NCBI GenBank assembly: GCA_903919185.1
Contig: CAIXHF010000087.1
Coordinates: forward strand, 18,270 to 82,269
Length of the DNA stretch: 64,000 bases
From: an uncultured Opitutia bacterium
GTDB taxonomy: Bacteria; Verrucomicrobiota; Verrucomicrobiia; Opitutales; UBA953
Reading direction: 5' to 3'
In this document: one piece after another, positions 1-64,000 of the stretch
Layout: the number at the start of each line of letters is the position of its first letter
How positions within the stretch are numbered: position 1 is the first letter of the stretch
The notes under the pieces: model-generated
The model's input: only the letters and a program-made list of their open reading frames with translations
Database searches by the model: none
Told to the model about the DNA's origin: nothing
Translations under genes and position numbers: made by a program

Positions 1-6
1 GACGCC

Positions 7-651
7 TCAGCGGTCAGCCAAAGTCAGAAAATTACGGTACAGTTGCAAGCCTTTGACCTGACTTTTCTCGGGGTGAAACTGGGTGGCCAACACCCGCCCC
101 CTGCGGACGCCGCTCACAAAGCGACCCGCGTAGTCCGTCTCGCACCAAACCAAAGCGGGATCGGTCTGGACGACCCGGTAGCTATGTACGAAATAAAAGG
201 GCTCCCCTTGGGCATTAAGGCCGGCCGTCAGGGGGCTCTCGGCCTTAAAAATGGCTTCATTCCAACCCATGTGCGGGATGCGCAGGCCCGGGGTGGAGGG
301 GAAACGGGTGACAACCCCAGGGAAGATGCCCAAACCGGGAACTGCGGCTTCTTCCGAGCGCTCAAAGAGGACTTGCAGGCCCATGCAGACACCCAGGAAG
401 GGTCGGTCTGCGGCAATCCACTCCTTGATGAAGACTTCGAAGTCATTGCGGCGGATACAGGCCATACAATCGGCCATGGCCCCCTGCCCTGGGAAAACTA
501 CGGCATCGGCGCCTTCGGCTGCTTGCGGGGTCGCGGCTAGGTAAGCATCCGCCCCAGCGGCCACCATGGCACGGCTGACGCTACGCAGGTTACCCATGCC
601 GTAATCAATCACGGCGACCCGCGGACGACGGCTAGTCCCAGCGGCTTCCAC
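7..651 (-). CDS. hisH: Imidazole glycerol phosphate synthase, glutamine amidotransferase subunit HisH
   Basis: 214-aa ORF. Class-I GATase motifs: IDYGMGNLRS, nucleophile Cys in LGVCMGLQ, FHPEKS. Adjacent to hisB and hisC on the same strand. Confidence 0.95.
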   Translation of the reverse strand: MEAAGTSRRPRVAVIDYGMGNLRSVSRAMVAAGADAYLAATPQAAEGADAVVFPGQGAMADCMACIRRNDFEVFIKEWIAADRPFLGVCMGLQVLFERSEEAAVPGLGIFPGVVTRFPSTPGLRIPHMGWNEAIFKAESPLTAGLNAQGEPFYFVHSYRVVQTDPALVWCETDYAGRFVSGVRRGRVLATQFHPEKSQVKGLQLYRNFLTLADR

Positions 652-653
652 GT

Positions 654-1277
654 TCAGGCAAGTGTACCCTTGGTGCTCGGAACCCGGCCACCCTGGCGCG
701 GATCGATTTCGACGGCCGCACGCATGGCGCGGGCAAAGACCTTGAACAAGGCCTCCGCGATGTGGTGCGGCTCTTCGCCATACTCGAGCTTCAGGTGCAG
801 GTTACAGGCCAACGCATTGGCTAGGCCTTGGAAGAACTCCCGCACGAGGGCGATGTTGAAATCCTTCACCATGTAATTGGAAATCTCTACTTGGTAGACG
901 AGCATCGCTCGATTGGAGAGGTCCAGGGCGCAACGCGCCAGGGTCTCATCCATCGGCAGAATGAAGAAGCCATAACGGCGGATACCCGCCTTGTCGCCCA
1001 AGGCCTCCTTAATGGCATTACCTAAGACAATACCCACATCCTCGACGGTGTGGTGGTAGTCGACCTCGGTATCGCCGTCGGCCTTGACCTTAAGGTCGAT
1101 TAGGGCGTGGCGGCTGAAGAGCGTCAGCATGTGATCGAAAAAAGCGATACCAGTCGAGATTTCGGAAACCCCCGTGCCATCAAGGTTGACGGAAAGGGTG
1201 ATCTTGGTCTCGGCCGTGTCGCGACGGATAGTGGCTTGGCGGGCGCCGGTGCTCATACCAGAAAAGTCCCTCCGCAC
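654..1277 (-). CDS. hisB: Imidazoleglycerol-phosphate dehydratase HisB
   Basis: 207-aa ORF with IGPD signatures ([41 protein letters not shown]). An alternative ATG at 1256 (MSTGARQ...) is equally plausible. Confidence 0.93.
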
Positions 1278-1293
1278 TAGGGGAATGTCAACC

Positions 1294-2388
1294 TCACCCT
1301 TCGGACCAAGCCTGCGCCGCCGCGAGAAAAGCGTCCATTTCCGCAGCCGTCCCGACGGTGATACGCAGGGCCGACGCGGTCAAAGGATGGTTCGGAAAAC
1401 GGCGGACTAAGATTTTGCGTTCCCGGAAGAAGGCGTAGGCATGCTCACCCGTCGCCGGTGAAGCCGAACGCTGGGCCGAGGCCGGCGTGGCGAGGAGGAA
1501 ATTACCTGACGACGGCACGACCGTCCAACCGAGCGCCTCCAATCCACTGGTCAGCCGCACGCGCTCGGACCGGACCTTGCCGACGGTCTCACGCAACCAG
1601 CCAGTATCCGCTAAAGCCGCGGCCGCCGCGACCTGCGCCAAGCGGTCTAAGTTGTAGCTGTCGCGCACCCGATGCAGAATCGTCGCCAAGCCTGGCGGAC
1701 AGAGCGCATAGCCAGCGCGTAGCCCCGCTAACGCGTGGCCTTTCGAGAAGGTCCGCGTGACGACAACGTTCGCGTGCGTCTTCGGAAGTTCGGCACAATC
1801 GGCGTCCGCAAACGCGGCATAGGCTTCATCGACCACAAGTAAACCGGGAAATGCCCGCGCGAGTTCAGCGACTTTGACCGGCGCGAACGACACGCCCAAC
1901 GGAGCGTTAGGATTAGTGAGAAAGAAAATGGCGGCGCCACACTTGGCCACGGCCGCAACGTCGAAACTAAAGTCCGCATGGATGGGAACCTTCACCACGG
2001 CTGCCCCCTGGGCCGCAGCGAGCACCGGATACAACGAGTAGCTCGGATCCAGCATGCCAATCGGCCGACCGGGACCGGCATACGCGCGGATCAAAATGTT
2101 CAGTAAGTCATCCGACCCGTTGCCCGCCAAGATGTCGGTGGCGGGGAAGGCGTGTAGCTGGGCCGCAGCCTCGCGCAAGGGGGAAGCGTCAGGCGAAGGA
2201 TAAAGACGCAGTGCCGCCCCCTCCGCTGCCACCACCGCCCGAATGGCCGCCAAGGCCAGCGGGCTCGGCGGATAGGGATTCTCGTTGGTGTTGAGCTTAA
2301 CCCAGCCACTACCCTGAGGCTGCTCTCCCGGCGTATAGGCCGCCATGGCCGCGATATGCGGGTTCGGTTCAGGAAGCGCGGCGGACAT
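1294..2388 (-). CDS. hisC: Histidinol-phosphate aminotransferase HisC
   Basis: 364-aa ORF. Class-II aminotransferase with PLP-lysine motif [16 protein letters not shown]. Its ATG (2386-2388) shares one base with the ptsI stop codon (TAATG). Confidence 0.9.
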
Positions 2389-4136
2389 TAGCGGAGCTTA
2401 AGTTTCGTCGCAGAATAGTCGGCCAGTAAGGCCTTGATGGCCGTGCACTCGGACAACGTCAAGGCGCGTTGGGCCAACTGCGTCAACTCGTTCTTGGTCG
2501 AATGGCGGAGCACAAAACGCACCTCGGGGATTGCGGGTGGCGCCATGCTCAGCTCATGCGCACCGAGGCCGATTAACAAAGGCGCCCAGACGGGGTCACC
2601 TGCCAACTCCCCGCAGACCGCAGCCGCGACGCCGTGCTGGCGAGCCGCCTTGAAGATTCGCTCCAGCGTCCGCACGACGGCGGGATGAGCCGGCTCATAA
2701 AGTGCGGAGATGCGCGGGTTACCACGGTCGACGGCCAAAAGATACTGGACGAGGTCGTTGGTGCCCACACTGAAGAAATCGACTTCGCGCGCAAGGTCCT
2801 CCGCCACCGCAGCGACCGAGGGAATCTCAATCATAGCGCCCAGACGGATACGCTCCTGGGGCACAATACCTTCGGCGGCTAACTCAGCAGCGACCGACCC
2901 AAGCACCTCCTTCGCGCGACGGAATTCTTCAATCCCGGAAATCATCGGGAACATCACCGCCACGGGACCCAACGCGGCGGCACGCAGGATTGCGCGGAGC
3001 TGCGGACGGAAGACATCGGGGCGATCTAAGCACAGCCGAATCGCGCGATAACCCATGAAGGGGTTGGCTTCATCGTTGAGGTCGCCCAAGCGCTTATCGC
3101 CCCCTAAGTCGAGGGTACGGAAGGTGACCAACCGGCCCCTAGCCTCCCGGACAACCTCCGCGTATTCCGCATATTGCTCGGCTTCCGTCGGCCAGGCATC
3201 TAAGCGCAAGTAAAGGTTCTCGGTGCGATACAGGCCCACGCTTTGCGCACAGTAAAGACGGGCGTCTTCGAGGTCCTCGGGGCCACCGATGTTAGCCTGT
3301 AAGGCGAAGCCTTCGCCGTCACTGGTGACGTCAGGCAAGGCAATCTCGAGCATGACACGGTCGCGGCGGCGGCGGATGGCGAGCTCATGATCGCGATAGC
3401 CCTCTAACGTCGCGGCGGTGGGGTTGATGACCACCGCCCCCGTCTCGCCATCGACCAGGATGATGTCGCCTTCCTGAACGGCGTCCATCAAGCCCTTAAC
3501 GCCGACGACGGCCGGAATCTCCAGCGAGCGAGCCATAATCGCCGAGTGTCCAGTGCGGCCGCCTTCTTCCGTCACGAACGCCAATACACCGTCCTCCGGC
3601 AAACCCGCGGTCTCCGAAGGTGTTAGGTCACGGGCGACGACAACCTGTTGACGGGCAGCCATCGCCGCATGGGCTGGCCGCGTCCCCAACAGATGGTGCA
3701 TCACGCGGCTGGTGACATCGCGGATGTCGGAGGCACGCTCCCGGAGAAAGTCATCCTCCATGCGCTCAAAGATGTCGATGTAGCGCTGGACGACTTCCTG
3801 AAAGCAGAACTCAATGTTGAAGCCGCTGGAACGGACTTCCTTGCTGACGTCGTCGATGAGCGCGACGTCGTCGAGAACCAGGAGGTGCGCGTCGAAGATA
3901 GCGGCCTCCGATTCACCCAAACTCTGGGCGACTTCCTGCCGGAGCTTGGCGATTGCCTGGCGCGTAGACTCTAGGGCCAACTCGAAGCGGCGCAGTTCGG
4001 CCTCAACGTCTGGCACCTTCTGGCAGGAGACGATAGCCATCCCCTGCAACAGCAGGTAGACTGGACCACGGCCGACGCCGGGGGCGGCGGCGGTGCCTTG
4101 GAGTCTAATCTCCGGCCTGGAGGATTCGGCCTGCAT
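2388..4136 (-). CDS. ptsI: Phosphoenolpyruvate-protein phosphotransferase (PTS Enzyme I)
   Basis: 582-aa ORF. Phospho-His motif GGRTGHSAIMARSLEIPAVVG. PEP-utilising C-terminal motifs FFSVGTNDLVQY and AAVCGELAGD. Confidence 0.9.
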   Translation of the reverse strand: MQAESSRPEIRLQGTAAAPGVGRGPVYLLLQGMAIVSCQKVPDVEAELRRFELALESTRQAIAKLRQEVAQSLGESEAAIFDAHLLVLDDVALIDDVSKEVRSSGFNIEFCFQEVVQRYIDIFERMEDDFLRERASDIRDVTSRVMHHLLGTRPAHAAMAARQQVVVARDLTPSETAGLPEDGVLAFVTEEGGRTGHSAIMARSLEIPAVVGVKGLMDAVQEGDIILVDGETGAVVINPTAATLEGYRDHELAIRRRRDRVMLEIALPDVTSDGEGFALQANIGGPEDLEDARLYCAQSVGLYRTENLYLRLDAWPTEAEQYAEYAEVVREARGRLVTFRTLDLGGDKRLGDLNDEANPFMGYRAIRLCLDRPDVFRPQLRAILRAAALGPVAVMFPMISGIEEFRRAKEVLGSVAAELAAEGIVPQERIRLGAMIEIPSVAAVAEDLAREVDFFSVGTNDLVQYLLAVDRGNPRISALYEPAHPAVVRTLERIFKAARQHGVAAAVCGELAGDPVWAPLLIGLGAHELSMAPPAIPEVRFVLRHSTKNELTQLAQRALTLSECTAIKALLADYSATKLKLR

Positions 4137-4186
4137 CTGCAGAACAGAAGATTGGCCTAAGGCAGAGAAGCAAGGCGGATAACCGC

Positions 4187-4690
4187 TTAAGCCTCGTTCG
4201 AGCCCGGATCTTCCATGGGCTTGAACATATCGGGGATCGTCAAAGTAGGCAGGGCCATCTCGGGCATCTCATCTGGCATCACTTCCGCGACCACGGCGAG
4301 TGGCATGGAGCCGGCAGACGGGACGATCATACCCTCAGCCGAGGCTTCTTCCGCCAAGGCGTCCTCAACATAGAGCATCAGGCCACTGTATTCGGCCGGC
4401 AAGGTCACCCGCAACTGGACGAACACGAGGGCAAGGACGCAGGCATGGGCAAAGATTCGGCCCGCGCGCTGAGCGAAACGGGCGAGGCCCGCGACCGCCT
4501 GCGTCGCGTCTAAATCGGCCCGACCACGGAGGAAAGCCATCTGGGCCTTATGCAAACGAACACGGGCGTGAAAGCGCTGGCGGATTTCGGTGGAAGCCTG
4601 CAGGGCATTCCGCAGACGCAACACCTGCTCACGGGAGGCGGTACCGTCGAGGTAGCAAATAATCAGCGACTCCAGTTCGGCGTTACTCAT
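4187..4690 (-). CDS. Putative anti-sigma factor (single-pass membrane protein)
   Basis: 167-aa ORF. Its start overlaps the sigma gene stop by 4 nt. It has an N-terminal helical segment (LIICYLDGTASREQ), one hydrophobic helix (IFAHACVLALVFVQL) and an acidic/Met-rich tail. The call rests on position only; no family was recognised. Confidence 0.5.
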   Translation of the reverse strand: MSNAELESLIICYLDGTASREQVLRLRNALQASTEIRQRFHARVRLHKAQMAFLRGRADLDATQAVAGLARFAQRAGRIFAHACVLALVFVQLRVTLPAEYSGLMLYVEDALAEEASAEGMIVPSAGSMPLAVVAEVMPDEMPEMALPTLTIPDMFKPMEDPGSNEA

Positions 4691-5277
4691 TCGCGGAATT
4701 CATCCCCCATGAGTTGACGTAAGGCTTCGCGGGCACGGTTGATGCGGCTTTTCACGGTGCCAATTGAGAGGCCAAGCTCTTCGGCAATTTCCTCGTACGA
4801 CTGGTTGCGGATGTTGCGCATCGTTAGAATACGAGCGTGTTCTGGCTTCAATTGTTCCATGCACTCGGCCACTTTTGTAACGAATTCGTTATGCTCGGCT
4901 TCGTGGCCAGGGCCCTGGGAACCGTCCGAGAGGATGTCGTGCAGGGTGGCACCGGGATCCTCCCCGAGGTCCGCATCGAGGGACATGGACTGGTCACGCT
5001 TCCGCCGACGCCAGTACCAGTACCGATTACGAGCCAGATTCGTGCCAATTTGGTGAATCCAAGTTGAAAAAGTGGCCGTCCCGCGGAAGGAAGCGAGGAC
5101 CCGGTGGGCGCGAATAAAGGTGTCCTGCGTAATCTCCTCGGCATCCTGCCTATTACGAAGCAACGAGAAGACCTTGGCAAAGATTCGCCCCTGGTACCGA
5201 AGGACCAACTCGTTGTACGCCCCGAGGTCGCCATTGCGGGCGCGCTCAAGGGCGGACTGGTCGGCTTCAGTTTCCAT
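4687..5277 (-). CDS. ECF-type RNA polymerase sigma-70 factor
   Basis: 196-aa ORF. Region 2 reads EEITQDTFIRAHRVLASFRG...FSTWIHQIGTNLARN. The region 4 HTH reads QSYEEIAEELGLSIGTVKSRINRAREAL. Confidence 0.88.
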   Translation of the reverse strand: METEADQSALERARNGDLGAYNELVLRYQGRIFAKVFSLLRNRQDAEEITQDTFIRAHRVLASFRGTATFSTWIHQIGTNLARNRYWYWRRRKRDQSMSLDADLGEDPGATLHDILSDGSQGPGHEAEHNEFVTKVAECMEQLKPEHARILTMRNIRNQSYEEIAEELGLSIGTVKSRINRAREALRQLMGDEFRE

Positions 5278-5377
5278 CGTTTAGGGGTGGCTTTAGGGCG
5301 GGTATTTCCTGACTATGGTGCTGACATTAGGGGAGATATCAACTGCTGTCTTCAATCCCCAACCTCCTTTAGGAACC

Positions 5378-7096
5378 ATGTTCACCTCCAGCAAAAAAAA
5401 GACCCCGTTTCGATGGGTCAACTGCCTGAACGGCCAAAAGGGTTCGGCCGACAGCCTCCCGGCACGTTTCCCCCTCCCTTCCGCCAACCCCGCCCTAGGT
5501 ATTTCGGCGTCCGCAGCCGGGCTCTTACTGGAAGCCACCTCGGCGGCACCCGTCTTGGTGAATGGAGCCCTTCTGCGCCCCAAGACGACCATCACCGAAA
5601 CGTCGACGATCCAACTCGAGGACGGGCTTTTCGTGGTTTCGGGGAACGAAGATGACCCCTTCAACTCCGTCCAAACGAATTCGTGGGTCCTGTTCGATGC
5701 AACCACCGGCGACCTGCTGGGCGAGCTACCACCCCAAAAACTACTGGAGTATGCCGCTAACCTCGGCCGGGCGACCGATACACTGGCGTGCACACCCGCC
5801 GGCCTCGAAGTCGGCTTTAAACTTTCGCAGATCGCGGCGCTGCTCACCGTACGCGAAGAAACCGAAGCCAAACCGGCGGCACCGTCCGCCCTCACGGCGG
5901 AACAAAACAAAGGCGCCCATCTTTGCCCTGTTTGCTGGACGCGCTTCGACGCCGGTGATGCCTTGAGCGTCGCTATCCACGAAGACCTCCGCGGCGACCC
6001 CATCCTGGGGGCCGACGCACGCCTACGTTTCCAACCCACGCGTTTCAACGACCAGGGCCTCGCCCTTGACCCGATGGGCTTAGCCTGCACCGACCTTGCC
6101 TGCCCCCACTGCCGACGCCAACTGCCGCCCGGCTACTTGGACATGCCCCACCGCATCCTCTCGGTAATCGGCGCGCCTAGCGCCGGCAAGTCCTACTACC
6201 TCGCGGTCCTGACGCACGTCCTCCAAGACCGGCTGCCCGGGGATTTCGGCCTAGCCTTCAAGGACGGCGACCCGAGCGGCAACATGCTGCTCAATCAAAT
6301 GCGTAATACCCTCTTCTCGGCCGCCACGCCCGAAGACGCCCTACTCGGTAAGACCGCACTGGAAGGCGCGACTTACGAAAAGCTGCCTCGCCTCGGGCGC
6401 ATGGTCTCCCTGCCCCGCCCATTCATCTATTCACTAGCCCGGCCCTCGGCGAGTCGCGACGAGACGTCGATTGTGCTCTACGATAACGCGGGGGAACACT
6501 TCGAACCCGGCATCGACATCCACGACTCGCCGGGCGCGATGCACGTCGCCAACTCCGCTGGCCTGCTCTTTCTCTTCGACCCGACGGCCAACGCTCGCTT
6601 TAAGGCTAAGTTAATCGGCGTAGATGACCCACAGTTAGCGATCAAAGGCCGCATCGACCAACAGGATAGCATTCTGTCCGAGATGGAGACCCGTATTAAG
6701 CGCGTTCTCGGACTCGCCCCTAGCCAACGCATCGCCACGCCACTGGCCTTCGTGGTCGGTAAATGCGATACTTGGCAATTCCTCCTGTCCTCCCCGCTCG
6801 AGCCTGTAGTGAGCGCCGGCAAACTCAACCCCGAGGCCGTGCGCCGAAACTCCGACCGCGTCCGCACCGTCCTCGTCAGCCTTTGCCCTGGTCTCGTGGC
6901 GACGGCCGAAACGCTCGCCAGTGAAATCTGCTACTTTGCGGTCACTTCCTTCGGCCACCAGCCAACGGTTCTCGCCACTGGCCCGAATAAAGGCCGCATC
7001 GCCCCCGACCCCCAGCGCCTCGCGCCCGCCCACGTCGAAGAGCCCGTCTACTGGCTCCTCCATCGCTCGTCCCCTGAACTGCTCCCCAGCCGCTAA
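5378..7096 (+). CDS. Zn-ribbon-containing Ras-like (TRAFAC) GTPase, uncharacterised family (operon gene 1)
   Basis: ORF 5315..7096. I prefer the ATG at 5378, which leaves about 100 nt of divergent promoter space; 5315 is the alternative. CxxC pairs lie at 5924-5935 (CPVC) and 6101-6112 (CPHC). G1/Walker A is GAPSAGKS at 6170-6193. G3 is DNAGE at 6482 (compare Ras DTAGQE). G4-like is VVGKCD at 6758 (compare Ras VGNKCD). The N-terminal approx 180 aa are possibly FHA-like (VLVNGALLRPKTTITETSTIQLEDGLFVV). Confidence 0.7.
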   Translation: MFTSSKKKTPFRWVNCLNGQKGSADSLPARFPLPSANPALGISASAAGLLLEATSAAPVLVNGALLRPKTTITETSTIQLEDGLFVVSGNEDDPFNSVQTNSWVLFDATTGDLLGELPPQKLLEYAANLGRATDTLACTPAGLEVGFKLSQIAALLTVREETEAKPAAPSALTAEQNKGAHLCPVCWTRFDAGDALSVAIHEDLRGDPILGADARLRFQPTRFNDQGLALDPMGLACTDLACPHCRRQLPPGYLDMPHRILSVIGAPSAGKSYYLAVLTHVLQDRLPGDFGLAFKDGDPSGNMLLNQMRNTLFSAATPEDALLGKTALEGATYEKLPRLGRMVSLPRPFIYSLARPSASRDETSIVLYDNAGEHFEPGIDIHDSPGAMHVANSAGLLFLFDPTANARFKAKLIGVDDPQLAIKGRIDQQDSILSEMETRIKRVLGLAPSQRIATPLAFVVGKCDTWQFLLSSPLEPVVSAGKLNPEAVRRNSDRVRTVLVSLCPGLVATAETLASEICYFAVTSFGHQPTVLATGPNKGRIAPDPQRLAPAHVEEPVYWLLHRSSPELLPSR

Positions 7097-7104
7097 CGTT
7101 TTCC

Positions 7105-9237
7105 ATGCCCCTGCAACTGATCTTCACCTCCGCCCCCCGCGGACTTGTCGCCGGACGTTCCGGCTTCTGCACCGTCGCTCGGCATGCCTCGCTTTCGGAA
7201 CGACTCACGCAGCAACTCGAAGCACTGGGCACACCGCACGACGCCGCCGAGGGGGCGACCTTCACCTTCCGTCGGCTCGAAGCTGGCAGCCAAACTTGGT
7301 ATGTGCTATCGCGTTTCGTCGCCCGCGGGCTTGACTATTCGCAACGCGATAATCGCCTCGCGCACCACGTGGTATTCACCGCCGAGGAAGCCGCTGTCCT
7401 CCCGCCGCCCGCGGCACTCGCCCTCCGCTGGAATGACTGGAAAGATACTTGGACCGAAGAGCCGACCTGGCTTCCGGAAGATGCCCGGCCGCTCCCACTC
7501 GCCTCACATCCCGTACTCACGCCGGCCGCTGGCTGGCGTGAATTCGCCGGCACCGGCGCTAAGGCTGCATGGCTGGTCAACGCCACCGGCGCCGCTTCGG
7601 TGTCGTTGCTAAACCCGCCGAACTCCGCGCAACTACTCCGCTTACTCGCGGAATCCTCCGCCTTGCTCGGCCGCGCCGCTTGGTCCGCCACCTTCACCAC
7701 TAACGCCGCCAAGACCGGCGCCGATGGCTTCGATTGGGCCGTGGGTTTCGCCTCGGGACGTCCCACCATCGACCTCGCCCAAGCCGCGCAGCTCACCGCG
7801 CCCACGGGTGAACTAGCCCGCATCGCCGCTACCGGCGCAGGTGCGACCGCCCCCGCTTCCGCTGGCCCAACGGCTTCCGCGCCGCGCCGAACCAACTCTG
7901 CCAGCGCCCCCGCCACCGCCTCCAACACCGTCACGATTGCAGTCGTTAGCCTCCTCGTGCTCGTCGCCGCCGGCCTCGCCATTGCTTACTTCAGTAAACC
8001 CGAAAAGAAGGTCGTCGAGACCACTAAGCCTACCCCACCGCCCATTGACTCGACCGCGGCCGATGAACTCCTCAAGGCCAACCGCGCAATCAGCGATGTC
8101 GATAGTTTCATGGCCCGCAATGACTTTGTCGCCGCCGGCAAACTGTGGCTCGAGAGCTGCAAACTTTCGCCGACCTTTGCCGCCCGCTACCGCGACCAAT
8201 ACTTGCCGCGCCTGAAGTCGAAGTTCGCAGAGACGACCGCGGCCAGCCTGCTGGGCCGACTCGAAAGCCCGACCGCGACCGCCAACCGTAAAGGCATGCT
8301 GGAAATCGCCGAAGACGCGGCCGAAGCGCTCCGCCTTGGGACCGCCCTCGAAGTCACGAAAGGTGCCGCCTGGGAAGAACTCACGCGCATCCAAGCCCGG
8401 GCCCAGATGGTCGGCGCCTTGGACGTCCGACCCGTCATCCTAACCCAAGGCGAATGGCTAACGGCCGACCTCGGACCTAACTCGCCTTCGACCGCCGAAT
8501 TCAAACTCAACATGGCCTCCGCGGAAAAAATCGGTCGATTCATCGACACCACCGGCGCCAACAAAAACACGGTAGTCAGCGCCCGTATTCGCCTGCTACC
8601 GCTAGACTCCTTCCATGCCCGCGAAGAGAAGACTAAATACCAGTCCGCGGAAATCCGGACGGGCAGCCAAGCCAATTGGATCGAAGCCACAAGCAAATCC
8701 GGTCGCCAACCCATCGTGATCGGCGTGGGCTCCCGCCTGAACACGGTGACACTGAACTTCGCCGACAACTCGGCCGCGCAGCTCCGGGACACTAACCAGT
8801 TAATCGAAATCGAATTGCCCGATGGGTCACACCAGACCATCGCGCTCATCGCCAACGTCAAAGCCCTCCGCCCACTCAATCTGGGCCTCGCCGCCCTGAG
8901 GTCGGACGTCGACACCGGCGTGGTCCATGCAGCGGCCTGGGCTGAACCGATTTTGAATTCATTCATCGCCTCCACTGGCTCACTCGGACTCTACCCCGCT
9001 GGTCATGAGTTCCCTGATCGCGACCTCGCCTCAATCCGCGCTACCAAGTCCCTGCTCGATACCGATCTCGTCCGCCTCGAGCGGAAGTCCGGCCCTGGTG
9101 CTCCCTCCTACGATGAAGTCAAAGCCCGCCGCAGCGCTTTCACGGCACAAGATTTCGTCAAAGCCGGCGCCCCTTGGAGCCTCCGAACGGTTTCACCTCG
9201 CGGTGAAGAGGGCCTCCTGCTCGTCGAATTCCGCTAA
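7105..9237 (+). CDS. Large single-pass membrane protein with N-terminal GTPase-associated-protein-like domain (operon gene 2)
   Basis: 710-aa ORF starting 8 nt after gene 1. The N-terminus reads MPLQLIFTSAPRGLVAGRSGFCTVA...GLDYSQRDNRLAHHVVF. An Ala/Pro/Ser-rich linker follows, then one TM helix (VTIAVVSLLVLVAAGLAIAYF, about 7927-7992) and an approx 410-aa helical plus beta-rich C-terminal domain. Confidence 0.7.
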   Translation: MPLQLIFTSAPRGLVAGRSGFCTVARHASLSERLTQQLEALGTPHDAAEGATFTFRRLEAGSQTWYVLSRFVARGLDYSQRDNRLAHHVVFTAEEAAVLPPPAALALRWNDWKDTWTEEPTWLPEDARPLPLASHPVLTPAAGWREFAGTGAKAAWLVNATGAASVSLLNPPNSAQLLRLLAESSALLGRAAWSATFTTNAAKTGADGFDWAVGFASGRPTIDLAQAAQLTAPTGELARIAATGAGATAPASAGPTASAPRRTNSASAPATASNTVTIAVVSLLVLVAAGLAIAYFSKPEKKVVETTKPTPPPIDSTAADELLKANRAISDVDSFMARNDFVAAGKLWLESCKLSPTFAARYRDQYLPRLKSKFAETTAASLLGRLESPTATANRKGMLEIAEDAAEALRLGTALEVTKGAAWEELTRIQARAQMVGALDVRPVILTQGEWLTADLGPNSPSTAEFKLNMASAEKIGRFIDTTGANKNTVVSARIRLLPLDSFHAREEKTKYQSAEIRTGSQANWIEATSKSGRQPIVIGVGSRLNTVTLNFADNSAAQLRDTNQLIEIELPDGSHQTIALIANVKALRPLNLGLAALRSDVDTGVVHAAAWAEPILNSFIASTGSLGLYPAGHEFPDRDLASIRATKSLLDTDLVRLERKSGPGAPSYDEVKARRSAFTAQDFVKAGAPWSLRTVSPRGEEGLLLVEFR

Positions 9238-9243
9238 GCCCGC

Positions 9244-12207
9244 ATGCAGACAGAACGCCTCATCGCCCGTATCCGCGGACAGCTCGAAGTCGGCACGCCC
9301 GACCTCGAGGCGCGCTCGCTGGCCGGTGAATACGCGACGCTCTGCCAACGGACCCGCGAACGGCTGGAGCAATGTGCGGCCCTCATCCGTACCAGCAACG
9401 ACCACGCCGCTCTCCAAGTAGCCGAATCGGAACCCGACCTACTCGGCCTCTGTGCGCTTCTGAGTTTCGCCGATTCGGAACGCTGGCAAGCGCTCTGCCG
9501 TGAACGCGGCCTCCCGACCGGCTTTCCGCTCGACGATCAGCACATTCTCGCGGTCGAAAGCCTCTACGGTAAAGTGATTGGCGAAAACCATCCGCTCTAC
9601 CGCGACTACCGGGAGGCCATGCGCCAACGTGACGAAGATCGCGCCCTAACGGTTCTGCGCTCAATCGCCCGCATTAATCCCGATGATCCGACGGCACGCT
9701 CCGAACTGACGCGCCTCTCCAGTAAGTTCCTGCGGGAAGCGCTGGGAAAGGTCCTGCAACTCTTCGACCAAGGCTCACCCCGCGAGGCCGTGGAGTTGAT
9801 GAATCGGATGGAGCGCTTCGGGGCACTGGTACTGACCAACGAGCCACGCTGGGATGACGCCCTCGCGCGTCGCATCGCTCATCTTCGCGACAAAGCCCAC
9901 GAGCAGATTCGGCTCCTCCTTCCCGAAGCCCGCGCTGCCCGCAACGACGACCAATGGGAAGCCTGCGCCAATCACTTAGGACGAATCCGTACGCTGGAAC
10001 GAGACCATCTCGTCAACCTCGAGGCGGCGAACTTGTCGGAACTTACCACGCTCGAAACCTGGGCAGGCGAACTCGCCGCCACGGCTGAAGCCGAAGCCTC
10101 CCAACGGGCCGCCCTAGAAACGCTGACGAAAGAATGGGATATCCTCCGCCAAGAGGCTAGCCGCGGCTCCTCGCCCGCCCTACTGCTTTCACGGCTTAAC
10201 GTTTGGATCGAAAAGGCGACGCCCCTCGCCGACCGACTGCCCGAAGGAACCGTGCGCGAAGCCCGCGGCGTTCGCCAACTGACCCGGGCTCGCCTCAGCC
10301 GTCGGTACGCCATTTTGACGACTTCGTGGGTCACTGGCCTGCTCTGCTTGCTACTCGGCGCCTACTTGTGGCACGCCCAAGAGGGCAAGGCACAGGAAGC
10401 CAACGATCGCTTCACGGAAATCCAAGCCCTGGTTGAGCGCTGGGAAAACAACGGTGCCATGAATAAACTCGAGAAGCTTAAGAATGACTACCCCCTGTTC
10501 GTCGCGAGCGAAGAAATCAAGACGGGCACCGAAGCACTCCGGCGGCAAGCCCTCGCCCAAGCCGAAACGGAACTGCAACTTAAGACCGAGGCCATCTACC
10601 TGGAACAGCGCCGCAAGGAAGGCATCAATCTAACAAATTTCGCCCCCGTCACCCAACGAGCCAAGGCGTACGTCAGCGAACTCGCTAAGGTTGGCCCCGC
10701 CGCCACCGCACGGTTGCAAACCATCCTACCTGACCCAGCCGCCATCCTCGCTACCTGCACCAAGGTCAGCGAAGAAAGCCGCAACGACCTCTTGGCGTTG
10801 CGTCGTCAACTCAAAGTCGCCCTGGGTGAAGACGAGACCGTCGTCAACCTGACCCGGGCCAACGATGCCCTCGAAAAATTACGCGCCTTACTAACGACCT
10901 TGAGCGCCGCTGGCCTCAAGGATCTCGACGAGGCCTTCGCCGAAACTGACCGTGCGACCCTCCGCCTCGAGGCCGACCAGAAATCCGTCAACGCGGTTCG
11001 CGGGCTGGCAGATTCCGGCGACCTTAAGGCCTACCTCGACGCCTTGGCGGCCGTCGCCGCGACCGCGAAGGAAAATTCCGACCTCCGCAAGCGCGCCAGT
11101 TTCATCACCGAACGCGCTGAGGCCCTCCGCAACCTTCCCCGCTCCACCCTCGCCCCCCGGGTGGGAGCGATGTGGGATGGCTTGGCGAAGTCCGATGCCA
11201 CCGGCCTCTTCCAACCCGACGAACTCCTCGCTTCCGAAGATAAGGTCATCCGCGCGCTAGCCGACGACAAGACGACCACACGCTTGCGTAAATATAACGT
11301 CCGCCAGCATAGCCGCGGTGGCGATCCCCGCATCATGCGCCAGGTCTTCATCGCCAGCGAAATCTCCATACAGCGCAACCTCATCAGCGGTGGAATCGAG
11401 ACCGTCCGTACCGCCAAGGAACTCAGCCGAGACGGCACCCTGGTCGAGTCGTCCTGGAGCTGCCGCGAATTCAACTCCGCTAACGGCGAAACGACAAAAT
11501 CCGGGGAGGACCTTTTGGAAGGCCTCGTGATTCCCGAACTCGACTACCTGCGCCAGTTCAGCCGCTTCTACGACCTCAAGGCCGGCAAGATGTCGGAACC
11601 CCTCCTGCGCAAACTCGACCTCATCCGCCGAAGCCCTACCCCGCACCTCGAACTGCGGGCTTACCAGATGCAGGAGCTCTTCAAGGTGGCCAGCCAACGA
11701 CCCGAGGCTTGGGGCCTACTCTACTCGCCCTCCGCCCAACGCGACGCCGACCAACTTCGCCGCATCACGCAAAATGCGCTGAGTCCTTACGATTTCCTCT
11801 TCAAGGATAAGTGGGCCGACGTGCAACTGGAGCTACGTGCGTTCCTGACGCGCCAGACGGGGGCGACCTACGCCGAGGAAGCGCGCTTCTGGCGGCGCAC
11901 GCTGGGCGAACTGCAATCTAAGAAGTTAATTTTTGCTGGCACCATGGGCCGCGATGGGAAGCCCGTGCTGCGCGAGGTGCTCAAGAACGCCGCACTCTAC
12001 GGTCTTGATAGCGAAGGCAAGCCCGCCCAACTCTTCCGCGCCGATGCGACGGGCAACCTGACACGCGTCAACGAGCCCGCCCTCCTCACGCCGCTGCTCC
12101 GCCTGTCGGGCACGGTCAGCGAAGCCGCCCAAGCGGCCGGTATCCCGGCCGGCCTCACCCCGCCCGACGGCGGCTGGGAATCCATCCTCCAAGGACGCGA
12201 CCTCTAA
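9244..12207 (+). CDS. Very large single-pass membrane protein, helical/coiled-coil rich (operon gene 3)
   Basis: 987-aa ORF starting 6 nt after gene 2. It has an approx 350-aa helical, TPR-like N-terminal region, one TM helix (YAILTTSWVTGLLCLLLGAYLW, about 10306-10371), a long coiled-coil-like stretch and an alpha/beta C-terminus. No family was recognised. Confidence 0.7.
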   Translation: MQTERLIARIRGQLEVGTPDLEARSLAGEYATLCQRTRERLEQCAALIRTSNDHAALQVAESEPDLLGLCALLSFADSERWQALCRERGLPTGFPLDDQHILAVESLYGKVIGENHPLYRDYREAMRQRDEDRALTVLRSIARINPDDPTARSELTRLSSKFLREALGKVLQLFDQGSPREAVELMNRMERFGALVLTNEPRWDDALARRIAHLRDKAHEQIRLLLPEARAARNDDQWEACANHLGRIRTLERDHLVNLEAANLSELTTLETWAGELAATAEAEASQRAALETLTKEWDILRQEASRGSSPALLLSRLNVWIEKATPLADRLPEGTVREARGVRQLTRARLSRRYAILTTSWVTGLLCLLLGAYLWHAQEGKAQEANDRFTEIQALVERWENNGAMNKLEKLKNDYPLFVASEEIKTGTEALRRQALAQAETELQLKTEAIYLEQRRKEGINLTNFAPVTQRAKAYVSELAKVGPAATARLQTILPDPAAILATCTKVSEESRNDLLALRRQLKVALGEDETVVNLTRANDALEKLRALLTTLSAAGLKDLDEAFAETDRATLRLEADQKSVNAVRGLADSGDLKAYLDALAAVAATAKENSDLRKRASFITERAEALRNLPRSTLAPRVGAMWDGLAKSDATGLFQPDELLASEDKVIRALADDKTTTRLRKYNVRQHSRGGDPRIMRQVFIASEISIQRNLISGGIETVRTAKELSRDGTLVESSWSCREFNSANGETTKSGEDLLEGLVIPELDYLRQFSRFYDLKAGKMSEPLLRKLDLIRRSPTPHLELRAYQMQELFKVASQRPEAWGLLYSPSAQRDADQLRRITQNALSPYDFLFKDKWADVQLELRAFLTRQTGATYAEEARFWRRTLGELQSKKLIFAGTMGRDGKPVLREVLKNAALYGLDSEGKPAQLFRADATGNLTRVNEPALLTPLLRLSGTVSEAAQAAGIPAGLTPPDGGWESILQGRDL

Positions 12208-12210
12208 GCC

Positions 12211-12846
12211 ATGGCCAAGCCCGACCAATTCCGCCTACGCTGGAAAGGTGCCGTCACCGGCCCCTTCGCCTTGGCACGTATCAGTGAAATGCTCCGGGCA
12301 GGCGAAATCAGCTTGGTGCACAATATCGAAGTCAACGACGCTTGGCTCACCATTCGTGATTACTTCCGGACAATCGGCCTCAACCGCGGCTCGCTACTCC
12401 CACCGATTGACCCGTTCACTGGGCGTGACGGCCCGGACCTCCCGCCCCCGCCACCAGGCGCAGCTGGCACCATCCACGCACCCGCGATACCCGCGTCATC
12501 GCCCGCGTCCGCCGCCGGCGAAGCACTGGAGCGCAACGTCCGCGAAGGGTATCTCTGGTGCGGCTCGACGTTCCTCTTCCCGCCACTCTTCGCGGTCGTC
12601 GTGCCGCTCTGGGAAAAGACGGTCGGGGCGCTCCCATCGTCCTCAAAATATACGCTGTTCATCTTCGCGACGCTGCTCGGCTGTAGCCTCCCGCTGTGGT
12701 TAGTCCAACGGGTGGGCCGCCAAATCAGCCAAGAAGGCTTGGACGAAATCTCCCAGGCCCAAAGCCGCCTCTGCCTCGTTTTAGCAGGCCTAGGTACGGT
12801 TTTCTGGCTTTTTATGTTCGGGTTCCTCGCCAAGCCCAGCCTCTAA
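12211..12846 (+). CDS. GYF_2 (DUF4339)-like domain membrane protein (operon gene 4)
   Basis: 211-aa ORF starting 3 nt after gene 3. The N-terminal GYF-like segment reads FRLRWKGAVTGPFALARISEMLRAGEISLVHNIEVNDAWLTIRDYF. A Pro-rich linker (PDLPPPPPGAAG, 12442-12459) follows, then three hydrophobic helices. Confidence 0.7.
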   Translation: MAKPDQFRLRWKGAVTGPFALARISEMLRAGEISLVHNIEVNDAWLTIRDYFRTIGLNRGSLLPPIDPFTGRDGPDLPPPPPGAAGTIHAPAIPASSPASAAGEALERNVREGYLWCGSTFLFPPLFAVVVPLWEKTVGALPSSSKYTLFIFATLLGCSLPLWLVQRVGRQISQEGLDEISQAQSRLCLVLAGLGTVFWLFMFGFLAKPSL

Positions 12847-12904
12847 CGGACGCAATCGGCTTGACGCACCGCCCCTCTCCGCCTGACATCACGACCCGGT
12901 TTAC

Positions 12905-12981
12905 GGTAGCGTAGCTCAGTTGGTTAGAGCGAGGGACTCATAAGCCCTAGGTCGGCAGTTCAATTCTGCCCGTTACCACCA
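12905..12981 (+). tRNA. tRNA with CAT anticodon (elongator Met or lysidine-type Ile2, not initiator), CCA encoded
   Basis: Hand-folded cloverleaf. Acceptor GGTAGCG/CGTTACC (one G-U pair). D arm GCTC-AGTTGGTTA-GAGC. Anticodon arm AGGGA-CTCATAA-GCCCT, with CAT at 12939-12941 and a 31-39 A/G mismatch. T arm GGCAG-TTCAATT-CTGCC. Discriminator A, then CCA. The G1-C72 pair argues against an initiator. Confidence 0.85.
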
Positions 12982-13040
12982 AACCGGGGATTTTAAACCC
13001 AAGAAGTGCCGCTTCCCTGAACTCGGACTTCACTGGGCAT

Positions 13041-13078
13041 AAAGAAAAGAACCCTAGCCAAAGACTAGGGTCCTTTCA
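13041..13078. terminator. Bidirectional intrinsic-terminator-like hairpin between tRNA (+) and rsfS (-)
   Basis: Stem ACCCTAG (13051-13057) / CTAGGGT (13065-13071) with loop CCAAAGA. An A-rich run (AAAGAAAAGA) lies on the left and CCTTTC on the right. Confidence 0.5.
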
Positions 13079-13096
13079 CCGCCCAAGACGCTCGTC

Positions 13097-13654
13097 TTAA
13101 GCCTTCAGGATCGCCGCAACTGGCACGTCGAGACCATCCTTCCACAAGGACTCCATACTGTAGCTTTCACGAACGTCCGGACGGAAGATATGCACCAAGA
13201 CGTTGAAACCATCAACGACGGTCCAACCGCTTTCCGACTGAGACTCGCTAGCGCGGGCTGGTGAACCGACCTCGTCCAAGGCCTTCTCGACCTCGATGCG
13301 CAAGGCCCGGAGATGCGGGTCGGAGTTACCGGTGGCGATGACCATGTAGTCAGCGACCGAGGAGAGTTGACCGAGCTCAAGGACGCGGATACCGAGGGCC
13401 TTCTTGTCATCAAGGGCCTTCACGACAGCGACGACGAACGGTGGGACTTTGGTCGGCACAGCCTTCACGACGGCGACCTTGGGAGTTTCCGAGCGAGTCT
13501 TGGCCTTGCTGCCCTTGACCTTCGCCACTGGGCGACGGACCGGCTTTACAGGACCACGCGCCTTCACTGGGCCACGCGACTTGGGCGCGGGCTTGGCTGC
13601 TGACTTGCGGGCAGGCTTCTTGAAAGGCGTTTTCTTTTTCTTAGGGGCAGGCAT
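13097..13654 (-). CDS. rsfS: Ribosome silencing factor RsfS with Lys/Pro/Ala-rich N-terminal extension
   Basis: 185-aa ORF. The C-terminal approx 110 aa match the RsfS/iojap pattern (VADYMVIATGNSDPHLRAL...GWTVVDGFNVLVHIFRPDVRESY). The first approx 75 aa are a basic low-complexity tail (PAPKKKKTPFKKPARKSAAKPAPKSRGPVKARGPVKPV...). Confidence 0.85.
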   Translation of the reverse strand: MPAPKKKKTPFKKPARKSAAKPAPKSRGPVKARGPVKPVRRPVAKVKGSKAKTRSETPKVAVVKAVPTKVPPFVVAVVKALDDKKALGIRVLELGQLSSVADYMVIATGNSDPHLRALRIEVEKALDEVGSPARASESQSESGWTVVDGFNVLVHIFRPDVRESYSMESLWKDGLDVPVAAILKA

Positions 13655-13656
13655 GG

Positions 13657-14247
13657 TCAGGATTTGTAGAGTGAGTGTTCTTCGATGTAGGCGCGGACCG
13701 CATTGGGCAAGCCGTTTCCGGCTGGCTCGCTCGCCGCCAACGCCGCCCGGAGCGCGGTCGAGGAGACGCGCACGGGGGATTCCTTGAGCACGGTTAGGCG
13801 GATAAAGCCCGCAATGGTGGCCGGTGCGGCCACCGGTAACCCGTCGCGAGAAAGGACGGCAAACTCAACGAGACGCCCCAAGGTATCGATCTCCTTCCAG
13901 CGATCGAGGCGAGCCAACTGGTCTGCGCCGATAATCCACACCCGGCGGGACTCCGGAAACTCAGCCGCCAGGTCACGGGCGGTATCTACCGACCAGCAGA
14001 TGCCAGTTCGGCGGACTTCCCGGTCGTCGACGCGAGCCCACGCACAGGGGGCGAAGGCGAGTCTAGCCATGGCGAGGCGATGTTCGGAGGAGGCTAACGG
14101 CGGCACAGCGCGCAAAGGGGCTAAGCCTGCAGGAATGACCTTCACTTCATCCAAGCCGAGCTGACGCCAAGCCGCCACCGCCGCGGCGACATGGCCGGCG
14201 TGGGGCGGGTCGAAGGTACCGCCAAGAATGCCAAAGGAGGCGGGCAT
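13657..14247 (-). CDS. nadD: Nicotinate-nucleotide adenylyltransferase NadD
   Basis: 196-aa ORF with the GILGGTFDPPHAGH nucleotidyltransferase motif. It lies 2 nt upstream of rsfS, the conserved nadD-rsfS pairing. Confidence 0.88.
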   Translation of the reverse strand: MPASFGILGGTFDPPHAGHVAAAVAAWRQLGLDEVKVIPAGLAPLRAVPPLASSEHRLAMARLAFAPCAWARVDDREVRRTGICWSVDTARDLAAEFPESRRVWIIGADQLARLDRWKEIDTLGRLVEFAVLSRDGLPVAAPATIAGFIRLTVLKESPVRVSSTALRAALAASEPAGNGLPNAVRAYIEEHSLYKS

Positions 14248-14329
14248 GGCGACATACGGAGGTGAAGGGACGATGGTGGCAACCTAAAGCAGGCTTGAGC
14301 CCGGACGATTACCCGGGAACGATGCAGCC

Positions 14330-15187
14330 ATGGCGTCAGCCTCGCGCTTCCTCCCACTAGACCTTGCTCCGGGTCAACCCTTCGCAGTCATCGCCGGCAA
14401 GGGCCGTTACCCCGCCCTACTCGTCGAGTCCGCCCGAGCCCGCGGCGCTCAAGTCCGCCTCATCTCCTTCGAAGAGGAAACTGATCCTGCCCTTATCGCG
14501 ACCTTCACCCCCAGCGAACACCGGGCGGTGCCCGTCGGCAAACTCGGCCAACTACTCGATTCACTCCAAGCCCTTGGCGTCGCGGGCGCAGTCATGGCCG
14601 GCCAGGTGACACCACGGAAACTGTTCACCGGCATGGTGCCCGACCTGAAGTTAATCGCCCTCATGGCCTCGCTGCGTGAACGTAATGCCGAGTCCATCTT
14701 CGGTGCGATCTCGACGGAGATCGAAAAGACCGGCGTTCGCATGCTCGATGCCCGCGTCTACCTGGATGACCATCTCGCTAGCGATGGCCCGATGACGGGC
14801 TTCTTCTCTTCCGTCTCCGCCGAAGAACGCACCTTCGGGGTGCACATGGCCCAGGAAATGGCCCGCCTCGACGTCGGGCAATCCGTGGTCACGGCCAAGG
14901 GCACGGTCATCGCCGTTGAAGCCTTTGAGGGGACCGATAATATGTTAAAGCGCTGTGCGGCCACGGGGGGCAAGGAGATGCTCCTAACCAAGACCACCAA
15001 GCACACCCAAGATTTTCGCTTCGACGTCCCTTGCCTCGGCCTGCGTACGCTCGAAAGCATGGCCGAAGGCGGCGTGCGCCGCGCGACCCTGCAGGTCGAC
15101 GGCGTCATCATGATCGACAAGCCCGCGGTGATCGCCCGCGCCCAGGAACTCGGCCTGTACCTCGAAGGCGTCGACCTTTCCGCGTGA
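14330..15187 (+). CDS. lpxI: UDP-2,3-diacylglucosamine diphosphatase LpxI (DUF1009 family)
   Basis: 285-aa ORF. It starts with the LpxI-like segment AVIAGKGRYPALLVESARARG and carries C-terminal AVEAFEGTDNMLKR and FRFDVPCLGLRTLESMAEGG. Confidence 0.7.
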   Translation: MASASRFLPLDLAPGQPFAVIAGKGRYPALLVESARARGAQVRLISFEEETDPALIATFTPSEHRAVPVGKLGQLLDSLQALGVAGAVMAGQVTPRKLFTGMVPDLKLIALMASLRERNAESIFGAISTEIEKTGVRMLDARVYLDDHLASDGPMTGFFSSVSAEERTFGVHMAQEMARLDVGQSVVTAKGTVIAVEAFEGTDNMLKRCAATGGKEMLLTKTTKHTQDFRFDVPCLGLRTLESMAEGGVRRATLQVDGVIMIDKPAVIARAQELGLYLEGVDLSA

Positions 15188-15513
15188 ACGCGCTCGAAGC
15201 TGAAATCGCCAAGTTCGTGTCGCAGCGCTTCGCCGACGTCGGCGAAATCACCCTACTCGAACTCGCCGGAGCGGATATCTCGGCGACACTGACGCTTCAA
15301 GGCCAAGCGGAACCAGTCTCCTTTCGCGTGACCGGTTTGAATTGGTCCAGTGACGGGACGACTTTCACACTACGCTTCCGCGAAACGAGTTGCTCACTGC
15401 CTTGGTTGCACGCCGTGCTGCTGCACTGGTGCCAACGCACGCAGTCGACGGTCACGCTCAAGGAAGACCTTCGGCTGCTGCCACTGAAGTTCAAGCTACC
15501 GCGGTCGGCTTAG
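15184..15513 (+). CDS. Hypothetical protein (GTG start overlapping lpxI stop)
   Basis: The in-frame GTG at 15184 overlaps the lpxI TGA (GTGA). The 109-aa product has non-shadow-like composition. The upstream Arg-rich part of ORF 15031..15513 overlaps lpxI and was discarded. Confidence 0.4.
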   Translation: MNALEAEIAKFVSQRFADVGEITLLELAGADISATLTLQGQAEPVSFRVTGLNWSSDGTTFTLRFRETSCSLPWLHAVLLHWCQRTQSTVTLKEDLRLLPLKFKLPRSA

Positions 15514-15800
15514 CCTTCGAAGAAATTCCAGGCGAGCGCACTCTCGACGACGAGCCAGGCAAGGAGTAGCGCCCAGAGCACGGTCAACCACCGCCGATGG
15601 CGCACCCATAAGTCCGGAGCATGCCGGTGCACGTCCGGACCGACCCGCTGTGTGAGCATGAGCCGCAAGCGGAGATACCACGGCGCTCCGACCGCTCCCG
15701 GCAAATCGGGATGCTGATAACCGCCTTCACGGTAATCCACGCGTTTAAAGAATCTGGCGATACGCCCAAACATCTTTCGCACCCTACACCCTTCGCCCAC
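15510..15800 (-). CDS. Hypothetical small membrane protein
   Basis: 96-aa ORF with a C-terminal hydrophobic helix (WLTVLWALLLAWLVVESALAW). Its stop codon overlaps the stop of the convergent ORF. Confidence 0.35.
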   Translation of the reverse strand: MGEGCRVRKMFGRIARFFKRVDYREGGYQHPDLPGAVGAPWYLRLRLMLTQRVGPDVHRHAPDLWVRHRRWLTVLWALLLAWLVVESALAWNFFEG

Positions 15801-15832
15801 GCTTTACAAGCGAGCGGTCAGGGGGTAGTCCC

Positions 15833-16606
15833 TTGGGCGTGAAGGCCACTACCCGGTCCATTCGTGCCCTGAAAGGCACCCGCCCCATCGTCTGCCTCAC
15901 GGCCTATGATGCCGTGACCGCCCGTATCGCTGACCAAGGCGGCGCCGACCTCATCTTGGTCGGTGACTCCGTCGGCAATACGGTCCTCGGCATGGCCGAC
16001 ACCGTAGGCGTGACGCTCGAGATGATGGTGCACCACACCGCCGCGGTCGTCCGAGCCAAACCTAACGCCCTCGTCATCGCCGACCTGCCCTTTGGACTAG
16101 CCCACGACAGTTTCCCCAACCTACTCAAGGCTTGCCGTTCGCTCCTGCAGCAAGGGGGCGCCCAAGGCGTCAAGATTGAAGGCGGGGCTTCGCTCGCCAA
16201 GCACATCGAAAAACTCGTTGACGCCGGTATCCCCGTCATGGGCCATGTCGGGCTCATGCCCCAGCGGGTCCATGCCACCGGCTATCGTCGCCGCGGCCTA
16301 ACGCCAGCCGACCAGGTCCGCCTCTTCGCCGACGCCCAAGCCGTCGCCGATGCGGGTGCTTTCTCCATCGTCGTAGAATGCGTAGATGCTTCCTTCATGC
16401 CTAAAATCACCGCCGCGGTCGACGTACCGACCATCGGCATCGGCTCCGGCGACGGTTGCGACGGCCAGATTCTCGTCATCCATGACCTGCTCGGGCTCAC
16501 CCCCGAGCCACCGCCTTTCGTAAAGCCCCAAGCCCATCTCCATAAGGACGCCGTTGCCGCAGTCCAACGCTGGGCCCGGCAGGTCCGTAAAGGAGGCCGC
16601 CGATGA
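15833..16606 (+). CDS. panB: 3-methyl-2-oxobutanoate hydroxymethyltransferase PanB
   Basis: 257-aa ORF with a TTG start at 15833. Motifs: LTAYDAVTARIADQGGADLILVGDSVGN, DLPFG, GVKIEGG, GHVGLMPQ. Confidence 0.9.
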   Translation: MGVKATTRSIRALKGTRPIVCLTAYDAVTARIADQGGADLILVGDSVGNTVLGMADTVGVTLEMMVHHTAAVVRAKPNALVIADLPFGLAHDSFPNLLKACRSLLQQGGAQGVKIEGGASLAKHIEKLVDAGIPVMGHVGLMPQRVHATGYRRRGLTPADQVRLFADAQAVADAGAFSIVVECVDASFMPKITAAVDVPTIGIGSGDGCDGQILVIHDLLGLTPEPPPFVKPQAHLHKDAVAAVQRWARQVRKGGRR

Positions 16607-17604
16607 ACTGCGTCGTCTTCGGCGCCGGTGCTTGGGGAACGGCCATGGCCATTCACCTCGACCGCCAAGGCCACACAGTGACCCTCGTGCCACGTCGCTT
16701 AGAGCAAGCGCTCAAGCTGACCGCGGAACGCGAAAATACCGACTACCTTAAAGGGCATAAACTCTCGGCATCCCTCCAAATTGGCCTCGAGGCGATTCCT
16801 GCGCTCATGGATGCAGACGTAGTTTTCTTAGCGTGCCCGTCCAAAGGTCTCTCCGAACTCGTCGCCCAAATCGGTCCGGCCCTATGTGCGTCCTCGGCCC
16901 GCATGGTCGTCTCGCTCTGCAAGGGTCTCGACCAAAACACCCTGCGCCGCCCCACCGAGGTGATGGCACTCAGAGTCGGTACCATTCCAGTTGCGACCTT
17001 AAGCGGACCCAGCAACGCCGACGAGGTCGCCCGTGGCATGCCCACCGCGATGGTCCTCGCCGCCCATCAGGACGACGAGACGCTGCGCGAAGTCCAAGCC
17101 GCCCTCAGTGGCCCGACGCTCCGGGCCTACACTTCCTCCGACCTCCCTGGCGTCGAGATCGGCGGCACCTTGAAGAACGTCTATGCGGTGGGCGCTGGCC
17201 TCTGCGATGGGCTAGGGCTCGGCTCTAATGCCAAGGCCGCCTTCCTCACCCGTGCCTTGCAAGAAATGATGCGCGTCGGCGTCGCCGTCGGCGGACGCCC
17301 TGAAACCTTCCTCGGCCTCGGTGGAGTCGGCGACCTCATGGCCACCGCGCACGGGGGCTGGAGCCGCAACCGGTCCTTTGGCGAACAGGTAGCCAAAGAC
17401 GCGGCAGGTGCCATCGCCGCCCTCGCCACTCGGCGCGACTCCGTTGAAGGCTACCGCGCGACTGACACCTTGACCCGTATGGCCAAAGCAAGCCAGCTCA
17501 ACGCCCCCATCCTCTTCTGCCTGCACCGTATCCTATTCGAAGGGCTCGACGCCCGGGCCGGCGTGACGGCCCTGATGACCCGCGACCTTAAGCCAGAGGC
17601 ATGA
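16603..17604 (+). CDS. gpsA: NAD(P)H-dependent glycerol-3-phosphate dehydrogenase GpsA
   Basis: 333-aa ORF. Rossmann motif VVFGAGAWGTAMA and GTLKNVYAVGAGLCDG. ATGA overlap with panB, and AAAGGAGG lies just upstream. Confidence 0.9.
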   Translation: MNCVVFGAGAWGTAMAIHLDRQGHTVTLVPRRLEQALKLTAERENTDYLKGHKLSASLQIGLEAIPALMDADVVFLACPSKGLSELVAQIGPALCASSARMVVSLCKGLDQNTLRRPTEVMALRVGTIPVATLSGPSNADEVARGMPTAMVLAAHQDDETLREVQAALSGPTLRAYTSSDLPGVEIGGTLKNVYAVGAGLCDGLGLGSNAKAAFLTRALQEMMRVGVAVGGRPETFLGLGGVGDLMATAHGGWSRNRSFGEQVAKDAAGAIAALATRRDSVEGYRATDTLTRMAKASQLNAPILFCLHRILFEGLDARAGVTALMTRDLKPEA

Positions 17605-18065
17605 GCGTAACGGGTACGGAGTCCAAACCTTCGCCCATTAGCGGGCTGGGGCTTTTCGCCACGCGCGCCTTCGCCACAGGCGAACGCATTGCCCCCTACA
17701 ACGGTGTCCTGTTAAATAGCCCTCCCGACGTCAGCACCCCGGGACAGCCCACCTATTTATTGGAAATAAGCCCGGGGCTCTGGCTCGACGGCTCAACACC
17801 CGCTAACCCTGCCCGCCACGCCAACCACTCCTGCTTGCCCAATTCTGAGCTGATACTCGATACTGCGGTCGGACACCCGTGGCTGGTCGCCTTCCGCCCG
17901 ATCGCCGCCCACGAAGAAATCACCTTTGACTATGGATTTTCGCTAGCAGAAAGCCTCTTTCACCCCTGTAAGTGCGGGGCGAAGGACTGTGTCGGAAAAA
18001 TCATTTCCTCACCGCTGCGCCCAGCCCTCCGCCGCCACCTGCGATTTTCCCGCCGAAGGGATTGA
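17601..18065 (+). CDS. SET-domain protein (putative protein lysine methyltransferase)
   Basis: 154-aa ORF with an ATGA overlap with gpsA. SET motifs: GLGLFATRAFATGERIAPYNG, NHSCLPNSE, EEITFDYGF. A post-SET Cys cluster reads CKCGAKDC. Confidence 0.85.
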   Translation: MSVTGTESKPSPISGLGLFATRAFATGERIAPYNGVLLNSPPDVSTPGQPTYLLEISPGLWLDGSTPANPARHANHSCLPNSELILDTAVGHPWLVAFRPIAAHEEITFDYGFSLAESLFHPCKCGAKDCVGKIISSPLRPALRRHLRFSRRRD

Positions 18066-18114
18066 CCCACGCCTTCTGGAAGGTCAGTTTTCGCAAGTCT
18101 ATCTTACACCATCC

Positions 18115-19518
18115 ATGAAAAAAGTCGCCCTTACTGACCTCGATCCCCGCCTGCAGAAGCAGATCACCGCGGCCGAGCAGCAACTGAAGACCAACCCACA
18201 GTATGCCATCGAAATCCTTTCAGGTATCCTTAGCCGCAACCTGGGTTGCATCGAAGTCCGTCGCACCCTCCGCAAGGCACAAAAGGTAGTCTTGGGAACA
18301 AGGAAGGGGCTCTTTGACGGCATCACCAACGCCCTCACTTCTGGAAGCATCGCCAAGGCCGCTGAAAAGGACCCCGTTGCTGCCATCGCCGAAGCCGAAG
18401 CTAAACTCGCCAAGAGCCCCGCCGATGTGAACGCGAATAAGACCATCGCCGTAGCCGCCCTTAAGTTGGAGTTCCCAGAACTCGCGGCTTTTGCCTTCGA
18501 AGAGCTCACCCAAATCGAACCCAAGCAAACCCAGCACTACGTCGACCTTTCCAACACCTGGATTACCGCTGGTGAGTACGACCTCGCCCTCGCGGCGGCT
18601 GATGCCGGTCTTAAACTGTTCCCCGGTAACGGCGACCTCGGAGAGTGCATCCGTAAGGCCTCCGTCAGCAAGACGATGAAGAAGGGCAACTGGGAAGATA
18701 AGGGTGACTTCCAGTCCAAGCTTAAGGACAAGGACGAAGCGCTGCGCCTCGAACAGTCTTCCCGCAAGGTCACCGACTCCGCCACCGCCCTCGAACAGGC
18801 CGCCGCCTTGGCCGAAAAGATCCAGGCCCAGCCGGATAGCCTCGACCTCTACCGCGACATCGTCCGTCAGTTCGTCTCCGCCGGCGACCTCGACAGCGCC
18901 ATCGCCTGGCTCCAGCGCGGCCGCCTGACGACCCTCGGTAAGGCCGACTCATCGCTTGAGCGCCAGGAAATCGACCTCATCACCCAGCGCTACGAGAAGG
19001 TCACCAAAGGCCTCAGCGATCACCTCGCCGCCTCGCCAAACGATGCCGCCTCGGCCGCTGCCCTCGCCACCAACGACAAGGAACTCACCGAATACCGTAT
19101 CCAGACGACGGCCAGCCTCGTCGAGCGCTACCCGAACGACTACTCCTTCCGCTTCGAATACGGCTCCTTGCTCTTCGGTGCTGCTCGCCTCGACGAGGCG
19201 ATCCAGCAGCTGCAGTATGCCCAGCGCAACCCGAAGTTCCGTCAGAGCTCCATCCTTGCCATCGGCAAGTGTTTCGTTGCCAGCGGTAAGTTCGACCTCG
19301 GTGTCGACCAGCTGCTCCTCGCGAAGTCCGAAGTCCCGGTGATGAACGACCTGAAGAAGGAAATCATCTACGAATTGGGCGGCGCCTACGAAAAGATGGG
19401 CCACACCAAGGAAGCCATCGAGGAATACAAGGCCATCTATATGGCCGATTCTGGCTACCGCGACGTCTCGAAGAAGATCAACGACTTCTACGAGAGCCAG
19501 AAGAACCCCACGGCCTAA
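18115..19518 (+). CDS. TPR-repeat protein
   Basis: ORF 17989..19518 trimmed to the ATG at 18115, because the upstream part overlaps the SET gene. The product is helical and repeat-rich with TPR-like A/L/Y spacing throughout. Confidence 0.7.
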
Positions 19519-19583
19519 GCCGCCCTGTCCGTTCCTTCCGCCTTGCGGTCGGCCCACCCCGCCCGCTTTACTCCCTTCTGTCC

Positions 19584-21131
19584 ATGGCCCTCACTCCGTT
19601 CCAAAGCCACCTCATCGCCGACGTTGGCATCAGCATGGGAGACGAGGGCAAAGGCCGGCTTATCCCGGAGATTGTTCGCGAGCTGCAGCAGCTCACGGGA
19701 CGTCGGGACGTGGTCGGGACAGTGCTCAAGGTCAACGGCGGTGCCAACTCCGGCCACACGGTCGCTGGCCTGAAGCTCAACCTCCTCCCCGGCGGTGTCG
19801 CCGAACACGACGTGGCCTGCCTCGCCCTCGGCGCTGGGGTGGTCGCTGACCCCCGCAAGGCCCTCTGGGAAGCCCTGCCGCTCGAGAAGATCGGGATCCC
19901 CGTCCTCAACCGTCTGCTCATCGACGAACGCTGCATGGTCAGCGACGTTGCGCACCGCATCCTCGACCTCGCCTGGGAAGACTACCGCATTCACACGCTT
20001 GGCCAAGAGCCCCGCGGCTCCACGGGTCGTGGCATCACGCCCGCTTACGCTGACGAAGTCGGCCAGATGCAGATTTATTACTCCGAGTTCCTCGGTGCTC
20101 AGTCCGCCTACGCCGAGCGTCTCTCCGCCCGCCTTCATCGCGCCGGCGATACGGTCCGCGAGGTCTGCAAGTTATCTCCCGAAAAGTGGGCGGGGCTCTT
20201 TGCCAAACTCACCGAAGCGGAACTACGGGCTAACAAGGGCGCCATCGAGTCCGGCGTCTTCACGGCCACCGAATTCGACTTCACGCGCTTTGCAGGCAAG
20301 GAACCGTTCACCTTCGACCACGCGGCCGTCCTGTCCGCCTATTGGTCCGCTGGTCAAAAGTTGGCCCACACCATCGGTGACGTCCGTGACCGTATTCTCG
20401 GCGACCTCGCTGCAGACCGCCGTATCATTGGTGAGTTCGGCCAAGCCTACTGGCTCGATAAGCGCGCCGGCTTCGCCCCGAACGTTACGGCTTCCCATAC
20501 CTATACGCCCGAGTTCTTCCAGTCCGCCGGAATCCCCGTTCAAGCGATCCACACGGTCGGTTGCTGTAAGGCCTACGACACGAAGGTCGGTACGCACGTC
20601 TTCCTGACGAAGATGGAGGATGCACATCCGCTCCAACAGGCGCTCGCCAAGTTGGAATTCGGCACGAGCACCGGCCGCCAACGGATGGTCGGTTGGTCCG
20701 ACCTCGTTGAGAAGGCCGATGCGCTCCGCTACGGCGGCTATGATGACTTGGTCCTCAATAAGCTCGATGCGTTGTCGCCACACGGCACTTGGCAGGGCGG
20801 CGACTTACTGCTCTGCACGGGTTACCGCGACGCGGCCGGCCAAACCGTCATGGGGGTGCCCCGTAACGATGCCGTTCGCCGTGCGCTGAAGCCTATTTAC
20901 GCCACGCTGCCAGGCTGGCAGGCCGACATCTCTTCGATCCGTTCCTTCGCCCAGTTGCCCCCCGAAGCTCGCCGCTACGTGGCCTTCACGATGGCCGAAA
21001 TCGTCCGTCTCGCCGCCCGCGGTGGCTCGCTCCGTTCCCTGCCCAACCTGCGCTATATTGGCGTCGGCCCTGACCCGGATCAGATTATCTCCGACGTCCC
21101 CACGACGGCCGAGCTGATCAAACTGGCCTAA
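19584..21131 (+). CDS. purA: Adenylosuccinate synthetase family protein (long, divergent form)
   Basis: 515-aa ORF. PurA-type motifs: SMGDEGKGR (P-loop), [32 protein letters not shown]. It is about 80 aa longer than canonical PurA. Confidence 0.7.
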
Positions 21132-21155
21132 GGCTCCCCGACCCGCTCGTCCCGT

Positions 21156-21497
21156 ATGGACTCCTTGGAACATAACTTCGCCCTCCCGCTCTGGGCCCTC
21201 GTCGATCGCTCCAAGATTGAGGTCGGCAAGTCCGATATGCGCGGCCTCGCCCATGAGCTCGGGCGCTGGCTAAGCCATAATTTTGACATCGTCCACAAAG
21301 GCGTGGCTATCGAGGAGCCGGCCGGCACGTCCGCCGGGGAAGAACCGATGCTGGTCGTGGCCGCGGTGCCGCAACCTCAGTGGCCCATCATGATTGCGAT
21401 TGCCCAGAGCAAGGAGTGTAAACTCTTCCTCGTGCTGCCGAATGAGAAGGGCCTATTCACGCTCAAGGAGCTGAACATCCCCAAGGCCGAAGGCTAA
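21156..21497 (+). CDS. Hypothetical protein
   Basis: 113-aa ORF with an ATG start and no recognisable motif. Its stop overlaps the stop of the convergent HDAC-like gene. Confidence 0.5.
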   Translation: MDSLEHNFALPLWALVDRSKIEVGKSDMRGLAHELGRWLSHNFDIVHKGVAIEEPAGTSAGEEPMLVVAAVPQPQWPIMIAIAQSKECKLFLVLPNEKGLFTLKELNIPKAEG

Positions 21498-22366
21498 GGC
21501 CGCGAAAAGGCTTGGACGGTCTCCAGGTGGAGTTCCGCAATCTGCGCTAAACTTAAACCGCCCCACTTATAGCCGCCAGCCAAGGCGAAGAGGTGCGGAA
21601 TCTTCCGCCGCCGCGCCCACTCGGCGACGAGGCGCTCGCGCTTCCGAATAATGTCCTTGGTGATGCCCTTAAGGCCACCGGCCTTCTCGTAGGTGTCCAT
21701 GCCCGCGTTATAGATGAGGAACTCAACCGGCTCCAGGAAGTGCAAGGCGTCCACGACCTGTCCGAGATAACTCCGCGGGTCGCTGACTTCATGATAGAAA
21801 TGACGGGTGGAAACAGTCGGCTCCCAAGAGTCGAACGAGTTTACGGTGATGTCCGCCAGGTAGACGCACTGATTATCACCGAGAATGTCAAAAGTACCGC
21901 CCCCGGCGTGCGCATCGAGGTCGAGGATGCCGACGGTCTTGACCTGCTTGAGCGCCTCCAAGGCGGCCAGGGCCAAACCGTTGAACTGGCAAAAGCCATT
22001 ACCGGAGCGGCGTCGCGCATGGTGCAGTCCACTCGATAGACTCCCCGACCGACCATTACGCAGGGCTTCGTTAACGGCATCGCGCATGCCACCCGTCGAG
22101 GCAAGAATGCTATTGAGTAAGGGCAGCGACCAAGGCCCAACCTCAAGGAAAGCCCCGGTCTCCTCAAAGGTGCGGCGCACATACTCGGGGTCATGGATCA
22201 GCTCGAGTTCCTTACGGGTGGCGAGCTTCGGTGCCTGCAGGCGAACCTCCCCGGCTTGTCCTGACTCGATCAGCTCGGCGACCAGCTTGGCCTTGGTAAC
22301 AGTCTCCATCCGCCCTTTGACGACATAGGCGGGGCTATAGAAGACGGTGAGCGGTTGCGTGGACAT
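21494..22366 (-). CDS. Histone deacetylase-family (arginase/deacetylase fold) protein
   Basis: 290-aa ORF. Motifs: LHHARRRSGNGFCQFNGLA, ILDLDAHAGGGT, LAGGYKWG (catalytic Tyr region). Confidence 0.8.
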   Translation of the reverse strand: MSTQPLTVFYSPAYVVKGRMETVTKAKLVAELIESGQAGEVRLQAPKLATRKELELIHDPEYVRRTFEETGAFLEVGPWSLPLLNSILASTGGMRDAVNEALRNGRSGSLSSGLHHARRRSGNGFCQFNGLALAALEALKQVKTVGILDLDAHAGGGTFDILGDNQCVYLADITVNSFDSWEPTVSTRHFYHEVSDPRSYLGQVVDALHFLEPVEFLIYNAGMDTYEKAGGLKGITKDIIRKRERLVAEWARRRKIPHLFALAGGYKWGGLSLAQIAELHLETVQAFSRP

Positions 22367-22434
22367 GACTAAGTTATACTGCGACTACACAAGGGCGTCA
22401 AATCGACCGCCTGTCATAAGGAAACGCCCGTCAA

Positions 22435-23706
22435 TCAGCCCTTCGCCTGCCGGACCAGCCGCCGCAGAATGACTGCCGCTTCGGCCGGGCCCTCCGAGAA
22501 CATAAAGATGAGGTCTGGGCCGCTATCGCGGCTGACGACCAAGGCGTTGGTGTAAGAAACGATATCGACGACCTTGGCATACTTAAAGTTCATGTTCTTG
22601 AGCTGGCCATCGAAGACGGCTCGTTGCGCCAAGAAGAGCAGCCGGCCTGCATCAACTTGGACAACCTGATCTTCGGTCTGACGCTGCACGTCGTAGCTAC
22701 CTACGCGGTAACGGAGGCTACCGAAAATCTTGATACTCGAACCGAAACCGCCGTAGCTGCGGCGCACGGTGACACGCTTATTCTGGTAGAGCTCGACGTG
22801 CCGATCCCAATAACAAGGCTCCGTGCCCAATTCGCGGTCAGACGTGATCGGCGTTAACGGTGCCTTATAGAGCTGCCAAAGTTGGGTCGACTGCGCCAGC
22901 TGCGCCGAGAGTTCAGGCAAAGCGTCGGCGAGGTCCAACCCGTGGATATTTGCCATTCGGCGCAGCTCCCTGCCGACACTGGGGTCCAGCAAGTTCTCGT
23001 CATCTTCCCTCACCACATTCTGCTTATAGAGATCACCAAAATAGGTCTTAAAGGCGCGGAGCTTGACTTCGGAAACCACGGAAGACGGCAAGGGTACTTC
23101 CTGCGCGAGGAGCTGGAGTTGCTGGGCCTTCTCTTCCGGCGTGCCTGCCCGCATCAGGCAGGTCATCGCACCGACGGCGTAGTAGGACTCGAACTCCGCC
23201 CGATGCAGCGCCAGCGTGGTCGCCGCGTCGAACCCGAAGGTTCGGGCGAGGTTTTCGAGGTTAACCTTCTCGTCCGGCGTAAAGAGGCGATCCGCCAAAT
23301 AGGCGGCCAAGGCCTGGCGGTACCACTGCTTAAAGTCATCCTGGCAGCGCTTCCGCACATCGTACCCGAGCTTTTGCGTGAGGGCGATTATGTCAGCCTC
23401 AGAGACCAAGCATTCGCGGGGTGACGTCGCGAGTTTATCCCAGAGCAACTGCAAGCCCTTGACCTTACTTTCACGGCTAAAAAGATCGTCGAAAAAGTTG
23501 GTCTCCTTGTCGGCCGGACGAGCGAAGGGCAGCTTAGGACGCGGGGCGAGGAGCGCAGCCACCAAGTCCCATTCCTTCATACCTGGCCGCCAATAGTGGT
23601 CCGTCGGCAAGACTTCACCGGACGCCATGCGCGCGGCCAGCTCATCTGCGGTGCACGAGCCGTATTCCTGGCCAGCGCGGGCGAGATGGAGCAGGTCAGA
23701 AGCCAT
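22435..23706 (-). CDS. GYF_2-like domain protein with PH-like C-terminal region
   Basis: 423-aa ORF. The N-terminus reads LLHLARAGQEYGSCTADELAARMASGEVLPTDHYWRPGMKEWDLVAAL (GYF_2 pattern). The middle is helical and the C-terminus is beta-rich (VTVRRSYGGFGSSIKIFGSLRYRVG...). Confidence 0.65.
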   Translation of the reverse strand: MASDLLHLARAGQEYGSCTADELAARMASGEVLPTDHYWRPGMKEWDLVAALLAPRPKLPFARPADKETNFFDDLFSRESKVKGLQLLWDKLATSPRECLVSEADIIALTQKLGYDVRKRCQDDFKQWYRQALAAYLADRLFTPDEKVNLENLARTFGFDAATTLALHRAEFESYYAVGAMTCLMRAGTPEEKAQQLQLLAQEVPLPSSVVSEVKLRAFKTYFGDLYKQNVVREDDENLLDPSVGRELRRMANIHGLDLADALPELSAQLAQSTQLWQLYKAPLTPITSDRELGTEPCYWDRHVELYQNKRVTVRRSYGGFGSSIKIFGSLRYRVGSYDVQRQTEDQVVQVDAGRLLFLAQRAVFDGQLKNMNFKYAKVVDIVSYTNALVVSRDSGPDLIFMFSEGPAEAAVILRRLVRQAKG

Positions 23707-23813
23707 CCGCAGGTTCTAGGATTCCTGGGCGTTTCCGCAATGGTGGATTCTTCTAAACCGCTAACCCGGAAGCCGGAAGTGCCCCTCCTCGTTCCTGAAA
23801 CACCGCCGCCTGA

Positions 23814-25313
23814 CTACTTCTCTCCGCCTTCTTTATGCGGCTTCAAGGCCTTACCGCCGGGGACTTTCACCGGGTGCATGGCATGAATCTGCGCCTTGAG
23901 TTCTTGAAGGACTGCCGCTTGCGCCGGGTCGGCAGCTAGGTTCTTCATTTCCTGCGGATCGGTGTCATGGTCGTACAATTCTACACCTTTCGTGCCACCC
24001 TCCCACTCCGTGTAGCGCCAGCGTTCCGTGCGAATCGAATAGCCTTGGATTCCATTGATGCCTCCGCGGATAACCTGCGAATGGGCCGGGCGATTCCACG
24101 TCGCCACTGGGTCGGCTAACAGTGGACGGAGACTGACGCCTTGCAGGCCTGTCGGTGCCGCCACGCCCGCCAAGTCCGTGAGCGTGGGATAGAGGTCGAC
24201 CAGTTCGACCGTGCGCGGACTGGCCTTCCCCGCGACGCCCTTGGGCGCCACGATGATCATGGGCACGCGGGTCGATTCTTCGTAGCAACTCTGCTTCATC
24301 CAGAGTCCATGCTCGCCGAGGTGGTAACCGTGGTCGCTCCAAAAGACGATGATGGTATTATCGGCCAAACCCAACCGATCCAAGGCGTCAACGACTCGAC
24401 CAATCTGCGCGTCAACGAAGGAAATCGTAGCGTGGTAAGCTAAGCGGCACTGTTGGGCTTCTTCCGCGGTCACGCCTTTATACGGCCATGGACTAGTGGA
24501 GGCCAACGCGGCGGGCGGGACGGTGGACTTCCACGCCGGAGTTATCGGTGGCAGGACTTCGTCCTTCAGTTTATACATATCGAACCACTTCTGCGGGGCG
24601 ACCCACGGGCAGTGCGGCTTGTAGAAACCAACCGCGAGGAAGAACGGCTTATCCTTATGCGCCTCGAGGAGTTTGATGGCCTCCGTCGCGACCTTACCGT
24701 CGGTATGGTCTTCATCCTTGCCGGTCTTGTCCGCCAGGAGGGACATCGAGGAACCAAAACCCGACGTCGGCTTCATGATGAGGATATCCCGCTCCAAGGT
24801 CGTCTTGTCGCGGCCGGCGGGATTCACAACTTCTTGCCACGAGGCGGGGTCATCCAAACCGCTCGTGCCGATGTCACCCGGATTACCGTAGTGATAAATC
24901 TTCCCAACGCGGGCCGCATAGTAGCCGGCCTTACTAAAAGCTTGCGGCAAGGTGACGACGTTGGGCAGGCCCTGACGAAAATCGTAGTTAAGATCCATGA
25001 CCCGCGTGGTGTCGGGACGCAGCCCCGTCATGAGCGAAGCGCGGCTCGGCGAACACCAAGGCATCTGGCAATACACCTTATCGAAACGCACCCCGCGAGC
25101 CGCCAAGCGGTCGATATTCGGAGACTTCACGAAGGGATGACCATAGCAGGCCAGGTCGTTGTTCATGTCATCGACGGCGATGAACAAGACATTGGGCTTA
25201 CGGGCCGGGGGGGCAGGGTCCGCGGCACCTAAAGGGCTCAGGGCGACCAAAAGGCCGAGTAGTAAAAGGGGGCGCATCGGGATGGGCGCATCTTTAGGCA
25301 GTCCCCCGGGCAT
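23814..25313 (-). CDS. Sulfatase (formylglycine-dependent)
   Basis: 499-aa ORF. Motifs NVLFIAVDDMNND and the FGly motif CSPSRASLMTG. A signal-peptide-like MRPLLLLGLLVAL begins at the alternative start 25277. An AAAGAGG Shine-Dalgarno-like sequence precedes 25313. Confidence 0.88.
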   Translation of the reverse strand: MPGGLPKDAPIPMRPLLLLGLLVALSPLGAADPAPPARKPNVLFIAVDDMNNDLACYGHPFVKSPNIDRLAARGVRFDKVYCQMPWCSPSRASLMTGLRPDTTRVMDLNYDFRQGLPNVVTLPQAFSKAGYYAARVGKIYHYGNPGDIGTSGLDDPASWQEVVNPAGRDKTTLERDILIMKPTSGFGSSMSLLADKTGKDEDHTDGKVATEAIKLLEAHKDKPFFLAVGFYKPHCPWVAPQKWFDMYKLKDEVLPPITPAWKSTVPPAALASTSPWPYKGVTAEEAQQCRLAYHATISFVDAQIGRVVDALDRLGLADNTIIVFWSDHGYHLGEHGLWMKQSCYEESTRVPMIIVAPKGVAGKASPRTVELVDLYPTLTDLAGVAAPTGLQGVSLRPLLADPVATWNRPAHSQVIRGGINGIQGYSIRTERWRYTEWEGGTKGVELYDHDTDPQEMKNLAADPAQAAVLQELKAQIHAMHPVKVPGGKALKPHKEGGEK

Positions 25314-25353
25314 TCAAACCTCTTTCCTTCCTCGCAACTTCCCGGTGCGGCCG

Positions 25354-25372
25354 TTGTTATATTGTATATATG
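25354..25372. promoter_or_regulatory. AT-rich divergent promoter candidate
   Basis: GTTGTTATATTGTATATATG is a roughly 80% AT island in GC-rich DNA. TATATT (25358-25363) ends 6 nt before the ATG at 25370, suggesting a possible leaderless transcript. On the other strand, TACAAT lies about 45 nt upstream of the sulfatase ATG. Confidence 0.3.
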
Positions 25373-26065
25373 AACACCACCCCCCTCGCCTGCTGGCTCC
25401 TGACTGCCACCCTACTCGTTGCCGCTGACGCCCCGCAGGGCGATACCCCTCCGACGGCCTCGCAACCTCAGGTCCAGCGCCCCCAGCGCGACCGCGCCAA
25501 CGGCCAAGTCGGTAACAATGAAACCTCGCGCGTCCAACGCCAAGGCGGTGACCGCACTCCGACCACCCCGCAGCTGAGCGGCTGGGTCTACATCCCACCC
25601 CAAGGCGGCCAGAACGGCCCCATCCCCGCCAAGCCCGACTTCACCCCCGGCAACCCCGGTAAAGAGCCCGCCGCCCAGGGTCGCAACATCCAACCGCAGT
25701 TCGGGAATGGCCAAGGCTCTCCCAACGAGAACGGCCGCGGTGGTAATGCCCAGCCACAGAATCAGGTCCAGCGTCCCACCAACGCCCTGACGCCCGACGA
25801 ACAGCACAAGTTACAAGAGACCATGGAAAAACTGAAGGATAATGCCGACTTGAAAGAAGCCCGCGAGGTCTCCCTCAAGGCCCGCAAGTCTGCCGAGGAA
25901 GCCACGCGCAAGGAACATGAGTTGACCCAAGCCGCCGCGCTCAAGCTCGATCCTGCGCTCGGCCCGATTTTTGAAAAAATGCATAAGGCGCTCACCGCCC
26001 AGAATCAGCCGCAGGTCCGACGGGGCGAACAGACCCCGGCCCGTCGCGAAGAGCCCGGCCGCTAA
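25370..26065 (+). CDS. Secreted Gln/Pro/Gly-rich low-complexity protein, hypothetical
   Basis: 231-aa ORF with an N-terminal signal-like segment (LACWLLTATLLVAADA), a long Q/P/G/N-rich stretch and a helical C-terminus. Confidence 0.55.
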   Translation: MNTTPLACWLLTATLLVAADAPQGDTPPTASQPQVQRPQRDRANGQVGNNETSRVQRQGGDRTPTTPQLSGWVYIPPQGGQNGPIPAKPDFTPGNPGKEPAAQGRNIQPQFGNGQGSPNENGRGGNAQPQNQVQRPTNALTPDEQHKLQETMEKLKDNADLKEAREVSLKARKSAEEATRKEHELTQAAALKLDPALGPIFEKMHKALTAQNQPQVRRGEQTPARREEPGR

Positions 26066-26080
26066 GCCTAGGCTAATTTG

Positions 26081-28027
26081 ATGAAGACGTCCCTCCTTGG
26101 CCTCCTCTGGGCGAGCACGCTGCTCGCCCAGGCGCCGGCGGGGGATGCTTTATTCCGTCGCTATGACCGCAACGGCGACGGCAAGGTCACACCCGAAGAA
26201 TTCCCGGTACCGAAAATCTTCGATAAATTCGATCTGAATCATGACGGCGTCATCACCCTCGAGGAATACCGCAAGGCTTCCGGACTAAGCGCCGCGGTGC
26301 CAGCCGATGAGCTCGCCGCGCTCCAGGCCCCCGGCCCACTCATTCAGAAACCAGGTGACCTCGGAGTTGGCCGGCTCATCCCCGACGCAGCGTTCACCGA
26401 CCTCCAAGGGCAAAGCCACCGGCTCTCCACCTACCAAGCGTCTAAGGGGGTCGTGCTAGCAATGACCAGCTGTACTTGTCCGGTCAGCAAACGCTACCTG
26501 CCCAGTCTCGTCGCGCTCGACGCCGCCCTGCAGGCTCAAGGACTCACGCTGGTATTGGTCAACCCATACGCCAGCGAGACCACTGATGATATTCGCACCC
26601 AGCTGAAGGCTGCAGGTTACCGCGGACTCTACGTACAGGACAAGGACCTGACGCTCTCCCGTGCCCTGGGCGCTCGCACAACCACGGAGGTCTTCCTCCT
26701 CGATAGCACGCGCACCCTACTCTACCGCGGAGCCCTCGACGATCAATACGGTACGAACTATAACCGCGAAGCCCCACGCCACTCTTTCCTCAAGGATGCG
26801 GTCCGTGACCTCCTCGCCGGCCGCGCGGTGGTCACCGCCGCTACCTCCGCCCCAGGTTGCGAACTCGACCTCGGGCCGAAACCAACGGCCGCACTGACCA
26901 AGGTCACCTACTACGGGGACGTCGCCCGCATCCTCCAACAGAACTGCGTGGCCTGCCACCATGGCGGGGGCATCGCGCCCTTCGCCCTCGACAGCCTTAT
27001 CGGCGTCAAAGACCGCACCAAAGTCATTCGCCGGGTAGTCTCACAGGGTCTCATGCCGCCGTGGTTCGCCGCCCCCGAAGCGCCCGGCAAGCCCAACCCC
27101 TGGGCCAACGACTGCTCCCTCAGCGAACGCGACAAGGCCGACCTCCTCGCTTGGATCGACTCTTCCGACCGGCCGTTGGGCAATTCCGCGGACGCCCCGC
27201 GCCGCCTCACCTACCCCACCGAATGGTCCATCGGTCAGCCGGATCTCATCATCCCCCTGAGTAAGGCCTACGACATCAAAGCAACGGGCTACCTACCCTA
27301 CCAACGTGACGTGGTGCAGACGACACTCACGGAAGACAAGTGGGTGTCGGCCTTCGAAATTCTTCCATCCGCCCGCGAGGTCGTCCACCACGTGATTGTG
27401 ACCGTCCACGACAAGAACGAAAAGGTCGCCGATACCGAGAGCTACTGGGCCGCCTACGTCCCGGGCAATGGCTCGTATGTTTTTCCGGAGGGCTTTGCGC
27501 GCAAACTGCCCGCCGGCGCTAAAGTGAACTTTCAAATTCACTACACGCCCAACGGCACCGCCACCAAGGAACGGCTACGCCTCGGTCTGGTCTACGCCAA
27601 GTCTCCGCCGAAGTACGAAATACGCACTATCGCCGTACCGAATGTCTTCCTGAAGATTCCCCCCGGCGCCGCCAATCACGTCGAGACCATCACGCGCCCC
27701 GTCCCCGTCGACCTCCCGGTCACAAGCCTACTCGCCCACATGCACGTCCGCGGCAAGGCTTTCAAGTTCGAGCTGACGACGCCCGATGGGAAAACGGAAA
27801 CGTTACTCGACCTGCCGAACTACGATTTCAACTGGCAGCTGCGCTATGAACTGAAGCAACCCCGCGTTCTACCCCGCGGCAGTACGGTCCGCATCACGGC
27901 GGTTTTCGACAACAGCGCCGCTAATAAGTCCAACCCTGACCCGACCAAGTTGGTCCGCTGGGGCCAGCAGACTTACGACGAGATGATGATCGGCTACTTC
28001 GAGTATTTTGTGCCGGTCAACCGCTGA
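26081..28027 (+). CDS. Multidomain redox protein: EF-hand pair + thioredoxin-like/redoxin + CxxCH cytochrome c + DBH/PHM-like copper monooxygenase
   Basis: ATG at 26081 (the track start at 26078 is TTG). EF-hands: DRNGDGKVTPEEF and DLNHDGVITLEEY. Redoxin-like region: MTSCTCPVSKRY. Heme motif CVACH at 26945-26959. Copper-site pattern: VHHVIV, FQIHYTPNG, AHMHVRG, YDEMMIGY. Confidence 0.75.
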   Translation: MKTSLLGLLWASTLLAQAPAGDALFRRYDRNGDGKVTPEEFPVPKIFDKFDLNHDGVITLEEYRKASGLSAAVPADELAALQAPGPLIQKPGDLGVGRLIPDAAFTDLQGQSHRLSTYQASKGVVLAMTSCTCPVSKRYLPSLVALDAALQAQGLTLVLVNPYASETTDDIRTQLKAAGYRGLYVQDKDLTLSRALGARTTTEVFLLDSTRTLLYRGALDDQYGTNYNREAPRHSFLKDAVRDLLAGRAVVTAATSAPGCELDLGPKPTAALTKVTYYGDVARILQQNCVACHHGGGIAPFALDSLIGVKDRTKVIRRVVSQGLMPPWFAAPEAPGKPNPWANDCSLSERDKADLLAWIDSSDRPLGNSADAPRRLTYPTEWSIGQPDLIIPLSKAYDIKATGYLPYQRDVVQTTLTEDKWVSAFEILPSAREVVHHVIVTVHDKNEKVADTESYWAAYVPGNGSYVFPEGFARKLPAGAKVNFQIHYTPNGTATKERLRLGLVYAKSPPKYEIRTIAVPNVFLKIPPGAANHVETITRPVPVDLPVTSLLAHMHVRGKAFKFELTTPDGKTETLLDLPNYDFNWQLRYELKQPRVLPRGSTVRITAVFDNSAANKSNPDPTKLVRWGQQTYDEMMIGYFEYFVPVNR

Positions 28028-28028
28028 C

Positions 28029-28844
28029 CTAGCGAGGCGGCGGTGCACTATCCGCTGGCAAAGCCTGACCGACGCCCCAATACCGCTCGATCATGTCGTA
28101 ACCGACAGGATCGTAGGCCTTGAGTTCAGACCGATTTGCGGGCGGGTAGTTGCAACCTACGAAATACATGGCCGAAAGTTCCGAAAAATACTCGAGCTGG
28201 TTCTGTGCCGCGTAACGGAGGGTCTTAATATTCTTCGCATCAGCGGCGACGTCGCTCTTATAAAGGCCAGCCTTCAGCGCCGCCGCCCATGCATCATAAA
28301 TGCCGGCTTCCTTTTCCTTCCAGTGCAGCAGGTGCCAGGCATGGGCGAGCTCATGCACGAGGCCCTTCACCGACCAAAGCGCGTCGAGGTAGTTATAGTT
28401 GTAGGCACTGAAGATTAGGACGCTGTTCGACATCCGCTCATCGAGGTACGGCGAATACTTCGGCGCACCCGGGCGGAAATACTGAAAGCTCGAGTTCCGT
28501 CCGCCCCCCGTGGCCTTGGGGCCATAGAGCAGGAAGATCTTCACCCCTTGGAGCGATTTGACCGCCGGGGCGGGCAAGGCTTGGGCGACTTCGGCCAGCT
28601 TGACCTCGAGTTTGGTAATCGCCTTCTGGGCCGTCGACGGGTCTTCATCCAGCAGCTGCTTCTCCACAAAGACGTTCCACCCAGCCAACACGCGCTCGCT
28701 ATACTTGCGCGGGGGATGGTTAAGATCGAAAGCAGGCAGCTCGATAGCCTTCGGCGTGACGCGAGCCTTCACCGGAGCCTCGTCGGCCGCGGACAAGACG
28801 ACCGAGGCGACCACCAAGGCTAACAGCATACGCTTCAGGGTCAT
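28029..28844 (-). CDS. Secreted HExxH protein (putative zinc-dependent hydrolase)
   Basis: ORF trimmed to the ATG at 28844 (MTLKRMLLALVVASVVLSAA signal), which overlaps the upstream gene stop (ATGA). It carries the VHELAHAWH motif. Confidence 0.55.
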   Translation of the reverse strand: MTLKRMLLALVVASVVLSAADEAPVKARVTPKAIELPAFDLNHPPRKYSERVLAGWNVFVEKQLLDEDPSTAQKAITKLEVKLAEVAQALPAPAVKSLQGVKIFLLYGPKATGGGRNSSFQYFRPGAPKYSPYLDERMSNSVLIFSAYNYNYLDALWSVKGLVHELAHAWHLLHWKEKEAGIYDAWAAALKAGLYKSDVAADAKNIKTLRYAAQNQLEYFSELSAMYFVGCNYPPANRSELKAYDPVGYDMIERYWGVGQALPADSAPPPR

Positions 28845-31810
28845 CGGATAGGCACGGACCGGAAGGTCAGCGCGGGGAGTCCGTTCGTGCCCATCACCAA
28901 ACGGTCCTGACTCCAATTCTTGCTGTCGAGGTAACTAATAAAACATCCGACTGGCAGGCTTTCGCTCAGCCGGAGGGTCAAGGTTGCGCCCTCTGCGGAA
29001 CCTCCCACGACCTTGACTGTGAGAGGCGGGGGCGCGAATCCACGACTATTCTCAAACGAAAACTCCGAGGCTAAATCGTCACGCCAGACGACGGGCTGAT
29101 CGAAGGTCAGGACGACAGTGTCGTGTTTTTCGCCGACGCGCTGCACCGAAAGAATATTCGGGGCGGAGACGTTCTGGACGTTCTTCACGCCATAATGGTC
29201 ACGTTCGATGAGCGGGGTCATCAGCTTCGCGAATTCCGCGTAGCCCGCGGCCGGGAAGTGACAACCGCCCGGGGGACGAATGCCCAGCGTAGGCATGATG
29301 TCGAGGTACGCGTAGGCAGACTTCAGCTTCCGTTGTTCTTCGCGGAGGTAATTGTCTGAACCGTTGACGCCCATAGAGCAGGACTTCGGCCAAATCTGGA
29401 AGAGGTGCAGGCGCTGGGCGTTCGGGTAGTCCTGGCGCCACGAACCGGCCATCTGGTCGAAATACTTCCGGTAATGCACGAAACCATAAGTACCATCGGG
29501 GCCATCGGCACCTTGGTCGTTCTCTCCTTGATGCCAAAGAATACCGCGGATGCCGTAGTCGAGTCCGGCAGCGCGTACGCGCCAAAGTAACCGCCCGTAG
29601 ATGGTGGCCGCGTTGGTCGGGTCAGCGGCGTCGCGTTGGTGCATGTCGATGCGGGTGCCGCCGACGGCACCGTTAATCAGGCAGATAGGGACCTGCTGCG
29701 ACTCGACCAAACGGCGGCCGAGTTCCATGCCCCAGTAGCCAATCTCTAAACGTCCACCGCGCGCCCGGGCTTCCGCTGGACCCCATACCTTCTGACGAGA
29801 ACCATTGGGGCTACCATCCGTCGCACCGAAGGTCCGCACCCACGGGTTGGGCTGGAGGGGGTTTTCCTTTCCGAAGTCATTGGCGACCGCGTTGGACTGC
29901 CCTTGGATGATGAAGGCATCCCCGCAAACGAGGTCGGTGGCCGCGTGCACGGGCTTACCGTCGGCGAGGAGTTCCACACGATAGCGGATGAGGCCAGCCT
30001 TGAGTGCCTGCACGAAGCGGTAGCCCTTCCCTTCCTGCGGGGCCTGCGTGGCTTCAGCGACGACCTTGTCGTCAGCGTAAAGCTTGAGGGTCACCATCTG
30101 CGCCGGCACAGCCAAGGTACCCTTACAATAGAGTTTGCCCAAGCCATCGCCTTCGCGGGCATAGAATTGACCATCCATCGGCAACTCTTCGGCCGGCTCG
30201 GGACGAGCGACCCAAGGATCCAGGGGCTGCTCGGCGACCTGAATTTCCGTGCCCACCTGCTCTCCTCCTGCCCGCTGGGAGCCGAAGACAGCCAAGATAA
30301 CTAAACGACCTGCGCCCATCGCACGCTTAAGAATTAGCGTGTCACCATCGACCTCGGAGATGACCGGCGCGCCGCTGATCTCCCAGCGGTAAGTCCGCAG
30401 GCCATCCTTCAAGACCTTTAGCTGCTCACCATTGACGACATCCAGTTTCAGGCGGAGTTCCGTGCGTCCATCCCAAGCCTTCGGCGCAGCCAACTTCAGC
30501 ACCGGCTCAGGGAAGACACGCTTCCAAGTCACCTCAACCGACTTCTCGATGACGCCTTGCGGCATGACGGCCGAGAGGCGGCACGTTCCCCGAAATTCCT
30601 TTTGGCCAGGGGGCAATAAATCCACGGTCTCACTAAAGCCCATACGGCCGGCGATAAGTTGACCCTGCGCACCAGTCCAGCTGACCGCCAAGGCTCCCGG
30701 TAGATTGGCCTTGTAGGTCACGGCTTCACCTTGATTCAGCACCAAGCGGTCCGCGGTGAGGCCAACCACCCCACCCTGCATAACGACGTGTCCGACCAAG
30801 CTCTGGTTCTTCACTTGGTTCGCATACTCGAGTTGCACCCATTCCGGCGAACGGGCGACCGAGGAGACGCGCACTTCGTCCATTTCGCCTTCGTAACTAT
30901 AGACATCATACCAGCCGCCGATCCAGAGGCGAGCGGGCGACTTGATATTGAGCGTCGGGCTGGCCTTACCGTCCAGCTTGCCGTCAAGGTAGAGCCGGCC
31001 GTCGTTCTTATCGTAAGTATGCGTGACGTAATGCCACTCGTCCGGCGCTAGGTTCGACGGACCGTCGACATCAGAGAAATTACTGTCCACGTGCAGGTGC
31101 TGGGGAGCGCGGAGCTGAAAGCGCACCTTACTGCCGCGTCCGCCGGCCTCATTGCCCCAGGAAATGATGGTCGAATTGCTGCGCGCAGGCTTGATCCAAG
31201 CCGAGGTTGTGTGACTGGAGGCGTCCGTCGGATAACTGGTGATCTTATCGCCACTGAAGATGCCTTCCTTACCGGCGAACGAGCGCGCCTCGCCAATCAG
31301 GCCGGGCACGGGCTTCGTACCGACGACCTTGGACGGTAAAGTACCGACCTCGTCCTTAACTTCCTGTCCCATGTGCCAGACGCTGAGGTAGCCATTATCA
31401 CGTGAGAAGACCTTGGCGCCATCGGAAACAGACTTCGCTTGGGCATTTCCCCAGTGCAGTTTGAGTTCCTGACGGGTCGCACCACGGATCTCCGGAACAC
31501 GTACCCACACGACCGCTTCGCCCGCGACCTTGTCCCACGACTCGATTTGTAAGGCCAACGTCTGACCGGCGGTGTCGGTCACACGCAGGTCCTCGCCCTG
31601 CGCCTGCACTGTTGCGAAGGGAAACGTGTCGCCATGCAGACGCAGGAGCACCGGAAACTCCTTCACCACCGCCGTGGCTGGTAAATTGGCGCCCTCCTTG
31701 TCGGTCAGTAGCCAGACGCTGCCGCGGCCGGACCAAGCAGCGAAGTTTTCCGCCCGCAGCGATAGGAACGGAGTGAGGCAGGCAGCCAACAGGATACAAA
31801 GGAGACGCAT
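28841..31810 (-). CDS. Secreted multidomain protein: DUF2341-like + LamG/concanavalin-like + sialate O-acetylesterase (SASA) domain
   Basis: ORF trimmed to the ATG at 31810 (MRLLCILLAACL signal). LamG-like segment: WHYVTHTYDKNDGRLYLDGKL...EGEMDEVRV. SASA-like segments: FIIQGQSNAV and ILWHQGENDQG. Confidence 0.7.
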   Translation of the reverse strand: MRLLCILLAACLTPFLSLRAENFAAWSGRGSVWLLTDKEGANLPATAVVKEFPVLLRLHGDTFPFATVQAQGEDLRVTDTAGQTLALQIESWDKVAGEAVVWVRVPEIRGATRQELKLHWGNAQAKSVSDGAKVFSRDNGYLSVWHMGQEVKDEVGTLPSKVVGTKPVPGLIGEARSFAGKEGIFSGDKITSYPTDASSHTTSAWIKPARSNSTIISWGNEAGGRGSKVRFQLRAPQHLHVDSNFSDVDGPSNLAPDEWHYVTHTYDKNDGRLYLDGKLDGKASPTLNIKSPARLWIGGWYDVYSYEGEMDEVRVSSVARSPEWVQLEYANQVKNQSLVGHVVMQGGVVGLTADRLVLNQGEAVTYKANLPGALAVSWTGAQGQLIAGRMGFSETVDLLPPGQKEFRGTCRLSAVMPQGVIEKSVEVTWKRVFPEPVLKLAAPKAWDGRTELRLKLDVVNGEQLKVLKDGLRTYRWEISGAPVISEVDGDTLILKRAMGAGRLVILAVFGSQRAGGEQVGTEIQVAEQPLDPWVARPEPAEELPMDGQFYAREGDGLGKLYCKGTLAVPAQMVTLKLYADDKVVAEATQAPQEGKGYRFVQALKAGLIRYRVELLADGKPVHAATDLVCGDAFIIQGQSNAVANDFGKENPLQPNPWVRTFGATDGSPNGSRQKVWGPAEARARGGRLEIGYWGMELGRRLVESQQVPICLINGAVGGTRIDMHQRDAADPTNAATIYGRLLWRVRAAGLDYGIRGILWHQGENDQGADGPDGTYGFVHYRKYFDQMAGSWRQDYPNAQRLHLFQIWPKSCSMGVNGSDNYLREEQRKLKSAYAYLDIMPTLGIRPPGGCHFPAAGYAEFAKLMTPLIERDHYGVKNVQNVSAPNILSVQRVGEKHDTVVLTFDQPVVWRDDLASEFSFENSRGFAPPPLTVKVVGGSAEGATLTLRLSESLPVGCFISYLDSKNWSQDRLVMGTNGLPALTFRSVPIR

Positions 31811-31977
31811 AAGAATGGGGTGACCCCAAGATGGAATATCCGCCGACGGCCGCAATAGCTTTGCACCGGCGGCTGCTTAGGGCAAAGATTTCCCCCTACT
31901 GCCCCTGCGATTCCCGGGGGCTCATCCTTGCGCCCCCGTAAAGGGGGCAATAAATTCCCCACTATCCGTCCACCGTC

Positions 31978-33051
31978 ATGAAAACCTTCCGCCGGCTCTC
32001 CATCGCCCAGCAGACTGCCCAGCATCTGCGGGATGGTATCCGCCAAGGGCGCTGGAAGGGCCGCCTGCCCGGGGTCGTCCGGCTGTCGCAAGAACTCGGG
32101 GTCTCGACCCACACGCTCCGCGCCTCGCTCCGACTCATCGAAAAAGAGGGGCTCGTAGCCTTGAGCGCGGACCAGCGCTCCCGCCAAGTGGTCGCCAAGG
32201 CGCCCAACACCAAGGATACCTTTCGCATCGGACTGCTGCTCTACGAACCACTGGCGGATGAGAATGCCAAGGTCCAGCAGCTCATCCAGGAGATCCGTCA
32301 CCGCTTGGAGAATTCCGGCCTCAATGTATTCTTCTCCACAGAGACATTGAAGTCACTCCACCACGACCGTGCCCGGGTCGCACGTTACGTCCAGAGCGAG
32401 GAGGCGAACGCCTGGATTGCCTTCGGCGGATCGAAGCCAGTCATCGAATGGTTTGCCGAACAGCCCTTCCCCGCCCTCGCCATCTTCGGTCGCTCCAATG
32501 AAGTACCCATCGCCAGCGTCGCGCCCGACATGGCCACCGCTGCGACAGCGGCGACTAAGCACCTACTGCAACTCGGCCACCGTCGCATCGTCAACCTCTG
32601 CCGCAAGCCGCGCCGCTTGCCCCAGCCCGGCCAACCCGAACAGGCCTTCCTCGATGAACTGAAGGCCGCGGGCGTAGCCGCGGGCGACTTTAACCTACCG
32701 GACTGGACCGAGACGCCCCAAGGGCTCCACGACCTGCTGTCCTCGCTCTTTCGGGTGACGCCACCGACGGCCCTCATCATCAATGAGGTACCACTCTACA
32801 TGGCGGTGCAGCAGTTCCTCGCGCAAAAACAACTCCGGGTGCCGGAGGATGTCTCGCTCATCGCCGACAACGCCGACCCCACGTTCGCGTGGTTCCTACC
32901 GAGCGTCTCACACATCAGCTGGTCGCCTGAACCGATTGTCCGACGCACGCTGCGTTGGGCAACGTCCGCCCAACGCGGCCGGGCCGACCGCAGCCAAATC
33001 CGCTACCCGGCGGAATTCATCACGGGCGGCACCACGGCCAAGGCACGCTAA
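31978..33051 (+). CDS. GntR-type wHTH regulator with LacI/periplasmic-binding-like sensor domain
   Basis: 357-aa ORF. The N-terminal wHTH reads LPGVVRLSQELGVSTHTLRASLRLIEKEGLV, and the C-terminal domain is sugar-binding-fold-like. It is divergent from the acetylesterase operon. Confidence 0.75.
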   Translation: MKTFRRLSIAQQTAQHLRDGIRQGRWKGRLPGVVRLSQELGVSTHTLRASLRLIEKEGLVALSADQRSRQVVAKAPNTKDTFRIGLLLYEPLADENAKVQQLIQEIRHRLENSGLNVFFSTETLKSLHHDRARVARYVQSEEANAWIAFGGSKPVIEWFAEQPFPALAIFGRSNEVPIASVAPDMATAATAATKHLLQLGHRRIVNLCRKPRRLPQPGQPEQAFLDELKAAGVAAGDFNLPDWTETPQGLHDLLSSLFRVTPPTALIINEVPLYMAVQQFLAQKQLRVPEDVSLIADNADPTFAWFLPSVSHISWSPEPIVRRTLRWATSAQRGRADRSQIRYPAEFITGGTTAKAR

Positions 33052-34680
33052 TCAGCGAGCCTGTAATTTGATCTGCTTCACGGCAAGGCCTCGCTGCGAA
33101 GGCACGGCGAAACGCAGGACCTGCGGACCAGCCACCAACTCAACTTCAATCGGAGGCGTCTCCGCCCAGAGGCCCAAGGAATTCGGGACGGCTAAGGTAG
33201 CGAGTTTACGCCCGTCCACCGACAGCTCAATGGCTTGTCCGGTATTGGGCGTAGCGGCCTGAAGAACGACGAGGTATTTACCAGCCTTAATCACCTCGAG
33301 CGGATACTCGGCCCACGTGTTGGGAGCGTTTTTCTCAAAATACACCTGACGACCGCCTCCCGTGCTTTCATGCACGCGAGCACCTCCTAATTTACTGAAG
33401 GCGGTCGCAGGAATGGCTAAGATACCCGCCCCGACGCGGCTAGCGGCGGCCTTATTGGCCACGGGTGCCGCTGGCTTAGTAGCGGGCTCACGTTCCGCTT
33501 CCGCGGCATTGTCGCCTTCGCCGAACACGGGCTTGGCGAGACGGAGGTCCTTCATCTGCGTAGCCAAGAGAACTTTCAGGCTCGCCAGCTTCTCCGCGCT
33601 GACGGAACCGATGACGGCCGCCGCCAACCAACGCAGTCGTTCGGTCCGGGTGAACTCGGCGCTACGCGACCGCGAGGCAATCGCTTGTAAGAAATCGGGA
33701 CCGCTCAACCCATAGATGCGCGACTTCTCCCAGCCAGCGCCGTAATCAACCTTCCAAATATTACCAGGCTGAGGCTGGGTCTCCGGGTATGCTGTCTTAA
33801 AAGCCACACAGGCATGACCTGGCTGACCCACTCCGACCGCCGGAATGCCAAAGGCTTGGCACACCATGACGCCCCACGAGGAACGTGGGCCACACTTACC
33901 GCCACCATCCAAGACGTCCTTGTAGTCGCCATAGGGGTGCGGTGAGTTGCCGTACTTCACTTCGCTGACGGTCTTCACGACCTGCTCCTTAGCACGGAGA
34001 TCAGGGCGCCACGTATTCACGACCTGGCGCGTCCACGCTAAATCCGCATCCGAAGCCGGCGAAGAAACGACCTGCATATACTCCCAGACGGAGTGATGGG
34101 CAAAGCTGGGATAGAGTTCCTTCGCGAGGTATGCTTGCTTGAAATGTTGGTAACGTTTCGCTGGGTCCGGCGCAGGCACCTGCTGACCTGCCCCATGATT
34201 ACCCTCGCCGGGAGGCAGCAGCGCTGTAGCGATTGCCAACTTCAAAAACATGCCGTCACGCGACTGTGGGTCGGCATTCCAAAGTTGCGACCACAGCGCC
34301 AAGGTTTCTGCCTTAATCGGCGTCTTATCTTCATCACGCTGCGTCAAGCCCAAGGGCGTCGCCCCTTCCAAGAAGAGAGGTAGCGCCGACGGATTATCCC
34401 AGAGCCAGACGAGGAAAGCCTCTTGAGCACGGTCCTTGCGGAAAGCCTGCAGCGCAGGCGCGCCCACCTTTCGAAGTAATTGATACCGCGAAAGGGCCAA
34501 ACCGACGCCCGCGTCCGTTTCAAATTCCCGAAGGTCGGTCGAACCTAGAATCGACAAGGTCGACACCCGCCCGGCCAGTAGGGCTTGGAGCTTTGGCTGT
34601 TCCGCCACGAATTCCGTGGGCAACCCGGCGGCCTGTAAAACACCCGTTAAGGCAAGGAAGACAAGCAGGATGGAGCGCAT
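33052..34680 (-). CDS. Secreted transglutaminase-like cysteine-protease-fold protein with C-terminal carbohydrate-binding-like domain
   Basis: ORF trimmed to the ATG at 34680 (MRSILLVFLALTGVLQAAG). Core segment: GGKCGPRSSWGVMVCQAFGIPAVGVGQPGHACVAF. The C-terminal beta-sandwich-like segment reads WAEYPLEVIKAGKYLVVLQAATPNTGQAIELSVDG. Confidence 0.5.
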   Translation of the reverse strand: MRSILLVFLALTGVLQAAGLPTEFVAEQPKLQALLAGRVSTLSILGSTDLREFETDAGVGLALSRYQLLRKVGAPALQAFRKDRAQEAFLVWLWDNPSALPLFLEGATPLGLTQRDEDKTPIKAETLALWSQLWNADPQSRDGMFLKLAIATALLPPGEGNHGAGQQVPAPDPAKRYQHFKQAYLAKELYPSFAHHSVWEYMQVVSSPASDADLAWTRQVVNTWRPDLRAKEQVVKTVSEVKYGNSPHPYGDYKDVLDGGGKCGPRSSWGVMVCQAFGIPAVGVGQPGHACVAFKTAYPETQPQPGNIWKVDYGAGWEKSRIYGLSGPDFLQAIASRSRSAEFTRTERLRWLAAAVIGSVSAEKLASLKVLLATQMKDLRLAKPVFGEGDNAAEAEREPATKPAAPVANKAAASRVGAGILAIPATAFSKLGGARVHESTGGGRQVYFEKNAPNTWAEYPLEVIKAGKYLVVLQAATPNTGQAIELSVDGRKLATLAVPNSLGLWAETPPIEVELVAGPQVLRFAVPSQRGLAVKQIKLQAR

Positions 34681-34691
34681 AAGGAGAAGGC

Positions 34692-36275
34692 TCAGCCGCA
34701 ACCGCAACTGCCCGTGCCGCACCCGCGTTTAGCGAGGAGGCGTTGCTCAATGGCGAGCGAGGTCGGAGTAATGGACAACCCACCCAAGGTCGTGCAGCGC
34801 AGTTCGCGGGGCATCTGCGCGGAGACACGCTTGGCAGTGGCAATGACTTCGTCGAATGGAATGACCTGGTCAAAGCCCGACAGGGCCATGTTCGCACAGG
34901 AGAGTGCATTGGCGGCCGCCATGACATTCTTCCCGAGGCACGGGGCCTCGACGCGATTAGCAATGGGGTCACAGATCAAGCCAATCATGCTCTGCATGGC
35001 CATGGAAGCAGCCGCACAGGCCTGTAGGGTGTCGCCGCCGGATAGAGTCACGAGCGCAGCGGCCGCCATGGAAGCAGCAGAACCGCCTTCGGCCTGACAG
35101 CCACCCACTTCCGCGGCGAAGGTCCAGGCGGTCGCAATAAAGACGCCGATGAGACCCGCGGCGAGGAAGGCACGGGCGACGTCTTCGTCGGTCTGCTGCC
35201 GATCTTCGGCCAAGGCGATGACGATACCCGGTAAAGCGGCGCAGGCGCCGGCCGTCGGCATAGCAATGATGACGCCCATGCTGCTCTTCACTTCCATCAT
35301 AGCAGTGACGTACAGAATCCCACGATTCAGCGAACCGGCATCGAGCAAGCGTCCCGCCGCCAGCTCGCGAGCGAACCCGCCCGACTGGAACCCAAGGACG
35401 CGGTCTTCGTACTGCGTACCCGCTAGGCCTTGGGCGATCGAACGACGGAGGATACGCACCAAGGCGACCATCTTTGCGAGGACTTCGGCCTCGGTCAGGC
35501 CACCACGCGCAGCCTCATAGGCAACGGCATGCTTCCAGAGCGGTACGGGAGACTTAGCATGCACGGCGAGGAGTTCGGCGCAGGTGCTGAAAGGGACGTG
35601 ACTAGAGCGACTGGAGAGCACCGGTAAGACCGGCGAGAGGCGGCGGAGTGCACGCAACTGGCCCTTTGCCAGCATCGCCGCCAACGGGGCTTCTGCCATG
35701 GGGCGCAAGTCAGCCAAGATGGCTAAAGAGCCGGAGCCGACCGCTTGGCAGCGAATCGTGTCCGCAACGACTGGCGCCAAGGCGTCCGCCAAAGCGGACG
35801 TTGAGAGGTCCGACCAAGCGAGCACGACATACGCATCGCCGTGTAAAGAAACCGTCACGCCGTCGATCTCGATGACTTCCATCATGCCACCGCCGGTGGA
35901 GATGGCTTTTAGGAAGTGTGAGCCGCGGGCGTTCTTCAGCGTCAGGCGATAGGTATTGGGATGCTCGTCATGAACATCGACCGTCTCAATGCGCACCTTC
36001 ACCCCGCCCTCCTGGATAATGCGCATGGAGTCGCGCAGACGATCGTCATCCGCTTCCCAGCCCAGCAAGCCCCCGAACAGGCCCATGTCGGAACCTTGGG
36101 TGTCATGCGTCGTTGGCAACGAGCCATGCACATCAAACTCAACCAAGACCTCGGCAATTTCGCCGCCCATGAGGTCACGGCCTAAACGGCCAATGCGCAG
36201 GGCCGCTGCACAATGCGAGCTGGAGGGACCGCGCATCACGGGTCCGATGACATCATTAAAGATACTGACGAGCAT
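34692..36275 (-). CDS. sdaA: L-serine ammonia-lyase (Fe-S dependent, fused beta-alpha)
   Basis: ORF trimmed to the ATG at 36275 (MLVSIFNDVIGPVMRGPSSSHCAAALRIG). The alpha domain contains GGCQAEGGSA. It ends in an unusual tail, RGCGTGSCGCG. Confidence 0.85.
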   Translation of the reverse strand: MLVSIFNDVIGPVMRGPSSSHCAAALRIGRLGRDLMGGEIAEVLVEFDVHGSLPTTHDTQGSDMGLFGGLLGWEADDDRLRDSMRIIQEGGVKVRIETVDVHDEHPNTYRLTLKNARGSHFLKAISTGGGMMEVIEIDGVTVSLHGDAYVVLAWSDLSTSALADALAPVVADTIRCQAVGSGSLAILADLRPMAEAPLAAMLAKGQLRALRRLSPVLPVLSSRSSHVPFSTCAELLAVHAKSPVPLWKHAVAYEAARGGLTEAEVLAKMVALVRILRRSIAQGLAGTQYEDRVLGFQSGGFARELAAGRLLDAGSLNRGILYVTAMMEVKSSMGVIIAMPTAGACAALPGIVIALAEDRQQTDEDVARAFLAAGLIGVFIATAWTFAAEVGGCQAEGGSAASMAAAALVTLSGGDTLQACAAASMAMQSMIGLICDPIANRVEAPCLGKNVMAAANALSCANMALSGFDQVIPFDEVIATAKRVSAQMPRELRCTTLGGLSITPTSLAIEQRLLAKRGCGTGSCGCG

Positions 36276-36349
36276 GGAGAGGGGTACGATCGCACTGGAC
36301 CGTGGCCCAACGATGACCGAGCGCACCCCGGGGTCAAACCCTCAAGGGC

Positions 36350-37291
36350 TCAGCGCGCGATGTCCGGAAAGTCCGTGAAAAGGCCGTCAACCTTGGCCTC
36401 CTGCGTCAGGAACCGGTAGTAATCCTTACCATCTGTGAAACCCTTGGGCAAAGCATCGGTCCTGAGGGTATAGGGATGGACCTTAAGACCGACCGCATGG
36501 GCCCGTTCGACCAAACCTGTGGGCTTGCGACCTTCGGCAATGGCGGAAAGCGCTGGCCCAATGCCATCGACGACCTTGGCAATCTCCTTCAAGCCATCGT
36601 CGGTGTCGATGAGCGGAGTCTTCCCACCGGCGAGTAAGACGAGTCGACCTTTCCAACCGAGTTCGTTCCGCAGGCGTTGCAGCTCTGCATATTCAAAGCA
36701 TTGGACGTAGCAGAGGTCAGTCTTGGTGGCGTAGCCATAGCGTGCCAAGACCGCCAACATCTTCTTAGAAAGGTCCTGCCCTTCTTGACGGTGCCAAGCC
36801 GCGAGTTTCACTTCGGGATAAATACCGACCTTTCGGCCGGTGCTCTTGTTCAAGCCTTGGATGAAAACAATTTCCTCCTCGAACGTGTTAATCCGAAACT
36901 CACCGACACCAGCAGGGAAACGTCCGGCATAGACGGCCTTACCGGTCTTCGGATTAAAACGTTCCAGCACGCGCAACTGGCGGACCTCTGCCAAGGTGAA
37001 GTCGATCGCGTAGAAACTGCCATTCGCACGTTGCCGACCAGGAAAGCGGGTCGCGACATCGGTCGTACTGTCCAGCATGACATCATGCTGCACGATGAGC
37101 GCGCCATCCTTAGTTAGGACGAGGTCCTGCTCGAGGTAGTCGGCGCCCTGCGCATAAGCCAAAGCCTTAGCGGCCATGGTATGCTCGGGGAGATAGCCGC
37201 TGGCGCCGCGATGGGCGATAATGGTTGGCGCCGGCTCGACCGCGAACAGCCGCGCACAGCAGAACGCGAGGAGCGCGGTGCAGGCTTTCAT
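36350..37291 (-). CDS. glpQ: Periplasmic glycerophosphodiester phosphodiesterase
   Basis: 313-aa ORF with a signal peptide. GDPD motifs: IIAHRGASGYLPEHT and YLEQDLVLTKDGALIVQHD. Confidence 0.85.
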   Translation of the reverse strand: MKACTALLAFCCARLFAVEPAPTIIAHRGASGYLPEHTMAAKALAYAQGADYLEQDLVLTKDGALIVQHDVMLDSTTDVATRFPGRQRANGSFYAIDFTLAEVRQLRVLERFNPKTGKAVYAGRFPAGVGEFRINTFEEEIVFIQGLNKSTGRKVGIYPEVKLAAWHRQEGQDLSKKMLAVLARYGYATKTDLCYVQCFEYAELQRLRNELGWKGRLVLLAGGKTPLIDTDDGLKEIAKVVDGIGPALSAIAEGRKPTGLVERAHAVGLKVHPYTLRTDALPKGFTDGKDYYRFLTQEAKVDGLFTDFPDIAR

Positions 37292-38043
37292 TTCACCAGC
37301 GCCTGCAGGGCCTTGGCGTCCACCTCGCTCAGCTTGCCGCGGTAGGCCACGGCGACGTCCTTGGGCTGGTAGATGGTCTTATACATAACCAGAGCGGCGA
37401 GGTAAGTGCCTTTAAAGTCGGGGTGCGAATTATCGGCGACGTGCAGGCGGTAGGGTTGCTTGGACTGGTAGTTGCGTTCCCACGCATCGCCGACCGGAGC
37501 GACGAGTGCATCATTGGCCTTGGCGACATTGCCATACCAGAGGCGGAGGCGGGCCTGCATCTCGGCCGGGTCCTTCCCGACGTTGGCGTTATAGTCCTTT
37601 CCCTGGGTGGTCCAAGAATCGGCATGACGAGCCCAGGTCTCGTAAAAGACGATGCGGACCTGCGGGCTCTTGGCTCGAATGCGCTGGCAAAGCGCAGCGG
37701 CACTCTCGACGAAATCCTTACGAATAGTCGGGTTGACCTCCGCGAGGGCTGGCTCCTGGCTCTGCCCCTGCAACACGACGATATCCCATTTACCTTCGTC
37801 GATCGCAGCGAGGCTCTTCGGCTGGACGGTGAGGTGCTGTTTGAATGTCTGACCGCCCGGGGTCTCCGACTTGATGACGGGGACCTTGAGTCCAGCACTC
37901 TTTAAGACCTCGGCAAAGACATCTGGTAACTTATTAACGTGCGTGTAGCTATTGCCGATAAACAGCACCCGCTCGGGCTCAGCCGCCAAGGCCGCGAGAA
38001 ACGAAAAGCAGAATAAGCCAAGCCATCTGAGGGTGCGCCGCAT
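37288..38043 (-). CDS. SGNH/GDSL-like hydrolase (DUF4886-like)
   Basis: 251-aa ORF with a signal peptide and a VLFIGNSYTHVNKLPDVF block. ATGA overlap with glpQ. Confidence 0.6.
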   Translation of the reverse strand: MRRTLRWLGLFCFSFLAALAAEPERVLFIGNSYTHVNKLPDVFAEVLKSAGLKVPVIKSETPGGQTFKQHLTVQPKSLAAIDEGKWDIVVLQGQSQEPALAEVNPTIRKDFVESAAALCQRIRAKSPQVRIVFYETWARHADSWTTQGKDYNANVGKDPAEMQARLRLWYGNVAKANDALVAPVGDAWERNYQSKQPYRLHVADNSHPDFKGTYLAALVMYKTIYQPKDVAVAYRGKLSEVDAKALQALVK

Positions 38044-38122
38044 ACACCCAAGTCACAGCAGCGCACCGCAAGGAGTCAACCCCTGCCCTTGCTTCCGTCC
38101 AAGATGTAACCAGCGTGTCCCT

Positions 38123-38938
38123 ATGCGTCTCCCCGCGCTCCTCCTACTTACTTCCCTCGCTTCCGGTTTGGGCCACGCCGCCGAACCCGCTAAAGGCCCT
38201 GCCCCCACCGAGGTCGCCCGCTTCCATGCGGACGAAGCCGTCCAAGGGGTCGCGGTCGATGGCGAGCATCTGTACGTAATCGCCGACCACGCCCTCGGCA
38301 AATACCGGAAAGCGGACGGCACGAAAGTCGCCGCTTGGACGGCGCCCAAGGACTCCAAGATCAAGCACCTCAACGCGGGCGTCGTGGTCGCTGACAAGCT
38401 CTACTGTGCCCACTCCAATTTCCCGCTAAAGCCCGACGAAAGCAGCGTAGAGATCTTCGATGCGGCGACGCTCCAACCGACAAGTCGGCACGTATTCACC
38501 AATCCACCCGGCTCCCTGACTTGGGCAATTCCCTATCAAGGCGGGTGGTTGACATGCTTCGCCCACTACACGACGACGAGCGATAACGCACTGAGCCGCA
38601 TCGTACAGTTCGACAAGGAATGGAAAGAGCTTCATCGCTGGTCCTTCCCCGCCGAACTGCTGAAGCGCTTCGGTTGGTCCAGCTCCTCCGGAGTCAGCTT
38701 AGTCGGCGGCGAACAGCTCCTCGTGAGCGGCCACGACGCCCGGGAACTCTATGCCCTCACGCTGCCACCCGAGGGCGGTGAAGCCCGCTGGGTGGCGACC
38801 TGGGGCTTCTTGACCGCTGGGCAAGCCTTCGATGAAGACCGCGCCGCCAGCAGTAAGGAAAAGGGCTGCGTGCTCTACTCCATCGAACGAAAGACGAAGG
38901 AAGTCGTCGGCGCCCGCTACCCCGCCGCCGTCCGCTGA
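38123..38938 (+). CDS. Secreted hypothetical protein (beta-rich)
   Basis: ORF trimmed to the ATG at 38123 (MRLPALLLLTSLASGLGHA signal). No family was recognised. Confidence 0.55.
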   Translation: MRLPALLLLTSLASGLGHAAEPAKGPAPTEVARFHADEAVQGVAVDGEHLYVIADHALGKYRKADGTKVAAWTAPKDSKIKHLNAGVVVADKLYCAHSNFPLKPDESSVEIFDAATLQPTSRHVFTNPPGSLTWAIPYQGGWLTCFAHYTTTSDNALSRIVQFDKEWKELHRWSFPAELLKRFGWSSSSGVSLVGGEQLLVSGHDARELYALTLPPEGGEARWVATWGFLTAGQAFDEDRAASSKEKGCVLYSIERKTKEVVGARYPAAVR

Positions 38939-38986
38939 GCCGCATGCGGCTTGTCAGCCCGACTGCGGCCCGCTAACTCCTTGCCC

Positions 38987-39841
38987 ATGTTTCCCCTCTC
39001 CGGACTCGCCGATGAAGCGGCCGACGGCATCGACGGCCAAATCGCCGCCCACCGCGAGCTGGGCTGGTCCGCCCTCGAGCTGCGCCTCCTGAACGGCAAG
39101 CAGTTCGCCAGCGCCGCGGTGACCGACGACGAGTTCGCCCGCGCGCTGGACGCCATCGACAACGCGGGGATGCGGGTGAGCGGCTTCGCCTCCGCCATCG
39201 GCAACTGGAGTCGCCCCATCAATGGGGACTTCGCCCTCGACCTCGCTGACCTTCGCGTGCTGATCCCACGCATGCACCGCGCACAAACGCGCTTCGTCCG
39301 TACGATGGGCTGGATGCAGGCCGGGACAGCGGATCCTGTTTGGCGCGATGAAGGCATCCGCCGTTACCGCGAACTCGCCAAGCTAGCCGCCGACGCCGAC
39401 ATCGTCCTGCTGCACGAAAACTGCGAAGGCTGGGGCGGGACATCGCCGGACAACGCCCGTGCCTTCATGGAATCGGTCGACCACCCGAACGTCCGGTACC
39501 TCTTCGACATCGGGAATACGGTCTCCTACGGCCTGCCCACCCTGCCCTTCTACGAGGCTGTGAAGCCCTTCATCGCCTACGTCCACGTCAAGGACGCCCG
39601 TCGCAACCCAGCGGGCGGAAAGAGTAACGCCTTCACCTACCCGGGCCAAGGCGAAGCGCAGGTGCGTGAGGTGCTCGCTGACTTACTCCGTACGGGCTAC
39701 ACGGCGGGCGTGTCCATCGAGCCGCACGTGGCCAGCATCGTGCACCTCGGCGAAGGCACGAAGGCCTCGCCCGAAGAACGCTTCGCGTCGTATGTGAAAT
39801 ATGGCCGCGAGCTTGAGGGCCTGCTGAAGTCACTCGCCTAA
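38987..39841 (+). CDS. Sugar phosphate isomerase/epimerase (xylose isomerase-like TIM barrel)
   Basis: ORF trimmed to the ATG at 38987 (MFPLSGLADEAA). Family-typical blocks: GWSALELR, VLLHENCEGW, YVHVKD, VSIEPH. Confidence 0.7.
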   Translation: MFPLSGLADEAADGIDGQIAAHRELGWSALELRLLNGKQFASAAVTDDEFARALDAIDNAGMRVSGFASAIGNWSRPINGDFALDLADLRVLIPRMHRAQTRFVRTMGWMQAGTADPVWRDEGIRRYRELAKLAADADIVLLHENCEGWGGTSPDNARAFMESVDHPNVRYLFDIGNTVSYGLPTLPFYEAVKPFIAYVHVKDARRNPAGGKSNAFTYPGQGEAQVREVLADLLRTGYTAGVSIEPHVASIVHLGEGTKASPEERFASYVKYGRELEGLLKSLA

Positions 39842-39846
39842 AGCAA

Positions 39847-39885
39847 ACGGGCGGCCACCAGGCGCATAACCCGATGACCGCCCGT
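39847..39885. terminator. Hairpin between convergent genes
   Basis: Perfect 8-bp stem ACGGGCGG (39847-39854) / CCGCCCGT (39878-39885) with a 23-nt loop and no clear T tract. Confidence 0.35.
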
Positions 39886-39908
39886 GCGGTAGTTGCAACG
39901 AATCAGGC

Positions 39909-40706
39909 TTACTTGGCCGGGGTCGCGGCCCAGACCTTCAGGTCATCGATGCAGCCATCCTTGCCGGCCACGCCAAACTCGAAGCGCGACTTAGTGGCGT
40001 GGGCGATACCAGAGGACTTCAGGTAAGCAACAGGTGTCCCGTCAACCGTCATGCGCATTTCTTCGCCGACGGTCTCAACCACGAGGGTGATCCACTTACC
40101 GGCTTCAAGGGCTTGCTTAACCGGGAAGGTCGCCTGACGGCCCAAGAGGAGCTTGGCGACTTCCGCCTTCTTGGCCGGGTCGTTCTTCATCTCGTAGATG
40201 TCGTTGCGCATGTTGCCGTCCTTCTCATCGATGATGACCGCGGAGAAAGATTTGTCCTTCGGGTTAAAGCGCAACTGAGCACGGCAAATATGGCCGTAGT
40301 GGCAACCCGTGTACTTACGGTCGTCGAGTTCGATGTCGATCATGGCCGCGCCATCGAAGCGGACCTTGAGTTCGATAACACTATCCTTGGTCGGGACTTC
40401 GAGACCGTGCACGGCAGCATGCGCGGTAACCGCCGGCTTGCCGTCGGCGGCCGGGACATTCTTGTCGCGGGTCTGGATGCCCTTGAGGACGCCGTCGGCG
40501 ACGGTGAAGGTCGGGACGACCTTGACCCAGCGCTTATCGGCTTCGCCTTTGCCTTCGAAGTCATCGGAGAAGAGTAGTTCGCCCTTCTTGGCAATGGACT
40601 CCGCAGGAATAGCGGGGAGTTTCTGCGCAGCGGGGGCAGCTGGCTTAGGCGCGTCGGCCGCGAAGGCGGCCAAAGGAGCGAGGGCGAGGATGAGGAGCGA
40701 TTTCAT
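39909..40706 (-). CDS. DUF1080 (3-keto-disaccharide hydrolase-like) secreted protein
   Basis: 265-aa ORF with a signal peptide. It shows the LFSDDFEG...WVKV...FTVADGVLKG pattern of the family. Confidence 0.6.
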   Translation of the reverse strand: MKSLLILALAPLAAFAADAPKPAAPAAQKLPAIPAESIAKKGELLFSDDFEGKGEADKRWVKVVPTFTVADGVLKGIQTRDKNVPAADGKPAVTAHAAVHGLEVPTKDSVIELKVRFDGAAMIDIELDDRKYTGCHYGHICRAQLRFNPKDKSFSAVIIDEKDGNMRNDIYEMKNDPAKKAEVAKLLLGRQATFPVKQALEAGKWITLVVETVGEEMRMTVDGTPVAYLKSSGIAHATKSRFEFGVAGKDGCIDDLKVWAATPAK

Positions 40707-40721
40707 GAGTGTATGGAAAGC

Positions 40722-43307
40722 TTAGCGGGCGAGGAGTTGGAACTCTTGGATGGCCCAAGGCTGATTATTCTGGGTCTCAGCGATGGTAACCTTGACGAAC
40801 TTCACCGAAGCTTCCTGCGCGAAGTAGGTCTCGGAAAGGCCAGGTAGACCGCGTGTGCTGCCGAGGGCGACCCACTTCTTGCCGTCGACGGAGCCTTCGA
40901 CCTTATAGGATTTGGGTGAGGCACTGGGACGAGAGGAGTCGTCGAGGCGGAGACCGGAGACGGTCTTGGCTTCCGGTAGTTCGACCTGATACCACATACC
41001 CTTCTTCTGGTTAGCCTTGGTCTCCCAGCGGGTCTTCATATCCCCGTCGCAGCCCTTCTGCGCGAGTTCAAGTTCGTCGCTGGCGGTGACTTTCCACTCC
41101 GTGGCCGGCTTCACCACCTTAGGCAAGGCAGCAGCCAGAGTCTCGACGGTCCAAGGCTGCGTCACGGCAGCGACTTCCTTGCGTATGCGGGTGACGTCGG
41201 CGGCCGAAATGACAGCGCCATGGTTACCAAAGGAATTACGGACATAGGAGGCAACGTCGGCGATCCATTTGTCATCGTTCATCGGCATCGGAACCATCTG
41301 GGCATCGTAAGTCTTACCAGCAATTGGACCCGACATACCATTAAGCAGCACACGGATGATGGCGTCGCGGTGACTCCGGACATTCGTGGAATTCGCCAAG
41401 GGGGGCGCGATAGTCATGCCAGGCTTGGGACCGTCCATGGACATACCCTTTCCGTCGTAACCGTGGCAAGCGAAGCAGAGTTCACGATAGATGGCCTGAC
41501 CACGGAGCAGCTGGTCATTTTCTTCTTTGGAGTAATCCCTACCGCCGACGGTATCGTTACCAATGAGCACCACCGCACCGAGTTCCTTTACGCCTTTGGA
41601 GGTCGAAGTCATCAGGCTTTGTTGGATGAACTTGGGGCTATCGGGCCAAGCCTTGACCTCGTTTGAGCCAAGGAGCTTCGCCGTCATAAGGAGTTGGAGC
41701 ACCACCGTGGCGTCCTTGTCGGCGGAGAGTTTACGGAACTCGGCGATGAGGGTCTTATCGCCCGCACGAACCAAGCTTTCGCCCGCGCGAAGGCCTTGGG
41801 CACGGAGATGAGCATCGGCGTCAGACAGGAAGGCCGTCACGACCTTGGCGTCGAGCGCACCGAGTCCTTCGAGAGTCCAAAGCGCATGGATACGGCCGAG
41901 GGCGTCCTTACCATGCAAGGCGAGTTCCGTGAGCGCGGGAACGACCGACTTGTCGCCCTTGACGACGAGGAGCTTCTGCGCGGTGTCGCGCCACCAGCCG
42001 ATGGGGCTGCTCAGGTGCGCCACGAGCTGGGCCGGGGTTTCCTCAAGCATGCGCGGTTGCGGGCCAGGCTTAAAATCATCGTGGACGAGGCGCCAAATAC
42101 GGCCGTGAGCAGCGACCTTATCCAGCGAGTACTGCTGAACGACCTTACGTAGGTAACTACCTTCACGCACCCAGTTGCCTTCCTGGATGATACCGCGGTA
42201 CATGTCGACGAGGTAGAGACAACCATCAGGACCGACGGTCATATTCACGATGCGGAAATTGGGATCCGAAGAACGGATAAACTCGTCGTGGCCGTGCGGA
42301 TTGGAAATCCGCGTGATGCCATCGTCGACGGCGACCTTCGCGCGGCGGACGAGGCGGCCGACCGGCTCGGAGATGAGCACATCGCCACGGAAGTCCGCCG
42401 GGTAGCGATCGGTGCGCACGACTTCCTGTCCGCAGGAAGCAGTGAAGTGGTTCAGCTTCTTATCCGGCAAGGTGCGACCCGCGCCACCTTGGTGGTCAGC
42501 GAGGCCGATGAGCGGCCAGACCTGCATGAAGTCTTCTGGAAACTGGCCCTTGAGGTCGTAGGCGCCGTAAAGGATTGGCGTCTGGAAATGCCAGAGGCCC
42601 TTCTCACCACCCGCATTGCTCCACCAGATCTTTCCCTGATCGTCCTGCGCGAGGCCCCACTGGCCACCGCCATTCGGGATGGTTTCCTTCAGCGGTGGCT
42701 GTGCACCGTTCCAGCGCAGGCGGTAGGCATTGTAGGTCTGGTACAGGTTATTGTCCAAGGCCCAGATGAGTCCGCTCTGCTGGTGCTCAAGGTTGCCTTT
42801 CTTGGGTCCGCCCTCGAACCAGAGCTGCTTCGAATCAGCCACGCCCGTTCCCTTGGTATCGCGGTAAACAAAGATGTCCTGCGTATCGGTCTCGTTGATG
42901 AGGACACGGTCGTCGAGCGGTAGGACCATGCGCGGCAAGATGAGCTTGTCGCGGTAGATCATGTGCTTGTCGAAACGGCCATCGCGCTTGGTGCTTTCAT
43001 GACGGGAAACGACGCTGATGGGGTCATGTTCGTTCTTGCCGTCGATTTCCTGCATGTAGGTGCGGAGCTCGGCGACATACATCCGACCGTTACCGTCGAA
43101 GGTGACGTTGACTGGCTCACGGACGCCGTCGCGTTCGCTCAGGACCAGCTCGAGATGATAGCCTTTGGGAAGCTGGATCGCGGCGAGTTCCTGCTCCGGG
43201 GTGAGCGCCTTGACTGCCGGCTGCGGGGTGAATTCAGGGACGTAGGTCGGCTGATCGGCGGCGATCGCCAGGCCGTAGGCCGCCAAAAGAAAGAGTGATT
43301 TGTTCAT
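40722..43307 (-). CDS. PVC-type heme-binding CxxCH protein (putative membrane-bound dehydrogenase domain + HEAT + cytochrome c + discoidin/F5-8C)
   Basis: 861-aa ORF with a signal peptide. Propeller block: FDGNGRMYVAELRTYMQ. HEAT-like repeats are present. Heme motif: CFACHGYDGKG. C-terminal segment: DGDMKTRWET...WYQVELPE...VSGLRLD. Confidence 0.8.
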   Translation of the reverse strand: MNKSLFLLAAYGLAIAADQPTYVPEFTPQPAVKALTPEQELAAIQLPKGYHLELVLSERDGVREPVNVTFDGNGRMYVAELRTYMQEIDGKNEHDPISVVSRHESTKRDGRFDKHMIYRDKLILPRMVLPLDDRVLINETDTQDIFVYRDTKGTGVADSKQLWFEGGPKKGNLEHQQSGLIWALDNNLYQTYNAYRLRWNGAQPPLKETIPNGGGQWGLAQDDQGKIWWSNAGGEKGLWHFQTPILYGAYDLKGQFPEDFMQVWPLIGLADHQGGAGRTLPDKKLNHFTASCGQEVVRTDRYPADFRGDVLISEPVGRLVRRAKVAVDDGITRISNPHGHDEFIRSSDPNFRIVNMTVGPDGCLYLVDMYRGIIQEGNWVREGSYLRKVVQQYSLDKVAAHGRIWRLVHDDFKPGPQPRMLEETPAQLVAHLSSPIGWWRDTAQKLLVVKGDKSVVPALTELALHGKDALGRIHALWTLEGLGALDAKVVTAFLSDADAHLRAQGLRAGESLVRAGDKTLIAEFRKLSADKDATVVLQLLMTAKLLGSNEVKAWPDSPKFIQQSLMTSTSKGVKELGAVVLIGNDTVGGRDYSKEENDQLLRGQAIYRELCFACHGYDGKGMSMDGPKPGMTIAPPLANSTNVRSHRDAIIRVLLNGMSGPIAGKTYDAQMVPMPMNDDKWIADVASYVRNSFGNHGAVISAADVTRIRKEVAAVTQPWTVETLAAALPKVVKPATEWKVTASDELELAQKGCDGDMKTRWETKANQKKGMWYQVELPEAKTVSGLRLDDSSRPSASPKSYKVEGSVDGKKWVALGSTRGLPGLSETYFAQEASVKFVKVTIAETQNNQPWAIQEFQLLAR

Positions 43308-43327
43308 GATGAATTAGTTAATGGATT

Positions 43328-44284
43328 TTAGAAGCCCTGTCCCTTGACCAGGGTGCGCAGGACAAAGACGTCGTGGTTGGAGGTGACGAAGAGGGTCTTA
43401 CCATCTTCACCCCAAGCAAGATTGGCCGTGGGTTGATGGAAAAGGATCGTGCCGAGGTGCTTACCTTCGGGAGTGATGATGAGCACGCCGCCCGGACCAG
43501 TGGTCCAAAGGTTGCCGCGCTCGTCGACCTTCATGCCATCGCAACCGCCGGGGCGATCCGCTTTCTTGAGCGGTTGCGCCACAAAGACGTCGCGTAAGCC
43601 AGCGCCGTCCAAGCCACAGGCGGTGACGCGGGTCTTGGCGTTGTCGGAGACGGCGAGATAAAGCGTCTTTTGGTCAATGCTGAGGGCGATGCCGTTCGGC
43701 CACTGGACTTCCTTCGTCACGAGCGAGACCTTGCCGTCGGTCGCGAGCTTATAGACACCATGGAAACCTTGCTCGGCCTTCTGTCCCTTCGGCAAACCGT
43801 AGGGCGGGTCGGTGAAGTAGACTGAGCCATCCGCGCCCACGACGAGGTCGTTGGGGCTGTTGAACTTCTTGCCGTCGAACGCGGTCGCCAAGGGCTTGAA
43901 CTTCCCATCGCCGAGGGACTGACCAATACGACGGGCGCCATGCTGGCAGAGCAAGAGGTTACCCTTGCCGTCGACGGCAAGGCCGTTGGAGCCCTGGAGA
44001 TCGGAAGGCTCATCCGTACCGCTGGGCTGCAGGAAGACGGTCGGAGCGGTCTCGCCACGCTTCCATGCGTAGGCGGTGTTCTTCGGGACGTCCGAAAAGA
44101 CGAAGCGGTCCTTGAACCACACGGGGCCTTCCGCCCAACCATAACCCGTGCCGACTTTTTCGATTTTCACATCGGCCGCGACCAAGGCGTCCAACGCAGA
44201 GTCGAGCTTGTCCACACGGGGGGCGGGGACTTCGGCGGCCAAGGCGGCGGAAGCGAACAGCAGAAACGGGGCGAGGGCTTTCAT
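43328..44284 (-). CDS. SMP-30/gluconolactonase/LRE-family protein
   Basis: 318-aa ORF with a signal peptide. Motifs: WAEGPVWFKD, PNDLVVGADGSVYFTDP, WPNGIALS, CDGMKVDERGNLW. Confidence 0.8.
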   Translation of the reverse strand: MKALAPFLLFASAALAAEVPAPRVDKLDSALDALVAADVKIEKVGTGYGWAEGPVWFKDRFVFSDVPKNTAYAWKRGETAPTVFLQPSGTDEPSDLQGSNGLAVDGKGNLLLCQHGARRIGQSLGDGKFKPLATAFDGKKFNSPNDLVVGADGSVYFTDPPYGLPKGQKAEQGFHGVYKLATDGKVSLVTKEVQWPNGIALSIDQKTLYLAVSDNAKTRVTACGLDGAGLRDVFVAQPLKKADRPGGCDGMKVDERGNLWTTGPGGVLIITPEGKHLGTILFHQPTANLAWGEDGKTLFVTSNHDVFVLRTLVKGQGF

Positions 44285-44301
44285 GGCGGGGAATGGATAG
44301 A

Positions 44302-47300
44302 TTACTTCTTTTCGACCTTGAGGTAGTCGAGTCCGAACATGTTTAGCGGCGTGGCCACGGGGTTCGGAGTCAGAATCTTGACTTCGAGCTTATGCTCGCC
44401 GGCTGTGAGTTCGTGACGGCCACCATCGAGTTCACCGGTGGTGACGACTTCCTTGGGATTGTAGAGGTCCAAACCACGATCGGTCAGGAGCTTGCCGTCG
44501 AGGCGAAGCTCGAAGCGACCATAGTCATGGGCCTTGGTACACACAAAGGTGAGCTGATAGAGGCCCTTCTCTGTAATGGGTAGCGCGAGGGTTAGCGTGT
44601 CGCCAGGTTTGCCACCGGTCCAAAAGAGGTGGTCGTTACCGCTCCAGCGGCTGGCCTTAAACGAAGTCATCGATTGGCCAGCGGTCCGACCGCCCGTGAC
44701 GCCGAGGACCTTCAGGGCTTCCCCCTCCAAGGCGCCGTCAATCTTCCAGACGCCCGTGACGCGCGGAGCCAAGGGAGCCTTGCCATCCGGCGACTGCAGG
44801 TAGGCCACGAGGTCGATGACCTGTTGCGGCTGCAAAGCATCGAAGAGGCCTTCGGGCATCAGCGACACGGCGAGGATCTCGCGCGAGGCGACTTCGGACT
44901 TAGTCACCGCAAGTTTCACGCCACCGGGCATGACGGTATTGAACACATCGGCGGTTTCGGACTGCACGATACCGCTGACGGTGTTGCCGGTCTTAAGTTT
45001 AAAGACGTTGAGCTGATAGTCCTTACCGATGAGGGCGTTCGGATCGAGGACGTTCTCAAGGAGGTAATCGAGGTTCGCACGGTTCGAACCCGTAAGGCTA
45101 GGTCCAACCAGATTGCCTTCACCAAAGAGTTGGTGGCAAAGACCACAGCTCTGCTGGAACAGCGCCTTACCCGCCGCAAGGTCGGCGCGACGCAGGGGCT
45201 TGGACTTTAAGAGGTCGACATACTTAGCCTTGTTCTTCGCGAAATCGGCTTTCGTGGCGTTCACGGCTCCGATGACACGGGCGATCAGTTCATCGACCTT
45301 GGCGTCCTTCATCGACTTGAGTTGGCGGATGGCGACGGGCGAAAGGACGGCCCTGTCGAGGGCACTCGCAGCTACGGCTTCTAACGTTTGCGTCGCAGCG
45401 ATCGGATTAGCGATGAGAGCTGGGAGCGCATCGGAGCGTTCCTCGGCGGTGAAGGCCTTGAAGCCGGCGATGAGCGCGGGGACGGTCGCGTCATTGCCTA
45501 AGGTCGCAAGGGCTTGGATGACCTGACGGCGCAACGGTCCGCTAACGGAGGCGTCCGCGAGGCAGGCATGGAGCACCGGAGCAGCCGTACGGTCACGGGA
45601 CTGAAGTAGCACGGACAGCGCCCGTTGGCGTGCCGGCGCAGGTGCTTTGGCGTCGGCCAGTTGATCGCGGAAATAAGCGCGGCTAGATTCGTCTCCTGCG
45701 AGGGCATCCAATTCGTTCACCAAGGAAAGAAGCTGCGGAGAGGCCTGCGCACGCAGGGCCTTGGCCTGAGCGGCCCATTCCGCGGGAGCTTTGAACGCCC
45801 CACCCTGTCGCACGCCCGCGACGAGGCCTTCGAGCAGGCGCTCGCGCAAAGCAGGGTCAGCCTGCTGAGCAGCCAAACCCAAGAGACGTTCACGACCAGC
45901 AGCGTCGGTAGACAGGCGACGATAGATGAACTCGGTGATCTTCGGAATCTTAGAAGCCTGGACCAAGGCCATGCCTTGAACGGCGTCTGCACCCACCAGC
46001 GGTTCGATGCCGTACCAAAGAATGAAGGGGATATTATGGTCGGACGCATCCTCGGCGTGCGCGAGCAAGGGAGCGGCCACGGCGGCACGGGCAGCTAGCG
46101 GTAAGCGACCCAAGGCGGAAGCGAGCTCACGACGGACAACCGGCGATTCCTCCTGCGCCGCTAGCTCGGCGAGGCGAGGGCCGATATTGCGGGTACGCTC
46201 AGACATCAGGCGCACGAACCAAGCACGAAGATACTCATCCTTAGCGGTCAGACCAACGTCTAAGAGGTCAATCTTTGCGCGCACGCGGTCGCCTTCGAAG
46301 GCCGGGAAGACACCGGCAGAAGCCAGCACCCAGAGCGCACGGAGGCGACGCAGCGGTTCGGCCTTAAGCGAGCGGACGGTCGTCTCGGCGGTCAGCAAGG
46401 CACTGGCCGTGCCGAAGTCAGGTTCCAGGCCATGACGCAGCTCGATCGCGCGCTCGGCGAGGACCTTGCGAGCCTGACGGACAAAGAACTCATTAGGGTC
46501 GTCCAACGCGATGGTGAGTAGCTCCTGGCTCTTCAGTGCCGTGAGATCGCGGGCGCGGGACTTTGCCGGGCCGTAACTGACGCGGTAGATACGGCCATTG
46601 GAGCGGTCCCAGATTTCCTGGTTGTTATTGTGACAAGTCTGCGGGTCAGTCCAATCAGACACGTAGAGCGCACCATCTGGACCAACGCGTTGCGTGACCG
46701 GAATAAACCAGGCGTCGTTACTGCGCATGAAGTCGCCGGCATGGTGGCCGACGAAACCGCTGCCCTTGGCCTCGACCACGTCACCGAGGACGCGGTGCCC
46801 GTGCAGGTTACCGAAGAGCAGTAGCCCTTGGTATTCAGCGGGGAAGTTATCGCCGTTATAAATGGCCAAGCCGCAATGCGCATGGCCGCCACCAGCTTCA
46901 TCCGTGCTCTGCGGTTGGACCACACCGCGCTCGGCCGGACGGTGCAGTACCGAGCCCGTGAAGTGGGCGTGGTCGGCGATGGTCTTGATGTCGTCGTAGG
47001 TATTCGGCTCGTAGTGCTGGCCAGCCTGACGCTGGTAGCGGCCACCGGGGAAGACGTGGTAGAGGTGCGGGATGACACAGGCGGTGATGAACATCTCACC
47101 GTGCTTGTCGTAATCGAGACCCCAAGGATTGCTCGACCCTTCGGCAAAGACCTCAAACTCCTTGGTCAACGGATGCAAGCGCCACACACCGGCGTTGATG
47201 CGCTTACGCTCGGAGTCCGGCGCACCAGGCTTCCCGACATTCGAAAAAGTGAACACGCCATGGCAGCCATAGAGCCAACCATCGGGACCCCATGTGAAGC

Positions 47301-47814
47301 TATTCAACGTCTCGTGCGTATCCTGCATCGCCCAACCATCCAACACGACGCGCGGCTTGCCGGGCTTATCCTGGGCGTCCTTCGGAATGAAGATCAGTTC
47401 GGGGGCGGCACCAATCCAGACACCGCCGTGGCCGACCTCAATACCGCTGACTAGATCAAGCCCCTCATAGAAAACCGTCGACTTGCCATAGGAACCGTCG
47501 CCCAGCGGGTCTTCCAAAATCAGGATGCGGTCCTTGCCCTTACCCTCGCCGCGCTTGCGGGGGTAGGACATCCCTTCGACGACCCAGAGACGGCCCTTCT
47601 CGTCGAAGCACATCGCGATCGGTTGGACCACCCGGGGTTCGGCGGCGACGAGCGTCACCTGGAAACCCTTGGGCAAGGCCATGGCCTTGAGCGCCTCGGC
47701 CGGGGTCGACCCCTGGCGGTAGTCCTTGAAAGGCACGCGAACCTCAGGTCCAGCCGGGGTAGCGGCAAAGGCAGAAATGGCGGCGAAAGCCGCGCCGAAG
47801 AAAACGGAGCGCAT
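44302..47814 (-). CDS. PVC-type heme-binding CxxCH protein (dehydrogenase-like propeller + HEAT + cytochrome c + C-terminal beta domain)
   Basis: ORF trimmed to the ATG at 47814 (MRSVFFGAAFAAISAFA). Propeller block: FDEKGRLWVVEGMSYP. A long HEAT region follows. Heme motif: CGLCHQLFGEG. Confidence 0.8.
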   Translation of the reverse strand: MRSVFFGAAFAAISAFAATPAGPEVRVPFKDYRQGSTPAEALKAMALPKGFQVTLVAAEPRVVQPIAMCFDEKGRLWVVEGMSYPRKRGEGKGKDRILILEDPLGDGSYGKSTVFYEGLDLVSGIEVGHGGVWIGAAPELIFIPKDAQDKPGKPRVVLDGWAMQDTHETLNSFTWGPDGWLYGCHGVFTFSNVGKPGAPDSERKRINAGVWRLHPLTKEFEVFAEGSSNPWGLDYDKHGEMFITACVIPHLYHVFPGGRYQRQAGQHYEPNTYDDIKTIADHAHFTGSVLHRPAERGVVQPQSTDEAGGGHAHCGLAIYNGDNFPAEYQGLLLFGNLHGHRVLGDVVEAKGSGFVGHHAGDFMRSNDAWFIPVTQRVGPDGALYVSDWTDPQTCHNNNQEIWDRSNGRIYRVSYGPAKSRARDLTALKSQELLTIALDDPNEFFVRQARKVLAERAIELRHGLEPDFGTASALLTAETTVRSLKAEPLRRLRALWVLASAGVFPAFEGDRVRAKIDLLDVGLTAKDEYLRAWFVRLMSERTRNIGPRLAELAAQEESPVVRRELASALGRLPLAARAAVAAPLLAHAEDASDHNIPFILWYGIEPLVGADAVQGMALVQASKIPKITEFIYRRLSTDAAGRERLLGLAAQQADPALRERLLEGLVAGVRQGGAFKAPAEWAAQAKALRAQASPQLLSLVNELDALAGDESSRAYFRDQLADAKAPAPARQRALSVLLQSRDRTAAPVLHACLADASVSGPLRRQVIQALATLGNDATVPALIAGFKAFTAEERSDALPALIANPIAATQTLEAVAASALDRAVLSPVAIRQLKSMKDAKVDELIARVIGAVNATKADFAKNKAKYVDLLKSKPLRRADLAAGKALFQQSCGLCHQLFGEGNLVGPSLTGSNRANLDYLLENVLDPNALIGKDYQLNVFKLKTGNTVSGIVQSETADVFNTVMPGGVKLAVTKSEVASREILAVSLMPEGLFDALQPQQVIDLVAYLQSPDGKAPLAPRVTGVWKIDGALEGEALKVLGVTGGRTAGQSMTSFKASRWSGNDHLFWTGGKPGDTLTLALPITEKGLYQLTFVCTKAHDYGRFELRLDGKLLTDRGLDLYNPKEVVTTGELDGGRHELTAGEHKLEVKILTPNPVATPLNMFGLDYLKVEKK

Positions 47815-47934
47815 TGGGTTACGGGGGTCTGTCACCAGACAACCCCCTCGGTTCCTATATTTCAATTAAAACTAGCGGCTTCCTCATGGCATTCGGCTTG
47901 GCATAGCCTATTCTAAGCCTATCTAGAAAAGCCC

Positions 47935-48984
<1,050 letters not shown>

Positions 48985-48985
48985 G

Positions 48986-49078
48986 AGGGGAAGACAAAGG
49001 GGATTGGGGATTGGGTTGTGCTGCGGCCTACAGGTGACTATCCCTCCGACTACCCCCTATCCCCTTGCCCCCTTACCC
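48986..49078. repeat. G-run array / C-run array inverted pair (GGGGATT-type units)
   Basis: G-runs lie at 48987-90, 48999-49002, 49006-09 and 49013-15 (..GGGGATTGGGGATTGGG). C-runs lie at 49053-57, 49061-64, 49068-72 and 49076-78 (CCCCCTATCCCCTTGCCCCCTTACCC). The C-run array ends 1 nt before the sulfatase ATG. Confidence 0.7.
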
Positions 49079-49079
49079 A

Positions 49080-50459
49080 ATGGCCGCTCGCTTCCTAATC
49101 CTGCTTTGTGCTGCGGTCGTTTCCGCCGCAGAGCCGCGCAAGCCGAACCTGATCTTCATCCTGAGCGACGACCTCGCGCAAGGAGACGTGGGCTGCTACG
49201 GGCAAAAACTCATTCAGACACCGAACCTCGACCGCATGGCCGCCGAGGGGACGAAGTTCACGCAAGGCTACTGCGGGACGTCGGTCTGCGCCCCAAGCCG
49301 CACGTCGTTGATGCTCGGCCAACACACCGGCCACAGCCCCATCCGCGCCAACCGCGAACTGAAGGCCGAGGGCCAGCTGCCAATCCCCGCAGAATCCATT
49401 ACGGTCGCAAAGGCCCTCAAGGGAAACGGCTACGCAACGGCCTGCATGGGTAAGTGGGGCATGGGGATGTTTGATACCACCGGCAGCCCCTTGAAGAACG
49501 GCTTCGACCACTTCCTTGGCTATAACTGCCAACGCCACGCGCACAGCTACTTCCCAACCTACCTCTACCGCGACGACCAACGTTTCGAACTGCCAGGCAA
49601 CGACGGTAAAGGCGTCGGCAAGACGTACGCACAGGATCTCATCCAGCAGGACGTCGAGTCCTGGATCCGTGCACAGAAGGACAAGCCGTTCTTCCTCTTT
49701 TACGCAATCACCCTGCCCCACGCCCGCCAGGAAATCGACGACCTAGGCATCTACAAAGACAAGCCCTGGACACCCACGCAGAAGGCCTACGCTGCACAGG
49801 TCACGCGACTCGACTCGGACGTGGGCCGCGTGCTAAAGCTGCTCAAGGAACTCGGGCTTGACGAGAACACCTTGGTGATGACCGCAGGCGACAATGGCTC
49901 ATCGTTCGCGCCGACGTCTGAGCTCGGTAAACTTTTCGACCAAGCATCCAATGGGCTCCGCGGCTACAAGCGCGGACTCTACGAAGGCGCCCTCCGACAA
50001 GCCGCCCTCGCCCGCTGGCCCGGCAAGGTCCCCGCGGGTCGCGTGAGCGACGAGCCATGGGCTTTCTGGGATTACCTACCAACGGCCTTGGAACTCTCTG
50101 GTACGAAGGCCCCGGACGGGCTGAAGACCGACGGCATCTCACTCGCTTCTTTCTTGCAAGGCGGCCCTGCCCCGAAGCGCGAATACTTCTACTGGGAACT
50201 CCACGAGGCACAGTCGCTCCAAGCCGCCCGCTGGGGCGATTGGAAAGCAGTGCGCAACGGCCCTGCCGCCAAGATGGAAATCTACGACCTTAAAGCCGAT
50301 GCGAACGAAAAGAACGACCTCGCGGACAAGCGCCCGGACCTCGTTGCGAAAGCCCTCGCGGTCTTTAAGGATGCGCACGTCGACCACCCCGAATGGCCAA
50401 TGCGGACCCTTAAACAGACGCAGGACGCGAACAAAGCACGCAAGACGGAGTCCAAGTAA
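49080..50459 (+). CDS. Arylsulfatase (formylglycine-dependent)
   Basis: ATG at 49080 (the track start at 49065 is TTG). It has a signal peptide. Motifs: [20 protein letters not shown] and the FGly motif [11 protein letters not shown]. Confidence 0.88.
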
Positions 50460-50463
50460 ACTT

Positions 50464-51414
50464 ATGAAATTCCGCCAGCTCGGTTGTTCTGACCTCCACC
50501 TGACTCCAGTCGGCCTCGGCACCTGGGCCATGGGCGGCGGCGATTGGAAATTCGGTTGGGGCCCACAGGATGACGCACTCTCCATTCGAACCATCCACGA
50601 AGCACTGGACCTCGGCATTAACTGGCTCGATACGGCCCCTGTCTACGGCCTCGGGCACTGCGAAGACGTCGTGGGGCGTGCGCTCAAGGAACTCAAGGGT
50701 CGCCGTCCGATCATTTCAACGAAATGCGAACGTTGCTGGGAAGCCGACGGCACCATCGTGCCGCGCCTCCAGCGTGCGAGCATCCACCGCGAGATCGAAG
50801 ACAGCCTTCGCCGTCTCGGCGTAGACGTTATCGACATGTACCAGATTCACTGGCCCCAGCCGGACGAGGATATCGAAGAAGGCTGGTCGGCCATCGCGGA
50901 ACTCGTGCAGGCCGGCAAGGTCCGCTGGGCGGGCGTGAGCAACTTCAGCGTCGCACAGCTCAAGCGCCTCCAACCCATTCATCCGGTGGCCTTCCTGCAG
51001 CCGCCCTACAGCATGATCAACCGCGGCATCGAAGCGGAGATCATCCCATACTGCGAGGCGAACGACATCGGCCTCATTCCCTACAGCCCGATGCAGAAGG
51101 GCCTGCTCAGTGGCAAGGTCACCCGCACTTGGGTCGATGCCCTGCCCGCCACCGACCACCGTCGTGGCGACCCTCAGTTCAACGAGCCTCTACTGTCCAA
51201 GAACATCGCGTTGAACGACGTCCTCCGTCAGGTCGCGGTGCGCCTTGGCACGTCGCCCGCCGAACTCGCCATCGCTTGGGTGCTACGTCAACCGCGCGTC
51301 ACCGCCGCCATCGTCGGCGCCCGCAAGCCTGGCCAGATTACCGAGACTATTGGCGGCGGCCGCCTCGAGATCCCGGCGGAAGTGTTGGGCGAGATCGCGA
51401 AGGTGTTGGGTTAA
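50464..51414 (+). CDS. Aldo/keto reductase
   Basis: ORF trimmed to the ATG at 50464 (MKFRQLG...). AKR blocks: LGTWAMGG, DTAPVYGLGHCEDVVGRAL, ISTKC, IDMYQIHWP. Confidence 0.88.
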   Translation: MKFRQLGCSDLHLTPVGLGTWAMGGGDWKFGWGPQDDALSIRTIHEALDLGINWLDTAPVYGLGHCEDVVGRALKELKGRRPIISTKCERCWEADGTIVPRLQRASIHREIEDSLRRLGVDVIDMYQIHWPQPDEDIEEGWSAIAELVQAGKVRWAGVSNFSVAQLKRLQPIHPVAFLQPPYSMINRGIEAEIIPYCEANDIGLIPYSPMQKGLLSGKVTRTWVDALPATDHRRGDPQFNEPLLSKNIALNDVLRQVAVRLGTSPAELAIAWVLRQPRVTAAIVGARKPGQITETIGGGRLEIPAEVLGEIAKVLG

Positions 51415-51420
51415 AATCCA

Positions 51421-51590
51421 GAGTACGGAGTACAGATTACAGAGTACAGAGTACGGAGGTCGAAGGGCGGACGCAGGGCCTAGATTGGCTCGGCCCCAAT
51501 TCCGTGGGTTATCCGGGGCGTATCACGTTCCGCCCAATAACTCTTACCCCTTACTCTGTTCTCTGTAATCTGTACTCTGCACTCTGTAAT
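51421..51590. repeat. Inverted tandem-heptamer arrays (GAGTACR)n ... (YGTACTC)n forming a long imperfect hairpin
   Basis: Left array: GAGTACG GAGTACA GATTACA GAGTACA GAGTACG GAGG (51421-51459). Right array: TTACTCT GTTCTCT GTAATCT GTACTCT GCACTCT GTAAT (51551-51590). Hand pairing of 51421-51458 with 51584-51547 gives 33 Watson-Crick pairs, 1 G-U and 4 mismatches. The loop is about 88 nt and contains an inner GGGCGG/CCGCCC stem. Confidence 0.85.
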
Positions 51591-51647
51591 GTGCCCGCAG
51601 CGCGGGCTTAATCTCCCCTTAACCCTACTTACCCTATAATCACCCAC

Positions 51648-53519
51648 ATGAGTCCTACCGTCCGCCTCTTGGCCCTGCTCACTGCTGCCTACGCCGCACC
51701 CTCGCTCCAGGCGCACATCCCACCGATCGACGCGAAGTATCGTGAAACTACGACTGCGACCCTCGTAGCACCGTCCGCCAAGTTCTACCTAAACTTCACG
51801 ACTCTCGCCGCTGGCACGACTAACGGCACGCCACCGGCCTTGGCCGCACCGTTCCAAGCCTTCGCCCCGAAGGTCGGTGTGCGCTGGGACGAGAAGTATC
51901 TCTACGTCGAAGCCAAGGGCCTACCCGATCACCCGCTCATGGCCGGCATCAAGTCCTGGCAGCAGCAAGTTCCCATCCCGCAAACTTACGCGGGTGACAA
52001 AGCCTGGCAGATTCCGCTCCACCCCGTACCCGCCAAAGAACCGATGTCCGCGAAGACGCACTTCATGCGCGGCGCCATCGCGCTCGCCGCGAACGGTATC
52101 CCCATCTTTAACGCGCTGAACAACCGTGGCGATGACGCTAAGAAGTTCGGTGAGCTCGACGACTTCGGTGGCCACTGCGGCAAGGGCGATGACTACCATT
52201 ACCATGATGCGCCCATCTTCCTCGAGAAGACCCTCGGCAAGGGCAAGGCCATCGCCGTAGCCCTCGATGGTTACGCCATCTATGGTTACAACGAGCCCGA
52301 CGGCTCGGCGCCCGGTAAGCTCGACGAGTTTGGCGGCCACGAGACCAAGGCCCTTGGCTACCACTACCACGCGCAGAAGATTTACCCGTACATCAATGGC
52401 GGTTTCCATGGCGAAGTCACCGAAGTCGGCGGCCAGGTCGACCCACAACCCTCCGCCAGCCACGTGCGCAAAGAAGGCTCGGCTTACTCACAGTCGCCCC
52501 TCCGCGGGGCGGTGATCAAGGACTTCACCACCTCGCCTGACGGCAAGACCTTCGAACTGCGCTACACGCTCAACGGCAAGGCCCTCAGCGTAAAGTACAT
52601 CGTCAACGAAGACGGTACGTGGACTTTCACCTACAGCCGTCCGGACGGCACCCCGGTCGTCGAGACCTATAAGCCCAATGAACGCGGCCCAGGCGGCGGC
52701 GGCGCCAAGGGTGAAAGTAAGGGCGGTAAAGGTGGCAAGGGTGGTAAGCGTCCTCCGAATGAACCTGAGGGCGCCAAGGGTGAGGCCGGCGACCTCGGCG
52801 AGCAGGCTCAACCTGGAAATCCCGAAGGTGACCGACCAAAGGGTGACCGCCCCAAAGGCGGCAAGGGTGGTAAAGGCGGCAAAGGCGATCCTTCCGGCCT
52901 CATTAAGCCCTCCCCCGCCGACGCCTTGAAGTTAAACGTCTATGCCGACAACTGGTTCATCCTCTTCATCAACGGCAAGCTCCGCGTCGTCGACCCCATC
53001 GAGTACATGCCGCACAATGTCGTCTCGGTCGATATCATGCCCGAGTACCCGATGACTATCGCCGTCATGGCCATGGACAACGCCGACCCCAAGACTGGAC
53101 TCGAATACGGCAACCACATTGGTGACGCCGGCTTAATCATTAAGTTCTCCGACGGCACCGTCACGAATGCGAAGTGGAAGGCCAAGAACTTTTTCAAAGG
53201 CCCGCTCAACCGCGACGTCACCAACCCCAAGGTTCAGCACGACCCCATTCCCGCCAACTGGTACGCCGTCGACTTCGACGATTCCAGCTGGGCCCAGGCC
53301 ACCGAGTTCACCGAGGAACGCGTGAGCCCCAAGGAATCCTTCACCAAGGCCAAGGAAAGCTTTGCGGGCGCCAAGTTCATCTGGTCCGAAGACCTCGACC
53401 TAGACAACACCGTCCTCTTCCGCACCAAGGTCGAAGCCCCCGCGGGCTATAAGCAGCGCTGGACCGCCAAGCCCGAAATCGACATGGCCGAGGTGACCAA
53501 GCAGTTATTGAATAAGTAA
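51648..53519 (+). CDS. YHYH-domain secreted protein with Gly/Lys-rich linker and C-terminal beta-sandwich domain
   Basis: 623-aa ORF with a signal peptide. YHYH motifs: GGHCGKGDDYHYHDAP and GGHETKALGYHYHAQ. A low-complexity G/K/P/E region spans 52686-52898. Confidence 0.8.
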   Translation: MSPTVRLLALLTAAYAAPSLQAHIPPIDAKYRETTTATLVAPSAKFYLNFTTLAAGTTNGTPPALAAPFQAFAPKVGVRWDEKYLYVEAKGLPDHPLMAGIKSWQQQVPIPQTYAGDKAWQIPLHPVPAKEPMSAKTHFMRGAIALAANGIPIFNALNNRGDDAKKFGELDDFGGHCGKGDDYHYHDAPIFLEKTLGKGKAIAVALDGYAIYGYNEPDGSAPGKLDEFGGHETKALGYHYHAQKIYPYINGGFHGEVTEVGGQVDPQPSASHVRKEGSAYSQSPLRGAVIKDFTTSPDGKTFELRYTLNGKALSVKYIVNEDGTWTFTYSRPDGTPVVETYKPNERGPGGGGAKGESKGGKGGKGGKRPPNEPEGAKGEAGDLGEQAQPGNPEGDRPKGDRPKGGKGGKGGKGDPSGLIKPSPADALKLNVYADNWFILFINGKLRVVDPIEYMPHNVVSVDIMPEYPMTIAVMAMDNADPKTGLEYGNHIGDAGLIIKFSDGTVTNAKWKAKNFFKGPLNRDVTNPKVQHDPIPANWYAVDFDDSSWAQATEFTEERVSPKESFTKAKESFAGAKFIWSEDLDLDNTVLFRTKVEAPAGYKQRWTAKPEIDMAEVTKQLLNK

Positions 53520-53728
53520 TCGAGGCTTCGGCGACCTCCCTAGGCTGGAGAAAGTCAGGGTAAGTTCCTTTATGGGGGAAAATGGCAGTCAAATCGTTCG
53601 CCTTGGGGGGAACATTGCCCTTGGCAGGGGGTCGAAAAAACCACACCTTGGCCCATCCCCGTCCTTTCCACCGCCCATCTGGGTCGGTGGTCTCTGGCTT
53701 CCGCTTCCCCTTCATCCAAAACACCCAC

Positions 53729-56700
53729 ATGCGTCCGTTGCTTACCCTCCTCCTTGCCATGCTCGGCTTCGCCGGCGTGCAGGCCCAAACCCTCGAGCTG
53801 AAGAAAGGCGATAACGTCGCCTTCGTCGGCGGCGGCCTCGCTGACCGTCAGCAGCACTACGGCCACCTCGAAGCGCTGATCCATAAGGCTAACGCCGACA
53901 AGGATCTCGTCGTGCGCAACCTCGGCTTCTCCGGCGACGAAGTAAACACCCGTCACCGCTCCGATGAAGTGCCCGCCCTTGAGCTCTTCCTCAACATGAA
54001 GCCTGGCGACCTCGCCACGAAGTCCGGCAACACCGCCATCACCTACCACTTCGGGACCGACTTCCACGCCAATGTGCTCCTCGCCTATTGGGGCTTCAAC
54101 GAAAGCTTCCGCGGTCCGGATGGACTCGTCGCCTTCAAGGCGAACGTCGACGAATGGGTCAAGAAGCAGCTCGCCGCCGATTACGGTAAAGGCAAGGTCC
54201 GCCTCGTCCTCCTCTCCCCGATCGCCCACGAGGACCTTAAGTCCGCGAACTTCGACCCGGCCATCGTCGCCCGCAATAACAAGAACCTCGCCGCCTACAC
54301 CGCCGCCCTCGGCGAAGTCGCCAAGGCTAACAGCGTCCAGTTCGTTGACCTCTTCACCCCTTCGCAGAAACTCTACGCGGCTGCCAAGTCCCCGCTGACG
54401 CTCAATGGTATCCACCTGAACGACGCTGGCGACGAAGCCCTCGCCGCCGTGCAGTTCCAGGCCCTCTTCGGTAAGGCTACCCCGTCCATCGACGCCGCCC
54501 TCCTCGCTGCCGTCAATGAGAAGTCCACTCAGTGGCACCACCGCTACCGCACGGTCGACCAATTCAACATCTATGGTCAGCGCTCCCGCATTAAGTACGA
54601 AGGTATCGACAACGCCACCGTCATCGGCCGTGAACTCGCCAACCGTGACATCAAGACCGCTAACCGCGACCAGGCCATCTGGGCTGCCGCCAACGGCAAG
54701 AACCTCGTCGTCAAGGATGACAACCTCCTGCCCGACATCGCCGTCCCGCCAAACCGCAAGGACCCAGTCCCCTACCTTTCCGGCGAAGACCAGATTAAGT
54801 TCCTGACCCTCCCTGAGGGCTGCAAGGTTGAGTTCATCGCCGACGAAACGACAATCCCTGAGCTCATCAACCCGGTACAGATGAACTTCGACACCAAGGG
54901 TCGCCTCTGGCTCGCCGTCTGGCCGAACTACCCGGAAACCTCCCCGAAGACTAAGAACTTCGACAAGCTCCTCGTCATCGACCTCGACCCGAAGAGCGGC
55001 AAGGTCGCCAAGTCGCACGTCTTCCTCGACGGCCTCAACTGCCCGACCGGCTTCCAGTTCTATAAGGACGGCGTCATCCTCATCCAGTCGCCAGACATGT
55101 GGTTCGCGCGCGACACCTCTGGCAAGATGGAGAAGGCTGACTGGAAGGAAAAGATCCTGACCGGCATGGACGCGGCGGACTCCCACCACGAGACGAACTC
55201 CATCTGCTATGAACCAGGTGGTGCGATGTACTTCTCCGACGGCGTGTTCCACCGCACCCAAGTCGAGACCTTCGACAAGGGAGCAATCCGGAACACCAAC
55301 GGCGGCATCTACCGCTTCGAACCGCAGAGCTACAAGTTCTCGCGCTATGTCCCGTACGGCTTCGCCAACCCGCACGGCCGCGTCTTCGACTACTGGGGCA
55401 ACGACATCATCACCGACGCCACCGGTAACGCCAACTACTTCGGCCCTGGCTTCTCTGGCCACCTCGACACTGGCTCCCACGGTGGCTACCACCAGATGTG
55501 GAGCCGCCCGTCGCGCCCCTGCCCGGGCACGGCCATCCTCAGCAGCCGTCACTTCCCTGAAGACTGGCAGGGCACATTCCTCAACACGAACGTGATCTCC
55601 TACCAAGGTATCTTCCGCGCGAAACTGACCGAAGAAGGTTCCGGCATCAAGGGTACGACCATCGAGCCAGGCTTGATCAAGACCGACAACACCCAGGCTG
55701 GTAACTTCCGCCCCTCCGGCGTCGCCGTCGCCCCCGATGGTTCGCTCTACGTCATGGACTGGTCCCAGATGCTTATCGGCCACCTCCAGCACCACCTGCG
55801 TGACCCGAATCGTGACCACCAGCACGGCCGCCTCTACCGCATCACCTTCCCCGGCCGCCCCCTGCTGACGCCTAAGAAGATCTTCGGCGAATCCATCGCC
55901 AACCTCCTCGAACTCCTCAAGGAACACGAAGATAACGTCCGCCAACGCGCCAAGGTCGAGTTGCACAAGTACGACAGCGCTGAAGTCATCGCTGCTACCC
56001 AGAAGTGGGTGAAGCAGTTCGACCCCTCCAAGAAGGAAGACGCCCACCACATCCTCGAAGCCCTCTGGGTCCACCAGTGGCACAACGCGGTGAACCTCGA
56101 CCTCATCAAGGCCCTCCTGAAGTCACCCGAGCATAATGCCCGCGCCCAGGCTGTGCGCGTCGTCTGCTACCAGCGCGACCGTATCCCTGATGCTATCGGG
56201 ATTGTTGAAGCCGCCATCAAGGATGAACACCCACGCGTCCGCCTCGAAGCCGTCCGCGCCCTCAGCTTCTTCAATGGTGCCGACACGAAGCGGGCCATCG
56301 CTGCCGCCCTCGTCGTCAAGGATGAGAAGGACCAGACTATCGCCTACTGCTTCCGTGAAACGATGAAGCAGTTATCTTCCCTGCCCGAAGGCAAGGAATT
56401 CAACATGGCTACGATTAAGAAGCCTATCGAAACGGTCTACGGACCGACGGACAAGAAGATCTCCAAGGCCGACAAGAAGCTCTACGACCTCGGCAAGGAA
56501 GTGTACTTCCGCGAAGCACTCTGCGTCACCTGCCACCAGGCCGACGGTAAGGGCATCGATAGCTTCCCCGACAAGTCCAAGCCAACCTTCGGCAGCTACC
56601 CTTCCCTCGCTCGTATGACTGGCTACCCGACCAATCCTTGGCTCGAAGGCGAGCCCGACCGCTCCATCAAGCTCGTCCTGAGCGGTATGTACGGCAAGAT

Positions 56701-56947
56701 GACCCTCCATGGTAAGCAGTACGGCGACATCACCGCCGGCCAGGCCGCCATGACCCCCCTCGGCCAGATGCTGAAGGACGAAGAAGTCGCCGGCGTGCTC
56801 ACTTATGTCCGCCAGTCGTGGAATAATAACCTACCGCCAGTCTCGGCCGCCCAAGTCAAGAAGGTCCGCGAAGCGACCAAGGCCCGTACGGCGATGTACA
56901 CCCCAGAGGAAATCCTCAAGGAACACCCTCTTCCGGCGGGCAAGTAA
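53729..56947 (+). CDS. PVC-type heme-binding CxxCH protein with N-terminal SGNH/GDSL-like domain
   Basis: ORF trimmed to the ATG at 53729 (MRPLLTLLLAMLGFAGVQA). GDSL-like blocks: NVAFVGGGLADRQ and LNGIHLNDAG. Propeller block: FDTKGRLWLAVWPNYPE. HEAT repeats are present. Heme motif: CVTCHQADGKG. Confidence 0.8.
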   Translation: MRPLLTLLLAMLGFAGVQAQTLELKKGDNVAFVGGGLADRQQHYGHLEALIHKANADKDLVVRNLGFSGDEVNTRHRSDEVPALELFLNMKPGDLATKSGNTAITYHFGTDFHANVLLAYWGFNESFRGPDGLVAFKANVDEWVKKQLAADYGKGKVRLVLLSPIAHEDLKSANFDPAIVARNNKNLAAYTAALGEVAKANSVQFVDLFTPSQKLYAAAKSPLTLNGIHLNDAGDEALAAVQFQALFGKATPSIDAALLAAVNEKSTQWHHRYRTVDQFNIYGQRSRIKYEGIDNATVIGRELANRDIKTANRDQAIWAAANGKNLVVKDDNLLPDIAVPPNRKDPVPYLSGEDQIKFLTLPEGCKVEFIADETTIPELINPVQMNFDTKGRLWLAVWPNYPETSPKTKNFDKLLVIDLDPKSGKVAKSHVFLDGLNCPTGFQFYKDGVILIQSPDMWFARDTSGKMEKADWKEKILTGMDAADSHHETNSICYEPGGAMYFSDGVFHRTQVETFDKGAIRNTNGGIYRFEPQSYKFSRYVPYGFANPHGRVFDYWGNDIITDATGNANYFGPGFSGHLDTGSHGGYHQMWSRPSRPCPGTAILSSRHFPEDWQGTFLNTNVISYQGIFRAKLTEEGSGIKGTTIEPGLIKTDNTQAGNFRPSGVAVAPDGSLYVMDWSQMLIGHLQHHLRDPNRDHQHGRLYRITFPGRPLLTPKKIFGESIANLLELLKEHEDNVRQRAKVELHKYDSAEVIAATQKWVKQFDPSKKEDAHHILEALWVHQWHNAVNLDLIKALLKSPEHNARAQAVRVVCYQRDRIPDAIGIVEAAIKDEHPRVRLEAVRALSFFNGADTKRAIAAALVVKDEKDQTIAYCFRETMKQLSSLPEGKEFNMATIKKPIETVYGPTDKKISKADKKLYDLGKEVYFREALCVTCHQADGKGIDSFPDKSKPTFGSYPSLARMTGYPTNPWLEGEPDRSIKLVLSGMYGKMTLHGKQYGDITAGQAAMTPLGQMLKDEEVAGVLTYVRQSWNNNLPPVSAAQVKKVREATKARTAMYTPEEILKEHPLPAGK

Positions 56948-56967
56948 GTCCTACGGACTTCCCGACC

Positions 56968-57000
56968 AAGGGCGTGCTTCGGCACGCCCTTTTTGTTTTG
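56968..57000 (+). terminator. Rho-independent terminator
   Basis: Perfect 10-bp stem AAGGGCGTGC (56968-77) / GCACGCCCTT (56982-91) with a TTCG tetraloop, followed by TTTTGTTTTG. It lies 21 nt after the stop codon. Confidence 0.9.
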
Positions 57001-57058
57001 TGAATAATATGACAGGGCGACCGCTTGAAAGACCAGTCGGACTAGCCACAGTATCCCC

Positions 57059-57517
57059 ATGACGACCAAGTACCCCCTTTGGAAAGCGATCAACGCCCAA
57101 CTAAAGGTGCTCGGCACGACGACGAAGTTGCGGGCCCTCGACGAGTTCCGCGCCAAGACGAAGTTGAAGGACGACTGGTGTACACTGCACGCCTCCTACC
57201 AACCGCGCGAAGGCCGCATCGCCGGACATCTCCGCTTCGAACTCTTGGCCGAAGGCCCTGAAGCGATGACGGTAATCGCAAACTTTCTCAGCGACGAAAA
57301 TCGCTTGCTGAAAAAGGTGAAACAAAAACTCGTCTTCGAACACGTGCTCGACCCAGAACTCCCCCCGGAGTGCAGCGAGGCGACACTCAAGATCGAAGCG
57401 CAAATCGTGTCGTGGCACGGGACAGATCTCGTCGACCGGCTGACGCCTTGGGCCGCCGAGGCCATCAGCGCGCTCCTCTGGATTCACGACGAAATCCGTC
57501 TGCCGAAGAAAAGGTAA
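57059..57517 (+). CDS. Hypothetical protein (orphan)
   Basis: 152-aa ORF with an ATG start. Its composition is ordinary, not shadow-like, and no motif was recognised. Confidence 0.55.
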   Translation: MTTKYPLWKAINAQLKVLGTTTKLRALDEFRAKTKLKDDWCTLHASYQPREGRIAGHLRFELLAEGPEAMTVIANFLSDENRLLKKVKQKLVFEHVLDPELPPECSEATLKIEAQIVSWHGTDLVDRLTPWAAEAISALLWIHDEIRLPKKR

Positions 57518-57535
57518 ACGCTAAAGGAGATTTCT

Positions 57536-57651
57536 GAGTACAGGTTACAGAGGGCAGTTGCCTCTCTCTCATTCGCAATCTGTACTCCGTAATCTGCACT
57601 CTGTAATCTATCCCCTACCCCCCATCCCCTATCCCCCATCCCCTATCCCCC
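57536..57651. repeat. Composite short-unit arrays: GAGTACA-type, inverted TGTACTC-type, then (ATCCCCY)n running up to the esterase start codon
   Basis: GAGTACA GGTTACA GAGGGCA spans 57536-57556. TGTACTC CGTAATC TGCACTC TGTAATC spans 57581-57608. TATCCCC TACCCCCC ATCCCCT ATCCCCC ATCCCCT ATCCCCC spans 57609-57651. The ATG is at 57652. Confidence 0.85.
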
Positions 57652-58404
57652 ATGCGCCTCCTCACCCTGCTCGCCGCCTGCGCGGCCGTCGTTCCTTCCT
57701 TCGCCCAGACGAAATCTGAAAAGGCCGCTGCGCCTGCCTTCGTCGCCCCGGCGACTAAGCTACCGCCCACGGCTAAGAAGTTCACAACCGCCGACGGCAA
57801 GGCCGCGCTCGATTACTTAGTCTACCTACCAGCCGACTATGATAAGGATAAGTCGAAGCAGTGGACGCTGGTGGTCTTTCTGCACGGCTCGGGCGAACGC
57901 GGCTCGGACGTCCAAGTCGTCCGCAAGACCGGCCTCACGCAGACGCTCGAACAACGCGGTGCCGTTCCTTACGTAATGATCGCCCCGCAATGCCCAGCCA
58001 ACTCTAGCTGGAACGTCGGCACGCTCGATAAGCTCCTCGACCAAGTTCTCACCGACTACCGCGTCGACAAGAAACGCGTCGTCCTGACCGGACTGAGCAT
58101 GGGCGGTTTCGGCACCTGGAACTGGAGCGTCGAGCACCCCGAACGCTTCGCTGGCCTCGTCCCCATCTGCGGCGGTGGCAAGACGGACAAGGCAGCGGCG
58201 CTCAAGGGCATGCCCATCTGGGCCTTCCACGGCGACGCTGACCCCGCGGTCAAGTTCGCCACCGGCCAAGCCATGGTCGATGCCGTCAAGTCCGCAGGGG
58301 CAGACATCAAGTTCACCGTTTACCCAGGCGTCGGTCACAACTCTTGGGGTAAGGCCTACGCTGAACCCGAGCTCGAAGCCTGGATCCTTGCGCGGAAGAA
58401 GTGA
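57652..58404 (+). CDS. Secreted alpha/beta-hydrolase esterase (phospholipase/carboxylesterase-like)
   Basis: 250-aa ORF with a signal peptide. Motifs: VVFLHGSGERG, nucleophile elbow GLSMGGFG, FHGDADPAV, GVGHNSW. Confidence 0.8.
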   Translation: MRLLTLLAACAAVVPSFAQTKSEKAAAPAFVAPATKLPPTAKKFTTADGKAALDYLVYLPADYDKDKSKQWTLVVFLHGSGERGSDVQVVRKTGLTQTLEQRGAVPYVMIAPQCPANSSWNVGTLDKLLDQVLTDYRVDKKRVVLTGLSMGGFGTWNWSVEHPERFAGLVPICGGGKTDKAAALKGMPIWAFHGDADPAVKFATGQAMVDAVKSAGADIKFTVYPGVGHNSWGKAYAEPELEAWILARKK

Positions 58405-58413
58405 AGAGGCCGT

Positions 58414-58657
58414 GGGGATGGGGGATTGGCGATGGACTGAAAAGGGGGACCGGGGACCGGAAATGGAGTAGGGGCGCGACTGCGTCGCGTCCGGACATAT
58501 GCCGCAGCACACTTTCTAATGCATCAGGTAGGGGCAGGCTTTGCCTTGCACTCCACCGCAGGAGGGCGCGGCGAAGCCACGCCCCTACCCAATCTCTGTA
58601 CTCCGCACTCTGTACTCCCTTTAACCCCCATTCCCCCATCCCCTATCCCCAGTCCCC
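58414..58657. repeat. Composite intergenic element: (GGGGATK)n, nested GTAGGGGCG-bounded hairpin module, TGTACTC array and (CCCCWWT)n
   Basis: GGGGATG GGGGATT GGCGATG spans 58414-58434. GTAGGGGCG (58468-76) is the reverse complement of CGCCCCTAC (58580-88). Inner hairpins: GCGCGAC-TGC-GTCGCGT and GCAGGC-TTT-GCCTTGC. TGTACTC CGCACTC TGTACTC spans 58597-58617. CCCCCATTCCCCCATCCCCTATCCCCAGTCCCC spans 58625-58657. Confidence 0.8.
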
Positions 58658-58726
58658 TCAAAACACCCTTCCCTTTTACCCCCTTAGAGGGTTAAAACGA
58701 CCCCTTCCCATTCCCTTTACCGTCCC

Positions 58727-61417
<2,691 letters not shown>

Positions 61418-61430
61418 GAGGGCTAGAGCT

Positions 61431-61468
61431 AGGGACAGGGCTAGGTAACACTGTCCCTCTTTATTGCT
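61431..61468 (+). terminator. Terminator-like hairpin after alaS
   Basis: Perfect 8-bp stem AGGGACAG (61431-38) / CTGTCCCT (61451-58) with a 12-nt loop, followed by CTTTATTG. Confidence 0.5.
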
Positions 61469-61500
61469 GCCCACCAACCATCCCGCTCCGGGGGGCTGGC

Positions 61501-61557
61501 GGAGGCTTAATATCCATTCTGCCTCCTCCCCACCCCTGTCCCTGTCCCTCCCCCTAT
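61501..61557. repeat. Hairpin GGAGGC/GCCTCC plus CCTGTC-unit C-rich array (inverse of the AGGGACAGGG tract at 61431-61440)
   Basis: GGAGGC (61501-06) pairs with GCCTCC (61521-26). CCCCACCCCTGTCCCTGTCCCTCCCCC spans 61529-61555. Confidence 0.6.
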
Positions 61558-61626
61558 CATTTTTATCAATACCCTCCGCGTGCACCTCTCATTGCCTTTA
61601 GCCCTATGGTCCTCTAAACCTCTCCA

Positions 61627-62361
61627 ATGCGACTCTTCGCCTTCCTCGCTCTCCTCGCCCTCACCCCGCTGTCCGGCTTCGCCCAGAGCGACAGCGTTCC
61701 GCGGGTCGGCAAGAACCAAGGATCCGGGTCCAGGCACTTCGTCCGCATGCAGGTCGACGCCAACGCTCTCGCCCTCCCGCTCTCGATCTCAATCAAGGGC
61801 AAGGACCGTGCGGCGGTCGACGCCCGCCTTGATGTGATCCGTAAGGAACTTGAGAAACGTTTCGCCGACCAGCCGGGCTGGGAACTCCGCGAGATCTCCT
61901 CGGAGTTTGCGCGCGCCGAAGCCAAGTCCTATGTCTCGCGTCCCGCTAGCGGCAGCAAACTCTTCGGCGACGATGAGGCCGACCAGGGCGACGTCACCTA
62001 CGTCACTAATGCCCGCTGGGAACTCCACACCGATGCCGACAAAGGCCTCAAGGGCCTGGAAATCCTCCGCTCCAAGGCCGCCGACCTCGTGAAGGCGAAG
62101 AGCGACGACGAGAAGCAGGTCATCGGCAATCCGGAGTATGTCCTGACGAATCCGCACGATTACCGCAACGAGCTACTCGACCAAATCAAGGCCGACTTCG
62201 AAGAAGCGATGAAGCATCTGCCCGAAGGCCAGTGGACGCTTGAAGTCGCCACGCTGGCCCAGTCCGTCGACGTCGTCGCCCTCGGCGGCAAGCGCTTCGA
62301 GGTCAGCCTCGCCTATCGCATGGCATTCGTCACGCCGGAGCCCGAAAAGGCTAAGAAATAA
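61627..62361 (+). CDS. Secreted hypothetical protein
   Basis: 244-aa ORF with a signal peptide (MRLFAFLALLALTPLSGFA). It is charged and mixed alpha/beta. No family was recognised. Confidence 0.6.
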   Translation: MRLFAFLALLALTPLSGFAQSDSVPRVGKNQGSGSRHFVRMQVDANALALPLSISIKGKDRAAVDARLDVIRKELEKRFADQPGWELREISSEFARAEAKSYVSRPASGSKLFGDDEADQGDVTYVTNARWELHTDADKGLKGLEILRSKAADLVKAKSDDEKQVIGNPEYVLTNPHDYRNELLDQIKADFEEAMKHLPEGQWTLEVATLAQSVDVVALGGKRFEVSLAYRMAFVTPEPEKAKK

Positions 62362-62469
62362 CCCCTACCAGCCTTACCCTCGAGCCTGCACTGATTTTAC
62401 GTCACTACTTGGTCCCATGTCCATCCGCCGTCTAGCCCTCGTCCTTCCCCCTAGGCGCCGAACCCTCCC

Positions 62470-63342
62470 ATGAAGGCTTTTCCTTTCCTGACCAATTATG
62501 TCAACCAGACCTTCGAAAGTGAGAAGGGCCGGCTGGACTACATTTTTCTACGGCCGATTCTACAGGTATCCTATTTCTTCCTGAAGGCCGTCCTGTTCCC
62601 GCTCAAGTTCCTTTTCCACCGGCGCGCCTACGGCTTCGAGGCGCGTTGCATCGACGGCTTACTCGCCTTCGGGATGAAGTACTTTGCGACCGTTGATGCG
62701 GTTGAAATGATGGTCCGCCACGTGCAAATCGAACCGCTGCTCTACCGCCATTTGCTCGGAGAGAAATCTCACCTCGAGGGCGAGCGGCGTAAATTCAATG
62801 GTATCGATGGCGACTACAACATGGATAACCTCAGCGAAATGATCCGGAATAACCTGACCATCGGCCACGACGAGCTCTCTTACGAACTGGTTGACCGCTT
62901 CGATAAGGATGCCTTTCTCGCGAACCTCGACCGTGTTCGCCGCCGCCTGCCTGAGGACCACATGCTTTTCAGCAAGCGCGCGATCGAAGCCACCCGCAAA
63001 CACTCCCTCCAGTGGATCGGCGTTACCAATGTGGTCATCTTAATTGTTTTGGTCATCACGGTCTTCGCCGATCTCCGGACCGCCGTAAAGGCGCTGAATT
63101 CCTTCGACTCTGACTCGGTGCTACTGTGGGCCATGAAGCATCTCTATGCCCATGATCGCGTGGTCTTGACCGACCTTGATTTCTATCTTCAGGCCGAAAG
63201 CAACCGCGGGCACTTCAGCAGCAGCGTGTTCCTCTCCAGCCCAGGCCTCTATCTTCATAGCCATATCGCCTTCGACGAATACGCCTACCAGACCCTGCGC
63301 GAGCGGCCGCCGATCATTTCCGGCGAAACATTTACAGCATGA
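62470..63342 (+). CDS. Hypothetical membrane-associated protein
   Basis: 290-aa ORF with one clear TM helix (WIGVTNVVILIVLVITVFADL). Its stop overlaps the start of the next gene (ATGA). No family was recognised. Confidence 0.6.
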   Translation: MKAFPFLTNYVNQTFESEKGRLDYIFLRPILQVSYFFLKAVLFPLKFLFHRRAYGFEARCIDGLLAFGMKYFATVDAVEMMVRHVQIEPLLYRHLLGEKSHLEGERRKFNGIDGDYNMDNLSEMIRNNLTIGHDELSYELVDRFDKDAFLANLDRVRRRLPEDHMLFSKRAIEATRKHSLQWIGVTNVVILIVLVITVFADLRTAVKALNSFDSDSVLLWAMKHLYAHDRVVLTDLDFYLQAESNRGHFSSSVFLSSPGLYLHSHIAFDEYAYQTLRERPPIISGETFTA

Positions 63343-64000
63343 ACTGCTATATCACTGGAACTGGGTCTTTTCTTCCCGGCGAAGCAGTCCCGAACGAAGC
63401 CATCCCGGACTTCATGGGCGAACTCGACGGTGAAGCGCTGGTCCGACGGAAAATCCTGCGTATGAATGGGATCAAGTCCCGCCACTACGCGCTCGACCGC
63501 GCCCAGAACCCGACCCACGACGTCTATGAAATGGCGGCCCTCGCCGCGGCTCGTTGCCTCGATAACAAGACAGGCGCCTTCACCTACCTTTCGGCCGGCT
63601 CCACCAACACCCCGATGATCGGGCCCGGCCTTTCCAGCATTCTCCACTCCCGTCTCACCCGGCACGGAATCATCGCCAGTCCTGTGGAGATTAATTCGAA
63701 CTCGGGCATCTGCACCTCTGGCGCGCAGGCGCTCGTCAATGCCGCTCGCGCCATCGCCTCGGGCGACCATCAAGAGGCGCTCTGTATCGGCGTCGAGCAA
63801 CCATCGGATATTTTGAAATCATCGGTCATCCGGCCGCCGGACGACCGGGCCCTCTACGAAGGCAACGAAACCTCCTCGAAGTGGTTCATGTCCGTCTTCC
63901 TCCGGTCGATGCTTTCGGACGGCGCGGGTGCCGTCATCCTCCGCCACCAGCCCGCCTCCGATCGAATTTCCTACCGCTTGAACTGGACCTACTCGCGGTC
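63339..64000 (+). CDS. FabH-like 3-oxoacyl-ACP synthase III family protein (partial, runs off window)
   Basis: This ORF is not in the track because it is open at the window end; I translated it by hand from the ATG at 63339. Product: MNCYITGTGSFLPGEAVPNEAI...NSNSGICTSGAQALVNAARAIASGD...LSDGAGAVILRH. The pattern is thiolase fold with a KAS III-type active-site Cys. Confidence 0.75.
   Translation, partial: MNCYITGTGSFLPGEAVPNEAIPDFMGELDGEALVRRKILRMNGIKSRHYALDRAQNPTHDVYEMAALAAARCLDNKTGAFTYLSAGSTNTPMIGPGLSSILHSRLTRHGIIASPVEINSNSGICTSGAQALVNAARAIASGDHQEALCIGVEQPSDILKSSVIRPPDDRALYEGNETSSKWFMSVFLRSMLSDGAGAVILRHQPASDRISYRLNWTYSR

Follow-up and report, generated by a model that had tools for sequence, protein, structure and literature searches.

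Intergenic heptamer-type tandem arrays around an esterase gene of a freshwater Opitutae bacterium as probable members of a clade-wide repeat class

G-rich heptameric simple sequence repeats have been described in Xanthomonas, with the unit GGGAATC, and in Nostoc PCC 7120, with the unit GGGGA(C/T)T (Rehm et al. 2015, PLoS One, PMC4692102). In the literature searched, no such repeats are described from Verrucomicrobiota or Opitutae. The Nostoc unit corresponds to the classical cyanobacterial STRR1 heptamer CCCCA(A/G)T. We find this known repeat class in a new phylum, the Verrucomicrobiota, in DNA of a freshwater Opitutae bacterium (the window, i.e. the whole 64-kb stretch that was analysed), so that the G4-prone intergenic heptamers of Xanthomonas and heterocystous cyanobacteria extend to a third, unrelated phylum. 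Our main reading, to which we assign a probability of roughly three in four, is that the arrays form part of an intergenic tandem-repeat class, with units of 6–8 nt, mostly heptamers, that is shared across the clade of freshwater Opitutae. In regard to the features that define the class of Rehm et al. (2015), tandem heptamers with a G3–4 tract and at least two units occur at 48999, at 58414 and, as (RGGGGAT)6, on the minus strand of 57609–57651, and the arrays show the same non-coding bias, G-rich repeats near stops and C-rich repeats near starts, inverted pairs and variation in length and sequence. The likeness includes the identical unit GGGGATT/AATCCCC with its G4 tract, a strongly intergenic and probably dispersed distribution mostly between co-directional ORFs, frequent convergent inverted pairs (70–75 in Xanthomonas; PMC4692102), copy numbers and sequences that differ between close relatives at the same spacers, and the lack of an association with gene function or mobile elements. 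Unlike the Xanthomonas and Nostoc repeats, the Opitutae arrays comprise several coexisting unit families, some of them G4-incapable, are nested with REP-like palindromes and have more C-rich than G-rich arms.

Other heptamers are known from gene starts: TAACTGA repeats abut start codons in Beggiatoaceae (MacGregor 2015, PMC4679880) and (GACYAAT)8 overlaps the recO start in Nostoc (bioRxiv 10.1101/2022.06.06.494920). Like the Opitutae arrays, these lie within a few nt of, or overlap, the starts of genes without canonical ribosome-binding sites and of diverse, often housekeeping, function. However, they are direct repeats of a single unit, for which binding of a post-transcriptional regulator has been proposed, whereas the Opitutae arrays form inverted pairs of many different units. 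The REP/BIME and REPIN sequences of proteobacteria are GTAG-headed palindromes mobilised by RAYT transposases. Two elements of the window resemble them in starting with GTAG and in being palindromic, dispersed, arranged in inverted pairs and over-represented: a 26-mer (GTAGGGGCGCGACTGCGTCGCGTCCG, 58468–58493) that recurs in many Opitutae loci, in either orientation and at sites that are not orthologous, and a second element (GGTAGGGGCAGG...CGCCCCTACC, 58527–58589) whose k-mer depth in four lake metagenomes is 36–200 times that of its flanks and at whose 3′ end Logan contigs break. With REP/BIME, the Opitutae repeats also share the form of short extragenic palindromes, often in inverted pairs between co-directional genes, but the heptamer arrays are tandem arrays and not single palindromes. 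A tandem repeat beside a start codon with unit-number polymorphism between strains further recalls phase-variable contingency loci. Unlike these, the Opitutae arrays adjoin metabolic and housekeeping genes (alaS, a sulfatase), occur at both gene ends and form inverted pairs. A phase-variation model is ruled out by the gene functions and by the presence of arrays at both gene ends; Rehm et al. likewise concluded against phase variation (PMC4692102).

The locus under study is an esterase gene (57652–58404; here and below, features are on the plus strand unless stated otherwise) that encodes a secreted alpha/beta-hydrolase of 250 aa with matches to Abhydrolase_2, DLH and Peptidase_S9 and, on direct reading, the motifs GLSMGG, HGDAD and GVGH. 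Its ATG at 57652 is the true start; the signal peptide MR(L/F)LTLLAAC...FAQ is conserved in relatives and similarity ends at the ATG. A preliminary description had this gene bracketed by inverted C-run and G-run heptamer arrays that touch its start and stop codons, and direct reading agrees: the C-run array (ATCCCCY)6 at 57609–57651 (TATCCCC TACCCCCC ATCCCC TATCCCCC ATCCCC TATCCCCC; 65% C, 0% G) has its last base directly before the ATG, and the G-run array GGGGATG GGGGATT GGCGATG (58414–58435) starts at the tenth base past the stop TGA (58402–58404). The reverse complement of 58414–58429 matches 57628–57643 at 15 of 16 positions, as described. GAGTACA-type units are likewise present at 57536–57551 and their complement at 57577–57609 and 58594–58617, and so is a second downstream C-run array, whose coordinates had been mistyped as 58625-57657 and are correctly 58625–58657. 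Overall, the arrays around the esterase gene are real. Their bracketing of this gene is incidental. Within the spacer to which it belongs, the downstream G-array can pair just as well, 58414–58429 with 58628–58643, again at 15 of 16 positions. Contact of an array with a start codon also occurs elsewhere: the C-run array at 49051–49078 stops 1 nt short of the sulfatase ATG (49080).

Five consecutive co-directional spacers within 13 kb of the window have one layout in common. Each is its own palindromic unit and consists of the stop, a G-rich arm (GGGGATK and/or CAGAGTA), a variable core that often holds REP-like GTAG-headed palindromes, a complementary arm (TACTCTG and/or ATCCCCY), and the next start or a promoter/leader block. 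Spacer 1 has the G-arm AAAGGGGATTGGGGATTGGG at 48996–49015, which includes two GGGGATT units from 48999, and the C-arm next to the sulfatase start. In spacer 2, the left arm (CAGAGTA)5.7 at 51419–51458 is 89% complementary over 38 nt to the right arm (TACTCTG)5.3 at 51552–51593. Spacer 3, upstream of the esterase, begins with a degenerate single G-unit (AAAGGAGATT, 57524–57533) that matches AAAGGGGATT of spacer 1 at 9 of 10 positions and is a vestigial outer left arm; it continues with the GAGTACA-type left arm GAGTACAGGTTACAGA (57536–57551), which forms a hairpin with the TGTACTC-type right arm (57577–57609). Spacer 4 leads from the esterase to alaS and contains the G-array at 58414–58435 as left outer arm, a second G-run array (GGGGGACC GGGGACC, 58444–58460), the two REP-like elements, a TGTACTC-type array (58594–58617) and, as right outer arm, the C-run array at 58625–58657, which pairs with 58414–58435 (82% complementarity across the 22-nt arms). 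It is followed by a conserved alaS promoter/leader block (58660–58726; CCCTTCCCTTTT, a small covarying hairpin, TTAAAAC ... TTTACCGTCCC) that is kept in all relatives and at whose edge the repeats end. In spacer 5, the left arm GAGGGCTAGAGCTAGGGACAGGGCTAGG (61418–61446) directly follows the alaS stop, and the right arm with (CCCTGT)n lies at 61523–61557. Of the two arrays at the esterase, the C-array at the ATG belongs to spacer 3 as its right arm and the G-array past the stop to spacer 4 as its left arm. The gene itself lies between two spacer units and is an ordinary one that has been inherited vertically; nothing about the arrays is esterase-specific. Several unit families coexist in one genome and even in one spacer, the G4-incapable ones being CAGAGTA, TTTGCAC, GCGGTTA and CGATACT. 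The two clear divergent spacers of the window, a small number, carry no array, in line with the scarcity of such repeats between divergent genes that characterises the class of Rehm et al. (2015). The spacer units were also considered as MITEs and rejected as such, as the five cores share no similarity and only the arms match; no target-site duplications were evident at the array-unit boundaries.

A canonical intrinsic terminator with a 10-bp GC stem and a T-run follows the DUF7133 gene at 56968–57001 and is the only one that the scan detected on the plus strand in any spacer between 48.8 and 62 kb. It marks the beginning of a unit of the esterase and a gene of 152 aa (57059–57517) that precedes the esterase in relatives down to 70% identity; the two genes are probably co-transcribed. 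Scans of the array-bearing spacers revealed neither an intrinsic terminator of GC hairpin and U-tract nor sigma-70-like promoter matches. Rfam 15 yielded no family for 57450–58780, either at gathering thresholds or at E ≤ 1, besides one spurious miRNA match, and one tRNA and nothing else over the whole window.

Given inverted, multi-copy repeats on both sides, the esterase with its flanks could be taken for a mobile cassette, as the preliminary description had proposed, but this we regard as practically untenable. Every relative examined, down to 67% identity (90, 86, 72 and 67%), shows the arrangement DUF7133 gene, (152-aa gene), esterase, alaS; since the esterase retains its place between the 152-aa gene and alaS, it is not a cassette. 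In addition, the esterase DNA is identical at one site across 7 assemblies, the neighbourhood gene lists contain no integrase, transposase or recombinase, and the flanking arrays are parts of separate spacer units. The esterase also occurs at this locus without the arrays (L008, L010, L021–L023 and L012/L025), an outcome that the preliminary description had itself named as a refutation of its proposal. In relatives at 86–70% identity, the upstream spacer measures 47–50 nt and has no array.

The arrays are not a product of chance, as the window holds 7 of them according to TRF (period 6–8, at least 3 copies, score of at least 34), whereas 50 third-order Markov simulations produced 0.26 on average and never more than 1. 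Scores in the simulations peaked at 39, compared to 65 (period 7) and 81 (period 14), both for the esterase array. Across Opitutae loci, 87 arrays fell into 55.5 kb of non-coding and 45 into 301 kb of coding DNA, an approximately 10-fold higher density in non-coding DNA, in a census of ~360 kb that covered largely syntenic loci, most of them on the plus strand, relied on a crude ORF caller and counted orthologous spacers repeatedly. In co-directional spacers of this census, all 17 G-rich arrays were nearer to the upstream stop (median 10 nt) and 33 of the 36 C-rich arrays nearer to the downstream start (median 69.5 nt), C-rich arrays being twice as common as G-rich ones. Inverted array pairs had the G-arm first in 13 of 13 cases, and so did 8 of 8 close pairs among the metagenome matches listed; these matches were left out of the position census, the crude ORF caller being too noisy on them. 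Further loci of the clade follow the position rule as well, among them L120 between minus-strand genes and L101 between convergent genes. Still, the G-first layout is strand-symmetric and alone is no proof of coupling to transcription. A metagenome pattern scan with ATCCCCYATCCCCYATCCCC gave, for about half of the matches listed, AT-rich contigs (16–30% GC) that end in CCCCAAT-like repeats; they look like ciliate telomeres and were set aside.

Arrays were present in 23 of the 25 related Opitutae lineages sampled, with different units and the same G-arm-first layout, and were nearly absent from 9 non-relatives. Compared with the window, strain L001 is shorter by one GGGGATT unit (7 nt) in spacer 1 and by one 6-nt unit in the right arm of spacer 5, the upstream spacer is 14 nt shorter in one assembly, and one spacer has been replaced wholesale inside a single species. 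Slipped-strand mispairing would expand and contract the arrays, so that strains differ by exactly one or two units, and recombination or copying between spacers may swap whole arms or units. Such replacement would then be the reason why the unit sequence varies between lineages while the layout persists. In the esterase–alaS spacer, both arms change their unit together, the pairs being GGGGATK/ATCCCCY, GTTRGSG/CSCYAAC and GGGCTK/MAGCCC in different lineages. Exactly where these two arms lie, the array-free sister lineage L012/L025 has canonical terminators, each made up of a hairpin and a U-tract.

Among the G4Hunter peaks of the window, the arrays rank at the top (scores from G4Hunter and regex), and no peak in the 64 kb exceeds the one at 57598–57667 (2.88). 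On the minus strand, 57609–57651 reads as six G-runs of 5, 4, 5, 4, 6 and 4 with loops of 2–3 nt, in accordance with the preliminary description. By CD and melting, (GGGGATT)4 forms a G4 and (AATCCCC)4 an i-motif (PMC4692102); these published data cover the identical units GGGGATT and AATCCCC, and the ATA/AT-loop variant found here lies outside them. Competence of the arrays for G4 formation is supported at the level of the sequence. Control of the esterase in particular is not supported, and the same arrays adjoin unrelated genes. Distinct from this competence is a transcriptional or translational switch for the esterase, with a G4 in the template or an i-motif in the non-template strand of the C-run array. 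The score of the array, its G-runs and short loops and the folding of oligonucleotides of the same units would suit such a switch, as would the observation that Xanthomonas citri transcripts start or stop more often at G4-capable than at control repeats. We nevertheless consider it decidedly unlikely: the GAGTACA/TGTACTC arrays are G4-incapable and yet occupy the same positions in the same layout, the C-run array is absent from esterase orthologues at 86–70% identity, similar arrays precede unrelated genes, and RNA i-motifs are unstable (PMC4692102).

It had also been suggested that the 5′ C-array pairs with the 3′ G-array across the esterase mRNA and thereby circularises or occludes it. Thermodynamically this is possible. 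ViennaRNA partition functions gave 20–32 expected base pairs between 57609–57651 and 58414–58460, and this expected pairing rises if the transcript ends before 58600; the two arrays are complementary at 15 of 16 positions, and the C-array is single-stranded in the local fold. However, the pairing is not conserved. Among 8 close relatives whose downstream spacer was read, 5 have the C-array at the ATG and no G-array past the stop, and one lake population contains a variant without 58397–58467 and thus without the G-arrays. In L019, the upstream spacer carries its own (GGGGTTG)7 arm, and in our sequence the G-array has its equal partner 200 nt away in its own spacer, and a translated ORF of 750 nt lies between the two supposed partners. 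Overall, circularisation or occlusion is extremely unlikely, and the attractive but mistaken account of an esterase-specific riboregulator or cassette can be set aside. Local folds of the spacers reached z = −7.2 (spacer 2), −4.8 and −4.1 (the hairpin 57536–57551/57577–57609 of spacer 3) against shuffles, and spacer 1 folded no better than shuffles (z = −0.8). Mismatches in the arms show no G:U bias on the sense strand (9 vs 11 A:C), so selection for hairpins at the RNA level is not evident. RNAduplex indicated a weak cognate advantage of left with right arms across lineages (−53.8 vs −48.7 kcal/mol), in a matrix where every G-arm is able to pair with every C-arm and where arms can fall outside the fixed windows. 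Matches of the lake metatranscriptomes X25–X28 to 56900–61700 were conserved alaS fragments and REP-like elements from other loci only and are for this reason uninformative about transcript ends here.

Rho prefers C-rich, G-poor, unstructured RNA. The G-free, C-rich arrays could accordingly be read as Rho loading (rut) sites that end untranslated read-through and are sequestered by a paired G-arm, and the composition would fit, with 49% C, 5% G and 33 YC dimers in 75 nt at 57577–57651 and 47% C and 8% G at 58594–58726. The arrays adjoin, however, the ATG of genes that must be expressed, and we judge this role very unlikely. The leaders lack Shine-Dalgarno sequences and are C-rich; a C-rich tract may be tolerated at starts because the genes do without Shine-Dalgarno sequences and have C-rich leaders anyway.

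Whether the clade-wide arrays have an adaptive effect of any kind is rather doubtful, and we put it at somewhat less than even odds. The G-first layout sets an arm prone to hairpin and G4 formation within ~10 nt behind the stop, and this arm might act as a 3′ end structure or as a barrier that separates transcription units. A G-free, C-rich, unstructured tract would come to lie beside the next start or promoter. In the upstream array, it is the template strand that is rich in G, and a G4 there could impede a read-through polymerase. In its strongest form, this idea appears unlikely: inverted G-first arrays would be under selection as a boundary element of flexible sequence (a hairpin/G4 insulator and 3′ end former) that replaces canonical terminators in array-bearing Opitutae. 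Alternatively, the arrays could be neutral or selfish filler, with slippage-prone repeats and REP-like elements building up in unconstrained intergenic DNA, with expression unaffected and a layout that merely reflects what starts and stops tolerate. Several observations would be expected of filler: arrays that fill the spacer as far as the ATG where it probably lies within an operon, and otherwise as far as a conserved promoter/leader block, rapid turnover including the wholesale replacement of a spacer in one species, arms that are unbalanced or missing, the lack of a G:U bias, relatives that manage with array-free spacers of 47–50 nt, and the fact that the Xanthomonas and Nostoc repeats yielded no function (PMC4692102). 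Filler accounts less well for a layout that outlasts three different unit families in the esterase–alaS spacer and for the strict G-first orientation of all pairs, and the canonical terminators of the array-free sister lineage at the same two positions hint that the position has a job. On balance, pure filler is possible but more probably wrong than right.

The abundant lake Opitutae offer a denser comparison series than before, with the same layout, different units and one array-free sister lineage that has ordinary terminators. This contrast makes an old question testable, i.e. whether the repeats have any effect and whether it is exerted via the hairpin, the G4 or the C-rich tract. One practical consequence concerns short-read assemblies of these MAGs: the multi-copy repeats fragment them, and the arrays coincide with contig breaks and spikes in depth.

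The esterase gene (57652-58404, plus strand) encodes a secreted 250-aa alpha/beta-hydrolase with a signal peptide and matches to Abhydrolase_2, DLH, Peptidase_S9 and Esterase. On direct reading, all the flanking arrays of the preliminary description are present. A C-run array (57609-57651; TATCCCC TACCCCCC ATCCCC TATCCCCC ATCCCC TATCCCCC) ends on the base directly 5' of the ATG, a G-array (GGGGATG GGGGATT GGCGATG) starts at 58414, ten bases past the TGA. Reverse-complemented, 58414-58429 agrees with 57628-57643 in 15 of 16 bases. Another C-run array is found at 58625-58657, and GAGTACA/TGTACTC-type units occupy 57536-57551, 57577-57609 and 58594-58617. Sequence comparison identifies ATG 57652 as the true start, since the N-terminus MR(L/F)LTLLAAC...FAQ is kept in relatives and similarity stops at this codon. 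The arrays are not a product of chance: TRF (period 6-8, three or more copies, score 34 or higher) detected seven in the window, whereas 50 Markov-simulated windows averaged 0.26 and never had more than 1, and the esterase array scored 65 (period 7) and 81 (period 14) compared with 39 in the simulations.

The bracketing of the esterase by inverted arrays is nevertheless incidental. Five consecutive co-directional intergenic spacers (spacer 1, 48985-49079; spacer 2, 51415-51647; spacer 3, 57518-57651; spacer 4, 58405-58726; spacer 5, 61418-61626) share one layout, in which the stop codon is followed by a G-rich arm (GGGGATK and/or CAGAGTA), a core, a complementary arm (TACTCTG and/or ATCCCCY) and the next start codon or conserved leader. 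Within spacer 4, 58414-58429 finds a partner 200 nt downstream (58628-58643) that is complementary at 15/16 positions and thus equal to the upstream one, and the minimum-energy fold of the spacer pairs the two (z = -4.8). At the start of spacer 3 (57524) there is a degenerate G-unit, AAAGGAGATT, which agrees with AAAGGGGATT from another spacer in 9 of 10 bases. The GAGTACA and TGTACTC units of this spacer pair with each other in a hairpin (z = -4.1), and the C-run stays single-stranded. The cleanest case is spacer 2 with 38-nt arms, 89% complementarity and a fold z of -7.2. As the C-run of spacer 1 stops 1 nt short of a sulfatase ATG, the esterase is not alone in having an array at its start codon.

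By exact protein matches, the locus occurs in assemblies from lake water, NCBI MAG GCA_026398015.1 among them; the closest species representatives (95% amino-acid identity) carry the label uncultured Opitutae, remoter ones Verrucomicrobiota or Opitutae. Relatives at 90, 86 and 72% esterase identity keep the order DUF7133 gene, 152-aa gene, esterase, alaS, 244-aa gene; at 67% it is kept minus the 152-aa gene. This synteny marks the esterase as resident and refutes the earlier suggestion of a mobile cassette. The result that the preliminary description itself gave as a refutation is also observed: relatives at 86-70% identity (L008, L010, L021-L023) have an array-free upstream spacer of 47-50 nt, and one lineage (L012/L025) carries canonical hairpin-plus-T terminators in both spacers in place of arrays (5869-6003 and 6766-6950 in L012). 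This lineage, at 67-68% identity and 55% GC, has zero tandem arrays in 33 kb. Among close relatives (at least 90% identity plus L039, with ~90% identical spacers and an esterase score of 55%), the C-run array at the ATG is retained in all eight whose downstream spacer was read, with varying copy number and unit. L019 carries a separate (GGGGTTG)7 arm in its upstream spacer, and one lake population contains a variant lacking 58397-58467. In a 90% relative, a 270-aa Exo_endo_phos gene (L014 4518-5330) separates the DUF7133 and 152-aa genes, where the window has a 111-nt spacer with a terminator. In L023, a module of ~100-130 nt (palindromic core plus C-rich arrays; 17208-17310 and 17959-18090) flanks a minus-strand 232-aa ORF as two direct copies, which could be a duplication or the footprint of a small-gene insertion. 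Two MAGs labelled Akkermansia muciniphila (L020, L031) are clearly placed in the Opitutae clade by synteny and repeats and are probably mislabelled.

Across all fetched loci, TRF detected arrays of 6-8-nt units in 23 of 25 tabulated related Opitutae lineages, with densities of 0.7-7 per 10 kb; the L012/L025 lineage lacked them, and nine non-relatives were nearly free of them. The units vary with the lineage (GGGGATK, CAGAGTA, TTTGCAC, GGGGTTG, GTTAGGG/GTTGGCG, GCGGTTA, CGATACT, GGGCTG, TGGGCT), and in the orthologous esterase-alaS spacer both arms switch unit jointly between lineages, pairing GGGGATK with ATCCCCY, GTTRGSG with CSCYAAC or GGGCTK with MAGCCC. In a census based on a crude GC3-based ORF caller and mostly syntenic loci, with orthologous spacers counted more than once, non-coding DNA had ~10x the array density of coding DNA; in co-directional spacers the 17 G-rich arrays all lay closer to the upstream stop (median 10 nt) and 33 of 36 C-rich arrays closer to the downstream start (median 69.5 nt), and the G-arm came first in 13/13 high-scoring inverted pairs and, among the metagenome matches listed, in 8/8 close pairs. 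The G-arm leads on either strand, so that a G-rich tract follows stops and a C-rich tract precedes starts whatever the gene orientation; spacers between two minus-strand genes (L120) and between convergent genes (L101) conform. A TTTGCAC(C) heptamer/octamer family forms direct arrays interrupted by a small GGCCAA(A/C)GGCC hairpin (downstream spacer of L014, L016-L018, L020 and L039; L039 26-41; L030 17720-17809); L039 has this module in two of its spacers, L030 as an inverted pair.

REP-like elements are a second repeat layer, separate from the heptamer arrays. Spacer 4 holds two GTAG-headed elements, a palindromic 26-mer (58468-58493, GTAGGGGCGCGACTGCGTCGCGTCCG) and one of 63 nt (58527-58589). 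The 26-mer recurs at non-orthologous sites, often as inverted pairs, and is 100% identical across genomes whose esterases are only ~62% identical. REP-like palindromes are dispersed in both orientations (L017, L019, L020, L028, L030, L031, L036, L039, L101, L120) and also occur in metatranscriptome contigs from other loci; along 56900-61700, lake metatranscriptome runs matched only such elements and conserved alaS fragments. A block upstream of alaS (58660-58726 in the window, the 70 nt before the gene in L008-L036) is conserved in all Opitutae relatives and consists of CCCTTCCCTTTT, a small hairpin with a covarying stem (CCCCCTTAGAGGG / CCCCCTCCGGGGGG / GCCCCGACCGGGGC) and TTAAAA(C/A)GACCCCTTCCC...TTTACCGTCC-ATG. 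It matches no Rfam family and is probably the promoter/leader of alaS, possibly an operator or attenuator.

Same-species strains with identical esterase DNA differ by one GGGGATT unit in spacer 1 and one CCCTGT unit in spacer 5; going by gene coordinates only, one assembly differs by 14 nt in the spacer upstream of the esterase. In L001 (3800-4000, versus 51380-51600 in the window), the CAGAGTA/TACTCTG unit of spacer 2 is swapped for an unrelated GTAGGG-type palindrome pair (GGGTAGGG...CCCTACCC), and the divergence extends into the aldo-keto-reductase gene upstream, whose final ~35 nt also differ, suggesting the boundary of a recombination tract. Short-read contigs from four runs all end at 58588, two species representatives start inside the C-run array, and contig joints connect the end of the 58541-58607 element to TGTACTC and C-run arrays elsewhere. 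Together with k-mer depth in lake metagenomes, which rises 1.7-3x over the arrays and to 36-200x that of the flanks over 58541-58607, this indicates that the modules exist in many copies and recombine elsewhere with their order unchanged.

The Opitutae arrays belong to a known heptamer repeat class, now in a new phylum; no report of such arrays in Verrucomicrobia or Opitutae was found in the literature searched. Like the repeats of Xanthomonas (GGGAATC) and Nostoc (GGGGA(C/T)T) described by Rehm et al. 2015 (PMC4692102), they are intergenic, mainly between co-directional ORFs and variable in length between close species, and inverted pairs, of which that study counted 70-75 convergent ones, occur here also. 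The repeats of that study are dispersed; in Opitutae, arrays occupy five spacers within 13 kb of the window and lie at further loci of the clade (L101, L120). Beggiatoaceae (PMC4679880) and Nostoc recO (bioRxiv 10.1101/2022.06.06.494920) provide other cases of heptamers abutting start codons. Unlike the Rehm repeats, those of Opitutae combine several unit families, G4-incapable ones included, are nested with REP-like palindromes and have an informative sister lineage without arrays. CD showed that (GGGGATT)4 forms a G4 and (AATCCCC)4 an i-motif, and no function was found for the Xanthomonas/Nostoc repeats (PMC4692102). The proposed G4/i-motif control is supported as to sequence competence, the top four G4Hunter peaks of the 64 kb all being C-run arrays (57598-57667, 2.88; 58610-58674; 49037-49086; 61511-61560), whereas control specific to the esterase is not.

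On thermodynamic grounds the 5' C-array and the 3' G-array could pair (20-32 expected pairs), but this pairing is not conserved, as only L017 and L019 of the eight close relatives keep, like the window, the G-array after the stop; circularisation of the esterase mRNA is thus unlikely. From 48.8 to 62 kb, the plus strand has a single canonical terminator located in a spacer, at 56968-57001, so the 152-aa gene and the esterase probably form one unit, and the upstream array, then in an operon-internal spacer, must permit read-through. That the arrays are a selected, sequence-flexible insulator in place of terminators, as the terminators of L012/L025 might suggest, appears improbable. Genes here lack Shine-Dalgarno motifs: among 11 called starts (47935-63339), the preceding 40 nt gave one weak match. 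Leaders in the window are C-rich and G-poor, the 57609-57651 array (65% C, 0% G) being an extreme of this local norm. These features suggest initiation independent of Shine-Dalgarno motifs.

Arm mismatches showed no sense-strand G:U bias (9 vs 11) and C-arms outnumber G-arms two to one, so selection for the hairpin as such is not demonstrated. An adaptive boundary role has a probability of roughly 35-40%, and pure filler is somewhat less likely. In our reading, arrays would grow by slippage and be swapped between spacers, and the G-first layout would be what gene expression tolerates or favours: stops are followed by a G-rich tract prone to hairpins and G4, while the tract ahead of starts and promoters is free of G and unstructured. 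An effect, if there is one, would be a generic one at gene boundaries and not control of the esterase. The arrays have no Rfam match; a single tRNA gene (12905-12978) is the only match at gathering threshold in the window. CCCCAAT/ATCCCC-like repeats also form the ends of AT-rich metagenome contigs (16-30% GC; L055, L056, L060, L062-L066 and at least 35 other loci), most of them from samples of the rumen type; these ends resemble the telomeres of ciliate macronuclei and have no relation to the Opitutae arrays.
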